Below, piece after piece: positions 1 to 64,000 of a stretch of DNA of 64,000 nucleotides. How positions within the stretch are numbered: the stretch's first letter is position 1; every line of letters begins with the position of its first letter. The stretch comes from Patescibacteria group bacterium (lineage in GTDB: Bacteria; Patescibacteriota; Minisyncoccia; Moranbacterales; UBA2206), in the NCBI GenBank assembly GCA_022711335.1, contig JAKLFF010000001.1, forward strand, positions 131,016-195,015. The letters are read 5' to 3'. The position numbers and the translations under genes are program-made. Below the pieces are notes generated by a model. It saw nothing but the letters and a program-made list of their open reading frames with translations. It ran no database searches and had not been told where the DNA came from.

Positions 1-1857
1 ATGCTGGCGTCTCTTTTTTATTCCCTAAATTTATATACTCTCTTTCTTTTTTCCGGCAATCTAAGCTTTTCGCACTATCCGACGCTCTACATTTTTGTTC
101 CGGCGCTAGTCGGGCTTTTCATAAAATTTTTGAAAACCGAAAAAATTGCATATGGGATTTTTTTTGTCTTCGTGCTTCTTTTGAGCTCATCTGGCTTTGG
201 CAATCCGGCTTTTGTCCTTTCTCTTTCTATTTTTTTGCTGCTGATTTTTATAGCCCTGTCTATTTCAGGTTCAGTTGCCGTTAAGAAATCGCTTTTGGCA
301 AAAATTGCTCTTATCGGGGCGCTTTCAATTTTGATAAATGCTTTTTGGCTTTTGCCTATTATTCCCCAGATGAGAAGCGGAGTAGCAGAGCTGCAAAATA
401 GCAGCGTTTTGGAATTTGGATACACTATCCGCCATACCGCCAGCCCGATATTAAATACAATAAGCATGGTTAACTTTTCCGGAGATTATTTTCCTGAAAA
501 TTTTCCTTATGAAAAATTGTATTTTTTGAAAAAAATAATTCTGGCTCTGTCATTTCTTCCTGCGCTTGTTGTTTTTGGCGGATTATTTTTTCTAAAATCC
601 TTTGAAAAAGAGCATAAAAAATATTTTTTGGCTCTTGGCGCGGTATCGGCAGTCGCAATACTGCTTATCGCGAGGGTCGTTCCGCCTTTTGAAATAGTTA
701 ACTATTATATTTTTCGCGTCTGGGGCATGGAAACATTGCGCGGATTCGATAAGGTGGCCATCTACTTTCCTTTTATTCTGGCTTCGATGCTGCTTATTAT
801 TCTAGCTCAGTTTAAAAATAAGAAATGGCTGGAAATTTTGATGGTCGTCATCCTGCTTCTGCCTCTGCCTTTTTATTTGGGAAAAATCCAGCAAAATATG
901 AGCTATCGTTTTTCCGGAGCCAGCCCCCAAAACAAGGATTTCAGAAAATCAAAGTTGAGTTTTTTGGTGAAAATTCCCAAAGAATATTATGGAATACGCG
1001 GAAAGATAAACAGCGGCGGCGAAAAAGCTTTTATCGCCACGCTTCCTTATACTTCCAGCGACGGGTCAGGCATTTCTAATTTTCCAAAATGGAAAATGTA
1101 TGGAGCAGACATAACGCGACACTTGTATAGCAAGACTCTCTTGCCGGCGAACGCTAGTTATTTTTCCGATTGGAATTTTGCCCGGACTTTTAATGAAGAT
1201 AATCTTTCCGACAATCAGTGGCTTATAAAACTTTTGGGCATGATGGATGCAAAATATATAATTTATCACAAAGATTCGCCTGAAGATTCTGTCTTAAATT
1301 CGCAGGAGAAAATGAAAAAACTGGAACGGCAGGGGCTGATAGAAAATCTGGAAGACAATGATTATTTTACCTTATATGAAATAAAAAAGGATTATATCAT
1401 TCCATATATATCATGGCAGAACGAAAATGTATCGATAGAATCTGATTTATCGAGAATCGGCGGAGAATTGGATAAAATAATTAATAATTCTCAAGCATCG
1501 GAATTTAAGGAATTGAATCCTAAAAAATTTGAAGTAAAAATTTCCAAGGATAATTTCCAAAACGGCGTGCTAATTTTGGCGGAAAAATTCGATTCAAATT
1601 GGAAGGCTTATCTTATCTCGAAAGATGGCAAAGAAAAAGAAATAGGGGAGCATATTTTAGCCAGAGGGTATGCCAATGGATGGATTGTGCATGAGGATGC
1701 GAAAAACAGTGGTACTGATCATATTCTGATTGAATATTATCCAACTCGATTGATGGCGAGAGGCTTATGGATAAGCGCGGCAACAGCTTTATTTTTATTG
1801 GTTTATTTGGTAGTATATTATTATGGCAGAAAGAAAATTGCTAAAAAAGCTTGTTAG
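1..1857 (+). CDS. Polytopic membrane protein, 5' partial (N-terminus lies outside the window). YfhO-like architecture: N-terminal TM bundle, large extracytoplasmic domain, C-terminal TM anchor
   Basis: The ORF is open from base 1. It has multiple hydrophobic helices, a long soluble C-terminal domain and a final TM segment (RGLWISAATALFLLVYLVVYY). It sits in a glycosylation context. The family assignment comes from architecture only. Confidence 0.4.
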   Translation: MLASLFYSLNLYTLFLFSGNLSFSHYPTLYIFVPALVGLFIKFLKTEKIAYGIFFVFVLLLSSSGFGNPAFVLSLSIFLLLIFIALSISGSVAVKKSLLAKIALIGALSILINAFWLLPIIPQMRSGVAELQNSSVLEFGYTIRHTASPILNTISMVNFSGDYFPENFPYEKLYFLKKIILALSFLPALVVFGGLFFLKSFEKEHKKYFLALGAVSAVAILLIARVVPPFEIVNYYIFRVWGMETLRGFDKVAIYFPFILASMLLIILAQFKNKKWLEILMVVILLLPLPFYLGKIQQNMSYRFSGASPQNKDFRKSKLSFLVKIPKEYYGIRGKINSGGEKAFIATLPYTSSDGSGISNFPKWKMYGADITRHLYSKTLLPANASYFSDWNFARTFNEDNLSDNQWLIKLLGMMDAKYIIYHKDSPEDSVLNSQEKMKKLERQGLIENLEDNDYFTLYEIKKDYIIPYISWQNENVSIESDLSRIGGELDKIINNSQASEFKELNPKKFEVKISKDNFQNGVLILAEKFDSNWKAYLISKDGKEKEIGEHILARGYANGWIVHEDAKNSGTDHILIEYYPTRLMARGLWISAATALFLLVYLVVYYYGRKKIAKKAC

Positions 1858-2191
1858 CAAGCCAGTTATAGACGGCGCCTTTGTGGCTATTGTCTTTGCT
1901 ATGGGATTTTTTTTGCATTGGAAAATATATGAAATTGCCCTTTTTGCTCTGTTTATTTGGATAATTCTCAATCCGATTTTGAGCCGATACCTAGCTTTTG
2001 GGGCGATTTTCTTTTTAATCCTAACGCCGCTGTTTCTTATCGGCGGGAAAAAAATAATTGCTGACCAGCTGGCCATTTTCGCCTACTATTTTCTCATTAT
2101 GGCAGTTATGATGGGAATTTATGAATTGTGGAAAGACAAGCCAGAATCTTCAGGCGCGATTAATAATTTTAACGATAAAATCAATGAATGA
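1823..2191 (+). CDS. Small 3-4 TM membrane protein immediately upstream of GT2 (possible GtrA-like partner); overlaps the upstream gene end
   Basis: It is a 122-aa hydrophobic ORF. Its 3' end runs into the GT2 start. A GtrA-like small protein paired with a GtrB-like GT2 is a known arrangement. No diagnostic motif was seen. Confidence 0.3.
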   Translation: MAERKLLKKLVSKPVIDGAFVAIVFAMGFFLHWKIYEIALFALFIWIILNPILSRYLAFGAIFFLILTPLFLIGGKKIIADQLAIFAYYFLIMAVMMGIYELWKDKPESSGAINNFNDKINE

Positions 2192-3122
2192 GAAACCTTA
2201 TTTGTCAGTCGTCGTTCCGCTATATAACGAAGAGGGGAATGTGAGAGAGCTCCATAAAAGAATAGCGGAAGCGTGCCGCCAGCTGGAAAAAAGTTTTGAA
2301 ATAATTTTTGTCGATGATGGCTCAGAGGATAAAACTATAAAAGAATGCCAGGGACTTTCCCCGCTTAAGCTGGTTGTGCTGCGAAAGCGTTTTGGCCAGA
2401 CGGCGGGCATGGACGCGGGAATAAAAGCGGCTGTGGGTGAAATAATAATCACTATGGATGGCGATTTGCAAAACGATCCGGCTGATATAAAATTGCTCCT
2501 TGAGGAAATGGATAAGGGCTATGACGTTGTTTCCGGCTGGCGGGCCAAAAGAAAAGATCCGATCATGAAAAAAGTGTTTTCGCGCACTGCCAATCTTCTC
2601 CGGAAAATTCTGATCCAGGATAATATTCATGATTCCGGCTGTTCTTTGAAGGCCTATAAGCGAGAATGTTTTCAGGAAGTGGATCTGTTTGGCGAAATGC
2701 ACCGCTTTATTCCGGCCATTTTGGAGCTTCAGGGATATAAGGTCGGAGAAGTTGTGGTCAACCATCATCCGCGAATTCACGGAAAAACCAAATATAACTG
2801 GAAAAGGGGAATAAAGGGTTTTGTGGATATGATCTCTGTTTGGTTTTGGCGAAAATACGCCAATCGCCCGCTCCATCTTTTTGGCGGATCGGGAATATTA
2901 ATCTTTATTCTGGGGTCGGCTATTCTTGTCTGGATGGCAGTAGAAAAAATAATATTTAACGCGTCACTTTCCGAAAAAATCTGGCCGATGATGGGCGTGT
3001 TTTTGGTTATGATCGGCATCCAGCTTTTTATTTTCGGACTCCTTGCTGATATTCTCATTAAGAATTATTACAAAGAAAGAAAGCAGATGAATTATTCAGT
3101 CAAAGAGGTGATAGAGCAGTAA
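2184..3122 (+). CDS. GT2-family polyprenol-phosphate glycosyltransferase (DPM1/GtrB/ArnC-like) with two C-terminal TM helices
   Basis: Start is at MNEKPYLSVVVPLYNEEGNV, in the same frame as the longer listed ORF. GT2 motifs are present: VVPLYNE, FVDDGS, DGDLQND. Hydrophobic C-terminal helices are typical of GtrB/ArnC. Confidence 0.85.
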   Translation: MNEKPYLSVVVPLYNEEGNVRELHKRIAEACRQLEKSFEIIFVDDGSEDKTIKECQGLSPLKLVVLRKRFGQTAGMDAGIKAAVGEIIITMDGDLQNDPADIKLLLEEMDKGYDVVSGWRAKRKDPIMKKVFSRTANLLRKILIQDNIHDSGCSLKAYKRECFQEVDLFGEMHRFIPAILELQGYKVGEVVVNHHPRIHGKTKYNWKRGIKGFVDMISVWFWRKYANRPLHLFGGSGILIFILGSAILVWMAVEKIIFNASLSEKIWPMMGVFLVMIGIQLFIFGLLADILIKNYYKERKQMNYSVKEVIEQ

Positions 3123-3135
3123 CTAACTAATTTTT

Positions 3136-3252
3136 TTACCTCCTCTCCCTTAGGGAGAGGATGCCCAAAGGGCAGGAGAGGGATAAAACATAAATTTTTC
3201 CATCATCCGGTCCCGCCAGGGCGGGACCACCTTCTCCCTAAGGGAGAAGGGG
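3136..3252. repeat. Composite palindromic intergenic element, copy 1 (hairpins CCTCTCCC-TTAG-GGAGAGG, GGTCCCGCC-AGGG-CGGGACC, CCTTCTCCC-TAAG-GGAGAAGG)
   Basis: Three GC-rich perfect hairpins sit in an AT-rich spacer between the GT2 stop and the ugd start. A reverse-complement arrangement of the same hairpins occurs at 43024-43132. Confidence 0.6.
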
Positions 3253-3264
3253 ATAATTTATTTT

Positions 3265-4572
3265 ATGAAAATTGCAATTATTGGCACTGGTTATGTCGGA
3301 CTCGTCAGCGGGACTTGTTTTTCCGAGTTTGGACACAACGTAGTCTGTGTTGACAAAGACGAGAAAAAAATCGAAGCCCTGAAAAACGGCCAGATCCCGA
3401 TTTATGAGCCGGGACTCGATGAATTGGTCAAAAGCAATGTGGAAGCCAACCGGCTTATTTTTACTCTTGACACGGCCTTTGCCATAAAAGACGCGGATGC
3501 AGTTTTCATCGCGGTCGGAACGCCGACTTCAAGGCGCGGAGACGGATACGCTGATCTCAGCTACGTTTACGCGGCAGCCAAAGAGTTGGCCGGCCATTTG
3601 AACGGATATACGGTAATTGTGGACAAAAGCACTGTTCCGGTCGGAACAGCCAGGCAGGTAAAAAGAATCATAAAGGGGACGAATCCCAAGGCTGATTTCG
3701 ACATGGCATCAAACCCTGAGTTTTTGCGCGAAGGGGCGGCAATCTCCGACTTTATGAAGCCGGATCGGGTAGTGGTTGGGGTGGAAAGCAAAAAAGCCGA
3801 AGAAGTCTTGAGGAATATATACAAGCCCTTGTATCTCATTGAAACGCCTATGGTGGTGACTAATTTGGAAACAGCGGAGCTGATCAAGTACGCCTCAAAT
3901 GCGTTTCTGGCGGTCAAAATAAGCTATATAAATGATATGGCCAATCTTTGCGAAAAAGTCGGCGCCGATATCGTGGCTTTGGCCAAAGGCATGGGGCTGG
4001 ATAACCGCATCGGATCGAAATTTTTGCATGCCGGACCGGGATACGGCGGCTCATGCTTTCCTAAAGACACGCTGGCTCTTTCCAAAACCGCCCAGGAACA
4101 CGGTGCGGGTCTTCGCCTCGTCGAGTCGGCCATTGAGATAAATTCCGCCCAAAAAGCGCGGATGGTGAAAAAAATCAGAGAGGCGCTAGGAGGCAGTGAA
4201 GCAGGAAAAACAATCGCGTGCCTCGGACTTACTTTTAAGCCGGAAACTGACGATATGCGCCAAGCTCAGTCGGTCGCTATTCTTCCGGCGCTTGTTGACA
4301 AAGGCGCCCGCGTTCGCGCGCATGATCCGCATGGCATGGCTGAAGCCAAAAAAATGATGCCGGAAGTTGAATACGCGGATGATGCTTATGGCGCCTGCAA
4401 AGACGCCGACGCAGTCATCCTTATGACGGAATGGAACGAATATAGGGCGCTTGATCTTGACCGCTTGGCTGAAACTATGAAAGGGAAAATATTTATCGAT
4501 CTTAGGAATGTCTACGAACCGGAAGTTTTGAGAGAAAAAGGTTTCCAATATTTTGGGGTGGGGAGGAATTGA
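3265..4572 (+). CDS. ugd: UDP-glucose 6-dehydrogenase (nucleotide-sugar dehydrogenase family)
   Basis: N-terminal Rossmann motif MKIAIIGTGYVGLV. Catalytic Cys region GGSCFPKDT. Full-length family architecture, 435 aa. Confidence 0.9.
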   Translation: MKIAIIGTGYVGLVSGTCFSEFGHNVVCVDKDEKKIEALKNGQIPIYEPGLDELVKSNVEANRLIFTLDTAFAIKDADAVFIAVGTPTSRRGDGYADLSYVYAAAKELAGHLNGYTVIVDKSTVPVGTARQVKRIIKGTNPKADFDMASNPEFLREGAAISDFMKPDRVVVGVESKKAEEVLRNIYKPLYLIETPMVVTNLETAELIKYASNAFLAVKISYINDMANLCEKVGADIVALAKGMGLDNRIGSKFLHAGPGYGGSCFPKDTLALSKTAQEHGAGLRLVESAIEINSAQKARMVKKIREALGGSEAGKTIACLGLTFKPETDDMRQAQSVAILPALVDKGARVRAHDPHGMAEAKKMMPEVEYADDAYGACKDADAVILMTEWNEYRALDLDRLAETMKGKIFIDLRNVYEPEVLREKGFQYFGVGRN

Positions 4573-4599
4573 CAGTTTAGTTTTTAAATATCGAAAAAA

Positions 4600-7440
4600 A
4601 TGAAAAAGGAAATTCTAAGCAAAAAAATAATTTTCCTAAATCTTTTCATATTCTTGTTTTTTGCTTTTTCCTTTAATCTTGTTCAGGCTTCCCAAAATAT
4701 TCCTGATATTTGCGAGTCGGGAATTGAAGAAAAATTCCAATTCCTTTGTGAAAAAGATCAGCTTCTCGATCCCCGGGAACTTTTTGGCTTTGAGGAAAAA
4801 AGCGATAATAAGGCAAAAAAAGAAAGCTTTGGCGTAATGGCGGTTTCAAGTATCGAAGGCAAATCGGATGGCAGCGATGAAATCATAATCGGCGGAAATG
4901 AAGAATGGAATGAAAATAAAGTTTTTGACCATAAAATAATTACGATCGAACCGGGAGCCCAGCTGGAAATCAAAGCGGGCGTGACAATTACCCTTAAGGA
5001 TTCAATAATTAATGTTGAAGGGAAATTTATCACCAGTGGAACCAAAGAAAAAACGGTTATCATTAAATCATCCGGAGAAGAAAGCGATAGCGGATTCTCG
5101 ATCATTTCCGATTTGGACGATAAAGATGGCCAGATAAATGAAATACTGATGAAAAATACCGATATAAGCGGCAACAATAACGTATTGGGAGCTGTCATAA
5201 CTAAAAAGACCAAGCTTGATATGGAAGAATGCAGTATCCATGACAATGTGATTGGGGTAGTGATGGCGGAAAATGACTCCAATGAAAAGAAAGTCAATCG
5301 TTCTAAATTTTATGGCAACCAGATTGACGCGGTGAGCTATTACGAACTGGGCGGAGAAACTCTGGCTCCGGATTTCCGGTATAACTGGTGGGGAGAAAAC
5401 AGTTCAAAAATAGAGCAATATTGTAATGACGAATATGGATGTATTGCGTATCATGATAAAATTTTTGGACTTATCAATATAAGGCCTTGGTTTGTTTCGG
5501 AGGATTTTTTCGATCCAGTAGTGATTGTGCCGGGGATTATGGGGTCGGAAGAAAAAGATGGAGCTTGGAAAATAGATCCGGTTTATCATATTTATGATGA
5601 TCTTTATAATGAATTTATAGAAGAAGGTTTCGGTCCGGAAAAAAATTTGTTTACTTTTCCTTATGAGTGGCGAAATAGCAACCGAGATAACGCGCTCTTG
5701 CTTCGGGATAAGATTGCAGAAATTAAACAAGCCACTGGTCTTCCAAAAGTTGACGTTGTAGCACATTCCATGGGCGGTCTTCTGGCAAGAGAATATATTG
5801 AATCAGATTATTACCAGGATGATGTTAGTCAGTTGATTACGCTGGGAACGCCGCAAAACGGCGCTCCGGAGGCTTACATAAAATGGGAAGCAGGGGAATT
5901 TACCTTTTCTTTTGTAGATATGTATCTTAAACACAAATTTTCTCAGGAAGCCGAAGAGAACGGATATGACGATATTTTTCACTATATCCGCCAAAGACCG
6001 ATGACTTCTGTTCAAGAACTTCTACCCAACTACAGTTATCTTTATGAAGCTCTTGAAGATGATATACAGAGAACTTATCCAAATAACTATCCAATCAATG
6101 AGTTTTTGGATAACCTTAATTCCGAAGAAAGAAAAGAAAAACTCAAAAAAGTTTTGCTTTATAAAATTGTCGGAAATGTAGAAGACGATGAAAGCACTAT
6201 TTCCAGTTTCAGCGTGTTGGATGGACATATGGGAGAATATTGGGAACATGGCTATCCTCAAGGCTTTGAAATTCCTATTGGTGATAGAGGTATAAAATGG
6301 AAAAGGGGAGACAGAACAGTTCCATTTGAATCAGCCAGGAGTGAGAACATTCCAGCAGAAGAATCGATTGAGATAAATGCAGCTCATCGCGAATTGCCGA
6401 CCGAAGCCCAGAAAAATGTTTTAGGAATTTTGACGGCAAAAAGTCCAGGAAAAGAAACGAGGCGCAATCCTATAAAAGATCTGCTTTTTATTTCAGTTTA
6501 TTCGCCAGTTGATATACAAATAGAGAATTCTGAAGGCAAAAAAGTGGGAAAAAATTTTGCAACTGGAAACGAGATAAATGAAATAGAAGACGCCTACTAT
6601 AGCGGAGCAGGCGCGCTGAATGAGTTTCTGACCATTCCCATTTTCGGATCAGACGAAAAAGATTTCAAAATTATCACCCAAGGCACTGAAGAAGGCGTGT
6701 ATAAAATTGAGATATCCAGGATAACCGAAAGCGAAGGCTCCAGCGAAGCCAAAGAAATCAACGCGGCTATTTCAGGAACAGCCGTTCTCAATCAGGAAGA
6801 AAGCGTAGATTTGAAGGTTACTGAAAACGAAATAATAGTGGAATCAGACAAAACCCCTCCGGAAATTTCTATTGTTTCTCCCGAAGAAAACAAAACATAT
6901 CTCAACAGCGGAACCATCCCAGTGAATTATGGAATAAGCGATAATAAATCACCGAAAGAAAAAATAACCGATGAAGCATATCTGGACGAGGATATTTTAG
7001 AAAATAAAACCATAGACTTGGCTTTTTTGAATCTCGGAAAGCATAAAATAAAAATAATTGCCAAAGACGAAGCCGGAAACATCGGGCAGAAAGAAATCAG
7101 TTTCACAACAGAAACATCGGTGGATGCCATGATAAACAACACAGCTTATTACTACAGGCTGGGAATGATGAGAAAACAGGATAAAACTGTTTTGACAGCT
7201 CATCTTGAAATCATCAGGCAGCTTCAGGAAATGATAAAAATGATTGAAAAAAACAGATTTATGAAAAACAGAACCAAGGAAATGCTGGTTGCGAATCTCA
7301 AAAGACAAATCAATTTCTATCTGGACTGGCTATCATTCTACGCCAAAATGAGATCAAATCCGAATACGAAAAATGGCATTAACCCAGAAGTCGGGAAACT
7401 GCTAATTGAGAATTTCAATTTTTTGAAATATAATTTTTAA
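4600..7440 (+). CDS. Secreted multidomain protein: signal peptide, beta-helix-like N-terminal region, alpha/beta-hydrolase lipase/esterase-like domain (PGIMGS...VAHSMGGLLAREY), Ig-like/helical C-terminal region
   Basis: N-terminal signal peptide (FLFFAFSFNLVQASQ). Nucleophile-elbow pentapeptide GHSMG variant (AHSMGG) with an upstream oxyanion-like PGIMGS. Repetitive beta-strand-rich N-terminal part. 946 aa. Confidence 0.65.
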   Translation: MKKEILSKKIIFLNLFIFLFFAFSFNLVQASQNIPDICESGIEEKFQFLCEKDQLLDPRELFGFEEKSDNKAKKESFGVMAVSSIEGKSDGSDEIIIGGNEEWNENKVFDHKIITIEPGAQLEIKAGVTITLKDSIINVEGKFITSGTKEKTVIIKSSGEESDSGFSIISDLDDKDGQINEILMKNTDISGNNNVLGAVITKKTKLDMEECSIHDNVIGVVMAENDSNEKKVNRSKFYGNQIDAVSYYELGGETLAPDFRYNWWGENSSKIEQYCNDEYGCIAYHDKIFGLINIRPWFVSEDFFDPVVIVPGIMGSEEKDGAWKIDPVYHIYDDLYNEFIEEGFGPEKNLFTFPYEWRNSNRDNALLLRDKIAEIKQATGLPKVDVVAHSMGGLLAREYIESDYYQDDVSQLITLGTPQNGAPEAYIKWEAGEFTFSFVDMYLKHKFSQEAEENGYDDIFHYIRQRPMTSVQELLPNYSYLYEALEDDIQRTYPNNYPINEFLDNLNSEERKEKLKKVLLYKIVGNVEDDESTISSFSVLDGHMGEYWEHGYPQGFEIPIGDRGIKWKRGDRTVPFESARSENIPAEESIEINAAHRELPTEAQKNVLGILTAKSPGKETRRNPIKDLLFISVYSPVDIQIENSEGKKVGKNFATGNEINEIEDAYYSGAGALNEFLTIPIFGSDEKDFKIITQGTEEGVYKIEISRITESEGSSEAKEINAAISGTAVLNQEESVDLKVTENEIIVESDKTPPEISIVSPEENKTYLNSGTIPVNYGISDNKSPKEKITDEAYLDEDILENKTIDLAFLNLGKHKIKIIAKDEAGNIGQKEISFTTETSVDAMINNTAYYYRLGMMRKQDKTVLTAHLEIIRQLQEMIKMIEKNRFMKNRTKEMLVANLKRQINFYLDWLSFYAKMRSNPNTKNGINPEVGKLLIENFNFLKYNF

Positions 7441-7490
7441 TTTAAAACGCTTTTTCTTAAGAATTTAGGAAAAAGTGAAAAAACAAAAAT

Positions 7491-7769
7491 ATGTTTTCAA
7501 TGCCTGATTTGGATTTGCAAATCTCACTTTCTCTATTTGCAATCTCTTTTGTTGTTGGATTGATAACCTGGGCGATTTCCAGAAAGTGGTTCTTGGGATT
7601 GGTGGTTTTTTCTATTTTGGGAAATCTTAGTTTTTTGGGAAATATAGGTTCTTTTATGTTTAAATCATATGGGATAGAATGGCTTCAATATTTTTCCCTT
7701 TTTATCTGGCCGCTAATAAATATCTTTTTAATTATCAAATATCGAAAGCAGAGGAAAGGAAAAGCGTAA
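7491..7769 (+). CDS. Small 3-TM membrane protein, divergent copy 1 of a tandem triplicated family
   Basis: 92 aa. Same length class, TM topology and C-terminal basic tail (RKQRKGKA) as the next two genes. The upstream leader ...acaaaaatatgtttt... is shared. Confidence 0.55.
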   Translation: MFSMPDLDLQISLSLFAISFVVGLITWAISRKWFLGLVVFSILGNLSFLGNIGSFMFKSYGIEWLQYFSLFIWPLINIFLIIKYRKQRKGKA

Positions 7770-7779
7770 AAACAAAAGT

Positions 7780-8070
7780 ATGTTTTGGTCAAGTCCGAGT
7801 AGGGATTTAAATGTAATAATTTTTTTGGTAATTATTGCATTAATTATTTCAGTTGCTGTCTACTTTAAAACAAAGAAAAAAATATTAACATTATTTATTC
7901 TTTCTCTTCTAGGAAATTTAATTTTTTGGTCAAATTCAGGATCAACATTTTTTGACATCTATCATCTCAAGGGAGTTGTTAAATTTACACTCTGGTATTG
8001 GCCGTGGATAAATGTGGGACTCCTGGTTATTTTGCTGGTAAATTATTTTAGGAATAGGGGAAAAGCGTAA
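7780..8070 (+). CDS. Small 3-TM membrane protein, copy 2 of tandem family
   Basis: 96 aa, roughly 70% identical to copy 3 (MFWSS..RDLNVIIFLVI...VVKFTLWYWPWINVGLL...NYFRN.GK). It is preceded by the same aaaagcgtaaaaacaaaa leader. Confidence 0.7.
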   Translation: MFWSSPSRDLNVIIFLVIIALIISVAVYFKTKKKILTLFILSLLGNLIFWSNSGSTFFDIYHLKGVVKFTLWYWPWINVGLLVILLVNYFRNRGKA

Positions 8071-8080
8071 AAACAAAAAT

Positions 8081-8383
8081 ATGTTTTGGTCAAGCTCGAT
8101 CAGAGACTTAAATGTCATAATCTTTCTGGTTATTGTTGCAATGATTATTTCAATCTTTGTTTATTTTAAAACAAAAAATAAATTTGCTTCGCTGGTCATT
8201 TTCTCTATTTTGGGAAATTTAATTTTTTGGGATAATTCTGGATCGAGGTTACTTAATATACCTGATTTTAAATGGGTTGTGAAATTTACGCTTTGGTATT
8301 GGCCGTGGATAAATGTGGGACTTCTGGCTATTTTAGCGGTTAATTATTTTAGAAATAAAGGGAAAAATCAGAACTTAGGATAA
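8081..8383 (+). CDS. Small 3-TM membrane protein, copy 3 of tandem family
   Basis: 100 aa. The duplicated unit of about 300 bp includes the leader/RBS region. Confidence 0.7.
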   Translation: MFWSSSIRDLNVIIFLVIVAMIISIFVYFKTKNKFASLVIFSILGNLIFWDNSGSRLLNIPDFKWVVKFTLWYWPWINVGLLAILAVNYFRNKGKNQNLG

Positions 8384-8405
8384 TTGCGTAATTAATTACT
8401 TATGA

Positions 8406-8436
8406 AAAACAACCATGTTTCCGGGGTTGTTTTTGA
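8406..8436 (+). terminator. Rho-independent terminator after the tandem mini-gene array
   Basis: Hairpin AAAACAACC-N10-GGTTGTTTT followed by a T-run. Confidence 0.5.
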
Positions 8437-8491
8437 GTGTGTTTTATGCGACAATGGAGAAAGAAAATAATTTAAAAGTGATTTTGACATC

Positions 8492-9631
8492 ATGAAAGTT
8501 TTGTTTTTAAACTATGAATATCCGCCATTGGGCGGGGGAGCGGGGAACGCCGCTTCTTGTATTTTGCGGGAATTTTCGAAGATTCCTGATTTAGAAGTAG
8601 ATTTTGTGACTTCTTCGCATGACGAAGATTTTCATCTGGAGGAAATTGGAAGCGGCGTGAGAATTCACAAGCTTCCGATTGGAAAAAATCAGAAAAATCT
8701 TCATTTTCAGTCAAAAAAGGATCTCTTAGTTTATTCCTGGAAAGCCTATTGGTATTCCAAGAAACTGATAAGGCAAAATAAATATGATTTGAGCCATTCA
8801 TTTTTTTCTGTTCCTTGCGGTTTTTTGTCGCTGGTTTTTAAACGGAAATATAAAATTCCTTATGTTATTTCTCTTCGCGGAGCGGATGTGCCCGGATATT
8901 CGGAACGATTTTCTTTCCTTTACAAAATTTTGACGCCTCTTATCAAATTAATCTGGAAAAAATCCGGCGCGGTGGTTTCCAATTCGGAAGGGCTCCGAGA
9001 ATTGGCTTTGAAATCAAATCCAAAGCAGCCGATAGAAATAATCTGCAACGGAATCGACACGGAAAAATTCAAACCGGGGGAACCAAATAGGGAAAAATTC
9101 ATAATAACCCTGGGCGGAACGCGGGTGACGGCCAGAAAAGGAATAGCTTACCTCATTGAAACTGTTCGCATGCTGTCTCAGAAATATCCGAATGTATTTT
9201 TGAAAATTATAGGCGAAGGGGATGAAAAGAATGATCTCGAGAAGATGTCCCGAAAATTGGAAATTGGAAAAAAAGTCGAATTTTTGGGTCGGATTGAAAA
9301 CAAGGAAATGCCTTCCTATTATCAGGAAGCATCGGTTTTTGTTCTGCCGTCGCTGAACGAAGGCATGAGCAACGCGATGCTCGAAGCACTGGCATCAGGC
9401 CTTCCCATAATTGCGACCGACACCGGAGGAACAAAAGAGATTGTTAGGGACGGAAAAAACGGATTTATTATAAAAATGAAAGACAGCCAGGATATCGCGG
9501 ATAAAATAGAAATTTTGATAAAGGATGAAAATTTGCGCCGCAAAATGGGGGAAAACAGCCGTAAATATGCCCAGAGTATGAATTGGGAAAGCGTGGCAAA
9601 TAAATATTACGAGATTTATAAAAAGCAATGA
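8492..9631 (+). CDS. GT4-family glycosyltransferase
   Basis: N-terminal MKVLFLNYEYPPLGGGAGNA. C-terminal GT-B domain with EX7E-type region (SNAMLEALASGLPIIATD). Confidence 0.85.
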   Translation: MKVLFLNYEYPPLGGGAGNAASCILREFSKIPDLEVDFVTSSHDEDFHLEEIGSGVRIHKLPIGKNQKNLHFQSKKDLLVYSWKAYWYSKKLIRQNKYDLSHSFFSVPCGFLSLVFKRKYKIPYVISLRGADVPGYSERFSFLYKILTPLIKLIWKKSGAVVSNSEGLRELALKSNPKQPIEIICNGIDTEKFKPGEPNREKFIITLGGTRVTARKGIAYLIETVRMLSQKYPNVFLKIIGEGDEKNDLEKMSRKLEIGKKVEFLGRIENKEMPSYYQEASVFVLPSLNEGMSNAMLEALASGLPIIATDTGGTKEIVRDGKNGFIIKMKDSQDIADKIEILIKDENLRRKMGENSRKYAQSMNWESVANKYYEIYKKQ

Positions 9632-10557
9632 ATAGAAAATACCTAAAAATATTTTTTAAGATAATCGTAAGCCTAATTTTTGTTTATTGGGTTGTTGTCA
9701 AAACCGACTGGCCAGAATTTTTGTTTTATCTCAAAAAAATAGAAATCTGGCAGATTGGATGCTATCTCTTTTTTCTTGTTGTTGGAATGGTTATCTGTTC
9801 GTACCGCTGGAAAATACTGGCTGAATTTAAAGGCATAAAATTGCCGCTTTGGGAATATTTCAAGCTGTATTTGACCGGAACTTTCATTAATAATTTTATG
9901 CCTTCTTTTGTGGCTGGAGACGCTTATAAAGCCTATCAGATCGCCGGAGCGGAAAAAAGATACGCTGAGGCGACTTCCTCGGTGCTTATGGACAGAATCA
10001 CGGGGCTTTTGGGAGCAATGATCCTGGCGCTTATTTTCAGCCTTATAAACATCAAAACGGTAATGGGCAATAAATGGCTTCTTCTGGCCAACATTGGAAT
10101 CGTCCTTTCTTTTTTTGTGGATCTGGTTATCGCAAAACTTCGGGAAATAAGCTGGCTCAAGAATTTTGTTTTCAAAATAATACCCCAGAAAATTACAATT
10201 TTTCTTCGAGAACTTTATTCTTATAACAATAAAACCGGCGCAATAAGCCGGGCAGTTTTCATATCTATCTGGTTTTCTCTAATCGGGATAGCGCTCTTAA
10301 ACTACATTTTATTTCGGGGACTGGGAGTAGAAATCGGAATTTTGGATTATCTTTCCGTAATTTTCATAATCAGCATCGTTTCAGCCTTGCCAATTACAAT
10401 GAACAATATCGGCCTCAAAGAATGGGCCTACATCACTTTTTTTGGGTTTTTCGGAGTCAGTTCCGGGGCGGCAGTCGCGGCGTCAATTATCAGCCGGTTT
10501 TTGCAGATGCTGGTTAGCTTTCTTGCTTTTCCGATTTATATAAAAAGCAAAAAATAG
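9628..10557 (+). CDS. Lysylphosphatidylglycerol-synthase-TM-like ('flippase-like', UPF0104) polytopic membrane protein
   Basis: Start overlaps the GT4 stop (ATGA). About 8 TM helices. Motif FINNFMPSFVAGDAYKAYQ matches the F-x-N-x3-P-x3-G-D/E-x2-K signature of this family. Confidence 0.55.
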   Translation: MNRKYLKIFFKIIVSLIFVYWVVVKTDWPEFLFYLKKIEIWQIGCYLFFLVVGMVICSYRWKILAEFKGIKLPLWEYFKLYLTGTFINNFMPSFVAGDAYKAYQIAGAEKRYAEATSSVLMDRITGLLGAMILALIFSLINIKTVMGNKWLLLANIGIVLSFFVDLVIAKLREISWLKNFVFKIIPQKITIFLRELYSYNNKTGAISRAVFISIWFSLIGIALLNYILFRGLGVEIGILDYLSVIFIISIVSALPITMNNIGLKEWAYITFFGFFGVSSGAAVAASIISRFLQMLVSFLAFPIYIKSKK

Positions 10558-10565
10558 GCGATTGT

Positions 10566-12377
10566 TTATTTTAGGGCTTGCGCGCCTGAAGACAACTTTT
10601 TCCAGGTAAGAATTTGTGAAATTTGGATAGCCTGTTCGGAAGGCTGTTTTTTTGAAAGATCTTGAGCGTCTAAAGTGGAAGATTGGGGTTTTGGGGAAAG
10701 ATAGAGGACATAAAGAGAGCCGAAGTCTTTATTTTCCGCAATATCAAATGCAGCTCCAAGCATTTTGGTGTCTTTGGCTTTTTTCGAAAGGCTGCTCGAT
10801 ATTAGGAAATAATTCCCTTTGCGATAAATATCCTTGTCTATATCAGGATCATAGCTGAAATAATCATAGGGAATATTTTTTTTATCGAAGAAATACCAAA
10901 AAACCGGATCAAGCTCATGAATGCTTTTTAGATAAACCGGAAAGCCATTGTTCTCATATTTCTCGGCCATATAATCCAAAATCATAAGTTCTTGCTGGAG
11001 CGTTATTCTAGAATTGTCGGGAAAAACGTCTTCAGTTTCAAATCGCGCTTTTTTGTCGTAAGGCGAATTTTTCAGCTGCTTGAAATTTTCAAAAATTTTT
11101 CCAATATTGGAAAATAAAAGAAACAGGATTATCAGTGAGAATATCAAATAACGGAGAGGATTTTTCATGGAAAATACAAACTCTAGAATCAGCCCCAAAA
11201 ATATCATTGCTAGCGGAGCGGAGATTAGAAAAAATCGGGGATAGATATAGAAACCGTCATAAGTTATTAAAAGAAGGAAAAGGAAGGTGGCGATGAGCCA
11301 CAAAGCACAAATTGTCAGAAAATCTTTTTTTTGCTGATTTTTTTCCCGGGTCAGGCGAAAGGCAAGCGCGGATATTCCCGATATCCAAAAAAGAAAGCCG
11401 GCGATCCGGAGCGGCGCATCGTCGGAGCAGGTTTTGCAGAGAATTCCGGCGTCATATCCCTTGAGCCGTTTTCCGTTTATTGAATCTATGCCGCTTATGA
11501 CCAGAAAATATTCCAGCGCGTTATATCTTGCGTCCTGGAATATTTTTTCGCCCAAATTTTTTGAATTTCCCGCGTCTTCCTTATTTTCCTTTAAGCCTGC
11601 TTCCTTAAGCCCCAATTTTTCAAGAAAATAGCTGAAATTTTGGCCGTGGGTTTTTATATCGCTTATGATCATAGGAGAATAAAGAACAAGAAGAACAGTG
11701 AAAGCCGCGGCCCAAATTTTTAGATTAAATGAAGGCCGTTTGATGAGCAGAAAAATAATAAAAACCAGGGGAATGCTGAAAAAAGAAATAAAATGGATTT
11801 GTGAGGCTATTCCGGCGAGAGCAACTGATGCCAGGAACCAGGCGTTTTTTTTCGGCTCATTTTTCAAAACGCTGCGAAGGAGGCAGTAGAATGCCGCCAA
11901 AGCCAAAAAAGGCAGGACATTCGGACTCCATGAAAACCGGGAATAAGTTACCAAATAAAGTGAAACCGAAAAGATAGCAAAGATGCCGAGTGAAATCGGA
12001 ACAGAAAAATATTTTTTTGAAAAAAAATAGAAAAGAGGAAGGGAAAGGATTGATAGAATTAGAACTTGCATGGCATGTCCGGCGGGATTATTTCCGAAAA
12101 TTTTGGCGCTCAGATATTCCATATAATAAAAAGCCGGGCCAAGCCGAAGCGATCGCCCGCCTCCGGCCGTAGGTCCGAGAAGAGGGAGGTTGGAAATCCC
12201 GCTTTCCACAGCGGGAGAGACCAAAAGAGTGTCGTAAGTCTGATCAATTTCAAAATGGAGCCAGTCGGAAAAATGATAAGAACGCAAAAAAATCCCTATT
12301 AAAAAGATAATAAGGAAAATAGCGAGCGCCAGCTTATTTTTCCCGGCTTTTTCCATTTGTGATTGAAAAAAGTTCAT
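10566..12377 (-). CDS. GT-C fold membrane glycosyltransferase, ArnT/PMT (GT39/GT83)-like, paralog 1
   Basis: Shared paralog motifs FLRSYHFSDWLHFEIDQ and LGPxxxxxxLRLGPAFYY near the N-terminus. About 11 TM helices plus a C-terminal soluble domain. Confidence 0.75.
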   Translation of the reverse strand: MNFFQSQMEKAGKNKLALAIFLIIFLIGIFLRSYHFSDWLHFEIDQTYDTLLVSPAVESGISNLPLLGPTAGGGRSLRLGPAFYYMEYLSAKIFGNNPAGHAMQVLILSILSLPLFYFFSKKYFSVPISLGIFAIFSVSLYLVTYSRFSWSPNVLPFLALAAFYCLLRSVLKNEPKKNAWFLASVALAGIASQIHFISFFSIPLVFIIFLLIKRPSFNLKIWAAAFTVLLVLYSPMIISDIKTHGQNFSYFLEKLGLKEAGLKENKEDAGNSKNLGEKIFQDARYNALEYFLVISGIDSINGKRLKGYDAGILCKTCSDDAPLRIAGFLFWISGISALAFRLTREKNQQKKDFLTICALWLIATFLFLLLITYDGFYIYPRFFLISAPLAMIFLGLILEFVFSMKNPLRYLIFSLIILFLLFSNIGKIFENFKQLKNSPYDKKARFETEDVFPDNSRITLQQELMILDYMAEKYENNGFPVYLKSIHELDPVFWYFFDKKNIPYDYFSYDPDIDKDIYRKGNYFLISSSLSKKAKDTKMLGAAFDIAENKDFGSLYVLYLSPKPQSSTLDAQDLSKKQPSEQAIQISQILTWKKLSSGAQALK

Positions 12378-13084
12378 AGGCTTTTAAGAACTTTGTATTC
12401 AGGAACCAGTTCCGGATGAAAGATGATCTCCACTTCCGAATGGTTGTTAATGCCCTGGATGCAGGCATTCAGATCATGATTCCAGTCAAAACTGATCATA
12501 TAGTCAGAAGTGGCCATTGATGATTTTCTAAACTGCCAACCGTCCATCTTTTTTAACAGGTTTAGGATAGCGCAAACTTTGTTTTTGTGGCGATATGTTT
12601 CTTTGCCGAAACGGATGTAGCCTATGCCGTATTTTTCAGAAAGCCTCAGGAATTTTTTGAAATAGGGCGGGAAAAAATGGATATGCTCATGCGAGCTTGC
12701 GCCGTCAGGAGATTTCCCGAACATATTTTTAAAATCCAGAATTTGACGTTCCCATTCCCGCGCAATAACAGCCGGCCGGTTGTGGCCGAAAAGAAAATTA
12801 TAAAGAAATAGAAATATTCTTTTTATAGCGCCCTTTTCGATGACGCGGGGATTATTTTGCCAAAAATCCAGCCGATCTTTGGCAAGATGAAAGTGGATAT
12901 CCAGCTTTACGCCTGAAGCCAGGAGGCGGGAAATATGCTCTGGCGAGAGATTTTTGCTGATCATTATTTCCACTCGATCAAGCTTTTTTGCTTCGGCCAA
13001 TTTCAAAATATTGGCGCTAGCTGTCTGGCTAATGCCAAAATCATCCGCAGAAACAATGATTGTTTTTCCGCCAAGTTTAATCAT
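12374..13084 (-). CDS. YdjC/ChbG/HpnK-family carbohydrate deacetylase-like protein
   Basis: N-terminal IIVSADDFGIS (DDxG metal site) and conserved His-rich segments. 4-bp overlap with the downstream GT-C gene. Confidence 0.65.
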   Translation of the reverse strand: MIKLGGKTIIVSADDFGISQTASANILKLAEAKKLDRVEIMISKNLSPEHISRLLASGVKLDIHFHLAKDRLDFWQNNPRVIEKGAIKRIFLFLYNFLFGHNRPAVIAREWERQILDFKNMFGKSPDGASSHEHIHFFPPYFKKFLRLSEKYGIGYIRFGKETYRHKNKVCAILNLLKKMDGWQFRKSSMATSDYMISFDWNHDLNACIQGINNHSEVEIIFHPELVPEYKVLKSL

Positions 13085-13124
13085 ATTCTAATTGTAATAT
13101 ATAAATCAAAATAAGGAAAATACG

Positions 13125-13985
13125 TCAGTCGTTTGGCAGAGTCAGGGTCAAGGAATATCCTTCTTTGCCTTTTTGGGAGAGAGAAGGGATGATATAGTAT
13201 TCGATCCCGTTTATATTTTTATGCCACTCATTAATATGAAAATGTCCGGCCAGGACATATTTAACATTGCCGCTATCTTCGAACATTTTTTTCAGATATT
13301 CCAATTCAGGGTAAACTTTCTCAAAATCAAATCGGTCAAATATGGGCACGTGCATAGCTACGGCTATTTTTCGATCGGTTTTTAAAACCTCTTTGAGCCA
13401 TTCTACCTGCTCCGGTTCCATATATCCGCGCGGGATATATGCTTCTTTGGCGTAATCAATGGAGTGGTCTATATTGCCGTTATCCAAAATGACAAATCTC
13501 CATTTTCCCTTATCTATATAATAATGGTTAATCGGCTGAAATTCTTTGAATATCTCATCGTCTTCATGGTTGCCCTTGACCCAGGCCATAGGATATTTTT
13601 TAGTAAGATCTTTAATTTTTTTCGCATATTTTTTGCTGGGTTTATTTAGGCTGTCGCCGAGAGCAATTATCAGATCGCAATCTTCCATTTTTTCCAAAGC
13701 GGGCTTGAAATTTTCCTCGAATCTGGACGGGTATAGGATGTTTTCGTCTTCGAGTCCCTGGGTGCGCAAGTCCTGGCTGCCGGCATGAATGTCCGCGACA
13801 AAGCCGATAGTTATGGTTTGGGGTCCAATCAAAGATAAACCATGAAAAATAGTTTTATAATTATAGCCCGAAAAAAACCAGCCGCTGCCGACAGTTATTG
13901 CCGCTGAAGCCAAAAAAAATGCCGCAAGAAAAGGATGGAGGATTATTTTGCTGGATGCTTTTTTCACAATGCTTTTTATATCCAT
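13125..13985 (-). CDS. Membrane-anchored calcineurin-like metallophosphoesterase, copy 1
   Basis: N-terminal TM helix. MPE motifs DIH, GDSLN, GNHED, MHVP, GHFH. Confidence 0.8.
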   Translation of the reverse strand: MDIKSIVKKASSKIILHPFLAAFFLASAAITVGSGWFFSGYNYKTIFHGLSLIGPQTITIGFVADIHAGSQDLRTQGLEDENILYPSRFEENFKPALEKMEDCDLIIALGDSLNKPSKKYAKKIKDLTKKYPMAWVKGNHEDDEIFKEFQPINHYYIDKGKWRFVILDNGNIDHSIDYAKEAYIPRGYMEPEQVEWLKEVLKTDRKIAVAMHVPIFDRFDFEKVYPELEYLKKMFEDSGNVKYVLAGHFHINEWHKNINGIEYYIIPSLSQKGKEGYSLTLTLPND

Positions 13986-14001
13986 AATAATCGCTGTTTT
14001 T

Positions 14002-15669
14002 CTAAAATTTGTGACAGCTGCTGGCTTCTTTCGGATCGCTGGCAGGATTTTTTGCTTTGGCGTCTATTACCAGAATATTTCCAAATTTAAGCTGGTTTTT
14101 GATTGTGAATTGGCTGTTAAACTCTTCCGGCATCTCTTCATTTATGCTTCTTCTGTAGATGAAAAAATGATCTTCGTTTCCCGAGAGATGAAACGAGCTT
14201 GTTTTTATGTAACAAGCCGGAATGCCGTGTTCATATTCAAGAAGATAAAAAACAGCTCTGGCAAAAGTATTATCAACCACGACTCTCACGGGAGAATTTG
14301 TTTTTTTGTTCTCTATGATATAGGCTACTGCTCTTTCCATCTGTTCCAGGGTGACCTTCATATCATCATAAATTACGCGTCCAACCATATCTTCAACATT
14401 GTCTTTGGCCAAAGCTTTGTGCTGGCGCAAAAAAGTTATGTCATTTTTTACATTGAAAAAAATAAAAGCAGATGCCATGAGAACGACTGCCAAATTAGCA
14501 TGTCGACCAAAAAAAATTTTTGTTTTTTCAAAAATCATTCCTAAGAACACAAAAATTGGAGGAACAGCTGCCAGATAATAGTAAGGAGACATCCTATAGA
14601 TGATAGGAATAGAAATTATGAACATCAAGCCAGCCCATGCCCAAGACATGAAAATAAATTTTTTACGATCCCTATCTTGTTCGCGGAGATAAGAAAAAAT
14701 ACTGGCGGCGATACCCGCCAGAAAAATGAAAGTTTGCGCAATGAGAAAGGGAAGATCTTTACGGCATTGCTTGCTACAAACAGGAAGAAATTTTTTAGAC
14801 AACTTCATGGAACTGCCATGTTCGTCGGCGGTTATCATTTGCCAATTGATTATCTCCATTTTTTGAAAAGCGTAGAATGTCTTGTCAGCAACGTTGTGGT
14901 CGTCTTCAGCGGTGGGAACTCTTTCCATTGTGTTTTTAAAAAGCAATTTAGTATTGTCACCCTTTGTTGTTATCTCGCTGATGATCATGGGGAAATAAAG
15001 GGCTAGAATGATTAAAAATCCAAAAAAATATTGCTTAAATTTTAATTTTGGCTTCCAAATGATGAGGAAAATAATTATCAGAATTGGAGCTATGAAAAAA
15101 TAAATATAATGCAATTGAGTGGCTATTCCTGCGCTAAAAATAGCCAAATAAAACCAGCCGGGATGAACGATATTTTTCCAATCGGCTTTCAAAAGTCCGA
15201 AAAGCGCGAGTAGCGTGAAAAAAGGAAGCGAGTTGGGATTCCAGGCAAAACGCCCATATATGACTAAAAAAAGCGAAGTGCCGGCTATGGCGGTGAGGGC
15301 CAGAGAAGTTATTTTTGAAAAATAAAGCCGAAAAAATGGATAAAGAAGAGCAACAAAAAGGACGGAAAAAAACCAGTCGGGAATGGCGAAAGAATTTGGA
15401 TTGGTTCCAAATAAAAAGGCGGAAGCAGATAAGAGATAATAATAGGCAGGACCAAGCTGAAGAGTGCTGCCTGATATATGCGGCCCTAAGAGCGGTATTT
15501 TGCTAAAACCTTCTCTAACAAAATTTCCGACAATTATCGCGTCTCTGGATTGGTCCAGCTGGAAGCTTAGAAATTCCTTATGCTGATATGATCTTAGAAA
15601 TATAGCGGTAAATATTATGGCAGCAAGAATCACATATTCTGTTTTGAAGATTTTTTTTAAATGCCGCAT
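14002..15669 (-). CDS. GT-C ArnT/PMT-like membrane glycosyltransferase, paralog 2
   Basis: FLRSYQHKEFLSFQLDQSRD and LGPHISGSTLQLGPAYYY. Polytopic. Confidence 0.75.
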   Translation of the reverse strand: MRHLKKIFKTEYVILAAIIFTAIFLRSYQHKEFLSFQLDQSRDAIIVGNFVREGFSKIPLLGPHISGSTLQLGPAYYYLLSASAFLFGTNPNSFAIPDWFFSVLFVALLYPFFRLYFSKITSLALTAIAGTSLFLVIYGRFAWNPNSLPFFTLLALFGLLKADWKNIVHPGWFYLAIFSAGIATQLHYIYFFIAPILIIIFLIIWKPKLKFKQYFFGFLIILALYFPMIISEITTKGDNTKLLFKNTMERVPTAEDDHNVADKTFYAFQKMEIINWQMITADEHGSSMKLSKKFLPVCSKQCRKDLPFLIAQTFIFLAGIAASIFSYLREQDRDRKKFIFMSWAWAGLMFIISIPIIYRMSPYYYLAAVPPIFVFLGMIFEKTKIFFGRHANLAVVLMASAFIFFNVKNDITFLRQHKALAKDNVEDMVGRVIYDDMKVTLEQMERAVAYIIENKKTNSPVRVVVDNTFARAVFYLLEYEHGIPACYIKTSSFHLSGNEDHFFIYRRSINEEMPEEFNSQFTIKNQLKFGNILVIDAKAKNPASDPKEASSCHKF

Positions 15670-15674
15670 TTTTT

Positions 15675-16451
15675 CTAGTTCAAAGTTAGTTTCATGAAAT
15701 ATTGCGGATATTCTGATCCGGAAACCGAAGGAAGGATATAATAATGCACGCCGTTATAAACTTTGTCCCAAAGCCGGCTATGCAGATGCCCCATAAAAAC
15801 ATATTTAACGTTGCCGGCGCCGGAAATTACCTTTTCTGCTTCAGTATATTGAGGAAGCAATGCGTTTTCATCCCGGCTGGGAGAAAAGAAAGGAATATGT
15901 GTGACAATCAGAACTTTATTATCTGTTTTTAGCGAATTTTTCAACCAGTTTAGTTCGTCTAGATCAATGTCGATATCATGATCTAGCATCACTATTCTCC
16001 AACCGGCTTTATCGTAATCATGATAATAATAATCGACGTCAGAAAATGTTTTGAAACATTCTTTATCGTGGTTGCCTTTAGCCCAGAGGACGTTGAATCG
16101 GGAGAGCAACTTTATCAAATTATCGGCATAAGGATGGCACTTATTGTCATCATTAACATTATCGCCCAGGGTAATAATCAAATCTGGCCGGGAATCCATA
16201 AGAGGTTTAAGGTTATTTCTGTATTCTTTTGGATAGACTACGGCTGATTCACTATGACCTTTTTTTTCCGGTCCGACATGAATGTCGGTGACAATAGCCA
16301 CATTGAGAGATTTTTTATTTTCAATGTCTGGCTTGGCAAGATAGATGAACTTATAATATATCCCTCCGGCGATTGCCAACAAAATTATCAGAATAATAAT
16401 TTTTTTGTTTTTTTTAAAAAAGGCGAGAAGCTTATGGAGTATTTTTTTCAT
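15675..16451 (-). CDS. Membrane-anchored calcineurin-like metallophosphoesterase, copy 2
   Basis: N-terminal TM. Motifs DIH, GDNVND, GNHD, THIP, GHLH. Paralog of 13125-13985. Confidence 0.8.
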   Translation of the reverse strand: MKKILHKLLAFFKKNKKIIILIILLAIAGGIYYKFIYLAKPDIENKKSLNVAIVTDIHVGPEKKGHSESAVVYPKEYRNNLKPLMDSRPDLIITLGDNVNDDNKCHPYADNLIKLLSRFNVLWAKGNHDKECFKTFSDVDYYYHDYDKAGWRIVMLDHDIDIDLDELNWLKNSLKTDNKVLIVTHIPFFSPSRDENALLPQYTEAEKVISGAGNVKYVFMGHLHSRLWDKVYNGVHYYILPSVSGSEYPQYFMKLTLN

Positions 16452-16463
16452 ACGAGTAGGTTG

Positions 16464-18065
16464 TTAGTTTTTTAGAAGAAGGATGGTTAGCCCGGAAAGT
16501 TTTTTTCCGGCTGCCACTTCAAGATTCCATATTTTTTGTCCTATAGGAATTTCCCCAGGTTCATTCTCTTTCAGATAAAAAACTCGATTCTCGGGGTCGA
16601 TTTCATCCAGGCCGTCTTTTTTGAGAAGAGCGGTTTCAATCCCAGCTTTTTTAGTGAGATAGTTAACCGGCCGGAAAAATCTTTCCGCCAGGCCATTTTG
16701 GCCTCCGAGATGAGACTTGGAAGATGTTTTTGGAGAATTTTTCAAAATAAATTGAGAAATTGCTTCCGATTCGGAGAGCGTGCTGTTTTTAGAATTATTT
16801 TCCAAGCCTTTTCTATAGCTATCTGCTGTTCTGGCGTCCCTGGCCAAACAAAGAACGATAAGAATGGTTATTATCGCTATGGCCAATCCCTTGCCTTTGG
16901 AAGAAAATCTTTTTTCCATCTCCAAAATAATAAGCCCCAAAAGTACCAGCGGGATCATGTAGAGATTGATAAAATATCCAACAAACATGATTTTAGCGAT
17001 AGGGATCAATATGATGAATGAAAAAAAGTTGAAAAGAATAACAATTCCCAGAAAATTTTTCTTTTGCTGGTCTTTTTCCTGGAAAAAATATCTGAATAAC
17101 AAATAATATCCAACCAGAGAAAAAAGAACGCTCAGGGCCATGCCCAGGTAATATTTTAAATTTTCCGCTTGGGTGCCTTGTGGTGCGTAAAAAACGGCTT
17201 TGCATGGATCATCGTTGCCAAAAGCAGAAATAGTGTGCGAATTAGCCAGTATTTGGCACGCGCTAATGTGAAATGTAGCCCGTCCCAAATGACTGCTGGA
17301 GCTGGAGCTGTTAGTAAAGCCTTTTATGAAATATTTGGTATTTTTTCCGCCAGAATCAAGTTCGGATATTATTTGGGTTGTATTTAGAGCTAATGCCAGA
17401 GTTAGAATAATCAGGAAAATTTTCCAGATGTTGGGGGTTTTTTTCCGTAAAATGTAAATAAATACCAAAAAAGATATCGGCGGCAGGGCGATGAGCAATG
17501 TTGTATGGAGCTGGATACAGACACCTATGCCAATTCCGTTAAGGACAGCCCAAAGGTAGGTTCTTTTTTCGTCCGGGTTCATCAGCTTCAGCAGGGAATA
17601 CAGATAAACAAGAATAAAAAAGGGAATAAGATTGGGATTGGAAGAAAAACGGGAATTTATCACAAGAAAATAAGAAACACTCATTATGGCGGTGAGTGCC
17701 AGAGAAATTTTATCGCTGAAATATTCTTTCAGGAAAAAGAAAAGCAATGGAATAGCCATAATGGAAAAGAAAACACTCGGATAAGCCATTTTGTCCGGAT
17801 AGCTGCCGAATATCTTTTGCGACACATAGGAAAATTGATAGTATATCGGACCCAGTCTGAATTTTGTGACGCCCGCGTTAGGACCCAGATATGGCAAATG
17901 ATCTTTGCCTTCCAGCGCATCATCAATAAGTTTTATGTCCCTGACTTGATCGCGGCTGAATCTAAGCCAGTCATGAAATTCATAAGTTCGAAGAAATATT
18001 CCGACAAAGACAATTATGGCCAGAACAATTATTATCGTTTTGTTTTTTTTGAGAAAGTCGGGCAT
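16464..18065 (-). CDS. GT-C ArnT/PMT-like membrane glycosyltransferase, paralog 3
   Basis: FLRTYEFHDWLRFSRDQVRD and LGPNAGVTKFRLGPIYYQ. Polytopic. Confidence 0.75.
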   Translation of the reverse strand: MPDFLKKNKTIIIVLAIIVFVGIFLRTYEFHDWLRFSRDQVRDIKLIDDALEGKDHLPYLGPNAGVTKFRLGPIYYQFSYVSQKIFGSYPDKMAYPSVFFSIMAIPLLFFFLKEYFSDKISLALTAIMSVSYFLVINSRFSSNPNLIPFFILVYLYSLLKLMNPDEKRTYLWAVLNGIGIGVCIQLHTTLLIALPPISFLVFIYILRKKTPNIWKIFLIILTLALALNTTQIISELDSGGKNTKYFIKGFTNSSSSSSHLGRATFHISACQILANSHTISAFGNDDPCKAVFYAPQGTQAENLKYYLGMALSVLFSLVGYYLLFRYFFQEKDQQKKNFLGIVILFNFFSFIILIPIAKIMFVGYFINLYMIPLVLLGLIILEMEKRFSSKGKGLAIAIITILIVLCLARDARTADSYRKGLENNSKNSTLSESEAISQFILKNSPKTSSKSHLGGQNGLAERFFRPVNYLTKKAGIETALLKKDGLDEIDPENRVFYLKENEPGEIPIGQKIWNLEVAAGKKLSGLTILLLKN

Positions 18066-18081
18066 CTTGGTTTAATTTATT

Positions 18082-20406
18082 TTAATTATTAAGATCCATT
18101 AATTTTTCTCCGGAAATTATTTTTACGAAATTATTCGGTCTTCCTCCAATCTCAAGCTTATAGTCGTAAACATTTTCCGAATAGAACTTGTTTATAGCTT
18201 CGGATATTTTGTCTCCCCCGATTACTTTTCCGGCGGTCATTTTGGAGGTTCGCGATTCTCTTCCTGAGGATACTACGAAATAATCGATTTTTTCCATGTC
18301 TTCAAAATCAAATCCGCTGCGGCAAGTTCCTACGAAAAAGGCGCAAACTCCGCGCTTGTCAGTCCATGCGACCAGCTTCTCGGCATCGGGCAGATTATTG
18401 AGATAAATGGCGGCTTCATAGCTTCCGTCTCCCATATCTTTGAGATTTAAAACGTAATTTCTCGGTAAAAGATCAGAAGCGTAGCTGAAATAAAAGGGCT
18501 TGATCGAATTCAAACTGTAAAGGCTGAAAATGAAAACAATAAGATAAACAAGGCCGGGAGCGATATATTTTTTGATTTGTTTGGCGTTTATAAATTGGTA
18601 AATTCCAATGCCAGAAAGGATCATAGCGAGAGGGTAGAGGATAATTTGATATCTGACGGTAGCGCTGACTCCGGAAATTGTGGAAGCCAGATAATAGAAG
18701 ATAATAAAAAGAACGATGCAGGTAGACCAGACAGTTGTTTCACCGTACGCCTTTTTTTTTGGAAAAATATTGGAAAGGCTCCCGAAAGACATGGCCAAAA
18801 AGGCTAAAGGAGTGAGGCCGAAAATCAGAGAATAAAAGTTAGCCAGCATCATTCCCGCGAGCCCTTCAAAAGTCTTCGAAGATTTGGGTGAAGCTAGAAT
18901 TGCCTCTAAGTCATAGAATCTCATTCCCAGATAAGTGTCAGCTAAAGTCGAAATAATCAGAAGAATAAAAATTGAATTTATGGCGATGATCAAAAAAGAT
19001 TTGTATTTGGATAAAAAATCAGTCAAAGGAGCAATAATTTTGTTTTTTAAAAAAACTATGTCAAAGAGCGTGAGGGCGATTATTCCCAAAAAAACAGGCC
19101 AGATCGAGAGAAAGGCTTTAGAAAGAATGGTTCCCTCAAGCACTCTTCCGGCATTAACCCAGGCAGCCGGAAGAAAAACAAAAAAAGTTGCTAAAGAGAA
19201 AAAAATCAGGGTGAAATAATCGGCAAAAACAGCCTTAAAATAATTTGCCGGCCCCATTTCTTTGTATTTTCGGCTGTTTAGAATATATTCCAAAAATATC
19301 AGCCCAAAAAAGAACACGTATAAAATATTGGCTACGTATTTTGTCAGCAGAGCAAATCCCAGGAAGATCCCGCACCAATATAAATATTTGTTTTCATGGT
19401 TTTTGAGATAAACAAAATAAGCGATTAAGGAAAGCGGCGCAAACGTCCAAAGAAGGCTGTCCGGATTGATTATAATCGAAATTCCGATAAGCAGCGGGGA
19501 AAGGCCGATTAAAATCAAAGAAATAAGCGCGGCAGTTTCTCCTGATAATTTTTTAATCAGAAAGTAGAAAATCAGGAGCATTAGGCAATTGAAAAGGAGA
19601 AGCGGAAATCTAAGAGAAAAATTTAAATCCCTGGTATCAAGATAGTTTCCCAGATTTTCTCCTTCCCAGTGGGAGTTCTTGTAATACATCGGATTTACCC
19701 AATTTAGCGCCACTCCTGATATGATAGCGACAGTGATGCCCGGCTTGTCGCTTACCATGGTTTTTTGAAATTCTCCGTCAGCTACATTGCTCCAAAATTT
19801 GGGAATTCGGCCATGAGACCAGAGAGGCTCGTCAACGGCGGCAAATTCAGCGATATGATAGCTACCGAATCCTAAATTCAAGGCAATTACCGAAACAATT
19901 ATGGCTATTTTGATAAACTTTGATTTTTTGTTGATTCCTTTTGCGGCAGCGGATTCATTTTTTTTCCAAAACTCTTTGAAAAAATCTTTTATTTTCGAGT
20001 ATTTTTTATGTTTGGAAACAAAATAAAAACCGAATAATATGAAGTAAATTCCGACAAATGGGCGCAAAGTATACATGTAAATATCATTTTCATATTTCAA
20101 GTCAAAATTAAAATAACTGCAGATCAAAACCAGTTCCATGGGAAAAAAAACAAAAATGATTTTTTTTATTGCAAGCAGGCTTTCGCGCGAATTTCTCGAA
20201 TAATATTTAAGAATTCCTGCTAAAAAAATTGCCAGGATTATGTAGGTGAAGCTGATTTTGTTGATTCCAAAAAAACTGAGAAAACTGCTTTTTTGAACTC
20301 GCAAGTAAAAATAAAAGAAGGTATTTAGCGCGAACAAAAATGAAGCAGAGAAAAGCGACAGATTTTCCAACGTCAAAAAACTCTTTAATTTTTTGTCGAG
20401 TTTCAT
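18082..20406 (-). CDS. Large (774 aa) polytopic membrane protein, probable GT-C glycosyltransferase with N-terminal extension and C-terminal soluble domain
   Basis: More than 12 predicted TM helices. A DE-containing first-loop segment (AAVDEPLWSHG) resembles the conserved acidic loop motif of ArnT/PMT enzymes. It is first in the long minus-strand operon. Confidence 0.45.
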   Translation of the reverse strand: MKLDKKLKSFLTLENLSLFSASFLFALNTFFYFYLRVQKSSFLSFFGINKISFTYIILAIFLAGILKYYSRNSRESLLAIKKIIFVFFPMELVLICSYFNFDLKYENDIYMYTLRPFVGIYFILFGFYFVSKHKKYSKIKDFFKEFWKKNESAAAKGINKKSKFIKIAIIVSVIALNLGFGSYHIAEFAAVDEPLWSHGRIPKFWSNVADGEFQKTMVSDKPGITVAIISGVALNWVNPMYYKNSHWEGENLGNYLDTRDLNFSLRFPLLLFNCLMLLIFYFLIKKLSGETAALISLILIGLSPLLIGISIIINPDSLLWTFAPLSLIAYFVYLKNHENKYLYWCGIFLGFALLTKYVANILYVFFFGLIFLEYILNSRKYKEMGPANYFKAVFADYFTLIFFSLATFFVFLPAAWVNAGRVLEGTILSKAFLSIWPVFLGIIALTLFDIVFLKNKIIAPLTDFLSKYKSFLIIAINSIFILLIISTLADTYLGMRFYDLEAILASPKSSKTFEGLAGMMLANFYSLIFGLTPLAFLAMSFGSLSNIFPKKKAYGETTVWSTCIVLFIIFYYLASTISGVSATVRYQIILYPLAMILSGIGIYQFINAKQIKKYIAPGLVYLIVFIFSLYSLNSIKPFYFSYASDLLPRNYVLNLKDMGDGSYEAAIYLNNLPDAEKLVAWTDKRGVCAFFVGTCRSGFDFEDMEKIDYFVVSSGRESRTSKMTAGKVIGGDKISEAINKFYSENVYDYKLEIGGRPNNFVKIISGEKLMDLNN

Positions 20407-20488
20407 AAATTTTGGCTGTTATTTGTTATTTGATTAAAAACAAAAAATAACCTACAATTGGAGTATTCACAAATATTATACAGGCAAA

Positions 20489-22288
20489 TTGATGAAAAAT
20501 AAAGCCCTTGATTTTTTTAGAAAAAGAAAAAATTTCCTCATTGTTTCTTTTGCTGTTATTTTTCTTATTGGCGTCTTTTTACGCGCCTATCATTTTTCTG
20601 ACTGGCTGCATTTTGAGCTGGATCAATCAAGAGATGCCAAGGTCATTGATTTGGCTGTTGAGGAAGGGCCGTCCAATTTGCCCCTTCTTGGGCCCAAAGC
20701 AGCCGGAACTTTCCTGCGTCTCGGGCCGGCTTTTTATTATTTCAAATATCTGAGTGCGCTGGTTTTTGGCAATACGCCTTCCGGGGTGGCAGTGATTATT
20801 ATGATTTTTGGAATTTTGGCTATCCCGGTTTTTTATTTATTCGTAAAAAGGTATTTTAGCGAGTCAATATCTTTGGGCCTAATGCTTATTTTTTCTGTTT
20901 CTCTTTTTCTGGTTATGTATTCAAGATTTTCCTGGAATCCTAATCCTTTGCCGCTGTTTACGCTTTTGACTTTTTATTTTCTGCTTCGGGCAGTGGATAC
21001 AAACGAAAGCGAAAAGAAAAGGGGAATTTGGCTGGTGGCTTTTTCAGTATCATTGGCGATTGCTACCCAGTTTCATTTTTTGGCTTTTGTGGGCGTGCCG
21101 GCCATATCTTTTCTGTTTCTAGTTGTTAAGAGGCCTAAAATAAAAATAAAATACTGGCTTTTTTCCATTGCGGCGATCGTTTTTCTCTATTTGCCGGCAA
21201 TAGTCAATGATTTTGAAACCGGCGGCGATAATATCGGCCAGTTTTTGGAAGTCGCCCGGGGGAAATCGGAAAAAAGCGAGCATGATATCGTTGAAAAGAT
21301 CGTAAAAAGCTACAATGAAAATTCCTTGGGATACGCAACAGTTTTATTTGGAATTGAAAAAAGGGAGCTTCCCCGGGTTATTTTTGAAAAAAATAAGCTG
21401 TTTAGTTTTATATGCGATGCGGATTGCAAAAGCGAGTTGGGGATGGGAATTTTTTCGCTTCTGTTTTTCACTTTGGGCGCGGTTTTGCTTGTCGCAAATG
21501 CCGTGAAAGAAAAAGATCCTAAAAGAAAAGATTTTTTAATCCTGGCATCTATCTGGTTCTTTGTTGTTTTGGGGCTTTATGTTCCCATAGCTTATAATAT
21601 TTCTCCCCGCTTTTTCCTTTTAGCGGCGGCTATTCCGTTTATCTTTTTGGGATTTGTGTTTGAATTTCTGGAGATTACCATAAAAAACAAAAAAATAAGT
21701 CCGATGTTAACAATAGTTCTTATTTTAGCTGCCAGCGGCTATAATCTTTGGAAAATAAATCAGCGCTTTTGGCAGTTGCAAAATGCTTCTACTCAATCTT
21801 TTAAAGTGGAAACAGACAGGATTCTCAAGGAAAAAACGAGAGTAACGCTAGAACAGCAAAATAAAATAATAAATTACATTTTATTAATACAAAAAAGCAA
21901 CGGCTATCCGGTTTATCTCAACAGCGATCCGGAATACCGAAGATCATTTCTTTACCATCTTGATAGAAATGATATTCCCAGAGATGACTTCAGAAATGCG
22001 ACAAATAGCGATAAAGTTTATGAACATGGAAATTATTTTTTGATTTACCCAACGTTTTCCAACTGGAAAAAAGATCTGGATAAATACGCAGGAAAATTCG
22101 ACCTTGCGAATCAGAAAGAATTTGGAACTCTGACGCTTTTTGAACTCAAGCCAAGGCTAGAGGCTGTCAACGCCGTAGAGCAGGATTTTTCAAAAGACAA
22201 GTCGAAAGGATCATCCGGAACGCCTAAAAGATTTAAGTGGGATGAAATATTTAATGAAAATAGTGATGATGAAAATACTAATGATTAG
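20489..22288 (+). CDS. GT-C ArnT/PMT-like membrane glycosyltransferase, paralog 4 (divergently transcribed)
   Basis: FLRAYHFSDWLHFELDQSRD and LGPKAAGTFLRLGPAFYY. Acidic C-terminal tail. Confidence 0.75.
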   Translation: MMKNKALDFFRKRKNFLIVSFAVIFLIGVFLRAYHFSDWLHFELDQSRDAKVIDLAVEEGPSNLPLLGPKAAGTFLRLGPAFYYFKYLSALVFGNTPSGVAVIIMIFGILAIPVFYLFVKRYFSESISLGLMLIFSVSLFLVMYSRFSWNPNPLPLFTLLTFYFLLRAVDTNESEKKRGIWLVAFSVSLAIATQFHFLAFVGVPAISFLFLVVKRPKIKIKYWLFSIAAIVFLYLPAIVNDFETGGDNIGQFLEVARGKSEKSEHDIVEKIVKSYNENSLGYATVLFGIEKRELPRVIFEKNKLFSFICDADCKSELGMGIFSLLFFTLGAVLLVANAVKEKDPKRKDFLILASIWFFVVLGLYVPIAYNISPRFFLLAAAIPFIFLGFVFEFLEITIKNKKISPMLTIVLILAASGYNLWKINQRFWQLQNASTQSFKVETDRILKEKTRVTLEQQNKIINYILLIQKSNGYPVYLNSDPEYRRSFLYHLDRNDIPRDDFRNATNSDKVYEHGNYFLIYPTFSNWKKDLDKYAGKFDLANQKEFGTLTLFELKPRLEAVNAVEQDFSKDKSKGSSGTPKRFKWDEIFNENSDDENTND

Positions 22289-22492
22289 TTTTTTTGAAAA
22301 AATAAAAAGACCGGGCGGTCTTGTGTGCGACTTGGGATAAGTATGAATGCGAGTTTCGCATTAGGAGTCCTTATCGACAGCCATATAGACTATCTGCCTC
22401 CCTAACCTATCCGGTTATCGCACACTGCCTCGGTCTTGTAATGTGCAACAATCCTATCATATTATTAAAATTTTGTCAATAGCCAACGGTAA

Positions 22493-23497
22493 TGTCCACA
22501 CACATTTGGCGGTTTTTCCAGAATAGCGATATTCTGGAAAATGAGTATCAATATGCCAAAAACAATTAAAGAAGAACGGCTAAGGTGGATTTTGCCTGTT
22601 ACCAGAAAGGAGGTAAGGTTAATCGATGTGACCAAGGTCTGCCCGCACAGTAAACGTAGTCTGGAAAGATGGGTAGCAGCCTACAAAGAGTACGGAGAGG
22701 AGGGATTAATCCCAAAATCAACCAGACCCAGAACAAACCCCAATGAAACACCGATAAGGATCAAGGAAAGAATTATCGAACTCAGAAAGGATAAAAAGAA
22801 ATGCGCCCTGAAACTGAAATGGCAGTTGGAAAAAGAAAACATTTTTATCCACAAAAATACCGTTCATAAAATCGTTAAAAGCGAGGGTTTGGTAAGGAAA
22901 TACAGAACCAGGAAATTAAAGTACAAATATATCAAAATTCCGTTAGCACCAGGCGAATTAGTGGAAATTGATGTTAAATATGTGCCGGAAACAGTGGGAA
23001 ACAAGCAGTATTATCAATTTACAGCCATCGACTGCGCTACCAGGTGGAGATATCTGAAAATCTATGATGATTATTCCAGTTTTAATTCCATAAGGTTTTT
23101 AAAAGAATTAATTGCTATCACTTCGTTTAGAATCAGAGCCATCAAGACAGACAATGGAAGTAATTTTACTAATCGATATACGGGCTATCTCAAGAGTTCT
23201 GACCCGATAAATCCCAGGCTTCATCCTCTTGATATTTTTTGTCAAAAATACAACATCATCCATTACCTGATTGATCCAGGAAAACCAGCTCAGAACGGTA
23301 AAGTGGAAAGAAGCCATCGCGAAGACCAGGAGAAATTCTATGAACGTGTCTCATTTAAAACATTAAGGGAGTTGGAAAAAAAGATAAAAATATGGAATGA
23401 TGAATACAACAATCTGGAACATTGTTCCTTAAATGGAAAAACACCAAATGAAATGTTAAAAATACTAACTATCTAATGCGACAAATGTCTGTGTACA
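22493..23497. mobile_element. IS481-family insertion sequence (approximate boundaries)
   Basis: Imperfect terminal inverted repeats TGTCCACACACATTTGGCG (22493-22511) and CGACAAATGTCTGTGTACA (23479-23497) match at 16 of 19 positions. They flank a single rve-type transposase gene. Length is about 1 kb, as for IS481. No clear target-site duplication was identified. Confidence 0.5.
22541..23476 (+). CDS. IS481-family DDE transposase (HTH + rve integrase core)
   Basis: Catalytic D...D...E spacing (AIDCATRW, KTDNGSNF, NGKVERSHRE). N-terminal HTH. Confidence 0.85.
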   Translation: MSINMPKTIKEERLRWILPVTRKEVRLIDVTKVCPHSKRSLERWVAAYKEYGEEGLIPKSTRPRTNPNETPIRIKERIIELRKDKKKCALKLKWQLEKENIFIHKNTVHKIVKSEGLVRKYRTRKLKYKYIKIPLAPGELVEIDVKYVPETVGNKQYYQFTAIDCATRWRYLKIYDDYSSFNSIRFLKELIAITSFRIRAIKTDNGSNFTNRYTGYLKSSDPINPRLHPLDIFCQKYNIIHYLIDPGKPAQNGKVERSHREDQEKFYERVSFKTLRELEKKIKIWNDEYNNLEHCSLNGKTPNEMLKILTI

Positions 23498-23585
23498 AAA
23501 CACTATTTATCTATTTTTTGGAAAAAGAAAAGAGGCTGTATCTCTAAAATCAGAGATACAGCCTATAAGGTCACAGGTGAAATGT

Positions 23586-24038
23586 CTACTTCTGGCGGAT
23601 GAAAACTTTTGGCCTCCCCCCGCTCGAAGTTACCTCCGAATAAGCAGCTTTTCCATTCAGTTTTGTTGCTGCTATCCAGGACCCAGAACAAATGAATGGT
23701 CCGTCATTTAAGTACATTTTTTTGACGGCGGCTATATCCGCAATCGAAAATTTTGGTCCTGAAAGCCATGGAGTTGGCACCTGCTTGTCGTCGCAAAGAA
23801 CCATTCGCTGTGTTTTGTCCCGATCAGGATGGTAAGAAATACCAATTTCCGGCACACCCTTCGAAAGAATATGCAATGTAACATCTTCCGCAGAGGTGTA
23901 GAAATTCCCTTTTGGACAAGTCATCGTTGCCACCGTCGTTGTTTGACTCTGTCCGTCCATTTCATTTTGGGCGAACGCTTGCGCGCTCAAACCTATAAAA
24001 AGAACTGCTGTCAGCACTACTGTGATACCCTTCATCAT
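23586..24038 (-). CDS. Secreted hypothetical protein (signal peptide ...LSAQAFAQ)
   Basis: 150-aa ORF with a cleavable-looking signal peptide and 3 Cys. GC noticeably above the genome background. Confidence 0.5.
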   Translation of the reverse strand: MMKGITVVLTAVLFIGLSAQAFAQNEMDGQSQTTTVATMTCPKGNFYTSAEDVTLHILSKGVPEIGISYHPDRDKTQRMVLCDDKQVPTPWLSGPKFSIADIAAVKKMYLNDGPFICSGSWIAATKLNGKAAYSEVTSSGGRPKVFIRQK

Positions 24039-24195
24039 CTTTCTCCTTAATAGTCTGCGTTTCTGTCATTGTGCCATCTATGCTATCTTCCGGTTTTTCA
24101 ACAACTGGCTAGCCTACTACATCAAAAAGATAATGTCAATAAGAAATACAAAGATAATTTAAAAACATGTATAAATTAGGTATGGTTTTAGTAAC

Positions 24196-24224
24196 TTGAC
24201 AAATTTTGATAAATAGTGTAGTAT
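24196..24224 (+). promoter_or_regulatory. Near-consensus sigma70-type promoter (TTGACA-17 nt-TAGTAT) upstream of the 24266 gene
   Basis: TTGACA at 24196-24201, a 17-nt spacer, TAGTAT at 24219-24224, about 40 nt upstream of the ATG. Confidence 0.35.
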
Positions 24225-24265
24225 GGACAGTTAACTTAGCAATTAAGAGATTTTAAGGCAATTTT

Positions 24266-24961
24266 ATGGCTCAAAATAAGGAAATTACGCTAAACTCAAT
24301 AACTCGAAACTGGCGGTTTATAGTCATAACCGTTATGCTTTTCGCTTCTCTGTCTTTTTTTGCGAGCACTATGATTACGCCGGAATATAAAAGCCAGGCG
24401 GAAATTCTTATACTCCAGAAAAATCTGGATATCGATCCTTATCGGGCCGCAAAGGCTTCGGAATATGCCGGAGAAGTTCTGGAAGGAGTTTCCGGATCTT
24501 CCGATTTTATGAACGGAATTCTGGAAAAAATCGGATCAAATGCCGGAAAGTTCGGTGAAAATCCGGAAAAGCAAATGGAAAACTGGAAAAAGGCAGTCAG
24601 TGTCACTCCTTTGGTCAACACCGGAATTGTAAAAATAACCGTACTTGATCCCAATAAAAGAGAAAATAGGAAGCTTATGGAAGGCGTTATGGCCGAGCTT
24701 CAGGAAAACGGCGTCGCCTATCATGGCAATGAAAACATTACGCTCAAAAAAATCGGCGGACCGGTATATTTTGAAAATCCGGCCTACCCGGTCATCTGGC
24801 TTAATGTTTTGGTTGCGGGAGCGGTTGGATTATTCGCTTCTATCGGGATGATTTTGCTGTTTGGACAAAATTTGGGAAGTTGGTTTACAAACAGATCAAA
24901 GATAAAATTTCAAAACGGAAATCTAAATCAGGCATTTTATCATTATCCGGAAGTGCGTTAA
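24266..24961 (+). CDS. Wzz/PCP-like polysaccharide chain-length-determinant-type protein (N- and C-terminal TM helices flanking an extracytoplasmic domain)
   Basis: Topology TM1 (FIVITVMLFASLSFF), soluble middle, TM2 (VIWLNVLVAGAVGLFASIGMILLF). Assigned by architecture only. Confidence 0.45.
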   Translation: MAQNKEITLNSITRNWRFIVITVMLFASLSFFASTMITPEYKSQAEILILQKNLDIDPYRAAKASEYAGEVLEGVSGSSDFMNGILEKIGSNAGKFGENPEKQMENWKKAVSVTPLVNTGIVKITVLDPNKRENRKLMEGVMAELQENGVAYHGNENITLKKIGGPVYFENPAYPVIWLNVLVAGAVGLFASIGMILLFGQNLGSWFTNRSKIKFQNGNLNQAFYHYPEVR

Positions 24962-24979
24962 AAAATTTGCTTTTCTTGA

Positions 24980-25006
24980 GGTTGCGTAATTGAAAATTAC
25001 GCAACC
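24980..25006 (+). terminator. Perfect 12-bp stem hairpin (GGTTGCGTAATT-GAA-AATTACGCAACC) 19 nt after the stop codon; terminator or attenuator candidate (no T-tract)
   Basis: The palindrome is read directly from the sequence. Confidence 0.35.
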
Positions 25007-25105
25007 GAAAAGAAGCGCAATTCAAGCTTCGAAGATAAAGCTACTGGCGGGCGTTCCGTCGGAGCTATTATCCAAAAACTCTCAAGGCTAAAAGGAGAAA
25101 AAGCC

Positions 25106-25459
25106 ATGAGAAAGTTGTTCTTTATTATTTTGGCAGTTGTCGGTATTTTGGTGGGCTTGAGCACTTCGGTGTTCGCCCAGGACTGTGTCGGGAGTAATCC
25201 CAACTGGACTATGATTGGTTCGCCAACTGTATTGGCTAATGGAGTCGTATTGATTCATGGTACGAATCCCCGCGTGTCCGACTGTCGAATTGAAGGAAAA
25301 TGGTTTTCCCCAAAAGGTGGCCAGCGACAGGTGGTGTTGACAAACTGCGAAGGCGTAGTGGATGTCGATGCCAGGGTCAATGCGGCCATTGAATATGCCG
25401 CACAGTTGACCGGCCCCGGTTCCTGCCAAGATCGAAACTGCGAAAGAAAAAACTTTTAA
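25106..25459 (+). CDS. Small secreted Cys-rich hypothetical protein (signal peptide ...LSTSVFAQ)
   Basis: 117 aa with 6 Cys in the mature part. AAGGAG RBS. GC-rich codon usage compared with the genome background. Confidence 0.55.
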   Translation: MRKLFFIILAVVGILVGLSTSVFAQDCVGSNPNWTMIGSPTVLANGVVLIHGTNPRVSDCRIEGKWFSPKGGQRQVVLTNCEGVVDVDARVNAAIEYAAQLTGPGSCQDRNCERKNF

Positions 25460-25734
25460 AGCAGTGCGACTTGGTAGCCAAGACCTCGTTTCCTATTCTT
25501 AATATGGCATATACATTAGTATCGCCAGATTAGAAGGACTCGGGGTCTTTTTTTTGAATATTAAGCTGTTTTATTTGTATAATAAGGCAGAAGCTTGCAA
25601 TTTTTTGATAAATATGATTAGGTTTAGATAATAAAGGAGGGGCGGTTCCCTAAAAATAAGCAGGCAAAAGCAGTCAGATACTGTTTGGGCCATTTTTTTT
25701 GTAATTTTTTCATGCCAACAAAGGAGGAAGTACC

Positions 25735-26409
25735 ATGAAAAAGTTGTTTGTTGTAGCTTTGGCAGTTTTGGCAATCGCAAGCTTGAGCGCGCAAGCGTTC
25801 GCTTCCCAGCAGGGTGTAAATGCTATTGTGGGAGTAAGTCAGGCTTATTTTAAAGACACTCCTTCTGTCAAGGATCTTGGTAATGATAATTACTCTGTTG
25901 CTGGACCAGGTGGCGTTCAGAAAATCAAATTCACCAACTCGACCATCAATAGGATGAATTTGGCTCTGAATAATCCAGGCTCCAGCGAAAGTCTCGACAC
26001 TATGTGTCCTGCTCAAGCGAACCAGCTGCGCTTGGCTATGAAAGCACCGGTTAAAAAACCAGTTACCGTAGCTCCTGTGAAGCCCTGCGAAGGTTGCAAA
26101 GAGCAGGAAGGCACTTGGAAGGGTCGGCCGCCCGCAGGAACTGTAACAGCCACTATCAAAAACGGCCAGTATGGCCAGTTTGAGATAGTGTATGATTCTA
26201 AAAAGCGATGCCCTGCAGTCCAGCAGTGGCGGAAAACCCCGAATGATTTTCCAAGCGAGCACAAAAGGCTATGGTTCAAGGACAAAACTATGGCAGAACA
26301 ATGGCTCGCCAATGCCCTGACTCCTGAACAGCTGGAGCAGAGACTGTCTGGCGCTAGCTACAAAGCCGCCAGCATCGGTTATCAAAAGTGGGTGGACCTG
26401 GCTTTATAG
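25735..26409 (+). CDS. Secreted hypothetical protein (signal peptide ...LSAQAFAS, related to that of 23586-24038)
   Basis: 224 aa. AAGGAGG RBS. 4 Cys (CPAQ, CEGC, CPAV). Confidence 0.6.
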   Translation: MKKLFVVALAVLAIASLSAQAFASQQGVNAIVGVSQAYFKDTPSVKDLGNDNYSVAGPGGVQKIKFTNSTINRMNLALNNPGSSESLDTMCPAQANQLRLAMKAPVKKPVTVAPVKPCEGCKEQEGTWKGRPPAGTVTATIKNGQYGQFEIVYDSKKRCPAVQQWRKTPNDFPSEHKRLWFKDKTMAEQWLANALTPEQLEQRLSGASYKAASIGYQKWVDLAL

Positions 26410-26430
26410 CCAATTCTGCCCCCAACCAAA

Positions 26431-26476
26431 AACCCCGATTCTTGTCTCAACGAGAGGATCGGGGTTTTGTTTATTT
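26431..26476 (+). terminator. Rho-independent terminator
   Basis: AACCCCGAT-N18-ATCGGGGTT followed by TTTTGTTTATTT. Confidence 0.6.
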
Positions 26477-26509
26477 ATATGGCAGAAGCAAGGTTGTACC
26501 TTGCTCCTT

Positions 26510-27028
26510 TTAGTTTACAATCCGAAAATCATCAATATCATCGACTTTCAGCTCGCATTCGGTATTAGCCGAAGACCAATACCAATATTCCGGTTGCGCA
26601 ACATAATTTTTCCTGACCGGATTATTGTAAATATATTGCAATTTTTGATCAAAAAAATTTTGCGATTCAATCAGTTTAGGCATGTTGGTTTTTTCCCAAA
26701 ACTCATATTTTCCATCTTTATCTAAAAATATTTTTAAAACATTTGGTTCGGTTGTTTTTATGTTCCTGTGCAATTCTTTAGATGTAAATCTTTTAAAATC
26801 ACGAATGAATCCAGAAACATCCAATGAATAAGTGATTAAATGAATATGATTGAGCATAAAAACAAAACCAAAAAGTTTTAGCCCTTTGTTATCCTGGCAA
26901 TATTTGATTGAACTGGCCAATATATTCCAGCGGTATTGTCGGTCAAAAAGATAGTACAAATTTTTAACGCTAAAAGTAAGAAAATATACGGAATTATTGA
27001 ATTGCTTCGGTACTCTTACGGATGGCAT
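26510..27028 (-). CDS. REP-associated tyrosine transposase (RAYT; IS200-like Y1 HuH transposase family)
   Basis: HuH motif LNHIHLI. C-terminal YIYNNPVRKNYVAQPEYWYWSS matches the NPV..GLV..PE.Y.WSS catalytic-Tyr region of the RAYT/Transposase_17 family. About 170 aa. Confidence 0.75.
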   Translation of the reverse strand: MPSVRVPKQFNNSVYFLTFSVKNLYYLFDRQYRWNILASSIKYCQDNKGLKLFGFVFMLNHIHLITYSLDVSGFIRDFKRFTSKELHRNIKTTEPNVLKIFLDKDGKYEFWEKTNMPKLIESQNFFDQKLQYIYNNPVRKNYVAQPEYWYWSSANTECELKVDDIDDFRIVN

Positions 27029-27118
27029 CGAGTTTTGTTTAGAATGTTAACTATGAGGAGCATAGTGCAACTATGCTCCTGCACTAGGTGCAACTATGCT
27101 CCTGCGCCTTTATATTTT
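27029..27118. repeat. REP-like palindromic repeats flanking the RAYT (AGGAGCATAGT-GCA-ACTATGCTCCT plus two direct GTGCAACTATGCTCCTGC units)
   Basis: An 11-bp perfect-stem hairpin and a duplicated 18-mer lie immediately 5' of the RAYT gene. Confidence 0.5.
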
Positions 27119-28051
27119 TTACTTCCTTTTCCTGAAATCCACGCAACCTTCCTTGATCGCCAGCGTGCATTTGCAATGCGGCACCACGCAGTTTTTCACT
27201 TTTTTATGAAGTTTCATTTTTCCTTTGAACATATTGCCCAATCTTTCCCGGTCGTGCGGGCAGCGCGTGATAGAACCGCCCGGATTGATCCGGATCAGAT
27301 TCATTCCGGCCGTGCAGGGAACGCCGGTGAAGCTCAAATTGTCAAAGCTGGCCGCCCGGTCGATTTCGGATGGAATAAAATCATAAAAAACTTTCCGATC
27401 TTCTTCCGTATAAGCCTTGGGATATAATTTGCCACCGTACGCGCCTCGAAAAACTTTGGCTTGAAGCTCAAATCCTTCATCCTCGAATTTTTTATAAATC
27501 TCCGGAAATCTCGGAATAAGCGGCGGATACATGACATAATTTATTTCCACCCGGAAACCAGCCTCGCGAAGCTTCTTCACTTTAGAGAGTAAATCTTCTA
27601 CTGAAAATCCCTGCCTTTCCCGCTCCCCCAAATGCATTGAGACATAAAAAGACCAGATATTTTTCGGGCTTATCTTGGAAATAAATTCGTCGATCGGAAG
27701 GCTTAAATTAGTCCCAATAGTGATTAGATGCTTTTCGGACAGCCTTTTCACTATTTCCACGAATTTTGGATAAACAAACGGCTCTCCGCCGGAAATCTGG
27801 ATATACCAGCGCTTCCCGGTTTCATCAAAAAACTTTCCGATTTCCTCCGGAGTTGCAAAGCGGGTTTTGTATGGGTCGAGAGCAGGCACTTTTTTTCTCA
27901 CCCAGTCAGCCGCCCGGGTTTTCATGCTTCGCTGGCTGTCGTCGTAAAAACAATAGGGGCAGCGGAAATTGCATTCCAGGTTCAGTAGCCACATGGCAAT
28001 TTTGTCATATTCTTTTTTTTCGGGTGATTTTTCGTTCATACAGTTACACAC
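27119..28051 (-). CDS. Radical SAM domain protein with Cys-rich C-terminal (SPASM/twitch-like) region
   Basis: CNFRCPYC (CxxxCxxC) cluster motif, GGEP glycine-rich SAM-binding motif, 6 C-terminal Cys. Start codon is ambiguous (several in-frame Met near the N-terminus). Confidence 0.7.
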   Translation of the reverse strand: MCNCMNEKSPEKKEYDKIAMWLLNLECNFRCPYCFYDDSQRSMKTRAADWVRKKVPALDPYKTRFATPEEIGKFFDETGKRWYIQISGGEPFVYPKFVEIVKRLSEKHLITIGTNLSLPIDEFISKISPKNIWSFYVSMHLGERERQGFSVEDLLSKVKKLREAGFRVEINYVMYPPLIPRFPEIYKKFEDEGFELQAKVFRGAYGGKLYPKAYTEEDRKVFYDFIPSEIDRAASFDNLSFTGVPCTAGMNLIRINPGGSITRCPHDRERLGNMFKGKMKLHKKVKNCVVPHCKCTLAIKEGCVDFRKRK

Positions 28052-28198
28052 AAGAACTTAAAATTTTTAAAAGCCAACTCGAATCCTAAAAATTATAGCT
28101 AAAATTTTTCCTCAATCAACGGCTGCTAAAGAAAAATTTTAGATAATTTTTGAATTCTCGGACAATAGCTTTTAAAAATGTTAAGTTCTTGAAAAATA

Positions 28199-29656
28199 CT
28201 AATTTTTTAATTTAAACTGACTGCAAGCTCCCAACCAGCTTCCCAGAATCGTCCAGGCGAAAATCTGATAGACAAAGTCCATGGAAGGCGCTTCCACCAG
28301 TGAAATCGGAATCATTATAGTGAAAAGGAGAAGCGGAATCATGCCGAGCATTTTGAAATCGATTGAAAAATTTTTACCCCAAAAATAAATTTCTTCCTTC
28401 CCTTTCGGATATCTGATATAACTTTTGACAGAATAGTAAATGGCGCCCAGCATATACAAAAAATACAAAACTATCCCCAGAATTCCTCCTTCCAGAAAAA
28501 AGCGGATGAAATCATTGTGGGGATATACGTTTCCGCTTTCCTTTCCCTGGACGTTTCGAATCGTGTTTTCAAAGGTGCCGATGCCATACCCGAAAATCGG
28601 GCTTTTTTTGGCGGCAAAGAGAGCCATGTCCCAAATTTCCCGCCGTCCGTACATTGAATCAAACATATGGCTTTCAAAAATTCCCGCAATCCTTTCCCGG
28701 GTTTTTTCAAAAACCAAAACTAAAGCCGCCGCTAAGGATCCCAGATAGACAAGCGGTATGCGAAAATAAGGCCGGACCAATCCTATGGCTAAAAGGGAAA
28801 GGGCAAAGCCTATCCAGGCAGTCCGGGAATAAGTCAGGATTAGGAATAAAAATAATATTGCAAGAGGGATAAATTTTAAAAACTTTTCAATATTTTTTCG
28901 GTTGCCGGCACTTTTTTTCTTTACAGAAAAAAAGGCTACTGCCGCAACTGTCAAAACCACAAAAAGATAAGATCCGAAAGTATTGGAATGCGGAAAAGTT
29001 CCCCTTATCCTTCCCAAACCCGAATCTCCTTCATAGAGATAATCGCCCATAAGAAGCTGGGAGATAGCAAATACTGCCGGAATAATTGAAGATAAAACAA
29101 CTATTGAAAGCAATTCCAGATATTTCTCCTTTTTTCCCATAAACAAATATCCCAAAAAATAAGCGGCAAAACCGGAAATCAGATAAAGTTCGAAAACCAA
29201 GCCGTCCATTTTATATTTTGACTGCAAAAATATGACCAGGCTCAAAATAGCCGAGGCTGGCAAAACAAAAGAAAGAGGAATTTTAAACAGCAACCCCCTT
29301 TTTTTTATAAGTTCGATTCCGGCAAAGAAAAGAATGACAAGGCAAGAAAGCGAAAAAGGATTTATATATAGATCTTTGACCGAAATAAAATTTTGCAGAA
29401 AAGAGCCGATGTTTATCTGGTAAGCGTCTGCTCCGATAAGATAAGGAATGAAGAAAACAAGCGCTAAAAAGACGTTCGAGGCGCTGAAATAAGAAAAAAG
29501 AAGCACCGCCATAAAAATCAGCGCTCCTGCGACCAGCCTGGGATTTTGGGCGGAATAGCCGAAAATTACGGAATAAAGAAAAAATAGGACAAACACAAAA
29601 AGAGCGCAGATATACACCTTTGATCGCTGTTCCGTTTTCTGGTTCAAATCGGCCAT
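28199..29656 (-). CDS. O-antigen ligase/Wzy-like polytopic membrane protein
   Basis: About 12 TM helices. Wzy_C-type motif YSRTAWIGFALSLLAIG in a periplasmic loop. Confidence 0.6.
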   Translation of the reverse strand: MADLNQKTEQRSKVYICALFVFVLFFLYSVIFGYSAQNPRLVAGALIFMAVLLFSYFSASNVFLALVFFIPYLIGADAYQINIGSFLQNFISVKDLYINPFSLSCLVILFFAGIELIKKRGLLFKIPLSFVLPASAILSLVIFLQSKYKMDGLVFELYLISGFAAYFLGYLFMGKKEKYLELLSIVVLSSIIPAVFAISQLLMGDYLYEGDSGLGRIRGTFPHSNTFGSYLFVVLTVAAVAFFSVKKKSAGNRKNIEKFLKFIPLAILFLFLILTYSRTAWIGFALSLLAIGLVRPYFRIPLVYLGSLAAALVLVFEKTRERIAGIFESHMFDSMYGRREIWDMALFAAKKSPIFGYGIGTFENTIRNVQGKESGNVYPHNDFIRFFLEGGILGIVLYFLYMLGAIYYSVKSYIRYPKGKEEIYFWGKNFSIDFKMLGMIPLLLFTIMIPISLVEAPSMDFVYQIFAWTILGSWLGACSQFKLKN

Positions 29657-29702
29657 GCGCGCGGTTTGTTAATTTTGCGATTTTACCTTAAAATTATAGC
29701 AT

Positions 29703-30959
29703 ATGGAAAATTCCAAAACAATTATTTTTCTTTCAGAAATGCCAGTGACAAATGGAGTCATCCAGGCCCAGATGCTACCGATTGTTTTTGCTGCGGCTGG
29801 CGAAGGATATAAAACATATCTTGTTGAAACGATCAGCCGATTCGATAGCCAGGAAAATTATCGAAAAATTGTCAAAAAGAAGCTTGAAAAAAAAGGCATA
29901 CATCTTCTAAAAATAAAAGTTCCGCGCTATACATTATTTCCTTCTATTTTATATTTCACCTTGAAAACATGCCCCAAGGTCAGAAAAGTTTGGAAAAAGA
30001 ACGGAAAATCCAAAGTTATCATTTATGCCAGAAATTATAAATTCTGCTTGGTGCTTATCATAAATAAAATTTTCCGCCACATTAGTTTCATATACAGCCC
30101 GCGCGGAGCTTATGTGGCTGAGCGAAAATATTACAAAAAAATCAAGGATGTTCTTTTTGGAAATCTAATCGGTTTTTTTGAAAAAAAAGCGATCAAAAAA
30201 AGTGCTAAAACAGTGGTGGAAACGGCATATTTCAAAAAGCACCTGGAAGAAATATATGGCATAGAAAGCGATAAAATTTCCCTAATCCCCAATTATTACG
30301 ATGGTTCCCTCCTTCCTCTTTCTGGCTGGAACCGGGAAAAAATGCGCGAGAAGCTCGGTTATCAGAATAAAAAAGTAATTGTTTATGCCGGAACCATTGA
30401 AGTTTGGTATGAATTCGAAAAAATGTTCGATTTAGTTGCGAGATTGAAAAAGAAGGAACCGGGCGTATTTTTCCAGCTTTTTACAAAAAAAGATTATGCA
30501 CGGGATGAATCCAAAGGGCTTTTTGAAAAGCTGCAAGATATGGCGAAAAAACACGGCTTGTCGGAAAACACTGATTATTCAATTTCATCTTATCCTCCAG
30601 GGGAGCGCTATCAATATCTTTCCGCCTGCGACGCGGGCATCTGCCTGACTACACCTCAAGAATTCAAGACTATGATGCTATATCTGAAAATTGTCGATTA
30701 TCTTGGCGCCGGACTTCCGGTTATCGTAAATTCAGAAGTCAAATCAGCCGTAGAAATAATAAAAAACTTCGGTATCGGAGCAGTTGTCGACTATAACAAT
30801 TGGGACAATTCGATTTCAATAATCGATCCAAATTCTTTTTTCGGAAAATCTGGCAAAAATAGCATTGAATACAAAAAGTTTTCTTCTCTAAATATTCTTC
30901 CCGCATATCTGGATCTTTTCAGCTCTGTTTTTGAAAAAAATGAAAAAAAACGAACTTAG
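29703..30959 (+). CDS. Putative GT-B fold glycosyltransferase
   Basis: C-terminal segment YLGAGLPVIVNSEV resembles the GT-B nucleotide-sugar binding half. No clean EX7E. Tail-to-tail 4-bp overlap with the next gene. Confidence 0.4.
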   Translation: MENSKTIIFLSEMPVTNGVIQAQMLPIVFAAAGEGYKTYLVETISRFDSQENYRKIVKKKLEKKGIHLLKIKVPRYTLFPSILYFTLKTCPKVRKVWKKNGKSKVIIYARNYKFCLVLIINKIFRHISFIYSPRGAYVAERKYYKKIKDVLFGNLIGFFEKKAIKKSAKTVVETAYFKKHLEEIYGIESDKISLIPNYYDGSLLPLSGWNREKMREKLGYQNKKVIVYAGTIEVWYEFEKMFDLVARLKKKEPGVFFQLFTKKDYARDESKGLFEKLQDMAKKHGLSENTDYSISSYPPGERYQYLSACDAGICLTTPQEFKTMMLYLKIVDYLGAGLPVIVNSEVKSAVEIIKNFGIGAVVDYNNWDNSISIIDPNSFFGKSGKNSIEYKKFSSLNILPAYLDLFSSVFEKNEKKRT

Positions 30960-31996
30960 TGAATTTTTTTTTCAGCTTGATTGCTCTTGTTGATTAGCTT
31001 ATTGATAAATTCAATATCCTTCTCCCAGCGCAGCTGATCCCTGATGAGAAAAGCATCGATTTTTCCTTTTATTTTAAAGCGATTTTCCCAAGCTTCTTCT
31101 ATTTTTTTCCTGAGATCCTCCGGACTCATATCTGAAAACAAGGCTGCTTCGCCAAAATAATGGCGCAAAACTTCGTTATCGGTTGTAACAAATGGTTTCT
31201 CAAGAGCCATGATTTCGCGAATCGACCAAAGCACTGTGTCTTTTCTTTTGGTAAGAGCCAGAACCACGTCGCACTTTTCCATAAGCCTTATAAATTTCTT
31301 ATGATTGATATAACCCGTTAGCACGACATTTTTCGGATATCTAAGCTCTGACGCTTTCGTATAATCTCCGGTTAGAAAAAAAAGATTTTCCGGCATAAGC
31401 CTTGCCGCTGCGATTACTTCTTTCCAGGCATCGTCCGCTGCAAACCGGTTCACCATAAAAACCTTAAGCCCTAGTTGTCCGGCGAGCTTTTTAGAAATAA
31501 AATCAGGAAGATCCTCCTCTTCATTCAGAATTTCTTCAAGTTTTGGATTATAAAACTGAAGGACATAGCCGTTTTTGATCCCCCATTTCTTTTCGGCGAA
31601 TTCCAGATTTTTATAATTATGAAAGGTTGTCAGAGCGGCGCGCCGAGATAAAAATTTCTGAAGCGGATGGAAATAAATCCACTTTTTGTCTAGGTATGCC
31701 GTATGCGAATCGATCGCATAAGAGGCTTTATTAAAAAGGCAGTATATATACACTGTCAGCACGGCAAAAATAGGAGGATTTTGAACATATATGAAGCGCG
31801 GCCTTAATTTTCTTAATTTTCTGTAAGTGTCCGCTCCTTGAATAAAATAGCGAAAAAGCGCAGGAATATTTATGTTCCCCCATTTTTTCCGATATGAAAC
31901 GATTATTTTGGCATCCAGGCTTTTCCCCAAAAACTGGCTAAGTTTCACTTCCCTGGCCCAGATAACAAAAGCTTTCCTCATATTATTTGGTTTCAA
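30956..31996 (-). CDS. Putative glycosyltransferase (GT-B-like C-terminal half); function unconfirmed
   Basis: 346-aa ORF in the operon with GT4 and the initiating transferase. C-terminal VVLTGY...LEKPFVTTD pattern. Confidence 0.4.
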   Translation of the reverse strand: MKPNNMRKAFVIWAREVKLSQFLGKSLDAKIIVSYRKKWGNINIPALFRYFIQGADTYRKLRKLRPRFIYVQNPPIFAVLTVYIYCLFNKASYAIDSHTAYLDKKWIYFHPLQKFLSRRAALTTFHNYKNLEFAEKKWGIKNGYVLQFYNPKLEEILNEEEDLPDFISKKLAGQLGLKVFMVNRFAADDAWKEVIAAARLMPENLFFLTGDYTKASELRYPKNVVLTGYINHKKFIRLMEKCDVVLALTKRKDTVLWSIREIMALEKPFVTTDNEVLRHYFGEAALFSDMSPEDLRKKIEEAWENRFKIKGKIDAFLIRDQLRWEKDIEFINKLINKSNQAEKKIH

Positions 31997-33206
31997 AAAT
32001 CATTATACCTGGATTATTGAAAATAAATTCATAAGCAGTCATGAGCTCTTCCCGGGATGATTCTTCGCGGAAATTATTTTTCACTCTTTCCTGGCCGTAT
32101 TTGCCCTTGGTCAGCCGAAGTCCCGGATCATCGATGAGTTTTAGAATAGCCTTGGCAAACTTTAATTCATTGTTGTTTTTTACGAAAATAGCCGCTTCTC
32201 CGGCGCTTCTTTTCGCTTCTTTGAGATCATAAGCTACCAAAGGAAGTCCTGCATACATGTATTCTAACACTTTTTTGTGAAGAGAGTTATTAGTGTATTC
32301 GTTTCGCGGCTCCGGCATAAGGCCCACCTGGGAACTATAAAGATAGGTAGAGATAACTTTGGCATCCGCCCAGCCGGTGAAAATGACGTTTGACTCAATT
32401 CCAAATTTTTTAGCCATATTTTTGAGGCGTTCGAAATCATCCCCGTCTCCCATAAGAACAAAGCCGATGTCTTTTCTTCCCATATCCCTTACGATAATTT
32501 TAATGCTTCCTAAAAGCTTGTCCACACCGTCTTGCGGCCCCATAACTCCGATGTAGGAGCAAATATATCTGAATTTCTTTTTGGCAGCGTCAGCCAAAAC
32601 TTTATCCGCCAGTTTTTTACTGATTATATTTTTATCTGGAACAGAACGGACAATAAAGCTTTTTTTCCGGTCTTTTACTCTGGATAATATTTTTTCCAGT
32701 CCGGATTGGCAAGTTGCTATGTGGACATCAGCAACCTTATAACTTAACTTTTCAAGATAAAGCAATATCTTATAGAGAAAGTGTTTTTTGCTTTTTTTGA
32801 ATCTGGCCAGAAGCATTTCTGGCATGAGATCATGCTGATCATAAACAAATTTAACCCCGAAAGGCTTAAAAAGCAGCGCGACCAGAAAGAAAAAATCAGG
32901 AGGATTGGCCGTGTGAATAACGGAAAATCCGCGCTGAAAATATACTTTAACTGCCAAAATCATAGTGTTTAGAAGAGAATAGCCATATTCCCATAAATAA
33001 TCGAAATATCCTTCTGATTTGGGAGGTTTCAAATATCGGTATATAAAAATACCGTCAATTACATCGAATTTGGACTGGCTTTTGTTTCGCGGAGAAATAA
33101 CTGACACCTCGAAACCGTTTCTCTGAAGCGCTGCTGCTTCCATCCAAACACGCCGATCCTGGGGGACAGGCAGATTTTGCACTAAAAATAAAACAGATTT
33201 CTTCAT
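31983..33206 (-). CDS. GT4-family glycosyltransferase
   Basis: Typical GT4 N-terminus and C-terminal E...E motif region (GLMPEPRNEYTNNSLHKKVLEYMYAGLPLVAYD). Confidence 0.8.
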   Translation of the reverse strand: MKKSVLFLVQNLPVPQDRRVWMEAAALQRNGFEVSVISPRNKSQSKFDVIDGIFIYRYLKPPKSEGYFDYLWEYGYSLLNTMILAVKVYFQRGFSVIHTANPPDFFFLVALLFKPFGVKFVYDQHDLMPEMLLARFKKSKKHFLYKILLYLEKLSYKVADVHIATCQSGLEKILSRVKDRKKSFIVRSVPDKNIISKKLADKVLADAAKKKFRYICSYIGVMGPQDGVDKLLGSIKIIVRDMGRKDIGFVLMGDGDDFERLKNMAKKFGIESNVIFTGWADAKVISTYLYSSQVGLMPEPRNEYTNNSLHKKVLEYMYAGLPLVAYDLKEAKRSAGEAAIFVKNNNELKFAKAILKLIDDPGLRLTKGKYGQERVKNNFREESSREELMTAYEFIFNNPGIMIFETK

Positions 33207-33859
33207 TATTTTTTAAGATTTTTAATCATGAATAGAGCGGTCTCAAGCATAATTGCCAGATCCAGCATCAGGGACTTATTTAAAATATAATTCAAGTCGT
33301 ATTCGATGTTTTCATGGATAAGTTTTTTCCGATTGCCTTTTATCTGCCAAAGGCCGGTTATTCCCGGTTTTATGGAAAGACGCCTTTTTTCAAAATCGTT
33401 ATATTCTTTCACGATAAATTCCATTTCCGGCCGCGGGCCGACTATGCTCATCTCGCCTTTAATGACATTTATAAACTGCGGAATTTCATCGATTCCGGTT
33501 TTTCTCAAGAATCTTCCGACTTTTGTAATTCTTTTGTCGTTTTCTGTAGTTGGAGAATAGGCATATCCAACATTTCCTTTCATGGAACGAAATTTATAAA
33601 GATAAAAAATCTTTCCATTTTTCCCTACTCTCTGTTGTTTTATTATAGCAGGTCCAGGCGATGTAAAAACTATCAAAATAGGGATGAAAAGAAAGAGGGG
33701 GCCAAATACGATAAGGATCATCGCGGAAAAAACTATATCAATTATTCTTTTCAGAAAAGCATAAAAAAGTTCGGAAAGGTTTTTTGTTGTTTCCGTTCTG
33801 CCGCTTAGCGCGTATATTTTTTGAGATTCTATGCAATAATCAGTTGAAAATCTATTCAT
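33206..33859 (-). CDS. Polyprenyl-phosphate sugar phosphotransferase (small PglC/WbaP C-terminal-domain type 'bacterial sugar transferase')
   Basis: Single TM helix. Motifs KQQRVGKNGKIFYLYKFRSM and VGPRPE. Confidence 0.85.
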   Translation of the reverse strand: MNRFSTDYCIESQKIYALSGRTETTKNLSELFYAFLKRIIDIVFSAMILIVFGPLFLFIPILIVFTSPGPAIIKQQRVGKNGKIFYLYKFRSMKGNVGYAYSPTTENDKRITKVGRFLRKTGIDEIPQFINVIKGEMSIVGPRPEMEFIVKEYNDFEKRRLSIKPGITGLWQIKGNRKKLIHENIEYDLNYILNKSLMLDLAIMLETALFMIKNLKK

Positions 33860-33875
33860 TCTTTTGCGTTAATAT

Positions 33876-34790
33876 TTAGAATTCTCCCCGAAGAAGCTTG
33901 TTGAGCCTTTCTTTGACTTCTTCCGGAGTTGCTTCGCGGATAACCGGTTTTTCCGGCACTTCTTCTTTTTTTACTTCTGATTTTTCAGCCGATTTAACGA
34001 TTTTTTCGGAAAACAAAAAGTTCTCGGCAATTGGAAGATTTTCCGGAGCAGTTGATTTTTTCCCCATCTGAATGGCAGTTTCTTTTTTTTCAAGTCCGAA
34101 AGGTTTTTTATCAAATGTCAGCGGCTCTATTTCCGGCTTAATAATCATCCGAGGCAATTTTCGGACGGTCGCAGAAAATTTTATTCTTTGAGCTTTAGTT
34201 CCCACGCCGAGCATTTCTAAAAAATTGTTAATAATAAAGACCATAAAAGCTCCCAGGATTCCTCCAAAAATACCCTCTGCGGCAAGTATCCAGGCGCTCT
34301 TTTCAAGCCCATAGCTGATAATCGGCCCGTCAACGATTCTTATTTCCAATTCTGTTCTGATGTCATAATACTGGCTCATCACCCCGGCAATTTCCAAACC
34401 GGCTTGTCGGCTCAAATCTTCAGCTTGGGTCTGGCTTTTGTCAAAAATGATTATTTTTACCATTGAACTGTCGTCTATTTTTTCTGTCCTGATTCTTGAC
34501 TCCCAATAGGCTTTCCTTTTATAGCCAGGAAGCTCTTCAATATCATCGTCAATCAATGCATCATTGGAAAAAAGAATCCTGTCATAGAAAGAAAGCGTTT
34601 TGGGAATCTCTTTTACGCTGTTTATAATCTGGCTGATATTTTTTGAAACCGCGTCGTTTCTGGGAACGATCAAAACATCCGTTTCCGCTTTATAGGTCCG
34701 GTTTATATTAATAAGCGCGACAAAAACTGCTATTGAGGCTGCCGTTGAGAACCAAATATAGAATTTTAACTGTTTTTTATCGTTCGCCAT
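33876..34790 (-). CDS. Wzz/PCP-like chain-length-determinant-type protein
   Basis: N-terminal TM, about 150-aa extracytoplasmic region, second TM (AWILAAEGIFGGILGAFMVFII), then a charged C-terminal tail. Confidence 0.45.
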   Translation of the reverse strand: MANDKKQLKFYIWFSTAASIAVFVALININRTYKAETDVLIVPRNDAVSKNISQIINSVKEIPKTLSFYDRILFSNDALIDDDIEELPGYKRKAYWESRIRTEKIDDSSMVKIIIFDKSQTQAEDLSRQAGLEIAGVMSQYYDIRTELEIRIVDGPIISYGLEKSAWILAAEGIFGGILGAFMVFIINNFLEMLGVGTKAQRIKFSATVRKLPRMIIKPEIEPLTFDKKPFGLEKKETAIQMGKKSTAPENLPIAENFLFSEKIVKSAEKSEVKKEEVPEKPVIREATPEEVKERLNKLLRGEF

Positions 34791-35037
34791 TCTGGTAATA
34801 AGCCTTATTTAAGCCTAATTATATTGGATAATTTAACTTACTATTGTAGCACTAATAATAAAATTGTCAAGTCTGCCCGCAAGCCTAAAAATGGCTGCTG
34901 CTAGCACTACGGCATCTATATTCGCGCCTTTTTAATTATCGACTGCAGGATTTTTTTCTCGCTTGTAAAAAAGTGTTTTAGCGCAAAAAAAAGCGCGCCT
35001 GGCGCTTTTTTGTTAGGATGATTTATTCTGTTTTTTT

Positions 35038-36189
35038 CTAAAGTTGAACTTTTATTTCCATTTCCCGGGAATCCCTTATAATTGTAAGTTTAATTTCTTC
35101 CCCCTTTTTATACTTGTAAAGCAAATCAGGAAAGCTTTTATCTTCGCTGATTTTTTCTCCGTTGACTTGGGTTATTATGTCATTAATTTTAAGATCTGAT
35201 TTTGAAGCTGGAGAACCGGAGATAATTGCCAGGCCCTGCTGTCCAGAAGAGGAATAAACTAGAGCGCCTTCGCTTTGGGGCAAATTATTAGTCAGCGAGT
35301 AAGTTTTTGTCAGAGGGATATAATAAACTCCCAGCTGATAATTATTGTCCAGTTCTTTTTTTATAGCGCGGTCCATAACCAATTTTATCTTGTTTGAAGG
35401 AATTCCAAAATAATCAAGCTGGCTTTCTTTTTCAACTGAACCTAAAACTCCAATCACTTGGCCGGAATAATCAACAAGAGGCCCTCCGACATAATCTTTT
35501 CCTAAATCGACGTTAAATTCAAAAATTCCTTCCAATTTATCGGACATTGAAAGCGCTTTCCCCGATAAATTATATGTAGGGTTGAAGCTGGAAATTTGTC
35601 CGGAGGCGTATCGGTTTCGATATCCTCCCTGATTATTTCCTATGCCGACAATTTTTTCTCCTGATTTTACATCGTCAGAATTTCCAAAAGAAATTGCCGG
35701 GAGATTGCTGGCATTTATTTTCAAAAACACCAGATTGCTCCATAAATCAACGCTGGATATTTCGGCATCATACACGTTTCCGTCGGCGGCGATTATCTTA
35801 TATCTGGAATTTTCCGAATTTATGGCTCCAAGACAGGTCATAATCAAGCCATCGCTGGTTATAATTACGCCGGCTCCATTTTTGGAAAGAGCCGCAGCGC
35901 CAACATTGGCGCTTTTGGAATTTTTAGTTTCAGAATTGGGATAGGAAATGATATTTACTACTGATGAGGAAACTTGATTGGCAATTTTATCCAAAGAAGA
36001 CTCTTCCTTGACATAAACCTGCTCTGTTTTGTTGATTACAGTAACATTTTCCGCCGACTTTTTTAAAAATTCGTATTTCGAAAAAAGTTTGGTGGCAATA
36101 AGGTGGGGAAACAAATAACGGTCGGCAACAATGCCGCTTATGCCGGAAACAAAAATTATAAGTATTATAAAAAGTATTTTCTTGAACAT
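35038..36189 (-). CDS. HtrA/DegP-like trypsin-fold + PDZ protein with degenerate catalytic triad (His and Ser positions substituted): probable pseudo-protease
   Basis: Aligns to the canonical paralog at 39741-41027. The His motif (A)TNKHVV corresponds here to MTCLGAI. GNSGGPL corresponds to DYVGGPL (Ser to Val). The Asp motif (DLWSNLVFLKI) and PDZ are retained. Confidence 0.6.
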   Translation of the reverse strand: MFKKILFIILIIFVSGISGIVADRYLFPHLIATKLFSKYEFLKKSAENVTVINKTEQVYVKEESSLDKIANQVSSSVVNIISYPNSETKNSKSANVGAAALSKNGAGVIITSDGLIMTCLGAINSENSRYKIIAADGNVYDAEISSVDLWSNLVFLKINASNLPAISFGNSDDVKSGEKIVGIGNNQGGYRNRYASGQISSFNPTYNLSGKALSMSDKLEGIFEFNVDLGKDYVGGPLVDYSGQVIGVLGSVEKESQLDYFGIPSNKIKLVMDRAIKKELDNNYQLGVYYIPLTKTYSLTNNLPQSEGALVYSSSGQQGLAIISGSPASKSDLKINDIITQVNGEKISEDKSFPDLLYKYKKGEEIKLTIIRDSREMEIKVQL

Positions 36190-36282
36190 TTTACTAGAAT
36201 TTAGATTTAGAATAAAAATATAGCCTAGTGAATATTGAGAAAAAGTTACTCAAAATTCAAAATTCGCAATTCAAAATTCTAT

Positions 36283-37038
36283 TTATATGACCGGTATCCA
36301 TTTGGCGCTCATAAGAACGAACCCGACGAGGAAAGCTACTAGTACCGCATTAGAAGCTACCCTTTTTTTGCTTAAAATATCTTGAAAATAGCATTGGGTT
36401 ATATCCCAAATCATATAATAGAGTATAAGCGCGATCACTCCGGTCGTCAAATATCCAAACGGCCAATAATTCATTGTCCAGATTATTTCTGCCATGATAA
36501 GCGCCAGAATAAAGCTATATACCCAGACTGTTGTTTTTGGATGCGAATCTGATTTTTGCAAATAAACCAGAGAAAAATACTGGAAGCTGACCAGAAGGGT
36601 GGCTATCGCATAAACTGCCATAAGGGCGTACAGAGGAACGAGAAAATTAAGATAAAGCCCGTAGGCGCCGGCATAAGTGAAAAAAATGGTGGATATCGCT
36701 GAAGCCATAATCATTCCTTTGGCTGTTTTGTCTCCTTCATATTGCCCTAGACGAAATGCTCCCAGCAAAGACAAATAATACATCAGGGAGACCAGGACTA
36801 TAAAAATTTGCTGCTCATAAAAAAGGCCGACCAGATAGAGTAGCGAGATGCTAGAAACAGTGAAAAAGGCAGGAAGTATCGAATGTTTCCATTTTCCGCC
36901 AGATTTTTTCCCGAAATAAATGGAAAGAAAAATAAGAAAAAAAGCCACCACGAAAACATGGCGGTGAAATAGGACGATGAGCTCAAGCCCAATCAAAAAT
37001 ATCAGACTGAATAATAATGAGCGGAGTTTTAAAAACAC
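36283..37038 (-). CDS. Hypothetical polytopic membrane protein (about 8 TM)
   Basis: 251-aa hydrophobic ORF directly downstream of clpB. No recognisable motif. Confidence 0.5.
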   Translation of the reverse strand: MFLKLRSLLFSLIFLIGLELIVLFHRHVFVVAFFLIFLSIYFGKKSGGKWKHSILPAFFTVSSISLLYLVGLFYEQQIFIVLVSLMYYLSLLGAFRLGQYEGDKTAKGMIMASAISTIFFTYAGAYGLYLNFLVPLYALMAVYAIATLLVSFQYFSLVYLQKSDSHPKTTVWVYSFILALIMAEIIWTMNYWPFGYLTTGVIALILYYMIWDITQCYFQDILSKKRVASNAVLVAFLVGFVLMSAKWIPVI

Positions 37039-37041
37039 AAT

Positions 37042-39654
37042 TTAATACTTAAAATTAATTTTATTTTTTTCTGCGTCTACGACGATTTTGTTCCCTTCTT
37101 TAATTTTCTTTTCAATCATGAGAAAAGCCAGCTCGTCCAAAATTTCATTTTGAATAATCCGCTTTAGGGGTCTTGCGCCAAATTGAGGATCATATCCCTT
37201 GCGCGCCAAATATTCTTTGGCCTGGAAAGTCAGGCGCAGCTTTATGTTTTTTTCATTTAGTCTTTTTTGAATAAGATTCAGCTGGAGATCGACAATTTGC
37301 TTGAGCATTTTCCGGTTTATGGGATGGAAAATTATTATTTCATCTAGTCGATTTAAAAATTCCGGCTTGAAATTTTCCCGAAGCGATGCCAGGACTTTCT
37401 CTTTCATATCTTCCTCTCCAATAGTCTCTTTTTCTTCATTCTCCTTAAATCCCAATCCGCTCTTATAAATTATATCCGATCCGACATTGGAAGTCATTAT
37501 AATCACGGTATTTTTGAAATTCACTTTTCTTCCCTTGGAATCAGTAAGATGCCCTTCATCAAGAACCTGCAGCATTATGTTAAAAATCAGCGGATGGGCT
37601 TTTTCAATTTCATCAAAGAGAATTACGCTATACGGACGTTTCCGAATAAGTTCCGTAAGCTGTCCTCCCTCGTCATATCCAACATATCCCGGAGGAGAGC
37701 CGATCATTTTGGATACGCTATGCGATTCCATATATTCGCTCATGTCCACCCGGATAAGCGCTTGCTCTTCGTTGAATAAAAATTCCGCCAGAGCCTTGGC
37801 CAATTCTGTTTTTCCTACTCCCGTCGGTCCGAGAAAAACAAAAGATCCAATCGGCCGATCCGGTCCGGAAATTCCGGAGCGCGATCTTCTTATGGCGTTA
37901 GCAATCGATTTTATGGCTTCTTTTTGACCAACTACCCTTTTTTCCAGCTCTTCTTCTATTTTTAGAAGCTTCTGTGTTTCATTTTCAAGCATTTTAGAAA
38001 GCGGTATTCCCGTCCAACGGGACACAACTTTGGCGATATCTTCTTCCGTCACCTCTTCCTTGAGAATCGGGTTTTTGCTTTGAATTCCATCCAGCTTCTT
38101 TTTTTCCGCCCCTATCTGTTTCTCCAGTCCCGGTATTTTTCCGTAGCGTATTTCCGCTACCCTATCCAGCTCCATTTTCCGCTCGGCAATTTCCGCTTCT
38201 GATTTTAATTTCTCAATTTCAGCCGAATGCTTGCGAATATTGGTGATCATATCCTTTTCAGTTTTCCATTGAAGCATTGTTTTTCCGGCTTCTTCTTTTA
38301 TTTCTGCCAGTTTTTTATTTAATTCTTTTATTCTTTTTTTTGAATCGGGATTTTTTTCTTTCTCCAAGGCTTTTTTTTCAATTTCCAGCCTTCGGATGAG
38401 CCTTTGGGCGCTGTCTATTTCTGCCGGCATAGAATCAATTTCCATTCGAAGCGCCGAAGTGGCCTCGTCGATAAGATCAACCGCTTTATCCGGAAGAAAG
38501 CGGTCGCTTATATATCGGCTAGAAAGAGCTACGGCCTCCCGAATGGCGTTATCGGTTATCTTCACTCCGTGATGCACTTCATATTTTTCCTTGAGTCCCC
38601 GAAGAATTGCTATTGTATCTTCAAGCGATGGCTCTCCGACCATAATCGGCTGAAATCTTCTTTCCAAAGCCGCATCTTTTTCAATATATTTTTGATATTC
38701 GCGGGTGGTAGTGGCTCCTATCATCCGAATTCTTCCTCGCGCCAGAGCCGGCTTTAACATATTAGAAGCGTCGAGTGCTCCTTCAATTGCTCCTGCGCCA
38801 ACTAGCGTATGAAGCTCATCGATAAAAAGAATATATTTTCCAGCCGCACGGTCTACTTCTGAAATAATTGCTTTCATTCTTTCTTCAAACTCTCCGCGAA
38901 ATTTCGTTCCTGCCAAAAGAAGGCCCAGATCTAAAGTCACTAAAACCTTGTTTTTCAGCGTTTCCGGAACATCTCCGTCGGCAATTCTTTGAGCTAAACC
39001 CTCAACAATAGCAGTTTTTCCCGTTCCAGCCTCTCCAATGAGAACCGGGTTATTCTTAGTTCTCCTGGAAAGAACCTGCATAACTCTCCTAATTTCATTA
39101 TCCCTTCCGATTACCGGATCGAGTTTTTTGTTTTTAGCCATCTCAACAAGATTTATGGTATATTTTTCCATCACTTGAAATTTAGCCTCCGGATCGGGCG
39201 AATCGACTTTTTGGGTGCCTCTTACTTGTGACATAATTTTCAAGACATTTTCGTATCTGACATTATTTTCTTCAAGAAATTTTTTAGCCTTGGATCCGTT
39301 GTTTATAAGCGAGAGCATCAGATGCTCCGTTGAAATATAATCGTCGCCTATTTCTTTAGCTATTTTCTCTGCTCCGCCGAGGATCATAATCAAGTCCGGC
39401 GTTATGAAAATTTGGGCAATTCCATTTTTTCTCATTTTCGGGTATTTGTCTATTTCTTCCATCACTCGGTTTTTCAGGACATTTATGTCTACTTCCAATT
39501 TTTTAAGGATTACCGGAACAATTGAATTCTCTTGGGAAATTAGCGAATAGAGAAGGTGAAAAACATCCACCTGCTGCTGGCCTTTGAGTATGGCGATTTC
39601 TTGAGAATTTCGAAGCGCCTCTTGTGATTTAGTGGTGAGTTTGTTTAAATCCAT
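37042..39654 (-). CDS. clpB: ATP-dependent chaperone ClpB (two AAA+ modules with long coiled-coil middle domain)
   Basis: Clp N-domain. Walker A GEAGTGKT and GPTGVGKT. Sensor/arginine-finger regions. About 130-aa coiled-coil M-domain. 870 aa. Confidence 0.9.
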
Positions 39655-39740
39655 AATGACTCACTAATTTTAGCGAATTATAGCTAACAAAAACAAATTT
39701 GCATACATTCGCTTTCAATTAGCTTTTGATTCGCGAGTTT

Positions 39741-41027
39741 TTATTTTCTTTCTTCCAGTACAACAGTTATACTTTTCATATCTCCCTTATGCCAGACTTT
39801 AAGAGTGATTGTGTCTCCGACGCTGTAGCTGGCGATCATATTGGAAAAACTGCTGTCCTCGGTTATTTTTTTGCCATCTATTTCAAGCACAATGTCATTT
39901 TCAACCAACCCTGCTTTATCTGCCGGGGATCCGGGAATAACCGCAAAATCAGTAATTTTTTGTCCCCTAGCCACCAGTACTCCATAATCATACGGCAAAT
40001 TATTTTCATTTTTAATGGAATCATTGATGGGAATATATCGAATTCCTATGTATGGAGTGGTTATTTTTCCCGTTTTTTTGACTTGATCGATGATTTTTTT
40101 AATTTGGTTAGACGGAATAGCAAATCCAACATTTTGGGCGCCTTGCGCCATGGCAACATTGATGCCAACTACTTCCCCTGAAATATTAAGAAGCGGCCCG
40201 CCGGAATTTCCTGAATTGATGGCTGCATCAGTCTGAATGATATTGCTTAACTTTTCCGTTTCTCCAGATCCGCCGCCAGCTGTCAGATTGCGCTTAAGCC
40301 CGGAAATTATTCCTCGGCTTACGGTGTTGGAAAATTCTCCCAGTGAATTTCCAATGGCAATGACAGTTTGTCCGGTTTTTAGCGCTTCCGAATCTCCAAA
40401 ATTTAAAGTTGGAAAATCAGATCCGTCAATCTTGATGACAGCAATATCGTTTATCGGATCGCGCGCCAGCACTTTGGCCGGATATTCTTTTCCTTCATTG
40501 GTTATAACGGTATAATCGGCGGCTGTATCGGAAACAACGTGCTTATTGGTTGCAATCATTCCATCGTTTGATATGAAAAATCCCGTTCCTCCTCCGATTT
40601 TTTGCTTTTCTGTTGCTCCTCCTTGATTTTCTTCAAACAGATCCGGAAAAGAAAAAAATGGATTTCCAAAAACACCACGCATTTTCGGAACATCTTTGGT
40701 TATCACGATACTTACGACCGCTGGAGTAGATTTTTCCACTACGTCAATCACCCCGCTGTCTTCCTCAATTACCTGTTGTTTTACAATATCCGCCAAACCA
40801 GCGTTTTTTTTCGTTCTAAAAATACTTTTCAACGCTCCTTTTTCAAAAACTTTTTGAGACACGCTTCCTCCAATGAACCCAAATACAGCCCCAAAACAGG
40901 AGGAAACAAGAACGGACAGAACCAAAACGACCGCAAAAAAACTTTTTCTTGACGCCGGCTTGGCTGGCAGCACGGCTGAAGCTTCATTGGGATTTTTTTG
41001 AATAGAATTGATATTGGCGGTTTCCAT
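39741..41027 (-). CDS. htrA: HtrA/DegP-family serine protease with PDZ domain (canonical triad)
   Basis: His motif ATNKHVV, Asp motif DIAVIKI, Ser motif GNSGGPL, C-terminal PDZ, N-terminal TM anchor. Confidence 0.85.
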   Translation of the reverse strand: METANINSIQKNPNEASAVLPAKPASRKSFFAVVLVLSVLVSSCFGAVFGFIGGSVSQKVFEKGALKSIFRTKKNAGLADIVKQQVIEEDSGVIDVVEKSTPAVVSIVITKDVPKMRGVFGNPFFSFPDLFEENQGGATEKQKIGGGTGFFISNDGMIATNKHVVSDTAADYTVITNEGKEYPAKVLARDPINDIAVIKIDGSDFPTLNFGDSEALKTGQTVIAIGNSLGEFSNTVSRGIISGLKRNLTAGGGSGETEKLSNIIQTDAAINSGNSGGPLLNISGEVVGINVAMAQGAQNVGFAIPSNQIKKIIDQVKKTGKITTPYIGIRYIPINDSIKNENNLPYDYGVLVARGQKITDFAVIPGSPADKAGLVENDIVLEIDGKKITEDSSFSNMIASYSVGDTITLKVWHKGDMKSITVVLEERK

Positions 41028-41122
41028 ACTTTTTTTATTTAATTCTTACAAGAACAACCGTCCGCACTTTTCAAAAAAATACGGACGCTGTTCCTGCATT
41101 TTACTACAGCGGCAATTGCAAT

Positions 41123-41302
41123 TTATTCCATCGATATGGCTGATACCGGACAGCTGTCAATCACTTCCTGGCAGTTGCAATCCGCGCAGTCATCTGCTAC
41201 AACTTTAGATTTTCCGTTTTCAATTTTGAAAACTTTGGCGCAAAGAGACTCGCATGTTCCGCATCCGATGCAAAGCTCTTCGTTTACTTTTGGCTTCGGC
41301 AT
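41123..41302 (-). CDS. Small single-cluster [4Fe-4S]-type ferredoxin (59 aa; not in the ORF track because it is under 60 aa)
   Basis: Manual translation of the minus strand gives MPKPKVNEELCIGCGTCESLCAKVFKIENGKSKVVADDCADCNCQEVIDSCPVSAISME. It has CxxCxxC...CP cluster ligands like Thermotoga/Pyrococcus-type ferredoxins. Confidence 0.6.
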   Translation of the reverse strand: MPKPKVNEELCIGCGTCESLCAKVFKIENGKSKVVADDCADCNCQEVIDSCPVSAISME

Positions 41303-41345
41303 ATTGTTGTTAATTTATTATTAATTAATTTAGTTTGCAGAGAAT

Positions 41346-42425
41346 TTAGAACATCACTGAAACATCATCCGGCGAATTTTCGCGGAGTTTTTTTTCAAAG
41401 CCTTCCAGTTCCGCGTTATTAAATTCTACCATAAGGCTTTCTTTGCTCCAATGATAATCCTTGAGCAAGACATAAATCCTTGCTTCTTTTTCCCATTCAG
41501 CCAGATATTCTCCGAAATTTTTTGTTCTCACAAAGATTTGGCTGATTTTGAAGAGTTCTTTGTCATTCTCACTTTTTCTGTCCTCGATTTTTATTATATG
41601 ATAGCCGATTGAACTTTCCATAATGTCGCTAGTTTGCCCTTTTTCCAAAGAAACTACTGTTTGCGCTATTTCTGGAAGCATCTGGCTGAGCTCAAACCAG
41701 CCGAGAGCTCCTTTATTTTTAGCACTGTCCCCTTCTGAATATTTTTCAGCCACTTGGAAAAATTCTTTTTTATTCTCGAGGTCTTGGGCAGCTTTGGAAA
41801 TTTTTTCTTTCGCTTTCTGAAAAACAGGTTCGTTTTTTCTAATGTTCTCTGTGAGTTTTTCCTTATAAAGGTCTGGTTTTACTATATTTTTTTTGAAATC
41901 CTCAATATCCCAGCCATAAAGCCGGCTCATATTTTCCCTAAGATCATTTTCATTTCCGTATTCTCTTATTTTTCGGTCAACTTCCTGGGAAACAATATCA
42001 TCGGTAAGAACAATCTCTCTCTTTTTTGCTTCTTTCTCAATTATCAAGTTCTCAATCATTTTGTTTAATACGTATTTTTCCTTTATTTTAAGCCTTTTTT
42101 GGCCATCTTCCGTGTTGAAATCAACTCGCATTCCCAAATCGGAAAAATCCTGATTTTCATAAAACTTTTTCACCGATTCAGTCTTGCTGTCAAGCTCGCT
42201 GATTCTCACTATTTTTGAGTTGCAGAAGGCAGCCGGATAGGGAATTATTTTGACCGTCTTTTGAATCAAAATATTATCCGCGTTGAATATATATATGGCT
42301 ACAGCGGCAAAAATAATGTAAACGGCAAGAAAAGTTCCAACTGCATACATAATCGTCAGGATGCCGACTTTTTTATCCTGTATTTCTTTTTTATCCTCCT
42401 TATTTTTTTTGATATTTTTACTCAT
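41346..42425 (-). CDS. Membrane-anchored parvulin-type peptidyl-prolyl isomerase (PrsA/SurA-like foldase)
   Basis: N-terminal TM. Parvulin signature KGALGWF ... SSIGYHIIKIE in the C-terminal domain. Confidence 0.7.
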   Translation of the reverse strand: MSKNIKKNKEDKKEIQDKKVGILTIMYAVGTFLAVYIIFAAVAIYIFNADNILIQKTVKIIPYPAAFCNSKIVRISELDSKTESVKKFYENQDFSDLGMRVDFNTEDGQKRLKIKEKYVLNKMIENLIIEKEAKKREIVLTDDIVSQEVDRKIREYGNENDLRENMSRLYGWDIEDFKKNIVKPDLYKEKLTENIRKNEPVFQKAKEKISKAAQDLENKKEFFQVAEKYSEGDSAKNKGALGWFELSQMLPEIAQTVVSLEKGQTSDIMESSIGYHIIKIEDRKSENDKELFKISQIFVRTKNFGEYLAEWEKEARIYVLLKDYHWSKESLMVEFNNAELEGFEKKLRENSPDDVSVMF

Positions 42426-42454
42426 TTGCCTTTTTTATTCTTTTTTGCGGGCTT

Positions 42455-43003
42455 TTAATACTTAAAAAAGTAACTCCACCATTTTTTATAAATCGGGATA
42501 TCTTCAGCTTCAATGTCATTTTTTTGCGCCATATTCGCAACCTCGCTCTTTTCTCGCCCGGACAAGCCTGGCTTGACAATTACCATATTTTCATCAGGAT
42601 TTTGAAAACTTAGCTTATCCCGCACTTCTTTTTCCTGGAAATCGCGGCTTTCAAAATAGGCTATTTTTTCCTTGAGGTCCAGGTTGTTTTTTTCGATTCT
42701 GGCAGCTTCTTCCTCAAGAGCGGAAATTTCTTTTTGAATCTGGTTTTTTTTGTATATAACTTTAGATGCTGAATAAGCCACATAAGCCAGTATAATCAGG
42801 CCCAGCAACAAAAAAAACTTAATAAAACGCATTTTTCCGCCTACTTTTTCTCCTTTTTGCATTTTTTTCATTATTTTAGAGTGAGAAGCGGTGCAACGGT
42901 AAAGGCTACCATAGCCAAAACGGCTACAAGAGAAATTGCTATCCAGATTTTTCTCATCCTTTTGTTGCGTTTTTGAATATAGCTCATGAGGATATAATAA
43001 CAA
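42455..43003 (-). CDS. Septum-formation-initiator (FtsB/DivIC)-like protein: TM helix + coiled coil; true start probably internal (MRFIKFF...)
   Basis: Single TM (FIKFFLLLGLIILAYVAY) followed by a heptad-rich segment (EISALEEEAARIEKNNLDLKEKIAYFE). The N-terminal about 55 aa of the listed ORF are probably not translated. Confidence 0.4.
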   Translation of the reverse strand: MLLYPHELYSKTQQKDEKNLDSNFSCSRFGYGSLYRCTASHSKIMKKMQKGEKVGGKMRFIKFFLLLGLIILAYVAYSASKVIYKKNQIQKEISALEEEAARIEKNNLDLKEKIAYFESRDFQEKEVRDKLSFQNPDENMVIVKPGLSGREKSEVANMAQKNDIEAEDIPIYKKWWSYFFKY

Positions 43004-43023
43004 AATAAATACTAAAAAACAAT

Positions 43024-43132
43024 CCCCTTCTCCCTTAGGGAGAAGGTAGTTCGCCTAGGCGAGCCGGATGAGGGAGCTACTTGCGAAGTTTCTTCCCTCT
43101 CCTGTCTTTCAGACATCCTCTCCCCAAGGGAG
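43024..43132. repeat. Composite palindromic intergenic element, copy 2 (inverted orientation relative to copy 1)
   Basis: Hairpins CCTTCTCCC-TTAG-GGAGAAGG (exact reverse complement of the copy-1 hairpin), TCGCCTAGGCGA, TCCCTCTCC (reverse complement of GGAGAGGGA in copy 1), and CCTCTCCCC-AA-GGGAGAGG. It lies between the lepA 3' end and the next gene. Confidence 0.6.
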
Positions 43133-43147
43133 AGGAAGACAACAAAT

Positions 43148-45022
43148 TCACTTTTTCAGTACGGCTAAAAAGGCTTCTCCGGGAATACTTACTCTTCCGA
43201 TGTTTTTCATCTTTTTTTTGCCTTTTTTCTGCTTTTCCAGAAGTTTTTTCTTCCTGGATACATCTCCGCCGTACAGCTTGGCTATAACATCTTTTCTGAA
43301 GGCCTTAATGGTTTCCCTGGCGATCACTTTTCCGCCAATAGCGGCTTGCAAGGCAATTTGGAAATTTTGTCTTGGAATTGCATTCTTCAGCTTTCCGACT
43401 ATCCTCTTGCCCTCACTGAAAGCCCTTTCTTTTGGTACAATCCTTGAAAAAGCATCTATTTTTTCTTCAGCTACCAGAATATCCAATTTAATGAGGTCAT
43501 AAGGCCGCCAATCCTTTATTTCATAATTTAGAGAAGCGTATCCGGACGATGCGCTTTTGATGTCATCATGGAGATTGGTGATAATATCAGTCAAGGGACA
43601 GATGAATTTCAAAATCATTCTTTCTCCATCCAGATATTCCGTATCCAAATACTGAGCTCTTGTATTTTTCATTACTTCCATAATGGCGCCAAGATAGCTT
43701 GAAGGAGAAATGATTTCTAAATTAGCATAGGGCTCGGAAATTTCTTCAATTTCCGACGGATCAGGAAGCTCCGAAGGGGAATAAATCAGCATTTCTCCGA
43801 TTTTATTTTTTAATTTTACCCTATATACCACGCTTGGAGTTGTAACAGTCGGCGTAATTTCAAATTCCCGTTCAAGCCTGGATTGAATTATTTCCAGGTG
43901 CAAAAGCCCTAAAAATCCGCACCGAAATCCCCGTCCCAATGCCAAATTGCTTTCCGGTTCGAAAGTAAACGCTGCGTCGTTCAGCTTTAATTTATCAAGC
44001 GCATCGCGCATGAAGTTATAATCGTCGCCTTCAATCGGATAAAAAGATGCATAAACCATTGGTTTAACTTCCTTATATCCCGGCAATGGAATAGCACCTC
44101 TATTCCTGTCTGAAATTGTATCCCCGACGCGGCAATCCGCAACGCTTCGGAGGCCTGTCGCAATATATCCGATTTCTCCAGCTGACAAAACCTGGCTTTT
44201 CACAAGCTGCGGCTTGAAATGGCCCACTTCAATGACATCGCACGTCGCATTTGCCGCCAGCATAGAAATTTTATCTTCAGCTTTAATTTCTCCGTCAATA
44301 ATCCGCACATGAGCTAAAACGCCCTTATAGATATCGTATTTGGAGTCGAAAATGAGAGCCTGTAGCGTCTTTTTTGCGTCTCCTCGGGGAGCTGGTATAA
44401 TTTCCACAATTTTTTCCAAAAGTTTTTCCACTCCCTGCCCTGTTTTTCCAGAAACTTCCAGGATTTCTTCTTCTTTGCATCCCAGAATATGGATTATTTC
44501 CCGTTTTGTTTTTTTTATATTGGCATTAGGAAGGTCGATTTTGTTCACTACCGGGATAATTTCCAAATTATTATCAATCGCTTGATAAAGGTTAGCCAAA
44601 GTCTGGGCTTGGACGCCCTTAGTTGCATCAACCAGCAATACCGCGCCTTCAACTGCTGCAAGAGACCGCGAAACTTCATAGCCGAAATCCACATGCCCTG
44701 GAGTATCAATTAGATTCAGAATATACTCACCACTGTCATTCCCGCGAAAGCGGGAATCCTGTTTTAAATTTTGATCATTTATATTTTGAATTTGTTTTGG
44801 ATTTAGGATTTCGGACTTCGGATTTTTCGCATGGTAAACCATGCGAACCGGCTGCATTTTGATCGTTATCCCCCGCTCCCGTTCCAAATCCATGGTATCC
44901 AGAAGCTGTTCTTTCATCTTGCGTTTTTCAACTGTTCCGGTCATTTCCAACATCCGGTCGGCTAAGGTCGATTTTCCGTGGTCAATATGAGCCAAAATTG
45001 CAAAGTTTCTTAAATTATCCAT
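43148..45022 (-). CDS. lepA: Elongation factor 4 (LepA)
   Basis: G-domain NFAILAHIDHGKSTL and DTPGHVDF. LepA-specific C-terminal domain with KLYGGDVSRKKKLLEKQKKGKKKMK. It contains an unusual 36-codon insertion (see findings). Confidence 0.9.
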   Translation of the reverse strand: MDNLRNFAILAHIDHGKSTLADRMLEMTGTVEKRKMKEQLLDTMDLERERGITIKMQPVRMVYHAKNPKSEILNPKQIQNINDQNLKQDSRFRGNDSGEYILNLIDTPGHVDFGYEVSRSLAAVEGAVLLVDATKGVQAQTLANLYQAIDNNLEIIPVVNKIDLPNANIKKTKREIIHILGCKEEEILEVSGKTGQGVEKLLEKIVEIIPAPRGDAKKTLQALIFDSKYDIYKGVLAHVRIIDGEIKAEDKISMLAANATCDVIEVGHFKPQLVKSQVLSAGEIGYIATGLRSVADCRVGDTISDRNRGAIPLPGYKEVKPMVYASFYPIEGDDYNFMRDALDKLKLNDAAFTFEPESNLALGRGFRCGFLGLLHLEIIQSRLEREFEITPTVTTPSVVYRVKLKNKIGEMLIYSPSELPDPSEIEEISEPYANLEIISPSSYLGAIMEVMKNTRAQYLDTEYLDGERMILKFICPLTDIITNLHDDIKSASSGYASLNYEIKDWRPYDLIKLDILVAEEKIDAFSRIVPKERAFSEGKRIVGKLKNAIPRQNFQIALQAAIGGKVIARETIKAFRKDVIAKLYGGDVSRKKKLLEKQKKGKKKMKNIGRVSIPGEAFLAVLKK

Positions 45023-45025
45023 GAT

Positions 45026-45847
45026 TTATTCCAACGGGCTTTTTATGTTTCTTAAAGCAGGATTTGTTACTTTGGTGTAAATCTGCGTTGTTCTAATATT
45101 AGCATGACCCAAAAGTTCCTGCACATACCGTACATCCACTCCGCTTTCCAGAAGATGAGTCGCAAAACTGTGCCGCAAACTATGAAAAGTCGCTTCTTTT
45201 TTGATCCCAGCTCTCCTTAGGGCATTTTCAAAAACTTTCTGGACGCTGCGTTCATCCAATCTGCCGCCGCGATTACTCTCAAATATGTAGTCATAGCCAT
45301 TTTTTAAAACAGCCAAATTCTTTATTAAAGGCAGCAGTTTTTCCGGAAAAATTGTTATTCTGTCCTTATTTCCTTTCGCGCCTTTGATATGAATAGTCAA
45401 TTCATCCAGATTAATATCTTTGACTCTCAGATTTATTATTTCGCTCACGCGCAAACCTGCTCCATAAGCCAATGCAATTAGCAATTTATGTTTCATGTTT
45501 CCTAAAGAGCTAATTATTTTTTCAATTTCAGCTCGAGACAGGACAATTGGCAGTTTACTGGCTGTTTTAGCGAATTTAACATCAATAGCCGAGGAATTTT
45601 TCATTACTTCGCGGTAAAAATACTTAATAGCTTGCAAATGCAAATTTATCGTTTGCGATGATTGTTTCCGGTCTTGTTTTTCCAATAGATATTTTTTAAT
45701 CAAAGCGACATCTGGCTCACGCTTTATATTCTTTGTATATTTAAAATATTCGTTTAAACAACCTAAATAACTTTCAACAGTTCGCGGACTGTAATTTCGC
45801 AGTTTTAGCTCCTGTCTTATTTTTTCCAGCAACTCTTTGAGATTCAT
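45026..45847 (-). CDS. xerC: Xer-type site-specific tyrosine recombinase
   Basis: N-terminal core-binding domain. Catalytic R...HxxR...Y region HSLRHSFATHLLESGVDVRYVQELLGHANIRTTQIYTKV. Confidence 0.85.
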   Translation of the reverse strand: MNLKELLEKIRQELKLRNYSPRTVESYLGCLNEYFKYTKNIKREPDVALIKKYLLEKQDRKQSSQTINLHLQAIKYFYREVMKNSSAIDVKFAKTASKLPIVLSRAEIEKIISSLGNMKHKLLIALAYGAGLRVSEIINLRVKDINLDELTIHIKGAKGNKDRITIFPEKLLPLIKNLAVLKNGYDYIFESNRGGRLDERSVQKVFENALRRAGIKKEATFHSLRHSFATHLLESGVDVRYVQELLGHANIRTTQIYTKVTNPALRNIKSPLE

Positions 45848-45941
45848 GGAATTTATGCTATATTTTATTCATAAATAAGTATTGTATACATTATACAAAA
45901 AGTTCGCATAACACACAACTTTTAGCTATTGTTTAACACTA

Positions 45942-45970
45942 AGTTCGCATATAAACGAGTTATGTGAAAT
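45942..45970. other. Candidate dif-like Xer recombination site (AGTTCGCATAT-AAACGAG-TTATGTGAAAT)
   Basis: The right arm TTATGTGAAAT matches the E. coli dif XerD arm TTATGTTAAAT at 10 of 11 positions. The left arm contains the CGCATA core of the XerC arm. The site is about 95 bp upstream of and divergent from the xer gene. The central region appears to be 7 nt rather than 6, so the call is tentative. Confidence 0.35.
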
Positions 45971-45997
45971 ATTTTTCAGTTTTAATATAATCCACGT

Positions 45998-46615
45998 ATG
46001 GCAGCACCAATAACACACATCGCTTTAACCGAGAAAATTTTTGATAAATTTTTTAAAGACAAAATAAGGAAAGATTTTTTTATTGGCACATCGTTTCCAG
46101 ATATTAGATATTTGAAAGTAATTGATAGAGATAAAACACATTACAAGGATTTATCTATTGTAGACTTGGGAAACGATGAATCTTTTTCGGCAGGAGTAAA
46201 ATTTCATTCAATTCTAGATCACGCTAGAGAAAAATTTATTGTTGAAAATAACACTTATTCATTATGCCCCGAATCAAAATATATTACGCAATCGTTGAAA
46301 ATTTTGGAGGACGAAATTTTTTATCAACACGTCAAGGATTGGACTATCTATACAGAGTATTTGAATGAAATTTTACAAGCGGAAAGAAATTATAGAGTTG
46401 CCGAAAAAGATTTGAAGAAATGGCACTCATTATTACAACAATATTTTCAAAAACAACCTGATGAAGATGCTGTGAAAAATTTTACACTTGGTATTGGATT
46501 CACAGAAGAAGTTACTTCTGAAATAAATGAAAATATTGCAAAAATGAAAACCAATAAAAAAATCATTAAAATAATAGAAAATTTATACAAAAATTTTGAT
46601 TTGCTGATAACGTAA
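45998..46615 (+). CDS. Hypothetical protein (205 aa), no recognisable domain
   Basis: Clean ORF with coding-like composition. It lies in an accessory segment between xer and hicBA. Confidence 0.45.
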   Translation: MAAPITHIALTEKIFDKFFKDKIRKDFFIGTSFPDIRYLKVIDRDKTHYKDLSIVDLGNDESFSAGVKFHSILDHAREKFIVENNTYSLCPESKYITQSLKILEDEIFYQHVKDWTIYTEYLNEILQAERNYRVAEKDLKKWHSLLQQYFQKQPDEDAVKNFTLGIGFTEEVTSEINENIAKMKTNKKIIKIIENLYKNFDLLIT

Positions 46616-46637
46616 CTGAAAAATACATCATATAACA

Positions 46638-46763
46638 GCGTGTATGAGGTTCAAGAAAAAGTGCGTTAATATAATTTTCAGAGGTTGCACTTTTTCTTTC
46701 ACCCAAATTTCGCCTACTCTATGAGAAAATAATAAGGAAGTCGGCGAAACTTCTCATACACGC
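46638..46763. other. Structured intergenic element: outer stem (GCGTGTATGAGG / CTCATACACGC) enclosing two hairpins (AGAAAAAGTGC-N22-GCACTTTTTCT; TTTCGCC-N28-GGCGAAA); candidate small RNA / cis-regulatory RNA / MITE
   Basis: Nested perfect or near-perfect inverted repeats were read directly. The region is 126 nt, has no ORF, and lies about 190 nt upstream of hicB. Confidence 0.3.
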
Positions 46764-46898
46764 AAACGTTGTGGCGAAAAAACTAAAAATTTCCTCTCTA
46801 TTTTTGAAAAGAATTTTTGGCAATTTTGCTCGGTTGAATAGCTTTTTAAATATAATAAAATAACTTTTAACAAAGCAATAGGTCGTCCTTTTCCCGAG

Positions 46899-46927
46899 TT
46901 TGACATATTTTTGCCATTGTGGCAGTA
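46899..46927 (+). promoter_or_regulatory. Putative hicBA promoter (TTGACA-17-CAGTAT) overlapped by palindrome TGCCATTGTGGCA (possible antitoxin operator)
   Basis: -35 consensus hexamer, weak -10. The inverted repeat TGCCA-TTG-TGGCA overlaps the -10 region, as is common for TA autoregulation. Confidence 0.3.
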
Positions 46928-46951
46928 TTACAGCATAGAAGCAATAAATTT

Positions 46952-47170
46952 ATGCGTAAAATTGACTTAAAAAACGTGGTTTGGAAAGAAGGGAAATATT
47001 ATGTTGCCCAGTGTTTGAACGTGGATGTTTCTAGTTTTGGCAAAACTAAAAAGGAAGCCTTGGTGGCGTTAGATGAAGCTTTAGAATTGTATTTTGAAGA
47101 TATTAAGGTTCCGAAAGTGACAAAAATTGAGGAACCGGAACTCATTAAAATGTCCGTTTGCCATGCCTAA
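46952..47170 (+). CDS. hicB: HicB-family antitoxin (start at internal Met, MRKIDLK...)
   Basis: About 72 aa. GKYYVAQCLNVDVSSFGKTKKEALVALDEALELYFE fits the HicB N-domain pattern (YVA.C..L.....G.T.EEA...L.EA.ELY.E). Its stop overlaps the hicA start (ATGCCTAA). Confidence 0.6.
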   Translation: MRKIDLKNVVWKEGKYYVAQCLNVDVSSFGKTKKEALVALDEALELYFEDIKVPKVTKIEEPELIKMSVCHA

Positions 47171-47381
47171 GTTGTATTCATCTTTAGAAATCATCAAAGT
47201 CCTTCAGAAAAAGGGCTTTATTTATATTTCGCAAAAAGGCAGTCATGCTAAATTCAGGAAAATCGGCAGTCCAACTTTGACCGTCATTGTTCCGGCTGGC
47301 AAAAGAGAAATCCCTTTCGGAACTTTTAGATCAATTTTGCGCCAAGCCAATTTAACCGAAGATGATTTTAGGAAAAAATAA
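47163..47381 (+). CDS. hicA: HicA-family mRNA interferase toxin (start at MPKLYSS)
   Basis: MPKLYSSLEIIKVLQKKGFIYISQKGSHAKFRK...LTVIVPAGKREIPFGTFRSILRQANL matches the HicA/YcfA-like consensus, including the GSH catalytic His. Confidence 0.7.
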   Translation: MPKLYSSLEIIKVLQKKGFIYISQKGSHAKFRKIGSPTLTVIVPAGKREIPFGTFRSILRQANLTEDDFRKK

Positions 47382-47503
47382 GTCAAACTTCGTACATTCT
47401 TAAATGTTATGCGAAAATAAATTTTTTATCTTGGCAATAATTTAGGTTTTGCGCATTGAATTACAGTAAAAATTAAATAAATTACCCTATAATAACTAAT
47501 ATT

Positions 47504-47932
47504 ATGAATGACAAAAAGAAAGAAATTCTCAAAAAGCTGAAAAATACCTATTGCCGGCTGCAGCCGTCTGGCATTGAAGGCGTGGGCGTTTTTGCAATAA
47601 GAAATATTCCGAAAGGAATAAACCCGATGATTCCACCAAAAGAAGCGCTGGATGCGCACTGGTATGAATTCAAAACTTCCGAACTTAAGGGTTTGGATAA
47701 GGGAGTAGCAAGAATGATAGATGATTTTCTGGTTATTGAAGAAGATAAAACTGTTATGGTTCCCGAACATGCCTTCAATGGAATGGATATTTCTTTTTTT
47801 GTCAATAATTCCAAGACTCCCAATATGAAAACTACCGATGATGGCTTTACTTTCGTTACACTCCGAAAAATAAAAAAAGGAGAAGAGCTGACTGTCGCAT
47901 ATGAAACGTATGACTATAAATACAAAAAATAG
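47504..47932 (+). CDS. Small bacterial SET-domain protein (putative protein-lysine methyltransferase)
   Basis: GIEGVGVFAIRNIPKG (SET N-region GxG motif), FVNNSKTPNM (degenerate NHSxxPN) and GEELTVAYETYDY (ELxxDY post-SET-like). 142 aa. The antisense 201-aa ORF in the track is rejected. Confidence 0.65.
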   Translation: MNDKKKEILKKLKNTYCRLQPSGIEGVGVFAIRNIPKGINPMIPPKEALDAHWYEFKTSELKGLDKGVARMIDDFLVIEEDKTVMVPEHAFNGMDISFFVNNSKTPNMKTTDDGFTFVTLRKIKKGEELTVAYETYDYKYKK

Positions 47933-47949
47933 CCCCTCCGTATAAAACA

Positions 47950-47975
47950 AGGCCCTGATAAAACTCCCCGCGAAG
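47950..47975. terminator. Bidirectional rho-independent terminator between the SET gene (+) and murJ (-)
   Basis: AAAACTCCC-CGCGAA-GGGAGTTTT flanked by A/T runs. The hairpin shares the CTCCC...GGGAG theme of the dispersed palindromic elements. Confidence 0.55.
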
Positions 47976-47996
47976 GGAGTTTTTATCTTCTTCGCA

Positions 47997-49643
47997 TTAT
48001 AATCCGCTGACTTCCCCAGTATCTTCAACAATATCCTTTCTTTCCCTAAATAATCTTTTTGAAAGAGATTTTTTGAAGTTCATAAATTCTTCAAGCTTGA
48101 TCGCGTGGCACACGGCGGCAAAAATCAGTACGCCGGCGGATGCCGAGACGGAAAATTGCACAAAAACGCCGATAAATGTGTCCATATCAACGGATCTTCC
48201 GACGATATATTTGAGCAGCTGGATTCCAATTCCTGCTGCAAAAGTTGCTAGAACAATTTTTAAGATGGCGCGGATTATTTTTTTGTCATCCAGATTGTCA
48301 TATCGGGTTCTGAGCCAAAACAAAAGCAGCATCATCTGGGCTATGCTAGAAAGGGAAAATGCAATCGCCAGGCTTAAAATTTGATATTTGCCAATGAGAA
48401 GCAGAACGGTTCCGATATTAACAACTTCTGAAACAATTGCGATATAAAAAGGGGTTTTTGTGTCATGCATGGCATAAAACGAACGAGCCAGAAGCGGAAT
48501 AACGCTTTGGGCAAAAAGGCTGGCAGCCAAAATCCCGAGGCACGAAAACGTAAGCTCTGTATCTTCCCAATCGAATTTTCCGGATCCCAAAATAATACGA
48601 ACCAGCTGGGCTCGGAGAAGTAGGATAAAAACGCTGGCTGGAATGACAAAAAACAAAATTTGGCGGAACGTCTGTGAAAATGAAATTATGAAATTTTGGT
48701 CATCTTTTTTGGCCGCAAAATGAGAGAGGGTCGGAAAAACAGCAATAGAAAAAGAAATGCCAAAAATTCCCAGCGGCACGCTTTCAAGGTTTTGGGCAAA
48801 ATTAAAAATTGCCAGGCTTCCCGCAGCCATGGTTGAAGCAAAAATTGTTATCACCAGAAGATTTATTTGTCCGATAGCTATTCCCAAAGTCCTTGGAATC
48901 ATTAGGCGAAAAATTTTCCTTATTTCCTTATTGGAAAAATGGCCGATAAACGACCAGGAGTGGCGATAGCCAAGATTTCTGGCAGCCGGATATTGGACTA
49001 TCACATGCAAAAACGCCCCAAAAACCACCCCCCAAGCCAATCCTATCGGACCCATAAACCTGACAAAAACCAAAACACCGACAATAATGCCAAAATTATA
49101 AAATATGGGTGCCAAAGAATATATCAGAAATCTTTTAAACGAGGTTAAAATTCCCCCGAAAATTCCGGAAATTCCCAAAAACAGCGGACTTAAAAACATT
49201 ATTCTCGTAAAAATAACGACTTGAGAAATTTTTTCGGGCGAGAAGCCGGGAGTAATCATTTTCATAATCCACGGCGCAAACAGCGCGAATATTAACGACA
49301 AAACAGATATAAAAACAATTGCCAGATTCATTATTCCCCCAGCCAATTCCCAAGCCTCGCCTTCTTTTTCATGGCTGATAAGCGACGTAAAAACCGGAAT
49401 GAAAGCGGCGCTAAGCGCTCCGAGAATGAGAAGATTGTAAATCAGATCCGGAACTCGAAAAGCCGCGTAATAAACATCCAAAACATCTCCGGCACCGAAA
49501 GTTGAAGCTAAAAAACGATCTCGAAAAAGCCCAAGCAGACGACTGGCTAGCCCTGACAAAGTTATAACAAATGCCGCTGAAACAACCGATCGGGAGGGCG
49601 AGGAATTCAGGATTATTTTATTGTTTAGAAATTTTTTTATCAT
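47997..49643 (-). CDS. murJ: Lipid II flippase MurJ (MviN)
   Basis: 14-TM MOP-superfamily protein. N-terminal RLLGLFRDRFLASTFGAGDVLDVYYAAFRVPDLIYNLLILGALSAAFIPVF is the MurJ signature region. Confidence 0.9.
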   Translation of the reverse strand: MIKKFLNNKIILNSSPSRSVVSAAFVITLSGLASRLLGLFRDRFLASTFGAGDVLDVYYAAFRVPDLIYNLLILGALSAAFIPVFTSLISHEKEGEAWELAGGIMNLAIVFISVLSLIFALFAPWIMKMITPGFSPEKISQVVIFTRIMFLSPLFLGISGIFGGILTSFKRFLIYSLAPIFYNFGIIVGVLVFVRFMGPIGLAWGVVFGAFLHVIVQYPAARNLGYRHSWSFIGHFSNKEIRKIFRLMIPRTLGIAIGQINLLVITIFASTMAAGSLAIFNFAQNLESVPLGIFGISFSIAVFPTLSHFAAKKDDQNFIISFSQTFRQILFFVIPASVFILLLRAQLVRIILGSGKFDWEDTELTFSCLGILAASLFAQSVIPLLARSFYAMHDTKTPFYIAIVSEVVNIGTVLLLIGKYQILSLAIAFSLSSIAQMMLLLFWLRTRYDNLDDKKIIRAILKIVLATFAAGIGIQLLKYIVGRSVDMDTFIGVFVQFSVSASAGVLIFAAVCHAIKLEEFMNFKKSLSKRLFRERKDIVEDTGEVSGL

Positions 49644-49644
49644 T

Positions 49645-52251
49645 TTATTTGCGAGACAGCGCTACTCCAAAAAATTTATCCATTTTCAGATTGCTGCTGA
49701 TATTGAACGACTTATTTTTCTGGCTTAATCCATCTGGATATTTCCATAGCATTTTATAAAAATCCGGGTAATCAATTTGTAAGTCAAACTCACTTTCGAT
49801 GCTTCCTGACTGCTTTTGAACCAGAAGGGAATAGGTGTCTGCCGGCTTGGATGTGAAATTAGTTTCGAGCTTAAATGGCAGAAGATATGTATATTTGATT
49901 TCAACAGTTTCTTTGGGGCTGACATAAACCCAGTTTGCAAAAACTGTTTTTCCGGCATCTTGATAAATGCGAGTTCCAGATTCTTCATCAACAATTATAG
50001 ATTCCTCTTCGGTCTCCACTTGCGGATCCCTCTTATATCCCAGCGCATCATAATCCAGCGGAGGCGAATTGAATTCCCTGGTTTGTCCGGATGCGGAGAT
50101 AAGCTTAGAACCTTTTGGAACATAAACCCGCATGTAATCAGCATTGACTTTATTCCAAAAATCATAATCTGTGTCTCCCCCATTATGCCGCCTGGATATC
50201 GCTACGGTATCAATAATTGAGCCATCTGCTTCAATTTTCGCCTCATGGCTTATTTTTTCCGAAATAACCCCATCAGTTTTATATCCGTTTATGTTGGTAT
50301 TTATGACGCTAAGATAATCTTTTGACGCGTCGAGAACTTCTCCTGACCAGCCTTTTTGGGATAATATTTTTTCAATCTCCCAATTTTTGGAATAAATCAA
50401 TACATGTTTTTCATCCAGACTTTCGGCAAAAATCTGCATAGTTTCGGCTATATCGGAAAAATTATCGGCATTGAAAATCTTATCAAGAATGACGGGCGCC
50501 AGATCGGAAATTATTTTTTTGGGCTCATTTTTTTCCTTATCATAATTATATTCAACTTCATTTTGAATGGCTTCCATAAAATTATTTTCATCAATAGTCA
50601 CGCCGTAGTCCGGCATTTCAATCGGACCGGTTATTTTAAGAAGTTTTTCTAAAACAGTTGGGGTTATGGCAATAACTCCGTCAACCGTCGGCCCGCCCGT
50701 CTTTTCATAAAACAAAGTGGCTTTTTCAGCTGACACGGGAAAATCAGGAAACCAGTTGCTGTCGTGCATGCTCCAGTTGGCGCTGATTTTTTGAATTGGA
50801 ACGGGAGGAACGATCCTGTCTTCAAGCTGTCCGTCGGGATTAAAAATTCCATCAACAAAAAAATTTCTGACACGCCCGTTAAAAATATCCAAAACCGCGT
50901 AGGTCCCGATAAATCCTCCCGTAGCGCGCATTTCCTGATTGTTTTGAAAAAGAAAAAGGTATTTTCTCGGCCCATTTCCGCCCAAAATATCAGTAAATAT
51001 TTTTTCATTGGCCACAAATTCATCCAAAAATTTTCCGGCTTCCGGAAGGCCTTTCTTGAGTTCTATAAATTGATTTCTCTTGTCTTCTGGAATATCGGAA
51101 ACATCAACCAACTCAAGATTTTCCTGGACATTTTCTAGAAGGAAAGCGATTTCATCAATGCTGGATTTGGTATCGTTAAAAATTTTGAGATAGGAGATGT
51201 CTTTCTCTTCAATTTTGCCAGGATTTTTTATTTTTTCCAAAATTGCCATGTTTTCCGAAGCCAGCGATCCAATTCGAGAAAGATCTTTAGCCGCCTTTAC
51301 GAGATGCGAACCGGAAGAAAGCTTGGAAAAATAAGGAATATATCTTGAAGACTCTACGGCTATTTTCCCCAGACCATCGATATCTTTGGAAATTTTTTCC
51401 AGTTCATAGCAAGCCTCGTTAAAATCCAGCGCAGCTGATTGAAAATTGCTTCTCTCAAGCCCACTTTTGGCTGATACCAGGCTAGCAAAAACCTTGCCGC
51501 TGTTTTCCATAGCCGCTTTTTCGACCCGAAGACCTTTGTTTATAAAATTAAAACCGAAAATAACCAGAAAAACTGCTGCTGCTGTTCCAGCAAAAGAAAA
51601 AAATGTTTTTTTGGATGAAAATGGCTTAAAATATTTTTCGTAAAAAAATATATCCTTAAAAGAAAAATTTTCTTGTCCGTTGTCTCTGCTTTTTCTTTTA
51701 TCCCTCTTTTTCTTTTTTTGGGGATTTTTGAATTTTTCAAAATAGTCCGTCTTTTCCAAATCATAGTCGCTGATATAGTTCGGCTCTCCCAAATAGCTGT
51801 TCTCCTTTTTCTCCAAAAATTCAACGGTAACTTTTTCCACGTTGCCGACATCATCAGAAACAATAGGAACTGCGTGTTTTTTGTAAACTTCTTTTCCTTT
51901 ACCGTGAAATTCTTTTAATTTTTTTTCTTCGCGAAAAATTTCGGAAAATCGCTGCATTCCCGAGGTATATGCGTCATTTTCCTTTATATCGGCGGCGAAT
52001 CTTTGATCTTTTGCAGCAGTCCCTTGAAGAGAAGAGCTTCTTTCCAAATTCAATTTGTCGAATCTTCCCGACCGTATCACGTCGGAAGTAACGGGAAATA
52101 TGTTTTTGATCGGGCTATTTTTCTTTTTTATTCCGCTTTCCCGGATATGCCTCTCTACTGAATTAATTTTTTCCACATCCAAAATTCCGCTTGCATCTGC
52201 GGGCCTGACATCAAACATTTGAGGAATGATGTTTTTCTTTTTTTCTTTCAT
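49645..52251 (-). CDS. Large membrane-anchored protein with extracytoplasmic domain, DUF4012-like (PRKYLFLFQNNQEMRATGGFIGTY)
   Basis: About 200-aa charged cytoplasmic N-terminus, single TM (TFFSFAGTAAAVFLVIFGF), about 640-aa outside domain. The (L)LFQNN(A/Q)E.R.TGG motif is recalled from DUF4012. Start abuts the murJ stop (translational coupling). Confidence 0.45.
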   Translation of the reverse strand: MKEKKKNIIPQMFDVRPADASGILDVEKINSVERHIRESGIKKKNSPIKNIFPVTSDVIRSGRFDKLNLERSSSLQGTAAKDQRFAADIKENDAYTSGMQRFSEIFREEKKLKEFHGKGKEVYKKHAVPIVSDDVGNVEKVTVEFLEKKENSYLGEPNYISDYDLEKTDYFEKFKNPQKKKKRDKRKSRDNGQENFSFKDIFFYEKYFKPFSSKKTFFSFAGTAAAVFLVIFGFNFINKGLRVEKAAMENSGKVFASLVSAKSGLERSNFQSAALDFNEACYELEKISKDIDGLGKIAVESSRYIPYFSKLSSGSHLVKAAKDLSRIGSLASENMAILEKIKNPGKIEEKDISYLKIFNDTKSSIDEIAFLLENVQENLELVDVSDIPEDKRNQFIELKKGLPEAGKFLDEFVANEKIFTDILGGNGPRKYLFLFQNNQEMRATGGFIGTYAVLDIFNGRVRNFFVDGIFNPDGQLEDRIVPPVPIQKISANWSMHDSNWFPDFPVSAEKATLFYEKTGGPTVDGVIAITPTVLEKLLKITGPIEMPDYGVTIDENNFMEAIQNEVEYNYDKEKNEPKKIISDLAPVILDKIFNADNFSDIAETMQIFAESLDEKHVLIYSKNWEIEKILSQKGWSGEVLDASKDYLSVINTNINGYKTDGVISEKISHEAKIEADGSIIDTVAISRRHNGGDTDYDFWNKVNADYMRVYVPKGSKLISASGQTREFNSPPLDYDALGYKRDPQVETEEESIIVDEESGTRIYQDAGKTVFANWVYVSPKETVEIKYTYLLPFKLETNFTSKPADTYSLLVQKQSGSIESEFDLQIDYPDFYKMLWKYPDGLSQKNKSFNISSNLKMDKFFGVALSRK

Positions 52252-53387
52252 CTTCTGGCTTTATTATATACCTCCAAAGTTATTTTTGCCATTTTCTTCC
52301 ATGAATATTTTTTAATTCTTTCATAGCCGCGCCTTATCAGATCTTTTCGCAAATTATCATCCGAGAGGATATTATTTACGGCCTCCGAAATGCTATTCGT
52401 ATTTTTCCCGTCAAAATAATATGCGCTTTCGCCCAAAACTTCTTTCATGCAAAGATGGTCGGAAGAAGCCACTGGAGCGCCTTTGGCCATAGCTTCAAGA
52501 GGCGGCAATCCGAAACCCTCATAAAGCGACGGGAAAACATAGACAGATGTATTGTGAAAAAGAGTGTCCAATTCATAATCCGGAATATATCCGACAAAAA
52601 TAATGTCTTTAATTTTTTCTTTTTCTGAAAAATTTTTGAGCCGCGAATAAAAATAATCAATCTTTCCCACAAGGACCAGACTGAGATCTTCCCTGCTCTT
52701 TTTTATCTGTCCAAAGGCCAAGATTAAACGCTCCAGATTTTTATGCGGATAAGCATTTCCGACATACATAATATATGGTTTTTTTATTCCATAGCGAGCC
52801 AGAATTTCATCATCTTTATTGGGGCTAAGCATACAAAAATCTTCACAGGCTTCATAGGTAACAACAATTTTTTTTTCAGGAATTGATTTATAATTTTTCA
52901 GGATGTCTTTTTTGGTGAAATTGGAAACAGCAATTATTTTTTCAGATCTTGCTATGGCCGATTTGATGACAATTTTATAAACCAAAAATTTTATCCAATA
53001 CAAAAGCGGACTTAGCGTAGAGCTTTTGACGGTAGGAAAATTAATCAGGATCAAATCGTGGATTGTCACTATGAATTTCCCTAGATAAAAAATAGGCACA
53101 TTGAAATGCGGAAAGTGGACAAGATCGAGGTTATATTTTTTAAGAAGCCTTGGAAACCTGATTTGTTCAGAAAATCCGTACCAACGGTAATCAGCCTTCA
53201 CTTTTTGAAAATTGGGATTTTTCGGCTTATATTCATCAAAATTTTCCGATTTTAGAAAAATAAAATACTGGTGGCTCTTGCCGCCTTTGGAAGAAACTTT
53301 TTCCAAATTCTCTATAAGTTTTTGCGTATATCTTCCCAGTCCTTTGCCAATCGGTCCGAAAAACCGGGCATCGATTCCAATCCTCAT
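52248..53387 (-). CDS. GT4-family glycosyltransferase
   Basis: MRIGIDARFFGPIGKGLGRYTQ N-terminus and EX7E region (PSLYEGFGLPPLEAMAKGAPV). Confidence 0.85.
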   Translation of the reverse strand: MRIGIDARFFGPIGKGLGRYTQKLIENLEKVSSKGGKSHQYFIFLKSENFDEYKPKNPNFQKVKADYRWYGFSEQIRFPRLLKKYNLDLVHFPHFNVPIFYLGKFIVTIHDLILINFPTVKSSTLSPLLYWIKFLVYKIVIKSAIARSEKIIAVSNFTKKDILKNYKSIPEKKIVVTYEACEDFCMLSPNKDDEILARYGIKKPYIMYVGNAYPHKNLERLILAFGQIKKSREDLSLVLVGKIDYFYSRLKNFSEKEKIKDIIFVGYIPDYELDTLFHNTSVYVFPSLYEGFGLPPLEAMAKGAPVASSDHLCMKEVLGESAYYFDGKNTNSISEAVNNILSDDNLRKDLIRRGYERIKKYSWKKMAKITLEVYNKARR

Positions 53388-53411
53388 AGCGTAATTATAT
53401 CATATTACGAT

Positions 53412-53444
53412 AAAAAAACGCGAAATTGACCAAGGCAATTTCGC
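53412..53444 (-). terminator. Rho-independent terminator (minus strand)
   Basis: On the minus strand: GCGAAATTG-N7-CAATTTCGC followed by a T-run. Confidence 0.55.
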
Positions 53445-53473
53445 AACATTGAGATAATCGGCTGGCTATCCAT

Positions 53474-54631
53474 CTAAACGAAGAGTTCCCGAGTTAATTT
53501 GGCGGTTTTTTTCCAGTCAAACTCCTTTGCTTTTTCCAGTCCATTTCTGATTAAAGTTTCTCTTAATTCCTTTTTAGTCAATATTTCTTTCATCGCCCAA
53601 TAAATCTCGCTTGGCCTATCGGAATCGATAAGGATTCCGCCTTTTCCGACAATTTCCGGAAGCGAAGAATTATTCGAGGCGATTACCGGCACGCCGCATT
53701 TTATGGCTTCAAGCGGAGGAAAGCCGAAGCCTTCAAAAAAAGAAGGATAGATAAAAAGTGAAGCAAGATTATAAATATACTTTTTGTCCTCATGCGGAAT
53801 TTTTCCCGCAAAAAATATGCTTTTTGATCCCCGCGTCAGTTTTATTTCTTCGAATATTTCCTGGCTAAGCCAGCCTCTTTCTCCTGCAATGACCAGTTTA
53901 TATTTTAGAAGCCCGTCGTTTTTCGACTCGTATGAAAATTTATGGAACTGGTCAAAAGCCCTGATAACAGCGCGAATATTTTTTCTCGGTTCAATCGTTC
54001 CCAGATAAAGCACAAACTTATATGGAAGTTTGTATTTTTCCTTTATTTTCACAAGCTTCTCGTCATTTCTATCGATAATTTGGAACTCATCAGAAACCGC
54101 GCTATGGATCATTTCTATTTTTTTAGAATTGATTTTATAAAGGGAAACCAAATCATTTTTAGTCGAATCAGAAACAGCAATTATTTTGTCGGCGCGGCGG
54201 CAAATTTTTTTCGGATTTATAAAAATGTGCCAGAATCTCCGCTTCCAGGAAAAATATTGCGGATATCTTTCAAAAGAAAGATCATGCATAGTCAAAATCA
54301 GCCTGGATTTTTTGCTGACAGATCCAAAAATTATGTTTGGCATAAAAACAACATCTGCTCCGCCTGCCAGCTGATCGATTTTCGGCCAATTAAAATACCA
54401 AAATGAAAAATTCAAGAACTTATTGGGAATTCTAAGCCTTTTTATCTTCACGTTTTTATATTTCTTAAAAACGCCGAAGTCAAAAGCAGGTTTTTTCCAG
54501 GAATTAAAAAAAAGAACATAGCGATTCTTTTGGTCAATTTCAAACAGATTTAAAAGCAAGTTCAAAGTATATTCTTCAACTCCAGTCCTCCTTCCATCCA
54601 TAAGACAGCGGATATCAACGCAGACTTTCAT
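53474..54631 (-). CDS. GT4-family glycosyltransferase
   Basis: [23 protein letters not shown]-terminus and EX7E region ([21 protein letters not shown]). Confidence 0.85.
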
Positions 54632-54634
54632 AAA

Positions 54635-55246
54635 TTATTCGAGATAGTGCTTTATCATTACAATCCAAAAAGCGGTAAAAACAGCTCCAAAAAAAACAAG
54701 AACGGAAGTCAAAAAGCTGACTTCATCAATTCTTATAACCGGATTTTCAAAAATTACATGGAACCAAGCGCTGTCTTTCTGGTCTTTGTTGAGATTCTCA
54801 GTTTTTTGGGAGATTATTTTTGAAACGGCCTGAGCCATGTTTTCGGAATTTTTTTTGTTTTGCGCAGAAAAGCTTGCCGCCACAACTTGAGAAGATTTCT
54901 TTTCCGCTTTTATGTTTTTCGCAAGTTTTTTCAAGCTGTAGCTTGAAGCATCTATGCCTGCTTCTTTTAATATTTCTTCCTCAATTCGCGGACTTTTCAG
55001 CCATTCAACCAAAGTTTCTGCGAATTTTTCATCTGCCTGAAGGCGGTAGAAATCGTCATATTTGTAATTATCGGTATTTTGCGCTCCGCTTCGAGTGATG
55101 TTCATGACAAGCGAAGTTGTGTAGGAAACAGGACGGAAAGAAAAATACGCAAAAGCGGACAGGATAATAATGACTGCTGTACATATAAACAGCTTTAAAT
55201 GTTTTTTTATGATTTGAATATACTCTTTAAGTTCCATAATTATCAA
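54635..55246 (-). CDS. Small Wzz/PCP-like bitopic membrane protein
   Basis: TM near the N-terminus (LFICTAVIIILSAFAYF), soluble middle, C-terminal TM (FLTSVLVFFGAVFTAFWIV). Sits between GT4 genes. Confidence 0.4.
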   Translation of the reverse strand: MIIMELKEYIQIIKKHLKLFICTAVIIILSAFAYFSFRPVSYTTSLVMNITRSGAQNTDNYKYDDFYRLQADEKFAETLVEWLKSPRIEEEILKEAGIDASSYSLKKLAKNIKAEKKSSQVVAASFSAQNKKNSENMAQAVSKIISQKTENLNKDQKDSAWFHVIFENPVIRIDEVSFLTSVLVFFGAVFTAFWIVMIKHYLE

Positions 55247-55249
55247 TTT

Positions 55250-55380
55250 ACAATTATCAATTTTAAATCAATTCACAATTTATCAATTTACAATTTTCAA
55301 ACCTGATATTTATTGAAAATTGAATTATTGAAAATTTATTGTAAATTGTAAATTGATCATTGAAAATTGTTCTTGCCAAA
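55250..55380. repeat. AT-rich extended imperfect palindrome built from CAATTTACAATT / AATTGTAAATTG units
   Basis: Arms centred near 55315 were read directly. The region is intergenic within a minus-strand operon, so it is probably a promoter/operator or terminator region. Confidence 0.4.
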
Positions 55381-55388
55381 AGTTTATG

Positions 55389-56495
55389 TTATTTGTTGAT
55401 ATCTTTACGCTTATCAAATTCTTCTGTTATATATTGTAGTATTCTATCCTTAAACAGATTTTTGTCAAATTTTTTGGCTTTTTCGCGGATATATTCCGAA
55501 TTAAAATTCATTTCTCTAAATTTATTTACGGCTTCAGTTAAATCGTCAGCCGTTTGATTTTCGAAAAAAACGCCCATCTTCCCTTCTTCCATATGCTCGG
55601 GGATATCTCCTCCCCGGTAGGCAATAATCGGCCGTCCGGACGCCATAGCTTCAATAGCCACTATGCCAAAATCTTCTTCTTGAGGAAAAATAAACGCCTG
55701 ACATTTTGCATAATAATCCGCCAGTTTTTCGTCTGGCACCCGTCCCACAAATTCAATATTCGATTTTGCCATTCTTTTGAGCCTTTTAAGTTCCGGCCCC
55801 CTTCCAATAATTTTAAGTTTTAGCCCAAGATTATTGAAAGCCTGGATGGCAATATCGAATCTTTTATATGCAATCAGCCGCCCGACCATCAGAAAATAAT
55901 TTTCCCGCTTTTTGGAGATATAGAAATTTTCCGTGTTAACCGGCGGGTAGATGACAAGGCTGTTTTTTCTATAATATTTTTTAATTCTTTTGGCAACAAA
56001 ATTGGAATTAGCGATGATTTTATCAACTCTTTCAGCGCTTGTTCTATCCCAAATCCGGACATAATTCATGGCCAGCGGAACCAATTTTTTTATAAAAGAC
56101 GGAAAATAAAAATCCTGGGTATATTTTTGGCAGTCATCCCAGGCATAGCGCATCGGCGTGTGCATATAGCAGATATGGAGAGTTTCCGGACCCGTAATAA
56201 CGCCCTTGGCGTAGCTTGATGAATCAGACAAAACTATATCATAAGCGGAAAAATCAAATTGTTCAATTGCCATCGGCATAATATGGGGAAAAATGCGGTG
56301 GTGATTTTTTGCAAACGGAAGCTTTTGGACAAAAGAGGTTTTTATATTTTTTCCCTCAAATTTTCCATGCATCAAGTCTTTGTTATAGACAAGCGTATAA
56401 ATCGGAGCATATGGGAAAAGCTCGCAAAAACACTCGAGCACCCGTTCCGCGCCTCCATATTGGACTAAGTAATCGTGAACTAAAGCTATCTTCAT
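55389..56495 (-). CDS. GT4-family glycosyltransferase
   Basis: MKIALVHDYLVQYGGAERVLE N-terminus and EX7E region (FPQEEDFGIVAIEAMASGRPIIA). Confidence 0.85.
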   Translation of the reverse strand: MKIALVHDYLVQYGGAERVLECFCELFPYAPIYTLVYNKDLMHGKFEGKNIKTSFVQKLPFAKNHHRIFPHIMPMAIEQFDFSAYDIVLSDSSSYAKGVITGPETLHICYMHTPMRYAWDDCQKYTQDFYFPSFIKKLVPLAMNYVRIWDRTSAERVDKIIANSNFVAKRIKKYYRKNSLVIYPPVNTENFYISKKRENYFLMVGRLIAYKRFDIAIQAFNNLGLKLKIIGRGPELKRLKRMAKSNIEFVGRVPDEKLADYYAKCQAFIFPQEEDFGIVAIEAMASGRPIIAYRGGDIPEHMEEGKMGVFFENQTADDLTEAVNKFREMNFNSEYIREKAKKFDKNLFKDRILQYITEEFDKRKDINK

Positions 56496-56523
56496 GTTAG
56501 AATTTTAGCATATTAGCGCCGTA

Positions 56524-56547
56524 ATAAAAAGCCGCCCAGAAGGCGGC
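56524..56547 (-). terminator. Rho-independent terminator (minus strand) after the WbaP-like gene
   Basis: On the minus strand: GCCGCC-TTCTG-GGCGGC then TTTTTATT. Confidence 0.55.
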
Positions 56548-56596
56548 AACAAGCTCTTTTTGGAGGCTTTGCTTGCTTTCTCATCATGTCCTCCTT

Positions 56597-58012
56597 TTAT
56601 AAATTTCTTCTTTTCTTAAACAGCACCCCGATCGTTTTGAGGCATATCTGGATATCCAGCCACAGCGACCAATTTTCGATATAATATAAATCCATTCGAT
56701 ATTCATCTTCGAAATCCAAATCAGACCGGCCAGAAACTTGAGCCATTCCAGTCACACCCGGCTTTATAGTCAAAAGCCGGCGGTGATATTCCATATATTT
56801 TTCCACTTCCCGCTCCTGATGGGGCCGAGGTCCAACCATGCTCATAGTGCCGAAAAGGACATTAAAAAATTGGGGAAGCTCGTCTATGGAAAATCTTTCA
56901 ATGATATTTCCTACTCTTGTTTTTCTGGGATCCTTTTTAATTTTATATAGCGGCCCTTTTCTCACGCTCTGCTTGCTTATCAGTTCTTTTTCAAATTTCA
57001 GTGCTTCTTCGAACCCAGGATTTTCTTTTGTCACACAATCTTCCCATTTCATATAGCGGAATTTATAGACAAAGAATTTTTTTCCATCACTTCCTATTCT
57101 TTCATTTTTATAAATTATCGGGCCGCAGCTGTCGATTTTTATGGCAATAGCGGTCAAAATTGTTATCGGAGAAGTTATAATTATTCCGATAATTGAGGCG
57201 ATAAGATCAAAAATCCGCTTAAGGATCCTTCCCCAGCCGTCCAATGGAGTGTTTTTAACTTCAATAATCGGTTCGCCGTTCAAAACTCCAATCTGAAACT
57301 GGGAGGTTTCCCTGGTTGTAGGGATGAATTTGTAAGTAATATTGTGAATGGCGCAATAATCAATGAGTTTTTCTTGCTCGTCTTCGGTAAGCGACGGTTC
57401 GCAAAGAATTATTTCGTCTATTCCCCGAAATTGTTTGATTTCTTTGATGACTTTGAGGCTTCCGGTGTCCACCTGATAGACAACGCGATAGCCTAAATTT
57501 TTATTATGTTTGAATAATTTTGAAAGATAATTCATTTTTCCGTTTCTGCCGATAAGAAGGACTCTGTGAACCCCGATCCCTCGATTTCGAAGCAGCCATT
57601 TTTGGATCAGCTGGATAAAATAGCGGGCAGTTATGACATACAAAACCGCTAGGCCCCAGGCTGCTAAAATCACAAAGCGGGATGAAAACCATTCCCGCTG
57701 CAAAAATATCACGACTATTATCACCACGAGGCCAATGGAAGTGGCCAAAAAAACATGGACTGATTCTTTCCAAAATTTTCTGGTTACTTTTATGGTATAA
57801 AGGCCCTGGAGCGCGTAGATTAATATGAAAATTGGCGTAATAATCAAAATAATTTTTATATAAATATCCAAAGGATAGTTATATAATTTTGGCCGTCCGG
57901 CAAAAAATTCCGGGACGTTCCGAATGTAAAAAGCTGTAAGAGCGGCTAAAACAATCATCGCAAAATCAACCGGAACCTGAAGGGCGCTAAAAAATAATTC
58001 TGATCTTTTCAT
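56597..58012 (-). CDS. Large-form polyprenyl glycosylphosphotransferase (WbaP/CpsE-like initiating transferase)
   Basis: Five N-terminal TM helices, central domain, C-terminal sugar-transferase domain with KFFVYKFRYM and VGPRPHQ. Confidence 0.85.
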   Translation of the reverse strand: MKRSELFFSALQVPVDFAMIVLAALTAFYIRNVPEFFAGRPKLYNYPLDIYIKIILIITPIFILIYALQGLYTIKVTRKFWKESVHVFLATSIGLVVIIVVIFLQREWFSSRFVILAAWGLAVLYVITARYFIQLIQKWLLRNRGIGVHRVLLIGRNGKMNYLSKLFKHNKNLGYRVVYQVDTGSLKVIKEIKQFRGIDEIILCEPSLTEDEQEKLIDYCAIHNITYKFIPTTRETSQFQIGVLNGEPIIEVKNTPLDGWGRILKRIFDLIASIIGIIITSPITILTAIAIKIDSCGPIIYKNERIGSDGKKFFVYKFRYMKWEDCVTKENPGFEEALKFEKELISKQSVRKGPLYKIKKDPRKTRVGNIIERFSIDELPQFFNVLFGTMSMVGPRPHQEREVEKYMEYHRRLLTIKPGVTGMAQVSGRSDLDFEDEYRMDLYYIENWSLWLDIQICLKTIGVLFKKRRNL

Positions 58013-58124
58013 GTTTTTCTCTATAAATTACGAATAAGCTAGCGCTCTACGAACATACAAACTACGAATTGAATAATTCATATATTCGTAAAAATTTATA
58101 ATTCGTAGAGATTTCAGATATTTA

Positions 58125-58462
58125 TCAAGGCAAATCTATAAGCCGGATTCTGTCGGGAACGATCATTTATCTTGTCTCGACGTTACCGTCGGGATCGCGC
58201 GGCATTTCCCGTTTTTAGCTAAAAAAACAGGACACAGCCTTGCACTCACGCAGGGATTTGGCCGTTTCACCTTCGATGTTTCCATTGAAGCTTATCCCTT
58301 GCGGGATACTTTTATTATCTCTAATAAAAGCGTCTCTGTTCGCACCCCTCGAGTTGCCCCGGATGGGAATTACCCACTACGCGTGCCAATGCACAGCACT
58401 GGCCGAGTGTCCGGACTTTCCTATCCATAATAAATTACGGATTGATCGCTCAATTTGCCTTG
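58125..58462 (-). ncRNA. rnpB: RNase P RNA (bacterial type A-like)
   Basis: Minus-strand read: P1 CAAGGCAAAT...ATTTGCCTTG pairing at the ends. P4 5' strand GGAAAGTCCGGAC. GGTGAAA motif. P4 3' strand ACAGAATCCGGCTTA. GC-rich island of about 338 nt with no credible ORF. Confidence 0.85.
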
Positions 58463-58617
58463 ATAAATACCAAAATAATGTTTTATTTAAGCCAAAATTT
58501 TAATGTTCATCCTCTTAACAATAGCATATTTAATACAAAGTGGCAAGGCGTTTGTCAACAGAAAAAGCGGCTGGCGTGCAAGCCATACCGCTTCCGTTCC
58601 CATCTCCTTTTGGATAA

Positions 58618-58839
58618 TTATTCCTTTTTGCCATAATTCGGATCAGTTGCGATCTTGTGTGCGTTCACTACTCCTTCGACAAATTCCGGATTTTCAGAAT
58701 CAGCCAAGGCTTGGTGGACAGCATCGCCTCCTGCACCATGGCACTTTATTGCCTTAGCCATCTGGATTCTGGTTGAAAAAGCATTAATTTCTGAAAAAGG
58801 CCCTTTGCCGGAAAACCATCGTTTTGGTCCCTTGTGCAT
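58618..58839 (-). CDS. Small hypothetical protein; C-terminal 47 aa (MAKAIKCHGAGGDAVH...H) resemble DUF1059-type small metal-binding proteins; start uncertain (Met at 58839 with GGA RBS, or Met at 58761)
   Basis: The MAK.IKC......D.V........E......H pattern is recalled from the DUF1059 family. The alternative is a spurious ORF between rnpB and valS. Confidence 0.3.
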   Translation of the reverse strand: MHKGPKRWFSGKGPFSEINAFSTRIQMAKAIKCHGAGGDAVHQALADSENPEFVEGVVNAHKIATDPNYGKKE

Positions 58840-58940
58840 AGCTAATCCTTTTTCTGATATTTCCCCGGATTTCCGTTTCCCTTGCCCCGGTGAACTTATT
58901 TTTCCTACTCTGGAATCGCACATAAACCCTCCTTCTGTTT

Positions 58941-61532
58941 TTAAAGTTGATTTAAGTCTTCAAGCAGGTTCTGCCGCAAACTTATTTTCTCCTTATATTC
59001 CAAAACTCTATTCTTATTATCTTCAATAATTTTTTCTGGCGCGCTTTTTATAAATTTTTCATTTTTAAGCAGGTTTTCTGTTTTCAAAATGGCGCTTTCC
59101 AGATTTTTTATTTCTTTTTCCATTCTTTCCGTTTCTTTTTTGACATCAATAAGCGAAGCAATATCAAGATTTAAATTGCTTATTTTTATCATCTTTACTT
59201 CGGGCTTTTCCAAAATTATCTTGACCCTGGCCAATTTTTCAATAATTTCCCTGTTGTTTTCTATTTTTTCGGAATAAGCATTGATAATCACAGACGGGCT
59301 TATTCCATAGCTAGCCCTCAAGTTTCTTATTTTTGTGGTGATATTTTGAAGATTTTTGAAATCTTTTTCTGCTTTTTTGTCTATCATCTTTCCGTCTGCT
59401 ACCGGCCACTTTTCAACCATTAATAATTTTTTGCCTTCGGCTAAATCCTGGAAAATTTTTTCCGTCACAAACGGCGTGAACGGATGCCAAAGTTTCAAAA
59501 TTTTATCCAAAACATATCCCAAAACTTTTTCATTTTTTTCAATTTTGTGGATTTCCAAATACCAGTCGGCAAACTGATCCCAGGTAAATTTGCGGAGTGC
59601 TTCCTGCGCCAAAGAAATATCCTTGTTTTCCAAAAAGCTTGTCACGACAAGAATTATTTTATTGAGTTCATTAATAATCCATTTATCCGCAAGGGTTTTT
59701 ATTTCTTTTTCATAAATGCTTCCAACCAATTCAAAATTTTCGCTTGAGCTGATGCAATATCTATATATGTTCCAGAGTTTTGTGACAAAATTTCGAAAAC
59801 TTTCTATTTTTTCTTCATATATCCTTGAATCCTGCCCCGGAGTTACTCCAGAAAATACACTTAAACGCAATGCGTCCGCGCCGTATTTATCAATCATTTC
59901 CAAAGGATTGATCCCATTTCCCCGTGATTTTGACATTTTGCGTCCTTCTTTATCCCTAATTAATCCTGTAAAATACAAATTTTTAAAAGGAATTTTTCCA
60001 GTACGATACAAACTCATCATAATCATCCTGGCTGACCAAAAAAACAAGATATCCCTCCCCATTACCATCATATCTGTCGGATAAAATTCTTTGAAATTTT
60101 TTCCTTCAGGATAGCCGAGAGTTGAATATGCCCATTGGCCGGATGTAAACCAGGTGTCAAAAGTATCCGGATCCTGGTATAATTTTGGATCTTTGCAAAG
60201 CGGGCATTTGTCTGGTTTTTTAATGGAAACGATGTATTTATCTTCGCCGCAATTTTTGCAATACCAGACAGGAATCCGCGGACCCCACCAGATCTGGCGG
60301 GAAACGCACCAATCGCGCAGATTGGAAAACCACTGAATCAATGTTTTCCTAAAGTTTTCCGGATAAACTTTTATTTTATTGTTTTTTACGGCTTTCAGCG
60401 ATTCATATTTGAGGGAATATTTTTTTGCATCGACGCTGATAAACCACTGCTTGGATATGAGCGGCTGAATCGTATTTTTGCATCTTTCGCAAATCAGCAC
60501 ATTTATTTTTGTTTCTTCTGTTTTTTCCAAAAGTCCCAATTTTTCCAAATCTTCAAGTATATTTCCTCTGGCTTCCAAAACTCCCTGCCCCTCATATTTT
60601 CCTCCCAACTTTGTGATTTTGGCTTCCTCGTTTATCACCTGGATTGTTTCCAGCTTATGATCATTCCCTATTTCCCAGTCCAGCGCATCATGAGAGGGAG
60701 TGATTTTCACTGCCCCCGTTCCAAATTCCCTGTCAATTCTCTTGTCAGCAATAATTGGAATTTCCCTGCCCACCAAAGGCAAAACTGCAGTTTTTCCAAT
60801 AAGGTCTTTATATTTCAGATCGCCTGGATTCACTGCTACAGCAACGTCTCCCAGCATTGTTTCCGGACGAGTAGTGGCGACAGTTATAAATTTTTTAGAA
60901 TCTTTGATCGGGTATCTAACATAATACAATTTCCCGTCTGTTTCTTTGTGGATTACTTCCAAATCGGAAAGGGCGGTTGCGCATCTGGGGCACCAATTGA
61001 TTATTCTTTCTCCGCGATAAACCATTCCGTCTTTATGCATATTGACAAAAGTTTCAAGAGCAATTTGAAGCACGTCCGGATCAAGAGTGAATTTTTCCCG
61101 AGACCAGTCGGCTGAAATACCGATTTTCTTTTCCTGAGCGCGCATATAACTGGCGCGGTCTATGCAAAAATCATAAGCCTCTTTGTAGAACTTTTCCCGC
61201 CCCAAATCATGGCGAGTAATATTTCGCTCTTCTTTTATTTTTCGCTCATACACCACTTGCGTTAAAATTCCAGCATGGTCTTTTCCGGGAAGAAGAAGCG
61301 TTTTTTCACCTTTCATCCGGTGATACCGGCCAAAAATATCCATAAAAACATATCCGCTAGCATTGCCTACATGCAATTCTCCGTTAGCATTAGGCGGCGG
61401 AAGCACATTGCAATATTTCTTCTTGGATTTAATTTTATCAGGCGAAAAAAACCCTGAATTTTCCCAGAGTTTATAAATCTCGTCCTCATATTTTCCCGCT
61501 TCGTAGGTTTTAGAAATATTTTTCATAAACAA
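58941..61532 (-). CDS. valS: Valyl-tRNA synthetase
   Basis: Class I HIGH (PPPNANGELHVGNA) and KMSKS (KMSKSRGN) motifs. Editing domain. C-terminal coiled coil. 863 aa. Confidence 0.9.
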   Translation of the reverse strand: MFMKNISKTYEAGKYEDEIYKLWENSGFFSPDKIKSKKKYCNVLPPPNANGELHVGNASGYVFMDIFGRYHRMKGEKTLLLPGKDHAGILTQVVYERKIKEERNITRHDLGREKFYKEAYDFCIDRASYMRAQEKKIGISADWSREKFTLDPDVLQIALETFVNMHKDGMVYRGERIINWCPRCATALSDLEVIHKETDGKLYYVRYPIKDSKKFITVATTRPETMLGDVAVAVNPGDLKYKDLIGKTAVLPLVGREIPIIADKRIDREFGTGAVKITPSHDALDWEIGNDHKLETIQVINEEAKITKLGGKYEGQGVLEARGNILEDLEKLGLLEKTEETKINVLICERCKNTIQPLISKQWFISVDAKKYSLKYESLKAVKNNKIKVYPENFRKTLIQWFSNLRDWCVSRQIWWGPRIPVWYCKNCGEDKYIVSIKKPDKCPLCKDPKLYQDPDTFDTWFTSGQWAYSTLGYPEGKNFKEFYPTDMMVMGRDILFFWSARMIMMSLYRTGKIPFKNLYFTGLIRDKEGRKMSKSRGNGINPLEMIDKYGADALRLSVFSGVTPGQDSRIYEEKIESFRNFVTKLWNIYRYCISSSENFELVGSIYEKEIKTLADKWIINELNKIILVVTSFLENKDISLAQEALRKFTWDQFADWYLEIHKIEKNEKVLGYVLDKILKLWHPFTPFVTEKIFQDLAEGKKLLMVEKWPVADGKMIDKKAEKDFKNLQNITTKIRNLRASYGISPSVIINAYSEKIENNREIIEKLARVKIILEKPEVKMIKISNLNLDIASLIDVKKETERMEKEIKNLESAILKTENLLKNEKFIKSAPEKIIEDNKNRVLEYKEKISLRQNLLEDLNQL

Positions 61533-61553
61533 CCCTTTCGGTTTTAGCGCCTA

Positions 61554-62216
61554 TTAGTATCTGTAATTGCCATGGTTTCCTGCTGGCGGCGGCTGATGAT
61601 AGCCACGCCCATTCCCACCCCTGCTATCATCCACATGAGTGCGCGCTGGCGGGGGTGGATTATAGCCGCTGCCATGGTTATTGTCATGATTACTACCACG
61701 GTAATCGCTATTATAATTATAATTATAATTATCATTCCTTCCATAACCGCCTATATAAATCCTGGCTGGCTGGGGCGGATAATAACCATTGTCATGATGA
61801 TTATTATCATAGTCATAGTAATCATCATTTCTCCCATAATCACCTATATAAATGCGTGCTGGCTGAGGAGGGTAATAACCGGCATCATCATCGTGGCCAT
61901 TATAATCATCATAATAATACTCCCTTTGATTATCCACATAAATCCTTGCTGGTTCGTATCCGGTATCATTTCCGTCATCGTCTATATAGATTCTACCGTA
62001 TCCGTTGTCGTTGTCATTCTCATCCACATAAATTCTTGCTGGTTCATAATCATTGCCCGATGCCCAGTCGTCTGAACTATAACGGCCATATTTATCTCCT
62101 CCACAACTTGCTTCGACATTATTTGCGCCAACAGCAAAAGAAAACAAGGATAAAAGCACAATTATAAAAGAAAGTAAGATGTTTTTCTTCATATTTTTGC
62201 CGCGGCTAATTATCAA
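61554..62216 (-). CDS. Secreted low-complexity repeat protein rich in D/N/Y/G with about five (E/Q)PARIY(V/I)(D/G) repeats
   Basis: Signal peptide (ILLSFIIVLLSLFSFAVGANNVEA). Repeats EPARIYVDENDNDNGY..., PPQPARIYIGDYGRNDDYYDYDNNHHDNGYY... The opposite-strand ORFs in the track are artefacts of the repeat DNA. Confidence 0.6.
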   Translation of the reverse strand: MIISRGKNMKKNILLSFIIVLLSLFSFAVGANNVEASCGGDKYGRYSSDDWASGNDYEPARIYVDENDNDNGYGRIYIDDDGNDTGYEPARIYVDNQREYYYDDYNGHDDDAGYYPPQPARIYIGDYGRNDDYYDYDNNHHDNGYYPPQPARIYIGGYGRNDNYNYNYNSDYRGSNHDNNHGSGYNPPPPARTHVDDSRGGNGRGYHQPPPAGNHGNYRY

Positions 62217-62221
62217 AGCCT

Positions 62222-64000
62222 CTATTTTCTCACTGTCACTCCCAATTCAGCTTCTAATGTAGATACAATTTTTTCTATTGAACGTTCCACCTCAGCTTTT
62301 TCAAAAGTCTTTTTTTTATCTTCAAATTCTATGCGAAACGCCAGGCTTTTTTGGCTATCTTTCTCGAAAACATCAAAAAGTTTTATATTTTTTACCAGAT
62401 TTTTGCCAATTTTTTTAATAGTATCAACGATCTGTGCATAGGTCGTATCATTGGAAACAAGCAGAGAAATATCACGGGTAACAACCGGATATTTGCTTAT
62501 CGGATTGTAAATTTTTGATTTATTCGCATGTTTTTTGAGGATTTCCAAATCAAATTCTGCCACAGCTACCGGACTTTTTATTTTATACGCCGAAAGTACA
62601 GCTGGGTTGATTTCAGAAAGGACGCCGATTTTTTCTCCTGCGATTTTTATTTCCGCCGACCGAAAAGGATGGCATATTTTTTCCGGATTCTTACGAAGTC
62701 TGACTTCGTAAGAATTGACGCCAAAACCTTCCAGCATATCTTCAATTGCGCCTTTCAAATCATAAAATATTTCACCCTTGCTGTCTTTATTCTTTGCCAC
62801 TGCCATGGCCAACATTCTTTTTTCTTCGACTTTTTTTCCATCCGGCCGGTAGCATCTTCCCTCTTCAAATACCCGAAAATCTTCAAAATTTTTCAAATTC
62901 TCATAAATATTTTTTAAAATATTGGGAATCAGGCTTGTGCGAACATATTTCTGCTCCGAATTCATCGGATTTTCAAGCTCTAAATGTTTTATATTATCAA
63001 AACCGCAGCTAACCATATCCTTTTCGCCATAAAAGGAATAATTATAAACCTCATCAAATCCAATCCCTGTGAGCTTATCCTGGACTTTTCGCTCAAAGAA
63101 AACTTGCTCATTTATTTTAGCCGGCAATATTTCAGAAATCATCGGCTGCTCTTTCACTTTTTCATACCCCCAGATTCTTCCAATTTCTTCGATAAGATCT
63201 TCCTGAGTCTTAAGATCAAACCGGTATGTTGGAACAATGCATTCGATTATTTTTCCGTTTTTTGTTTTTATCCCGAGAATATTCAAAATTCTCGTCATAT
63301 CTTTCACCAAAATAAATTCACCCAAAAGGCTGTTGACATAGCTGGAATCCAGCTTTATTTTCCATGGCGCCACTTTCTTGGAATATACGTCAACCACCCC
63401 CGTTAATTTCCCTCCGGCGGTATGTTCAATTATTTCAATAAGCCGCGCCATAGCTTTTTCGGCCAAATTCGGATCGATGTCTTTTTCAAACCGATCCGAC
63501 GAGTCTGTTTTCAAATTCAGGCGCGTTCTGGTTTTTCGGATGCTCACCGCGTTAAAATTAGCTGATTCCAAGACGATATTTTTGGTATTCCCGTCAATTT
63601 CCGCCAGCTTTCCACCCTTAATTCCAGCAATTGCCAATGGATTATCGCCGTCAGTTATCAACAAATCATCGGAGGTTAATTCTTTTACTACTCCATCAAG
63701 CAATTTAATCTTTTCTCCAGTTTTTGCTTTTCGTACAACTATTCCTAACTTTGAATTTTGAACTGTAACTTTTAACTTTTCACTTTGAACTTTTAACTTA
63801 TCCACATCAAAAGCATGCAAAGGGTTTCCAAGCTCCAGCATTACATAATTTGTCGCATCAACTACGTTATTAATCGCTCTTATTCCTGAAGCTTCTAATC
63901 TTTTCTTCATCCAATCCGGCGATTCTTTTATTTTTATATTTTCCATTACCGCTCCGATATATCTTGGACAAAGCTTGCTGCTCTTGACCGCAATTTTCAA
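62222..64000 (-). CDS. pheT: Phenylalanyl-tRNA synthetase beta subunit, C-terminal about 590 aa (N-terminus beyond the window end)
   Basis: B3/4 domain CPRYIGAVM...SPDWMKKRLEASGIRAINNVVDATNYVMLELGNPLHAFD. B5 and FDX-ACB-like C-terminus. The ORF is open to base 64000. Confidence 0.9.
   Translation of the reverse strand: MKIAVKSSKLCPRYIGAVMENIKIKESPDWMKKRLEASGIRAINNVVDATNYVMLELGNPLHAFDVDKLKVQSEKLKVTVQNSKLGIVVRKAKTGEKIKLLDGVVKELTSDDLLITDGDNPLAIAGIKGGKLAEIDGNTKNIVLESANFNAVSIRKTRTRLNLKTDSSDRFEKDIDPNLAEKAMARLIEIIEHTAGGKLTGVVDVYSKKVAPWKIKLDSSYVNSLLGEFILVKDMTRILNILGIKTKNGKIIECIVPTYRFDLKTQEDLIEEIGRIWGYEKVKEQPMISEILPAKINEQVFFERKVQDKLTGIGFDEVYNYSFYGEKDMVSCGFDNIKHLELENPMNSEQKYVRTSLIPNILKNIYENLKNFEDFRVFEEGRCYRPDGKKVEEKRMLAMAVAKNKDSKGEIFYDLKGAIEDMLEGFGVNSYEVRLRKNPEKICHPFRSAEIKIAGEKIGVLSEINPAVLSAYKIKSPVAVAEFDLEILKKHANKSKIYNPISKYPVVTRDISLLVSNDTTYAQIVDTIKKIGKNLVKNIKLFDVFEKDSQKSLAFRIEFEDKKKTFEKAEVERSIEKIVSTLEAELGVTVRK

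Follow-up and report, generated by a model that had tools for sequence, protein, structure and literature searches.

Two inverted BoxC-type repeats in a Patescibacteria genome as candidate gene-less relics of a DUF559 cassette

The BoxC repeats of E. coli, later renamed PIT elements and then TMECO "intrastrand triplex motif" repeats, have been catalogued since the 1990s (Bachellier et al. 1990s; Hoyne/Maher 2000; Holder et al. 2015, PMC4666352), and the same motif is also the HPG1 quadruplex-hairpin motif (Kaplan et al. 2016, PMC5100583). It was reported that E. coli MG1655 contains 23 copies, always intergenic, with five inverted pairs that always join type A with type B, and that 262 proteobacterial genomes contain 3610 copies. 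The isolated strand alone was found to form a triplex, in vivo footprinting did not support stable triplexes, and the loci were linked to higher local variability (PMC4666352). PIT elements showed no promoter or terminator activity in E. coli, as summarized in PMC4666352. The repeats have been given triplex, G-quadruplex and "instability" readings, but no origin, partner gene or function.

Here, we analyzed a stretch of 64,000 nucleotides (the window) from a Patescibacteria group bacterium (GCA_022711335.1 JAKLFF010000001.1:131016-195015). An initial annotation of this sequence had claimed a composite palindromic element of about 110 to 120 bp in two inverted copies 40 kb apart (3136-3252 and 43024-43132), both intergenic at gene 3' ends, with hairpins A, B and C in the first copy, and had interpreted it as BIME/MITE-like, either mobile or a recombination-spread terminator. 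We found that the observation is correct. When the reverse complement of 43010-43150 was aligned with 3120-3270, the two copies shared 84% mean column identity, and a repeat search of the window returned the same pair. The hairpin pattern CTYCTCCCYWRGGGAGRAG, with up to 2 mismatches, occurred four times in the window, only at these two loci, and never in shuffled sequences. A scan for perfect polypyrimidine/polypurine hairpins found the same four and none in 50 shuffles.

Hairpins A, B and C were all present, with counterparts in copy 2, but three features had been missed. The first is a fourth small hairpin, GCCCaaaGGGC, whose counterpart in copy 2 reads GTCTgaaAGAC on the - strand and differs by compensatory changes. 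The second is an equivalent of hairpin B in copy 2, GTTCGCCtaGGCGAGC. The third is that the "spacer motif" GGAGAGGG(A) is not a spacer but the mirror image of the purine arm of hairpin A. The features are collected in Table 1.

Table 1. Positions of the two element copies, their parts and other features noted in the window
Position	Strand	Feature	Sequence	Remarks
3137-3254	+	Copy 1, whole element (118 nt)		Read from half a to half c on the + strand; between the GT2 glycosyltransferase gene (2121-3122, +) and the UDP-glucose dehydrogenase gene (3265-4572, +)
3141-3161	+	Copy 1, left terminal hairpin (type a; hairpin A)	TCCTCTCCC-tta-GGGAGAGGA	
3163-3173	+	Copy 1, small hairpin P2 in loop 2	GCCC-aaa-GGGC	
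3174-3182	+	Copy 1, purine third block	AGGAGAGGG	Exact mirror of the purine arm GGGAGAGGA (mirror 0 mismatches, direct repeat 2)
3183-3199	+	Copy 1, short A+T-rich interior		Position where full-length relatives carry the DUF559 ORF
3200-3208	+	Copy 1, pyrimidine block	CCATCATCC	Its complement GGATGATGG is the third block of the right half (1 mismatch to the mirror of GGGAGAAGG)
3209-3228	+	Copy 1, small hairpin P4 (hairpin B)	GGTCCCGCC-ag-GGCGGGACC	
3230-3250	+	Copy 1, right terminal hairpin (type c; hairpin C)	CCTTCTCCC-taa-GGGAGAAGG	Followed by GGAT
43022-43140	-	Copy 2, whole element (119 nt)		Read from half a to half c on the - strand; between lepA (43148-45022, -) and a small DivIC-like gene (42455-42987, -; ATG start taken from the orthologues' MSYIQKRNKRMRKIW)
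43116-43136	-	Copy 2, left terminal hairpin (type a)	TCCTCTCCC-ttg-GGGAGAGGA	Sequence on the - strand
43104-43114	-	Copy 2, small hairpin P2	GTCT-gaa-AGAC	Sequence on the - strand
43095-43103	-	Copy 2, third block	AGGAGAGGG	Sequence on the - strand; exact mirror of GGGAGAGGA
43066-43074	+	Copy 2, third block of the right half	GGATGAGGG	Mirror of GGGAGAAGG with T in place of A; on the - strand it reads CCCTCATCC
43049-43064	-	Copy 2, small hairpin P4	GTTCGCC-ta-GGCGAGC	Sequence on the + strand
43026-43046	-	Copy 2, right terminal hairpin (type c)	CCTTCTCCC-NNN-GGGAGAAGG	
7457-8383		Three tandem units of about 301 nt		Three paralogous small membrane-protein genes (92, 96 and 100 aa), not a non-coding repeat
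10566-12377	-	Membrane protein of about 600 aa		40% identical to its paralogue at 20489-22288; the two lie in inverted orientation around a block of - strand genes, which explains a 70-nt inverted repeat (12241-12310 / 20556-20625)
20489-22288	+	Membrane protein of about 600 aa		Paralogue of 10566-12377
~26000-27000		Switch of + strand GC skew from positive (+0.06 to +0.15) to negative (-0.04 to -0.19)		Cumulative-skew maximum; could be a replication terminus; genes mostly on the - strand to the right
58123-58461	-	Bacterial RNase P RNA class A (139 bits)		The only Rfam match in the window

The host is a CPR bacterium (Candidatus Moranbacteria) with a GC content of 38.7%. Its named LepA relatives, at 71-80% identity, are Candidatus Moranbacteria / Parcubacteria, and a contig with the same genes is JGI 3300010429 Ga0116241_10000279. 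Each copy fills the gap between two co-directional genes, in the same orientation relative to them. Copies 1 and 2 begin 18 and 11 nt, respectively, after the upstream stop codon. Copy 1 ends 14 nt before the next start codon, while copy 2 ends about 34 nt before the ATG taken from the orthologues, or 22 nt before an upstream TTG. Since the GC skew changes sign at about 26 kb, both copies also agree in orientation relative to the skew, and transcription-linked orientation was not separable from replication-linked orientation in the window.

To further explore the anatomy of the element, we compared its halves. Each copy is an inverted pair of two unlike halves. The left half (type a) is TCCTCTCCC-NNN-GGGAGAGGA, followed by T, the small hairpin P2 and AGGAGAGGG. 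The right half (type c), read on the other strand, is CCTTCTCCC-NNN-GGGAGAAGG, followed by the small hairpin P4 and GGATGAGGG (GGATGATGG in copy 1). The last block of each half is the mirror image of the purine arm of the hairpin, with T tolerated opposite A. All four halves in the window have such a mirror match with 0 or 1 mismatch, against 1-2 mismatches for a direct repeat, and thereby fit the three-block architecture of the BoxC/PIT/TMECO repeats (pyrimidine arm, complementary purine arm, and a second purine block able to lie antiparallel on the purine arm). Whether the isolated strand folds into a triplex was not measured, as the folding programs used model only Watson-Crick and G-U pairs.

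We then scanned 262 kb of related CPR DNA for perfect polypyrimidine/polypurine hairpins and found 61. About 57 of them have a mirror copy of the purine arm with 0 or 1 mismatch, 12-23 nt away, on exactly one side. This holds for the three commonest arm types, which each have their own mirror block (GGGAGAGGA with AGGAGAGGG; GGGAGAAGG with GGATGAGGG; GGGAGAGA with AGAGAGGG), while the direct-repeat reading fits worse, typically with 1-2 mismatches. Loop 2 is always T followed by a stem-loop. The 34 distinct halves carry 21 distinct loop-2 stems, nearly all of 4-9 bp, so the structure is kept while the sequence varies. Pairs are always unlike (a with c, or a with b), with their third blocks facing inward.

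RNA folding had been proposed in the initial annotation as a check on the element. The minimum-free-energy folds of the two copies are very stable (z = -7.4 and -5.1), but both strands fold about equally well, with z between -5 and -8, and can pair either locally or end to end. Folding therefore does not identify a functional strand, and P4 of copy 2 even pairs better on the antisense strand. The G.U against A.C asymmetry of the central stem follows automatically from unlike halves plus the mirror rule, so it is not independent evidence for an RNA strand. Searches of Rfam 15, at gathering and at permissive thresholds, gave no credible match at either locus; the best sub-threshold hit was HgcC at 24 bits against a gathering score of 50, on the opposite strand. 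A terminator role is not supported, as only weak consensus matches were seen. Copy 2 has a 9-bp stem followed by GGAUUGUUUU, copy 1 gives only a 5-bp alternative stem, related copies are followed by A-rich or mixed tails, and the counts found are no higher than in shuffles, which leaves the intrinsic-terminator question unanswered at the sequence level. There is no consistent U-tract after the last hairpin.

The initial annotation had stated that its reading would fail if no further copies existed and the similarity was limited to generic GC-rich terminator stems. Further copies were found. A solo right half (CCTCATCC - GCCCtttGGGC - CCTTCTCCTTataAAGGAGAAGG - GGAT) lies in the same genome just outside the window, about 5.3 kb upstream of copy 1 (locus L001, 4620-4672; L numbers denote loci retrieved in this analysis), in frame inside a called 879-aa gene, where it adds ...SALWAPSPYKGEGDIG... 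to the protein. There are dozens of copies in related CPR contigs. A scan of GTDB genomes for two such hairpins 60-90 nt apart gave at least 118 loci, from Verrucomicrobiota, Planctomycetota, Acidobacteriota, Vampirovibrionales, Chloroflexota, Bacteroidota and many Proteobacteria, often with many copies per genome, and one viral contig also has a pair. On the other hand, a blastn search of E. coli genomes with the element, a short query of low complexity, found no match. Some loci of Verrucomicrobiae MFD02416.bin.2.131 (among them L007, L011, L037, L040, L061, L097 and L102) and of Klebsiella (L022 and L079) have a second arrangement, with the third blocks facing outward (TCACCC...hairpin - core of about 70 nt - hairpin...GGGTGA). 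The cores are loosely similar across phyla and could be a separate module or the junction between adjacent elements, two possibilities that we did not separate.

A full-text literature search with the core words led to the BoxC/PIT/TMECO papers. The E. coli MG1655 hrpB-mrcB BoxC pair has the same order of parts as the window element. However, the strict TMECO consensus 5'-CCCTCNCCC N3-6 GGGNGAGGG N3 GGGNGAGGG-3' (PMC4666352) has no match in the window, where the arms are tCCTCTCCC/GGGAGAGGa and CCTTCTCCC/GGGAGAAGG and loop 2 is 12-21 nt long. The window form is a variant in which loop 2 carries a hairpin in place of the 3-nt loop, and the same variant occurs in Hyphomicrobium, Planctomycetaceae and Malonomonas loci (L115, L106, L027, L038). 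A canonical four-tract G-quadruplex is not conserved in this form, since the window halves have only two G3 tracts each, while the mirror rule is conserved.

To search for longer relatives of the element, we scanned metagenomes with a pattern for the left half, which gave 22 low-GC loci, and extracted whole pairs from these. In a related CPR contig (L128), the a-type and c-type termini lie 480 nt apart and enclose a complete 119-aa ORF (7008-7367). This ORF matches Pfam DUF559 at E = 4e-38, and its only match among solved structures is PDB 3hrl, an "endonuclease-like protein," at 1e-20. DUF559, a predicted nuclease domain, belongs with Vsr in the PD-(D/E)XK superfamily, in a clade that also includes a group I intron homing endonuclease (PMC3424549). 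Another locus (L137) keeps a degenerate C-terminal remnant of the ORF (tblastn 2e-17), and loci L133, L134, L138 and L122 keep its 5' and 3' ends. An alignment shows a nested internal-deletion series of 480 > 315 (with the ORF remnant) > 200/195 > 164 > 149 > 114 nt, ending at the window copies, with both termini conserved throughout. The full-length L128 and the deletion form L133 are on the same contig. In a further locus (L129, element at 4273-5057), an IS200-type Y1 transposase gene (4433-4891, -) with its own end hairpins is inserted in the interior of an element, while the orthologous loci L141 and L142 have the uninterrupted element.

To test the association independently, we retrieved 80 DUF559-like loci from viral contigs by protein similarity alone. 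Of the 20 best, which are full-length small DUF559 genes, 17 have such hairpins within 300 nt, mostly on both sides, with 37 hairpins in 10.5 kb (3.54/kb) against 6 in 38.5 kb (0.16/kb) further away. The 60 weaker, partial matches have none in 185 kb. Viral contigs may be a biased sample, and 3 of the 20 loci have no perfect hairpin. The dominant order is hairpin, small hairpin, G block, ORF, C block, small hairpin, hairpin, although three loci (L149, L151, L159) have the third blocks facing outward. Four further CPR DUF559 genes, picked by protein similarity only, all have both termini, and three of their contigs come from sibling samples of the window's sample. These four sit directly downstream of a co-directional gene, and including L128, all five full copies lie downstream of a co-directional gene.

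The same arrangement was found in a Pseudanabaenales cyanobacterium (L120), while in a Dehalococcoidia genome (L036) the left terminus is the same and the 3' side is C-rich blocks followed by a hairpin. In E. coli K-12, the 3' end of the DUF559 gene ycjD runs into a degenerate hairpin, followed by a duplicated fragment of its own 3' end and then by TMECO #9, 170 nt downstream. This is the fabI (envM) region, where BoxC was reportedly first described. In CPR cassettes (L231, L128, L232), the left third block (GGAGAGGG / GGGGTGAGGG) sits 9-13 nt before the ATG of the DUF559 gene, where a ribosome-binding site would be, and the pyrimidine arm resembles the anti-Shine-Dalgarno sequence. This could couple folding to translation of the nuclease, but the spacing does not hold in other phyla.

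We then examined whether the element is present at orthologous sites. Two relatives with the same lepA - divIC - PPIase - ferredoxin - HtrA - ClpB order (85-86% LepA identity) have an A+T-rich lepA-divIC gap of similar length with no element, and the 27 kb read from them holds no such hairpin. In one of them (L144, 5900-6010), the gap holds a different, A+T-rich inverted repeat (acaaatctacaaatc ... gatttgtagattcgt). In E. coli, 3536 of 5426 complete genomes cover at least 80% of the hrpB-mrcB query, and the sampled genomes with lower coverage lack about 103 nt and the pair. One strain (07_3337) has collapsed the pair to a single hairpin by deletion between the two terminal hairpins. The BoxC pair of this gap is thus polymorphic within the species, with a full pair, no pair and a collapsed form (L146, 248-330; L228-L230). 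No target-site duplication was evident in the window flanks or between the filled and empty E. coli alleles, but the flanks of the latter have diverged and no close empty site was available for the window loci, so the comparison speaks neither way.

Taken together, these results suggest, with reasonable though not full confidence, that the two window copies are ORF-less, MITE-like relics of a small selfish cassette. In this view, the full cassette of about 480 nt would consist of a left terminus, a 113-119-aa DUF559 gene and a right terminus made of the same three parts inverted but of a different sequence type. It would sit directly downstream of a host gene in the sense orientation and then lose its ORF by internal deletion while both structured termini persist. 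The analysis itself established the anatomy, the mirror rule, the family link to BoxC, the physical association with DUF559, the nested deletion series and the presence/absence at orthologous sites. That the DUF559 nuclease recognizes or cuts the folded termini (hairpin or triplex in single-stranded DNA) and so drives spread is only an inference, drawn from the strict mirror rule and by analogy with RAYT acting on REP/REPIN; DUF559 is not a known transposase, and no activity on these sequences has been shown. Whether the short forms are still mobilized in trans or decayed where they sit is likewise a matter of inference, although the different interiors of the two window copies are compatible with independent decay. 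No DUF559 gene lies in the window, and the source genome was not read as a whole. The window copies keep only 17-19 nt of interior, so their descent from an ORF-bearing form rests on homology of the termini and on the graded series, not on an ORF remnant of their own. In addition, E. coli K-12 has 23 TMECO copies but one DUF559 gene, which has only a degenerate terminus. The interpretation in the initial annotation is thus partly supported: one composite, intergenic, multi-copy element with MITE-like behavior is borne out, while the BIME label and the terminator idea are not.

It is also possible, but unlikely, that the short pair is the intact target site of a free-standing DUF559 homing endonuclease gene, which inserts into the center of pre-existing pairs and splits them into two flanks, while the pairs themselves spread by some other process. 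The ORF always sits exactly between the two third blocks, the Vsr/DUF559 clade includes a homing endonuclease, and degenerate ORFs such as that of L137 fit a cycle of invasion, decay and loss. However, this does not explain how the ORF-less pairs reach many unrelated intergenic sites. The intermediate forms that keep the 5' and 3' ends of the ORF point to deletion from a full copy rather than to an empty site, and the interiors of short copies differ from locus to locus.

A similarly doubtful alternative is a host-serving RNA element that protects or terminates the upstream transcript (a 3'-end hairpin cluster or intercistronic stabilizer, as proposed for REP/BIME), copied around by recombination and only incidentally near DUF559. 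The position of both window copies just after a stop codon in the sense orientation, the very stable folds and the weak terminator-like match in copy 2 are in its favor. In CPR contigs, a-type halves follow a co-directional gene in 15 cases against 5, and b/c halves precede the next gene's start in 9 against 1. On the other hand, this bias is equally explained by the cassette's own sense insertion, as seen in the five full copies, and other phyla show no bias (14 co-directional against 10, with rough ORF calls), so RNA-strand selection is not general. The equal folding of both strands, the lack of a consistent U-tract and of an Rfam match, the reported inactivity of PIT elements in E. coli and the absence of the element from the orthologous gaps of relatives also argue against it.

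Finally, the reading of Holder et al. 2015 and Kaplan et al. 2016 that the motif is simply non-B DNA (an intrastrand triplex or G-quadruplex motif), which arises and persists because it promotes local genome instability, is very unlikely as a full account without a mobile-element origin, since, although the mirror rule is what a purine-motif triplex needs and the reported triplex formation, the variability of TMECO loci and the hairpin-to-hairpin collapse in one E. coli strain fit it, the specific sequence and not just purine content is shared across phyla, the DUF559 association and the deletion series are left unexplained, a four-tract G-quadruplex is not conserved in the window and in vivo footprinting did not support stable triplexes.

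A wider reading, which we consider tentative and somewhat less likely than not, is that BoxC/PIT/TMECO-type repeats from E. coli to cyanobacteria, Chloroflexi and CPR bacteria are the non-autonomous partners and relics of a so far unrecognized class of mobile element, whose only gene is a DUF559 Vsr-like nuclease acting on triplex-capable, hairpin-plus-mirror-block termini. This would be a second REP/RAYT-like system built on a PD-(D/E)XK nuclease instead of an HUH transposase. A consistent physical link would give one of the commonest "unknown function" nuclease domains in bacteria a candidate substrate and would give the repeats a candidate parent. While the repeat family is already known, the loop-2-hairpin variant, its presence in CPR and many non-proteobacterial phyla and above all the DUF559 partnership were not found in any paper searched. 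The DUF559 link appears to be unreported, as literature searches on DUF559, ycjD or Vsr-like proteins together with MITE/REPIN, which did not cover subscription journals, found no paper linking DUF559 to these repeats. The results extend the family to CPR/Patescibacteria and many other phyla, and the mirror-block covariation constrains any structural model.

Compared with the BoxC/PIT/TMECO repeats of E. coli and other Proteobacteria, the window element has the parts in the same order (pyrimidine arm, loop, purine arm, loop 2, second purine block) and the same core words (CCCTCTCCC / GGGAGAGGG / GGGTGAGGG-like). Both are intergenic and multi-copy, and both occur as inverted pairs of two unlike types with the third blocks inside. 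The window element differs in that loop 2 is T plus a 4-9-bp hairpin (12-21 nt) instead of 3 nt, the arms end in T/A, the third block is AGGAGAGGG or GGATGAGGG, and the host is a low-GC CPR bacterium, whereas TMECO was reported from proteobacterial genomes. No gene was associated with the family in the papers we read, whereas here it is tied to DUF559.

Free-standing and intron-borne homing endonuclease genes, including the Vsr-like I-Bth0305I lineage (cited in PMC3424549), likewise have a small nuclease ORF as the only gene, a patchy presence at conserved sites and frequent degenerate or deleted copies. However, homing copies go to one cognate site, while the copies described here sit in many unrelated intergenic gaps and carry their own structured inverted termini. 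REP/REPIN elements with their RAYT (TnpA_REP) genes, and BIMEs, are also short GC-rich extragenic palindromes in many copies, often as inverted doublets and in some cases between co-directional genes, with a single-copy gene flanked by the repeats in inverted orientation and short forms outnumbering the gene-bearing form. In contrast, no GTAG or CGTC tag of a 20-40-nt REP unit lies beside any of the window hairpins, each unit has a third, mirror-repeat block, no mobilization has been shown, and the flanked gene is a predicted PD-(D/E)XK Vsr-like nuclease, not an HUH/Y1 transposase; the one Y1 transposase seen is the IS200-type insertion in L129. Classical bacterial MITEs (e.g., Correia, RUP, Nezha) and IS200/IS605-derived palindrome-associated elements share with this element the inverted termini, the derivation by internal deletion from a gene-bearing parent, a length of 100-200 nt and an intergenic position, whereas here the parent encodes no recognized transposase and the termini are self-complementary hairpins with a triplex-type third block.

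Follow-up and report, generated by a model that had tools for sequence, protein, structure and literature searches.

A putatively exported lipase-type hydrolase and its small membrane-protein neighbours show an effector/immunity-like pattern in a Patescibacteria group bacterium

The window analysed here (64,000 nucleotides from a Patescibacteria group bacterium) holds, from 4600 to ~8440, a four-gene unit to which we give an even chance of encoding a Sec-exported surface lipase, cognate membrane immunity-like proteins and retained non-cognate ones. This reading builds on the domain architecture of the enzyme, its invariant triad residues, the strict linkage of enzyme and small membrane genes, the matching of their types, the mosaic structure of the enzyme gene and the presence of old, constrained paralogues; from these we infer a substrate, a target cell, physical binding and protection. 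The pairing of enzyme and mini-protein is found again in related uncultured bacteria. It looks like a toxin with its means of self-protection and may be connected with the way in which these lipid-dependent bacteria attack or harvest the membranes of other cells. The families involved appear to be undescribed.

The four open reading frames lie on one strand (Table 1), with coordinates and lengths exactly as an earlier note on this DNA had given them. The first product is identical to an NCBI entry (100% match P0043) named 'alpha/beta fold hydrolase' from Candidatus Moranbacteria, and consists of a β-helix, an LCAT/Lipase_2/PGAP1-type α/β-hydrolase, two β-sandwiches and a helical bundle, in that order. 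Residues 305-452 match the Pfam families LCAT (2e-14), Lipase_2 (3e-9) and PGAP1 (4e-9), each above the Pfam gathering score, and the protein carries the motifs VAHSMGGLLAREY and PGIMGS. Ser390, Asp571 and His596 are invariant across the hydrolase homologues (n = 81). The complete Ser-Asp-His set and the Pfam matches bear out the earlier assignment to the lipase-type α/β-hydrolases. PDB sequence matches to the catalytic domain were Lip_vut1, B. subtilis LipA, LPLA2 and LCAT; Foldseek matched the model to BlEst2, LCAT, family I lipases and PhaZ7. The β-helix of the homologues matches PF13229 and PF05048, and that of the window protein gives a weak Beta_helix match. At the N-terminus, a basic n-region and a hydrophobic core of ~18 residues precede VQA/SQ, which suggests a signal peptide. 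No Rhs, CdiA, LXG or PT-type trafficking domains were found in the hydrolase. At 90% identity, its family splits into >480 clusters in Moranbacteria and Parcubacteria; it showed no association with dedicated toxin-secretion systems or phages; neither it nor the small family was found on viral contigs.

Table 1. Features of the four-gene unit (positions are those of the window)
Feature	Position (nt)	Strand	Evidence or remark
Exported multidomain hydrolase, 946 aa	4600..7440	+	ORF list; Pfam; AF2 model pLDDT 86
Predicted Sec signal peptide or signal anchor, aa 1-30, putative VQA/SQ cleavage site	4600..4689	+	hydropathy; AF2 helix 2-24
Acidic disordered tether, aa 31-90	4690-4869	+	AF2 pLDDT <50 over aa 33-90
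Right-handed β-helix domain, aa 94-300	4879..5499	+	AF2 strand ladder; weak Pfam Beta_helix match
Recombinant 'A-type' segment, aa ~295-660, in otherwise 'B-type' gene	5480..6580	+	sliding identity
α/β-hydrolase catalytic domain, aa 305-615	5512..6444	+	Pfam, PDB sequence matches, Foldseek
PGIMGS, oxyanion-type motif, aa 311-316			
Nucleophile Ser390	5767-5769	+	
Asp571	6310-6312	+	
His596	6385-6387	+	
Two β-sandwich (Ig-like) domains, aa 627-838	6478..7113	+	AF2 secondary structure; weak Big_7 and Glucodextran_B matches
C-terminal helical bundle, aa 841-942	7120..7425	+	AF2 helices 841-853, 859-884, 890-918, 929-942
Promoter-like site TTGAGA-17-TATAAT (11/12), in last hydrolase codons	7406..7434	+	best match in scan of 3100-8700
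Conserved 13-bp RNA hairpin, hydrolase stop to first mini-gene	7448..7477	+	ΔG -12.9 kcal/mol, z = -5.8
Mini-protein 1, 92 aa, 3 TM, subfamily A (cluster c10)	7491..7769	+	AF2 pLDDT 92.6; hydropathy
Mini-protein 2, 96 aa, 3 TM, subfamily B (cluster c13)	7780..8070	+	
Mini-protein 3, 100 aa, 3 TM, subfamily B, old paralogue of mini-protein 2	8081..8383	+	
Terminator-like hairpin AAAAACAACC...GGUUGUUUUU, closes four-gene unit ahead of GT4 gene	8406..8433	+	fold z = -3.5

The three small genes had been described in the earlier note as a recent tandem triplication, with copies 2 and 3 roughly 70% identical and copy 1 divergent. The identities agree well: mini-proteins 2 and 3 are 73.7% identical (78% at the DNA level) and their genes form a tandem unit of 301 bp (TRF score 738), and mini-protein 1 is ~34% identical to these neighbours. 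The triplication does not hold, since mini-protein 1 belongs to the widespread subfamily A and is 57-78% identical to its orthologues elsewhere; it is not a degenerate copy. Nor is the event recent. Mini-genes 2 and 3 are paralogues of subfamily B (mini-protein 2 is 62.5% identical to the product of the sole small gene of sister-strain locus L001) and, judged by substitution, their duplication is old (dS 1.37, i.e. ~1.4 and saturated; dN 0.16; ω 0.12). Both are retained by purifying selection, as expected of orphan immunity genes.

Hydropathy and an AF2 model (for mini-protein 1; Table 1) support three TM segments in the mini-proteins, with a predicted topology in which the N-terminus is out, the basic loop 1 in, the TM2-TM3 loop out and the basic C-terminus in. 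The invariant or near-invariant residues S41, N45, W73, P74 and N77 lie in or at the edge of predicted membrane helices (TM2, TM3), positions that could mean an intramembrane activity rather than simple binding. Divergence between paralogues peaks in the predicted outward TM2-TM3 loop of ~16 residues, and in L011 this loop is a recombinant patch (dS 1.05 versus 0.11-0.14 in the outermost segments). The small family is not hypervariable, its conservation (57-73%) being about equal to that of the catalytic domain (53-73%). No sequence or significant fold likeness to the membrane-embedded immunity proteins of colicins and bacteriocins was found, and there was no match to PHROGs, holin families included.

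In loci seeded with the small protein, the hydrolase adjoined on the same strand in 14/14 informative cases, in surroundings as varied as a glycosyltransferase cluster, gyrB, RecQ and a type IV pilus cluster. No orphan small gene distant from any hydrolase was found; the mini-proteins accompany a hydrolase in other genomes too, rather than being scattered genome-wide independently of it. In 8/14 loci (L003, L005, L007, L015, L016, L017, L099 and L009, the hydrolase start being uncertain in the last) there is an overlap of 14-23 nt between the small ORF and the start of the hydrolase. Seeding with the hydrolase instead gave an adjacent small multi-TM ORF in 40 of the 48 loci with both flanks present, compared to 5/31 controls (p = 4e-9). 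These neighbours fall into at least three families without detectable mutual homology (hhalign probability <3%), each tied to a hydrolase clade. Arrays of 2-3 divergent small paralogues recur independently (the window, L011, L013, L014, L020, L022 and L037), and L011 also holds a duplicated 3' gene fragment with a small gene. The order GT2-UGDH-hydrolase-...-GT4 is kept in the window's four closest relatives.

The window hydrolase is a mosaic by its identity profile, with an A-type catalytic domain gained by recombination. Its β-helix, of the 'backbone' allele, shares 94% identity with the sister-strain loci L001 and L018, whilst its catalytic domain is 73% identical to L011 (A-type) and 48% to L001. 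Sliding identity to L011 is 63-97% in most 30-aa windows over aa ~316-585 and lower from aa ~586; identity to L001 is 17-77% (mostly 37-60%) inside the segment, 83-100% over aa 1-300 and ~63-93% (mean ~70%) over aa 665-946. One breakpoint falls where the β-helix meets the catalytic domain, the other shortly after the first β-sandwich begins. The flanks are 91-93% identical to L001, and the interior (~5480 to 8400) is 50-78% identical or unalignable.

In every locus with an A-type catalytic domain, the small gene adjoining the hydrolase is c10; c13 adjoins B-type catalytic domains in L001, L010, L012 and L018. The window has its A-type mini-gene next to the hydrolase and the two B-type mini-genes distal, and the matching gene is likewise proximal in the arrays of L020, L013 and L022. 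By this matching, mini-protein 1 is the type cognate to the window's A-type catalytic domain, although shared descent and physical linkage could account for part of the matching. An effector/immunity-like evolutionary pattern is thus supported at the sequence level, with the cognate gene proximal, non-homologous partner families and a catalytic swap between near-identical strains. The window is the one clear natural experiment for type matching.

We propose that the first gene makes a Sec-exported surface enzyme of ~100 kDa, comprising in order a signal peptide or anchor, a flexible tether of ~60 residues, the β-helix, the serine hydrolase, two Ig-like domains and the helical bundle. The β-helix would probably bind a cell surface or glycan, and the hydrolase would be expected to act at an interface on membrane lipids, whose ester-linked acyl chains it would cleave or transfer. 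The likely target would be another cell, host or competitor, because CPR bacteria make no lipids of their own. Lipid synthesis is absent from CPR bacteria, which are rich in lysolipids, and phospholipase A has been put forward as a source (PMC7242380; PMC12455944). The mini-proteins would sit in the producer's cytoplasmic membrane and be specific to the type of catalytic domain. Their most likely role would be self-protection: at the unshielded membrane of the producer itself, they would bind the part of the matching lipase domain that faces the membrane, or block it. An A-type allele has replaced this strain's catalytic domain, and the matching A-type mini-gene directly adjoins the enzyme; the two B-type mini-genes match the allele that the sister strain still carries and would be retained like orphan immunity genes. 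Against an immunity role, a ~16-residue loop would offer little surface for inhibition, and lipase immunity proteins described so far are either soluble or lipoproteins. The kept gene place, the wide family and the lack of toxin-secretion or phage association are also less typical of a toxin than of a core function.

The main alternative, possible though doubtful, is that the mini-proteins are obligate functional partners for docking, activation or lipid handover and not protectors. They might be a membrane dock that keeps or orients the exported lipase on the producer's surface, an activator, or a small channel or scramblase-like acceptor through which fatty acid or lysolipid set free by the enzyme enters the CPR membrane (or which presents an acyl acceptor). 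Such partners would fit the strict linkage and translational coupling, the conserved polar or aromatic residues of TM2 and TM3 (S41, N45, W73, P74, N77), a conservation resembling that of the catalytic domain, the wide enzyme family with its gene place kept in the closest relatives, and the lipid auxotrophy of CPR bacteria. The window's small types (A and B) also exactly mirror the segments of its mosaic enzyme, which would need both partners because it holds A-type and B-type segments. However, obligate partners normally co-evolve by descent, and here at least three non-homologous families occupy the same position. Two to three long-diverged, individually constrained paralogues per enzyme, arisen repeatedly and independently, would be unexpected for a 1:1 dock; only the proximal gene of an array matches the catalytic type; and 8/48 hydrolase loci have no such neighbour.

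The location of the gene between GT2/UDP-glucose dehydrogenase and GT4/flippase-like/PMT_2/YdjC genes (window, L001, L010, L012 and L018), together with the match to PGAP1, by its Pfam name a lipid-anchor deacylase, would suit a housekeeping envelope-remodelling enzyme, e.g. a deacylase/acyltransferase whose substrate is a glycolipid or lipoprotein of the cell itself, produced by the adjacent glycosyltransferase cluster, with the mini-proteins as accessory membrane subunits of the pathway. We consider this improbable: the glycosylation surroundings are not conserved, the two-gene module lying also beside gyrB, RecQ, type IV pilus genes and others, and neither a catalytic swap between strains with 92% identical flanks nor arrays of non-cognate partners would be expected. 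We give hardly any credence to release or regulation of the enzyme by the mini-proteins as holin-like pore formers of class I topology, or to their being unrelated membrane proteins kept nearby by synteny alone. Three TM helices, an N-out/C-in topology, a very basic C-terminus and a length of ~95 aa are holin-like, but the enzyme has its own signal peptide, no PHROG, holin families included, was matched, neither family occurs on viral contigs, and conserved motifs mark the sequences of the small family, which also matches the catalytic domain by type. Linkage across differing genomic contexts excludes synteny by chance.

Among known lipase or phospholipase effector-immunity pairs of interbacterial antagonism are the T6SS Tle-Tli pairs, to which the PGAP1-like Tle4 family belongs, and, in S. 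aureus, the T7SS lipase TslA with tandem TilA immunity genes. Like them, the window's unit places a GxSxG serine lipase-type enzyme beside a cognate small membrane/envelope protein, with extra paralogous or orphan tandem copies, non-homologous partners between enzyme subfamilies and a strain-variable effector. It differs from them in that no T6SS/T7SS genes were seen nearby and export would depend on a Sec signal peptide, that polytopic 3-TM partners stand in place of periplasmic proteins or lipoproteins, and that the enzyme family, widespread in CPR, keeps its gene place in the closest relatives. The polymorphic toxin systems reportedly described by Zhang et al. in 2012 share a conserved presentation region (here the β-helix, 94% between strains) with a swapped active domain, a matching small gene adjoining and non-matching ones kept distally, and the duplication of a 3' fragment with a small gene, as in L011. 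They differ in that the swapped module here is central rather than C-terminal and is a same-fold allele rather than an unrelated toxin domain, that the small gene often precedes the enzyme gene, whose start it overlaps, and that Rhs, CdiA, LXG and PT-type domains are lacking. The earlier note had taken the layout for that of a canonical polymorphic-toxin or contact-dependent locus; an immunity-like evolutionary pattern is supported (proximal cognate, domain swap), whereas the canonical locus does not, with no T6SS, T7SS or CDI genes among those annotated within ~5 kb of the operon, synteny in the closest relatives and a central variable module.

LCAT/lysosomal phospholipase A2 (PF02450) and the minimal Bacillus lipases (Lipase_2, LipA) share the AHSMGG nucleophile elbow, the oxyanion-type PG-x-x-G-S, Ser-Asp-His and the fold, but sequence similarity is confined to ~110-150 residues about the nucleophile, and the β-helix, two Ig-like domains and helical bundle are added here. 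Family I.1/I.2 lipases, similar in fold by Foldseek, are likewise secreted and co-encoded with a dedicated membrane-anchored partner, the Lif/LipB foldase (PDB 9g8u, LipA:LipB). Lif has ~300 aa, one TM and a large periplasmic domain, unlike the partners here, which are 92-100 aa and predicted to be almost wholly membrane-embedded. Immunity proteins of pore-forming colicins and bacteriocins are membrane-embedded, with 3-4 TM and ~100-180 aa; the mini-proteins resemble them as small, type-specific, polytopic inner-membrane proteins with a proposed action on a cognate toxin, but those proteins target pore-forming domains rather than hydrolases, and no sequence or significant fold likeness to them was found.

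The 10-nt gaps and the single terminator-like hairpin suggest that the four genes are co-transcribed. Each mini-gene had been credited in the earlier note with its own leader in a ~300-bp unit; the motif does occur three times (7457-7497, 7746-7786 and 8047-8087) and copies 2 and 3 do form such a unit, but separate expression signals do not follow. At copies 2 and 3 the 5' half of the motif is the preceding gene's C-terminal codons and stop (GKA-stop), and 10 nt separate that stop from the next ATG, so the motif is a junction/translation-start context and not an independent promoter. The promoter-like site at 7406..7434 is a possible internal promoter for the mini-genes and is given as a lead, the total of promoter-like matches over 3100-8700 being equal to the shuffle expectation; its equivalent lies within the L011 segmental duplication. 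The hairpin at 7448..7477 is not followed by a U-tract, and has counterparts in L001, L010 and L012 with paired base changes.

The four ORFs of the operon, one for the 946-aa hydrolase and three for the mini-proteins, have exactly the coordinates and lengths assigned to them in the earlier note, all on the + strand (see the table). We ran the check proposed there, of whether the mini-protein family always accompanies a hydrolase elsewhere, using the 14 distinct mini-protein-seeded loci with enough flanking sequence (L001, L003, L005-L007, L009, L011-L017 and L099). All of them (14/14) have an LCAT/PGAP1 hydrolase gene immediately adjoining on the same strand. The mini-gene is 3' of the hydrolase gene in the clade of the window and 5' of it elsewhere. 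The small ORF overlaps the hydrolase start in 8/9 upstream loci, by 14-23 nt (~90 nt in L009, whose hydrolase start is uncertain); the exception is L014, in which a gap separates two small genes from the hydrolase. The neighbours of the pair vary by locus (a glycosyltransferase cluster, gyrB, RecQ or type IV pilus PilB/PilC), so it is the pair itself that forms the conserved unit. A general link to the neighbouring glycosylation genes was considered and rejected, the contexts differing from locus to locus.

Features of the hydrolase/mini-protein operon; nucleotide positions are those of the window and aa positions those of the hydrolase
Feature	Position	Strand	Remarks
Hydrolase ORF	4600-7440	+	946 aa
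Hydrophobic helix, then VQA/SQ	hydrolase N-terminus		AF2 model
Acidic disordered tether	after N-terminal helix		~60 residues; AF2 model
β-helix	aa 94-300		AF2 model
α/β-hydrolase domain	aa 305-615		AF2 model
Two β-sandwiches	aa 627-838		AF2 model
Helical bundle	aa 841-942		AF2 model
Promoter-like TTGAGA-17-TATAAT	7406-7434		in last codons of hydrolase gene; top match of a scan that overall was not above shuffles
13-bp hairpin	7448-7477		z = -5.8; paired base changes in L001, L010 and L012, where it is conserved; no U-tract after it
Mini-gene copy 1	7491-7769	+	92 aa, subfamily A
Mini-gene copy 2	7780-8070	+	96 aa, subfamily B
Mini-gene copy 3	8081-8383	+	100 aa, subfamily B
Terminator-like hairpin	8406-8433		after copy 3

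A reverse search seeded from the hydrolase returned 80 metagenomic loci, which were scanned with local HMMs. Every hydrolase scoring at least ~800 bits and with usable flank adjoins a member of the mini-protein family. At 450-700 bits the adjoining gene is a different small ORF ('family 2'; 118-145 aa, 3-4 TM, 21 loci), which abuts or overlaps the hydrolase stop codon (L032-L062). More distant hydrolases (L066, L071, L084 and L095) are preceded by members of a family 3 of 111-116 aa, which start MKK..KIWLWIFLAMF.IPEIL. Comparison of the small-TM families 1, 2 and 3 with hhalign gave no relationship (probability <3%), and we therefore treat them as analogous, not homologous. An adjoining same-strand small multi-TM ORF was present in 40/48 hydrolase loci with both flanks, compared with 5/31 for the other large ORFs of the same loci, used as a control (Fisher p = 4e-9).

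The lipase-type reading of the large protein was confirmed. When the 946-aa protein was searched with HMMs of lipase families, as the earlier note had advised, the Pfam LCAT profile covered aa 305-452 with 54 bits against a cut-off of 21 (E 2e-14), and over the same residues Lipase_2 (37.1) and PGAP1 (36.9) exceeded their gathering scores (20.3 and 24.3, respectively). The G-x-S-x-G nucleophile elbow is AHSMGG, containing S390; the other predicted triad residues, D571 in GDRTVP and H596 in AAHRELP, follow in the right order for the family. In the alignment, all three are invariant in 81/81 homologues that are 36-70% identical. The AF2 model (mean pLDDT 86) has an α/β-hydrolase fold. The solved structures nearest in sequence come from two minimal lipases, Lip_vut1 and B. 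subtilis LipA, with LPLA2 and LCAT next; Foldseek with the model gave the BlEst2 lipase (2e-11) and LCAT (6e-8), and also family I lipases and PhaZ7. Hydropathy predicts a Sec-type signal peptide. The database record of an identical protein, on a 470,928-bp contig, reads 'alpha/beta fold hydrolase, Candidatus Moranbacteria'. On sequence and predicted structure, the hydrolase belongs to the Lipase_2/LCAT/PGAP1 group (clan AB_hydrolase), as a new member with several domains.

Each mini-protein is predicted to have three TM helices within residues 5-90 (hydropathy and the positive-inside rule; the AF2 model is a three-helix bundle with pLDDT 92.6), with the N-terminus out, a basic loop 1 in, the TM2-TM3 loop out and a basic C-terminus in. 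Searches with all three against Pfam, NCBIfam, PHROGs and PADLOC gave noise only and no family match, and a PDB fold search with a mini-protein gave no significant match. Among 1.84 billion representatives the family is small (93 clusters at 50% identity), its members spanning 51-155 aa, mostly ~90-100 aa. Fusions of mini-protein and hydrolase were sought in the same set and none was found, every match being ≤155 aa. The relatives carry source names of Moranbacteria or a generic 'hypothetical', with one exception (P0030) that is an evident misannotation. A database search seeded with subfamily A alone yielded 6 loci in species-representative genomes. The family signature has three parts: MF-x-S-x-P..DL (N-terminus), FS-x-L-x-N (TM2) and WP-x-I-N (TM3). 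Residues S41 and N77 do not vary, and N45, W73 and P74 scarcely vary.

The three copies had been described as a recent triplication, which the divergence between them contradicts. Tandem Repeats Finder reports a 301-bp unit with 2.0 copies at 7758-8366 (78% matches). At the protein level copies 2 and 3 are 73.7% identical, and copy 1 is ~34% identical to either. Copy 1 falls in a separate subfamily, A, and shares 57-78% identity with proteins of other genomes, so it is no decayed duplicate. Copies 2 and 3 differ by a dS of 1.37 (saturated) and a dN of 0.16 (ω 0.12): they duplicated long ago, and purifying selection acts on both.

Comparison with L001, the sister-strain locus, revealed where the hydrolase itself has been rearranged. 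DNA identity to L001 is 93.2% on the downstream side; on the upstream side it is 91.5%, the alignment there extending into the hydrolase gene. Within the protein, aa 1-300 are 83-100% identical to L001 (β-helix 94%), and over aa ~310-660 identity in 30-aa windows falls to 17-77%, mostly 37-60%. Over aa ~316-585 it is the A-type enzyme of L011 that matches better, at 63-97% identity, going down to 37-73% beyond; for the whole catalytic domain the values are 73% to L011 versus 48% to L001. From aa 665 to 946 L001 is again the closest (~70%). The breakpoints, at ~nt 5480 and ~nt 6580, correspond to the β-helix/catalytic boundary and to a point just inside the first β-sandwich. On this identity profile the window hydrolase is a chimera relative to L001.

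Clustering of the loci showed that the type of the enzyme-proximal small gene tracks that of the catalytic domain, of which A-type and B-type are alleles. A-type catalytic clusters pair with small-protein cluster c10 (subfamily A) in 10/10 loci; the B-type cluster has c13 (subfamily B) in 4/6 loci (L001, L010, L012 and L018), L015 and L073 carrying other small types; and catalytic cluster 6 pairs with c11. Where small genes form an array, the one that matches lies next to the hydrolase, as in the window ([HYD]-A-B-B, where [HYD] is the hydrolase), L020 (x-x-A-[HYD]), L013 ([HYD]-A-x) and L022 ([HYD]-c11-c11-x). The window therefore combines an A-type catalytic domain with an adjoining A mini-gene, and also keeps two B mini-genes that match the present allele of the sister strain. 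Arrays of two or three small genes recur independently (L011, L013, L014, L020, L022 and L037). The duplicated unit of L011 comprises the last ~110 nt of the hydrolase gene, the leader and the mini-gene. Within this unit the region of the TM2-TM3 loop is a patch of recombinant sequence: dS is 1.05 there and 0.11-0.14 in the outermost segments. L001 has a single B gene followed by ~6 kb of unrelated genes before GT4, and this region is therefore a strain-variable islet. The corresponding stretch of L001/L002 (8310-14452), missing from the window, has DUF3795, flavodoxin-like, Vut_1, TspO and AAA_14 genes, and three consecutive EcoRI_methylase fragments that resemble a broken methylase.

The leader GGAAAAGCGTAAAAACAAAA[A/G]TATGTTTT, which occurs three times, had been taken as evidence that each mini-gene carries its own expression signals. 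Its 5' half in copies 2 and 3 is the C-terminus and stop codon (GKA-stop) of the preceding gene, and the gaps between genes are only 10 nt. Because of this overlap and spacing, the leader is a junction plus start context and no private promoter, and that part of the earlier note falls. The promoter-like site and the two hairpins of the table suggest one transcription unit, maybe with an internal start or processing site.

What fits these observations best is a surface lipase whose cognate self-protection proteins are embedded in the membrane, with orphan copies kept against sibling alleles; we would give this an even chance of being correct. It is favoured because an exported lipase-type enzyme is strictly linked to a type-matched small membrane protein, because non-homologous analogues take that place in other clades, because the catalytic domain is exchanged as a cassette, and because cognate genes are proximal, with the non-cognate ones distal and under constraint. 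Mini-proteins in the producer membrane would protect against the matching lipase allele, and the distal B genes would act as orphan protection against the sibling allele. Foreign membranes would be a plausible target of the lipase, because CPR/Patescibacteria are unable to make lipids and are lysolipid-enriched (PMC7242380). The main rival, which we regard as possible though less probable, is that the mini-protein is an obligate docking, activating or lipid-handover partner of the lipase. This is favoured by the conserved intramembrane polar residues of the mini-proteins, by how widely the enzyme family occurs and how constant its genomic position is among the closest relatives, and by the presence of both A and B segments in the chimeric enzyme. 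Envelope remodelling by the enzyme is improbable in our judgement, given that the genomic contexts vary between loci.

On the self-protection reading the module would work like lipase effector-immunity pairs and polymorphic toxin loci; it does not belong to the Tle-Tli, Lif or holin families. Tle-Tli enzymes are delivered by a T6SS, whereas the enzyme here has a predicted Sec-type signal peptide, and no VgrG, Hcp or PAAR was found among the genes annotated from ~5 kb upstream to 5.6 kb downstream of the operon. The neighbours in that span are glycosyltransferases, UDP-glucose dehydrogenase, flippase-like, PMT_2, YdjC and phosphoesterase genes. The Tle-Tli immunity protein is periplasmic or a lipoprotein, whereas the partners here are predicted 3-TM integral membrane proteins. 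Lif has a single N-terminal TM helix and a large extracytoplasmic helical chaperone domain, unlike the 92-100-aa mini-proteins with three TM helices across residues 5-90. With polymorphic toxins the module shares a variable, recombining active domain on a conserved N-terminal region (catalytic domain 48% and β-helix 94% identical to L001), although that domain is central here and C-terminal in polymorphic toxins; shared too is the position of the cognate small gene beside the enzyme, with extra genes of other clusters distal (window, L013, L020 and L022). Class I holins resemble the mini-proteins in their three TM helices, N-out/C-in orientation (as predicted) and charged C-terminus. However, the mini-proteins had no PHROG match, holin families included, neither they nor the hydrolase family were found in the viral contigs searched, and the partner enzyme has its own predicted signal peptide; a holin or phage-lysis identity was rejected on these grounds. 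With no phage links, holin-like proteins or chance synteny are very improbable explanations of the pairing.

In the searchable literature neither the three small-TM families nor their obligatory association with the hydrolase appears to have been described; our searches, of incomplete coverage, returned no description of the module. It defines at least three uncharacterised small-membrane-protein families without a Pfam, NCBIfam or PHROG model. The questions it touches are the membrane-lipid supply of CPR/Patescibacteria and the damage or exploitation of partner cells, for which it offers a concrete and widespread candidate: a family of exported LCAT-like lipases whose strictly linked membrane partner matches them in type. 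Its predictions (cognate protection or activation, A/B specificity and loop-2 determinants) are testable. Domain-cassette recombination between strains ~92% identical in the flanks speaks for selection of a diversifying or conflict type, in organisms that are generally considered streamlined. If the immunity reading is true, effector-immunity logic reaches Sec-exported enzymes in monoderm-like ultra-small bacteria. More speculatively, CPR (Parcubacteria/Moranbacteria) might possess a widespread Sec-dependent 'lipid piracy/antagonism' module, in which a tethered surface lipase would attack host or rival membranes, polytopic proteins of several unrelated families would confer immunity, and catalytic-domain swapping with immunity-gene build-up would set the compatibility of sibling strains. 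If so, an interbacterial effector-immunity system of a kind not recognised before would operate without a specialised secretion machine, and would give a direct molecular handle on lipid acquisition by lipid-auxotrophic CPR bacteria.

Several further features were recorded in the related loci. A RecQ-type helicase gene (DEAD/Helicase_C/RecQ_Zn_bind/HTH_40) adjoins the module in two otherwise different loci, L011 (4098-5744, between the two duplicated mini-genes) and L015 (2893-4500). In L016 and L017 (1-10300) the module is inside a type IV pilus cluster, with a two-component system and PilB/PilC-like genes upstream, and a CarboxypepD_reg/SpaA-like protein and pilin-like N_methyl/PilX_N genes downstream; L016 starts with the end of a 5243-aa Peptidase_S74 protein. 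Just 5' of the pair in L003 (5673-6035) is a bAvd/23S_rRNA_IVP four-helix-bundle gene, of a family that includes accessory proteins of diversity-generating retroelements; no reverse transcriptase was found within the fetched flank. The 976/977-aa A-type hydrolases of L011 and L013 are preceded by a conserved ~206-aa protein (163-783 and 2346-2969, respectively) that has a single TM helix and a long tail, very acidic and rich in Cys.

Elsewhere in the window, positions 58123-58461 on the - strand encode the full length of a bacterial class A RNase P RNA (139 bits, E = 1e-42), and there are no tRNA genes within the whole 64 kb. Cumulative GC skew peaks at ~24-26 kb, where the skew changes sign; left of the peak, long ORFs lie mainly on the + strand, and right of it nearly all are on the - strand. 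The switch (22000-28000) is possibly a replication terminus or another strand-bias switch. In order, positions 1-3122 encode a polytopic membrane protein of >618 aa, which has no match in Pfam or NCBIfam, a second membrane protein, of 122 aa, and a GT2 polyprenol-phosphate glycosyltransferase that is ArnC/PgfS-like. These three genes look like a GT-C/GtrA-like/GtrB-like surface-glycosylation set, which is kept in L001, L010 and L012 and also beside the P0064 hydrolase.

Follow-up and report, generated by a model that had tools for sequence, protein, structure and literature searches.

In a 64,000-nucleotide stretch of DNA (the window) from a Moranbacteria genome, a candidate-phyla-radiation (CPR) bacterium, ArnT-like GT-C glycosyltransferase genes were found paired with genes for membrane-anchored metallophosphoesterases (MPEs), predicted to be outward-facing phosphodiesterases, an association that had not been previously described. 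The segment 10566-22288 encodes five PMT_2-type GT-Cs, two single-TM MPEs and one YdjC-family deacetylase, and the cluster probably builds or edits a cell-surface glycoconjugate. At the level of the locus, it very likely represents a conserved Parcubacteria envelope glycosylation system with an Arn/Gtr/Rgt-like, three-component organization. The additional role suggested by analogy for the MPEs, acceptor editing, is a tentative proposal, and the composite model uniting both ideas is offered with somewhat less than even confidence.

Organization and extent of the locus

The open reading frames, strands and gene order given by the sequence-only reading were confirmed (Table 1). Seven co-directional genes occupy the minus strand from 10566 to 20406, separated in order by 16, 12, 5, 16 and 40 bp and then by a 4-bp overlap, and an 82-bp gap lies between the 774-aa GT-C gene and the divergent GTC4 gene, whose likely start codon is the ATG at 20492. 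The same seven-gene order was found in a second species (L039), with an MPE1 orthologue 72% identical, and on 22 metagenomic contigs whose MPE1 is identical, a recurrence indicating that the arrangement is not due to chance.

Table 1. Genes of the locus and of its right-hand border in the window
Feature	Position	Strand	Domain matches and remarks
ArnC/PgfS-like GT2	2121-3122	+	Pfam Glycos_transf_2 2.9e-30
UDP-glucose 6-dehydrogenase (TuaD/Ugd-like)	3265-4572	+	Pfam three UDPG_MGDP_dh domains; NCBIfam TuaD 2.2e-169
LCAT/PGAP1-like alpha/beta hydrolase, 946 aa	4600-7440	+	Pfam LCAT 2.1e-14, Lipase_2, PGAP1
GT4 glycosyltransferase	8492-9631	+	Pfam Glycos_transf_1 1.2e-47; 4-bp overlap with flippase-like gene
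MprF-type flippase-like membrane protein (LPG_synthase_TM / TIGR00374)	9628-10557	+	Pfam 5.3e-34
GTC1, 603 aa	10566-12377	-	PMT_2 7.1e-08, 33.3 bits; last gene of operon
YdjC-family deacetylase, 236 aa	12374-13084	-	Pfam YdjC 7.2e-25, 88.8 bits
MPE1, 286 aa, single TM	13125-13985	-	Metallophos 2.3e-14, 54.7 bits
GTC2, 555 aa	14002-15669	-	PMT_2 1.1e-07, 32.6 bits; 5 bp downstream of MPE2
MPE2, 258 aa, single TM	15675-16451	-	Metallophos 1.5e-12, 48.8 bits
GTC3, 533 aa	16464-18065	-	PMT_2 26.4 bits, marginal against cut-off 26.1
774-aa GT-C	18082-20406	-	PMT_2 3.3e-14, 53.8 bits; first gene of operon
GTC4, 598-599 aa	20489-22288	+	PMT_2 5e-12, 46.8 bits; PMT 1.1e-06; divergent
IS transposase (rve integrase core)	22541-23476	+	Pfam rve, rve_3, HTH_32; right-hand breakpoint of conserved block

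The functional locus extends beyond these bounds and starts at the ArnC-like GT2 gene. The earlier delimitation had left out a conserved donor/flippase module, upstream at 2121-10557, whose members include this GT2, a UDP-glucose dehydrogenase (Ugd), a GT4 gene and one for an MprF-type flippase-like protein. Synteny of the block extends to other Parcubacteria: GT2, Ugd, GT4, flippase-like gene, MPE and GT-Cs follow one another in this order in three loci (L037, L038 and L045), where the GT2 homologue holds the syntenic place and Ugd stays next to GT4. Homologues of Ugd occur in seven loci, and the GT4-flippase-like pair is kept in L010, L014, L026, L028, L037, L038, L039 and L045. On the right, collinearity with strain L001 (98.4% identity) stops at 22487, and other strains carry an additional 510-aa weak-PMT_2 gene at this breakpoint site.

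The NCBIfam profile of undecaprenyl-phosphate Ara4FN transferase matched the GT2 at full length (1.9e-50, spanning positions 8-313 of 316), as did that of PgfS (4.4e-44). Both scores fall under the equivalog cut-offs. The GT2 would be a polyprenyl-phosphate glycosyltransferase responsible for synthesis of the lipid-linked donor. The Ugd-like enzyme is the predicted supplier of UDP-glucuronate. The GT4 showed partial NCBIfam matches to BshA, MshA, MGlcDAG synthase and IagA/BgsA, among others, and the flippase-like protein, with about seven hydrophobic segments, reached 66.3 bits against the TIGR00374 cut-off of 43.2.

Two genes of this region are lineage-specific. The YdjC gene, earlier counted as a member of the system, was found among 37 other loci only in the sister species L039, and is an accessory outside the conserved system. 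Its product, weakly matching ChbG and HpnK, is predicted to be cytoplasmic, as no hydrophobic or TM segment was found in it. The LCAT/PGAP1-like gene, seen elsewhere only in L004, of the same species, and L039, is an insertion between Ugd and GT4.

Ancient paralogy of the transferases and phosphoesterases

The family assignments of the sequence-only reading held: all five large membrane proteins exceeded the Pfam gathering score of PMT_2, GTC3 marginally, and both MPEs and the YdjC protein matched their families. Of the five GT-C paralogues claimed, GTC1-4 were mutually recognizable by BLASTP (28-40% pairwise identity), GTC1 being nearest to GTC4 (40%) and GTC2 sharing 28-31% with the other three. 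The N-terminal motifs described as common to them correspond to residues invariant in 23 homologues (R31, Y33, L39, F41, D44, Q45, D48, and L66-G67-P68 ... L77-G78-P79-Y82). The AF2 model of GTC4 (pLDDT 82.3) had ArnT (5f15 and 5ezm, E 4e-8) as best Foldseek matches, followed by STT3/AglB, AftA, ALG12 and PMT, and the four close GT-Cs constitute a single family of ArnT-like fold. The 774-aa GT-C, in contrast, had no BLASTP or hhalign similarity to these four, sharing with them only the Pfam family, and is placed by sequence in a different PMT_2 lineage; homologues of it are present at 17 related loci, frequently as two or three copies. Orthologues of GTC1 were found in L026 and L039; GTC2 is a divergent long branch with an orthologue in L039 only, the GTC3 orthogroup is common to L028 and L029, and GTC4 belongs to the most conserved orthogroup, with at least 512 homologous clusters and homologues named 'glycosyltransferase family 39 protein' in Parcubacteria.

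The MPEs presented the anchor and the full dimetal motif set formerly attributed to them: one N-terminal hydrophobic helix each, as in 53 of 54 family members, and the motifs DxH, GD, GNH(D/E), H and GHxH, invariant in 16 members. Throughout the family, K/R residues total 273 on the N-terminal side of the helix, against 101 within the 15 residues that follow it, so that the positive-inside rule predicts an N-in/C-out topology, with the catalytic domain outside the membrane as the sequence-only reading had supposed. The AF2 model of MPE1 (pLDDT 86.9) best matched GpdQ and Rv0805 in Foldseek (probability 1.0), and the family profile matched Rv0805 at 6e-15 and GpdQ at 2e-9; both of these closest solved relatives are phosphodiesterases. 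The nearest characterized relatives cleave diesters in soluble form, namely cNMPs and glycerophosphodiesters, rather than phosphates bound to a lipid or polymer, which counts against acceptor editing. The family is small (about 90 clusters), and all members with an informative source name, as well as nearly all loci, weak outliers aside, are from Patescibacteria.

The alternating order GT-C, MPE, GT-C, MPE had been read as tandemly duplicated cassettes. A recent duplication, with redundant or newly diverging copies, is highly improbable, since identities are low (34% between MPE1 and MPE2, 28% between GTC2 and GTC3, by BLASTP) and the trees place the members of each pair in different ancient clades with orthologues in other genomes. 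Moreover, no DNA-level similarity was found between the two cassettes beyond a 94-nt stretch (70%) over the GT-C N-terminal motif, so that any duplication is an ancient event at most, and the simpler order in L037 and L038 suggests assembly via insertion or rearrangement. Judged from their sequences, MPE1 and MPE2, like the four close GT-Cs, are ancient paralogues. Two MPEs from different ancient clades coexist in several loci, which is more readily reconciled with partners specific for their substrates than with a single generic housekeeping enzyme.

Linkage of GT-C and MPE genes across genomes

In the neighbourhood survey, 19 of 33 loci had an MPE gene no more than 3 kb from GT-C genes, and the pair is conserved in related genomes. 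The linkage was observed in 13/23 GTDB Patescibacteria loci, where 17 of 26 MPE genes have a GT-C gene at a distance of about 3 kb or less, and in 6/10 metagenomic contexts, with the MPE embedded among two to six PMT_2 genes; the genes often abut or overlap. In one GT-C clade, six of eight members are directly downstream of an MPE. MPE genes away from GT-Cs were also found in L040, L044 and L046, and a tight subclade that holds the nearest relatives of MPE1 in GTDB (L008, L009, L011, L012 and L013; 41-44% identity) lies in housekeeping contexts with no GT-C. The pairing is therefore frequent, not obligatory. No GT-C::MPE fusion was found among 102 family members (146-361 aa) and no GtrA-type flippase within the window; both observations, together with the non-universal linkage, count against the composite model.

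The roughly 40% of MPE contexts without GT-C linkage would also suit an incidental neighbour in a large envelope island, an ecto-phosphodiesterase for scavenging or signalling that acts on glycerophosphodiesters, nucleotides or cNMPs. CPR bacteria are scavengers, the relatives of solved structure that match best are GpdQ and the cNMP phosphodiesterase Rv0805, and source annotations name the MPEs CpdA or Icc. However, this explanation is unlikely: NCBIfam CpdA/SpdA scores are about 30 bits, far under the cut-offs of 225-400, and the linkage, with translational coupling to GT-C genes, recurs over deeply divergent MPE clades (28-45% identity). In addition, 10 of the 26 GTDB MPE genes, several of them overlapping by 4 bp, directly abut a GT-C of the same orientation, a proportion that by chance would presumably be a few percent at most in a genome of about 1 Mb.

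Proposed pathway and known systems

In the proposed pathway, the segment 10566-22288 would be the extracytoplasmic half of the envelope-glycosylation locus. In the cytoplasm, UDP-glucuronate would come from Ugd, the ArnC-like GT2 would put a sugar onto polyprenyl phosphate, and the GT4 would glycosylate a second lipid-linked substrate, assumed to be moved outward by the co-translated flippase-like protein. Outside, the five GT-Cs, taken as ArnT-fold enzymes, would each move a sugar from a polyprenyl-phosphate donor to a surface acceptor, possibly a glycolipid, proteins or the Wzy-type polysaccharides encoded next door, as two Wzy/Wzz/PGT loci lie in the window. The predicted outward-facing MPEs would work as pathway enzymes of the Rv0805/GpdQ class.

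The main rival to acceptor editing is carrier-lipid salvage, in which the MPE would hydrolyse Und-PP-glycan, Und-PP or stalled Und-P-sugars and return polyprenyl phosphate. Many GT-C and Wzy pathways operating beside peptidoglycan synthesis in a tiny cell would require recycling: the two phosphoglycosyl-transferase/Wzy-type pathways generate Und-PP-linked glycans, Und-P-sugars are phosphodiesters, in line with the nearest relatives being diesterases, and PAP2 lipid phosphatases lie near the MPE in two unlinked contexts (L044 and L046). Salvage is nonetheless rather unlikely, as ArnT-type GT-Cs of the Arn pathway free Und-P directly, with no phosphatase required; it would be futile for an MPE co-translated with a GT-C consuming the same donor, and a generic recycler would not be expected to occur as several ancient paralogues in one locus. 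Bacillus subtilis UpsH (YpbG) is likewise a single-TM metallophosphoesterase, which frees UndP from UndPP-linked teichoic and teichuronic acid precursors, but it is stress-induced, is not co-transcribed with transferases and faces the cytoplasm, the opposite of the orientation predicted by the charge bias of the MPEs (PMC11898649).

It is very unlikely that the MPE cuts the phosphodiester or pyrophosphate between a finished glycan and its lipid anchor, whether for phospholipase-C/sphingomyelinase-like release or for LCP-like glycan-phosphate transfer to the wall. A single N-terminal anchor with a predicted extracytoplasmic domain resembles LCP architecture, and the MPE often stands at the GT-C operon end beside the GT4/flippase-like pair (L037, L038 and L045). 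To our knowledge, however, no MPE acts as a phosphotransferase to peptidoglycan, and the MPE-fold lipid phosphodiesterases acid sphingomyelinase and SMPDL3A were lower-ranked Foldseek matches of MPE1, weaker than GpdQ/Rv0805, whereas the MPE lacks their additional saposin and C-terminal domains.

Under acceptor editing, the most likely task of the MPE would be to strip away or trim back a phosphoester carried by the acceptor or product, opening it to glycosylation by the neighbouring GT-C. This resembles the Rhizobium system, which also includes RgtE, and where the LpxE/LpxF phosphatases precede the RgtD/RgtF uronosyl-transferases (PMC7663294); those phosphatases are of the PAP2 type, whereas the Moranbacteria locus carries MPEs. 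GT2/GT-C pairs are known in a monoderm, such as CsbB-YfhO and others (PMC11898649). For the trimming of an N-acetylated sugar formerly suggested for the YdjC protein, NaxD, which de-N-acetylates a lipid-linked sugar, is a direct precedent (PMC11279074), and the cytoplasmic YdjC enzyme might comparably act, solely in this lineage, on a lipid-linked HexNAc before flipping.

Organization and paralogy of the cluster

On the minus strand, from 20406 to 10566, seven genes follow one another in the order 774-aa GT-C glycosyltransferase, GTC3 (533 aa), MPE2 (258 aa), GTC2 (555 aa), MPE1 (286 aa), YdjC-like deacetylase (236 aa) and GTC1 (603 aa), with successive gaps of 16, 12, 5, 16 and 40 bp and a final 4-bp overlap. 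GTC1-GTC4 are related PMT_2-type GT-C glycosyltransferases, whereas MPE1 and MPE2 are metallophosphoesterases with a single transmembrane (TM) segment. GTC4, of 598 aa counted from the ATG at 20492, diverges from the operon across a spacer of 82 bp. The gene order and families recognized by the sequence-only reading were confirmed in detail, since the ORF layout and the Pfam matches agree (PMT_2 in five proteins, GTC3 barely over threshold; Metallophos in two; YdjC in one). Its count of five GT-C paralogues stood only in part: all five proteins are PMT_2 members, but the 774-aa protein showed no similarity to GTC1-GTC4 by BLASTP or hhalign and was therefore excluded from the four-member family. 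MPE1 is identical to a protein from a Candidatus Moranbacteria bacterium MAG at NCBI, and the locus recurs in 22 metagenomic contigs, each with an identical MPE1.

GTC1-GTC4 were mutually 28-40% identical by BLASTP, GTC1 and GTC4 being the closest pair, and MPE1 and MPE2 shared 34% identity by the same means. Neighbor-joining trees, built for both families with homologues of related genomes, placed the four GT-Cs in separate orthogroups and the two MPEs in different clades. The tandem duplication of GT-C/MPE cassettes that had been proposed was thus rejected as a recent event on identities of 28-34%, on this clade placement and on the DNA comparison, in which the two cassettes matched over only 94 nt (70%), across the conserved GT-C N-terminal motif. 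Because the copies sit in separate orthogroups and clades, the repeated pairing is attributed to ancient paralogy or to rearrangement-driven assembly. The simpler order of two related loci, L037 and L038, where a divergent GT-C is followed by 774-type GT-C(s) leading into MPE(s), and these face GT2, Ugd (UDP-glucose dehydrogenase), GT4 and flippase-like genes read in that order from the opposite side, is consistent with such an origin and speaks against recent duplication. A promoter and terminator scan was uninformative (51 promoter-like sites vs 43 ± 6 expected).

Features of the window flanking the seven-gene operon
Feature	Position	Strand	Remarks
5′-truncated ORF	1-1857		618 aa shown; multi-TM, large C-terminal soluble domain, terminal TM helix
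ArnC/PgfS-like GT2	2121-3122	+	Full-length ArnC profile match, 1.9e-50; PgfS, 4.4e-44; both below equivalog cut-offs
TuaD-like UDP-glucose dehydrogenase (Ugd)	3265-4572	+	
LCAT/Lipase_2/PGAP1-like alpha/beta hydrolase	4600-7440	+	946 aa; inserted between Ugd and GT4
Three tandem small membrane-protein paralogues	7491-8383	+	92, 96 and 100 aa; between lipase and GT4
GT4	8492-9631	+	4-bp overlap with flippase-like gene
MprF-type flippase-like gene	9628-10557	+	
IS transposase (rve/HTH_32)	22541-23476		Replaces a 510-aa weak-PMT_2 gene of strain loci L001-L003 and L005
Strong hairpin	23533-23564		14-bp stem; just past the IS transposase
Signal-peptide-like ORF	23586-24038	minus	150 aa; no family match
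First Wzy-type locus	24266-33859		Wzz-like, radical SAM, Wzy_C/O-antigen-ligase-like, three GT4, Bac_transf phosphoglycosyl transferase
XerC/D-type recombinase gene	45026-45847		
Second Wzy-type locus	47997-58012		MurJ/Wzx-like flippase, 868-aa DUF4012 protein, three GT4, Wzz, second Bac_transf
RNase P RNA, class A	58123-58461	minus	139 bits

Comparison of strains delimited a conserved core at 8489-22487, 98.4% identical to L001, between variable flanks, and collinearity with L001-L003 and L005 stops at 22487. A GtrB/ArnC/DPM1-type polyprenyl-phosphate glycosyltransferase is present in the locus in the form of the ArnC-like GT2, and the block of GT2, Ugd, GT4, flippase-like, MPE and GT-C genes is syntenic in L037, L038 and L045. 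The lipase was found elsewhere only in L004, with a sequence identical to that of the window, and in L039 from a sister species; in B. subtilis, UndP is freed from UndP-sugars by another alpha/beta hydrolase, UshA (PMC11898649). The small paralogues share the motif LGNLxFxxNxGS ... YWPWINVGLL, had no Pfam or NCBIfam match and are kept in L004, whereas L001-L003 have flavodoxin and AAA_14 genes in their place. A small 23S_rRNA_IVP/bAvd-like gene, absent from this position in the window, lies between the ArnC-like GT2 and Ugd in L037 (14404-14772) and L038 (14462-14851). The truncated ORF at the left edge had no Pfam or NCBIfam match and resembles in its architecture the YfhO/AftD-like members of the GT-C enzymes; at the equivalent edge of L038 lies a YfhO gene.

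Two Wzy/Wzz/phosphoglycosyl-transferase polysaccharide loci lie to the right of the cluster, and surface-glycan machinery takes up approximately half of the 64-kb window. GC skew is positive to ~26 kb and negative thereafter, with a cumulative peak at ~26000, and the genes to the right of ~26 kb are nearly all on the minus strand, as expected at a replication terminus.

Protein families of the cluster

The PMT_2 scores of the five GT-Cs ranged from 26.4 to 53.8 bits against the Pfam cut-off of 26.1, GTC3 being marginal. The orthogroup of GTC4 is large and well conserved in Parcubacteria, with at least 512 clusters, and its best 120 matches listed were at least 49% identical and carried the source name "glycosyltransferase family 39 protein". 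Searches of solved structures with single GT-C sequences and with a profile gave no match, and the link to ArnT became visible only by a fold search with the AF2 model of GTC4 (pLDDT 82.3, pTM 0.83), whose nearest Foldseek matches were the ArnT structures 5f15 and 5ezm (E 4e-8 to 7e-8, TM 0.45-0.54), followed by STT3, AglB, AftA, ALG12, DPY19 and PMT. This model displays the N-terminal multi-helix membrane module and the C-terminal soluble domain of the GT-C fold. R31, Y33, D44, Q45, D48 and two LGP motifs after TM1 did not vary among 23 sequences, with GTC1-GTC4 of the window among them; the acidic D44 and D48, together with Q45, lie directly behind TM1 in a loop placed by hydropathy profile and model, and as modelled these residues fit the first external loop, which is catalytic in GT-C enzymes.

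The Pfam Metallophos scores of MPE1 and MPE2 were 54.7 and 48.8 bits against a cut-off of 21.5, and the complete dimetal set DxH / GD / GNH(D/E) / H / GHxH was invariant in 16 family sequences (D65, H67, G110, D111, G138, N139, H140, H212, G247, H248 and H250). The family profile retrieved Rv0805 (6e-15) and GpdQ (2e-9) among PDB sequences, and GpdQ and Rv0805 also occupied the top Foldseek ranks for the AF2 model (pLDDT 87), which indicates enzymes of the diesterase type; further relatives found by profile and model were Lmo2642, ADPRibase-Mn-like proteins, purple acid phosphatases and sphingomyelinase-like enzymes. Against the CpdA and SpdA equivalogs of NCBIfam, the MPEs reached 28.6-33.5 bits vs cut-offs of 225-400. 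MPE2 also matched Pfam Wzz weakly over residues 5-36 (E 0.0011), which was discounted as a resemblance between TM helices. One N-terminal TM helix was found in 53 of 54 family members, and since lysine and arginine are concentrated before it (273 vs 101 in the 15 residues behind it, over the 54 sequences), the positive-inside rule predicts an N-in/C-out topology and an outward-facing catalytic domain. The family is small, with ~90 clusters better than 1e-24 and a sharp drop beyond, and every informative source name was Moranbacteria or Parcubacteria.

The YdjC-like protein, which has no TM segment, matched the Pfam family over residues 9-226 (88.8 bits vs a gathering score of 29.7) and remained far below the NCBIfam equivalogs ChbG (44.5 bits vs 227) and HpnK (34.5 vs 232.6). 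Of the 37 other loci, 36 lacked it, the sole carrier being the sister-species locus L039, which has the same seven-gene order, and this absence led to its rejection as a core component.

Conservation of the GT-C/MPE pairing

A scan of GTDB representative genomes with an MPE-alignment pattern yielded 30 loci, 23 of them from Patescibacteria (including two with mislabelled or generic record titles and gene content of the same type), and the window proteins were searched against the ORFs of these loci. A GT-C was located within ~3 kb of an MPE in 13 of the 23 loci, several of the negative ones being short contigs, which corresponds to 17 of 26 MPE genes; 10 MPE genes had an abutting GT-C on the same strand, and several pairs, as in L007 and L014, overlap by 4 bp. 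In one GT-C clade the MPE was placed directly upstream in six of eight members. Among ten additional metagenomic contexts, the MPE was embedded among GT-Cs in six (L037, L038, L039, L041, L043 and L045), for example in L043, where it precedes five PMT_2 genes, loosely linked in one (L042) and unlinked in three (L040, L044 and L046). The cluster was also syntenic across Moranbacteria and Paceibacteria. A GT-C::MPE fusion was sought among 102 family members and none was found.

The pairing supposed from the single sequence is real and conserved, yet not universally linked: the closest GTDB relatives of MPE1 (L008, L009, L011, L012 and L013) form a tight clade among SpoU, HAD, ApbE and enolase genes, and the three unlinked metagenomic contexts are further exceptions. 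Away from GT-Cs, the MPE tends to neighbour other phosphoesterases (Metallophos or PF04185 Phosphoesterase; L042, L044, L046), with ABC-2 transporter genes also nearby in L042 and L044 and PAP2 lipid phosphatases in L044 and L046; such neighbours may hint at a role involving lipid phosphates. An MPE acting as an incidental scavenging phosphodiesterase is considered improbable. The contig of L015 (CAZSCV010000002.1), titled 'uncultured Bdellovibrionales bacterium', is organized almost identically to the Moraniibacteriota MAG locus L017, both having tandem MPEs and the same GT-C set, and is probably mis-binned or mislabelled. In the literature searched, on CPR with GT-C or MPE, no description of the pairing or of this CPR cluster was found.

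Proposed glycosylation route and comparison with known systems

At the level of the locus, homology, fold and synteny give good support to a role in glycosylation, which matches the known three-component systems Arn, Gtr, CsbB/YfhO and the YkcC/YkcB-type pairs. The cytoplasmic GT2 would make a polyprenyl-phosphate sugar, which would be flipped and then transferred by the ArnT-fold GT-Cs to a surface acceptor. From the neighbouring ArnC-like GT2, and solely from it, we infer that the GT-C donor is a polyprenyl-phosphate-linked sugar, and the two Wzy-type loci could be the source of the acceptors.

For the MPEs, the editing of a phosphoester on the acceptor or product is tentatively favoured, because their genes are co-transcribed with those of the transferases, often with translational coupling, and are not stress-regulated. 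Moreover, several ancient MPE paralogues per locus, parallel to the GT-C paralogues, point to substrate-specific partners. Cleavage of a lipid anchor, or an LCP-like attachment, by these enzymes is judged very unlikely. CPR/Patescibacteria are ultra-small, and many are episymbionts that attach to their hosts via the surface. Should the MPEs be dedicated partners of the ArnT-like enzymes, they would add a new step to the extracytoplasmic assembly of glycoconjugates, either phosphoester editing or outer-leaflet carrier release, and would provide a testable handle on the CPR envelope.

The Arn system (Ugd, ArnC, ArnD, ArnE/F and ArnT), responsible for lipid A aminoarabinosylation, resembles the locus in its Ugd and ArnC-like GT2, matched in full length, in a deacylase for the lipid-linked sugar, here the candidate YdjC in place of ArnD, and in ArnT being the best structural match of the modelled window GT-C, GTC4. 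However, the cluster has neither ArnA nor ArnB, no lipid A genes were seen in the window, the host is a CPR bacterium, the flippase candidate is of the MprF type rather than ArnE/F, five GT-Cs replace one, and the score against the ArnT equivalog NF009784 (NCBIfam) is 21.4 bits for GTC3 vs a cut-off of 567, with no match for the other GT-Cs. Arn also lacks a counterpart to the MPE partners. The logic of LgmABC in Bordetella is a GT2, a YdjC-family deacetylase and an ArnT-like GT-C acting together. Similarly, FlmF2/NaxD/FlmK of Francisella combine a GT2, a YdjC-family Und-P-HexNAc deacetylase and an ArnT-like GT-C, NaxD de-N-acetylating Und-P-GalNAc (PMC11279074). Components of all three kinds are present in the window, and the analogy with NaxD suggests that YdjC may de-N-acetylate a lipid-linked HexNAc in this lineage; nevertheless, Flm and Lgm act on lipid A and have no MPE, and the window's YdjC is lineage-specific.

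Several ArnT-like GT-C paralogues are also found in the Rgt system of Rhizobium (RgtE as GT2, RgtA-D/F as GT-Cs), together with a Ugd-derived uronic acid on polyprenyl phosphate; in the window, the conserved Ugd by itself suggests a uronic-acid donor. In Rhizobium, the ArnC-like RgtE makes the donor, the extracytoplasmic phosphatases LpxE/LpxF free a position ahead of glycosylation, and the ArnT-like uronosyl-transferases RgtD/RgtF then fill it, a precedent that also favours acceptor or product editing by the MPEs (PMC7663294). The Rhizobium phosphatases, however, belong to the PAP2 type and have lipid A as their substrate, whereas the window enzymes have the MPE fold and are diesterase-like.

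In monoderm Gtr-type systems (CsbB/GtcA/YfhO, YkcC/YkcB), a GT2 makes an Und-P-sugar, and after flipping a GT-C transfers the sugar to a surface polymer (PMC11898649). GtrA adjoins GT-Cs in the related Parcubacteria loci L041 and L043, but none was detected among the window ORFs scanned, where the MprF-type flippase-like protein is found instead; in addition, the window GT-Cs are of the PMT_2 and not the YfhO type, their paralogues are far more numerous, and the MPE partner is new. The main rival for the MPEs, salvage of the carrier lipid, is rather unlikely, even though UpsH (YpbG), the Und-PP-sugar hydrolase of B. subtilis, has the same single N-terminal TM segment and metallophosphoesterase domain and does so on lipid-carrier-linked envelope precursors (PMC11898649). 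The catalytic domain of UpsH is cytoplasmic by protease protection and its expression is SigM-induced (PMC11898649), whereas the window MPEs share an operon with GT-Cs and have a predicted outward orientation. Were they carrier-lipid recyclers, the recently discovered UpsH principle would apply on the outside of the membrane as well and would reach a new phylum.

The class III phosphodiesterases Rv0805 and GpdQ, the best profile and fold matches, share the five metal-binding motifs of the MPEs, but identity is ~14-17%, and the MPEs carry an N-terminal membrane anchor in a Patescibacteria-specific family. We know of no tie of Rv0805 or GpdQ to glycosyltransferases. Assembly of eukaryotic GPI and of mycobacterial PIM/LM/LAM starts with the priming of a lipid by a GT4 (PIG-A, PimA) and continues with de-N-acetylation (PIG-L), flipping and extension by several GT-Cs; PGAP5, a remodelase with the MPE fold, and a lipase of the PGAP1 type come in at a late stage. 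For each of these types a counterpart occurs in the window, a likeness that would be one of analogy and not homology; YdjC does not belong to the PIG-L family, and the window's lipase and YdjC are lineage-specific. A comparable lipoglycan assembly line unique to Parcubacteria appears quite improbable when its steps are taken jointly: GT4 would prime a scavenged membrane lipid, YdjC would de-N-acetylate it in some lineages, the MprF-type protein would flip it, the GT-C paralogues would extend it outside from polyprenyl-phosphate sugars, uronic acid included, and the outward MPEs would strip phospho-substituents at defined steps as PGAP5-like remodelases. If true, it would reveal a bacterial phosphodiesterase/GT-C couple without a characterized counterpart. 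Relative to these systems, the component families and the overall logic are already known, whereas the conserved family-specific MPE partner, the pair of MprF-type flippase-like and GT4 genes, and the number of GT-C paralogues set the locus apart.
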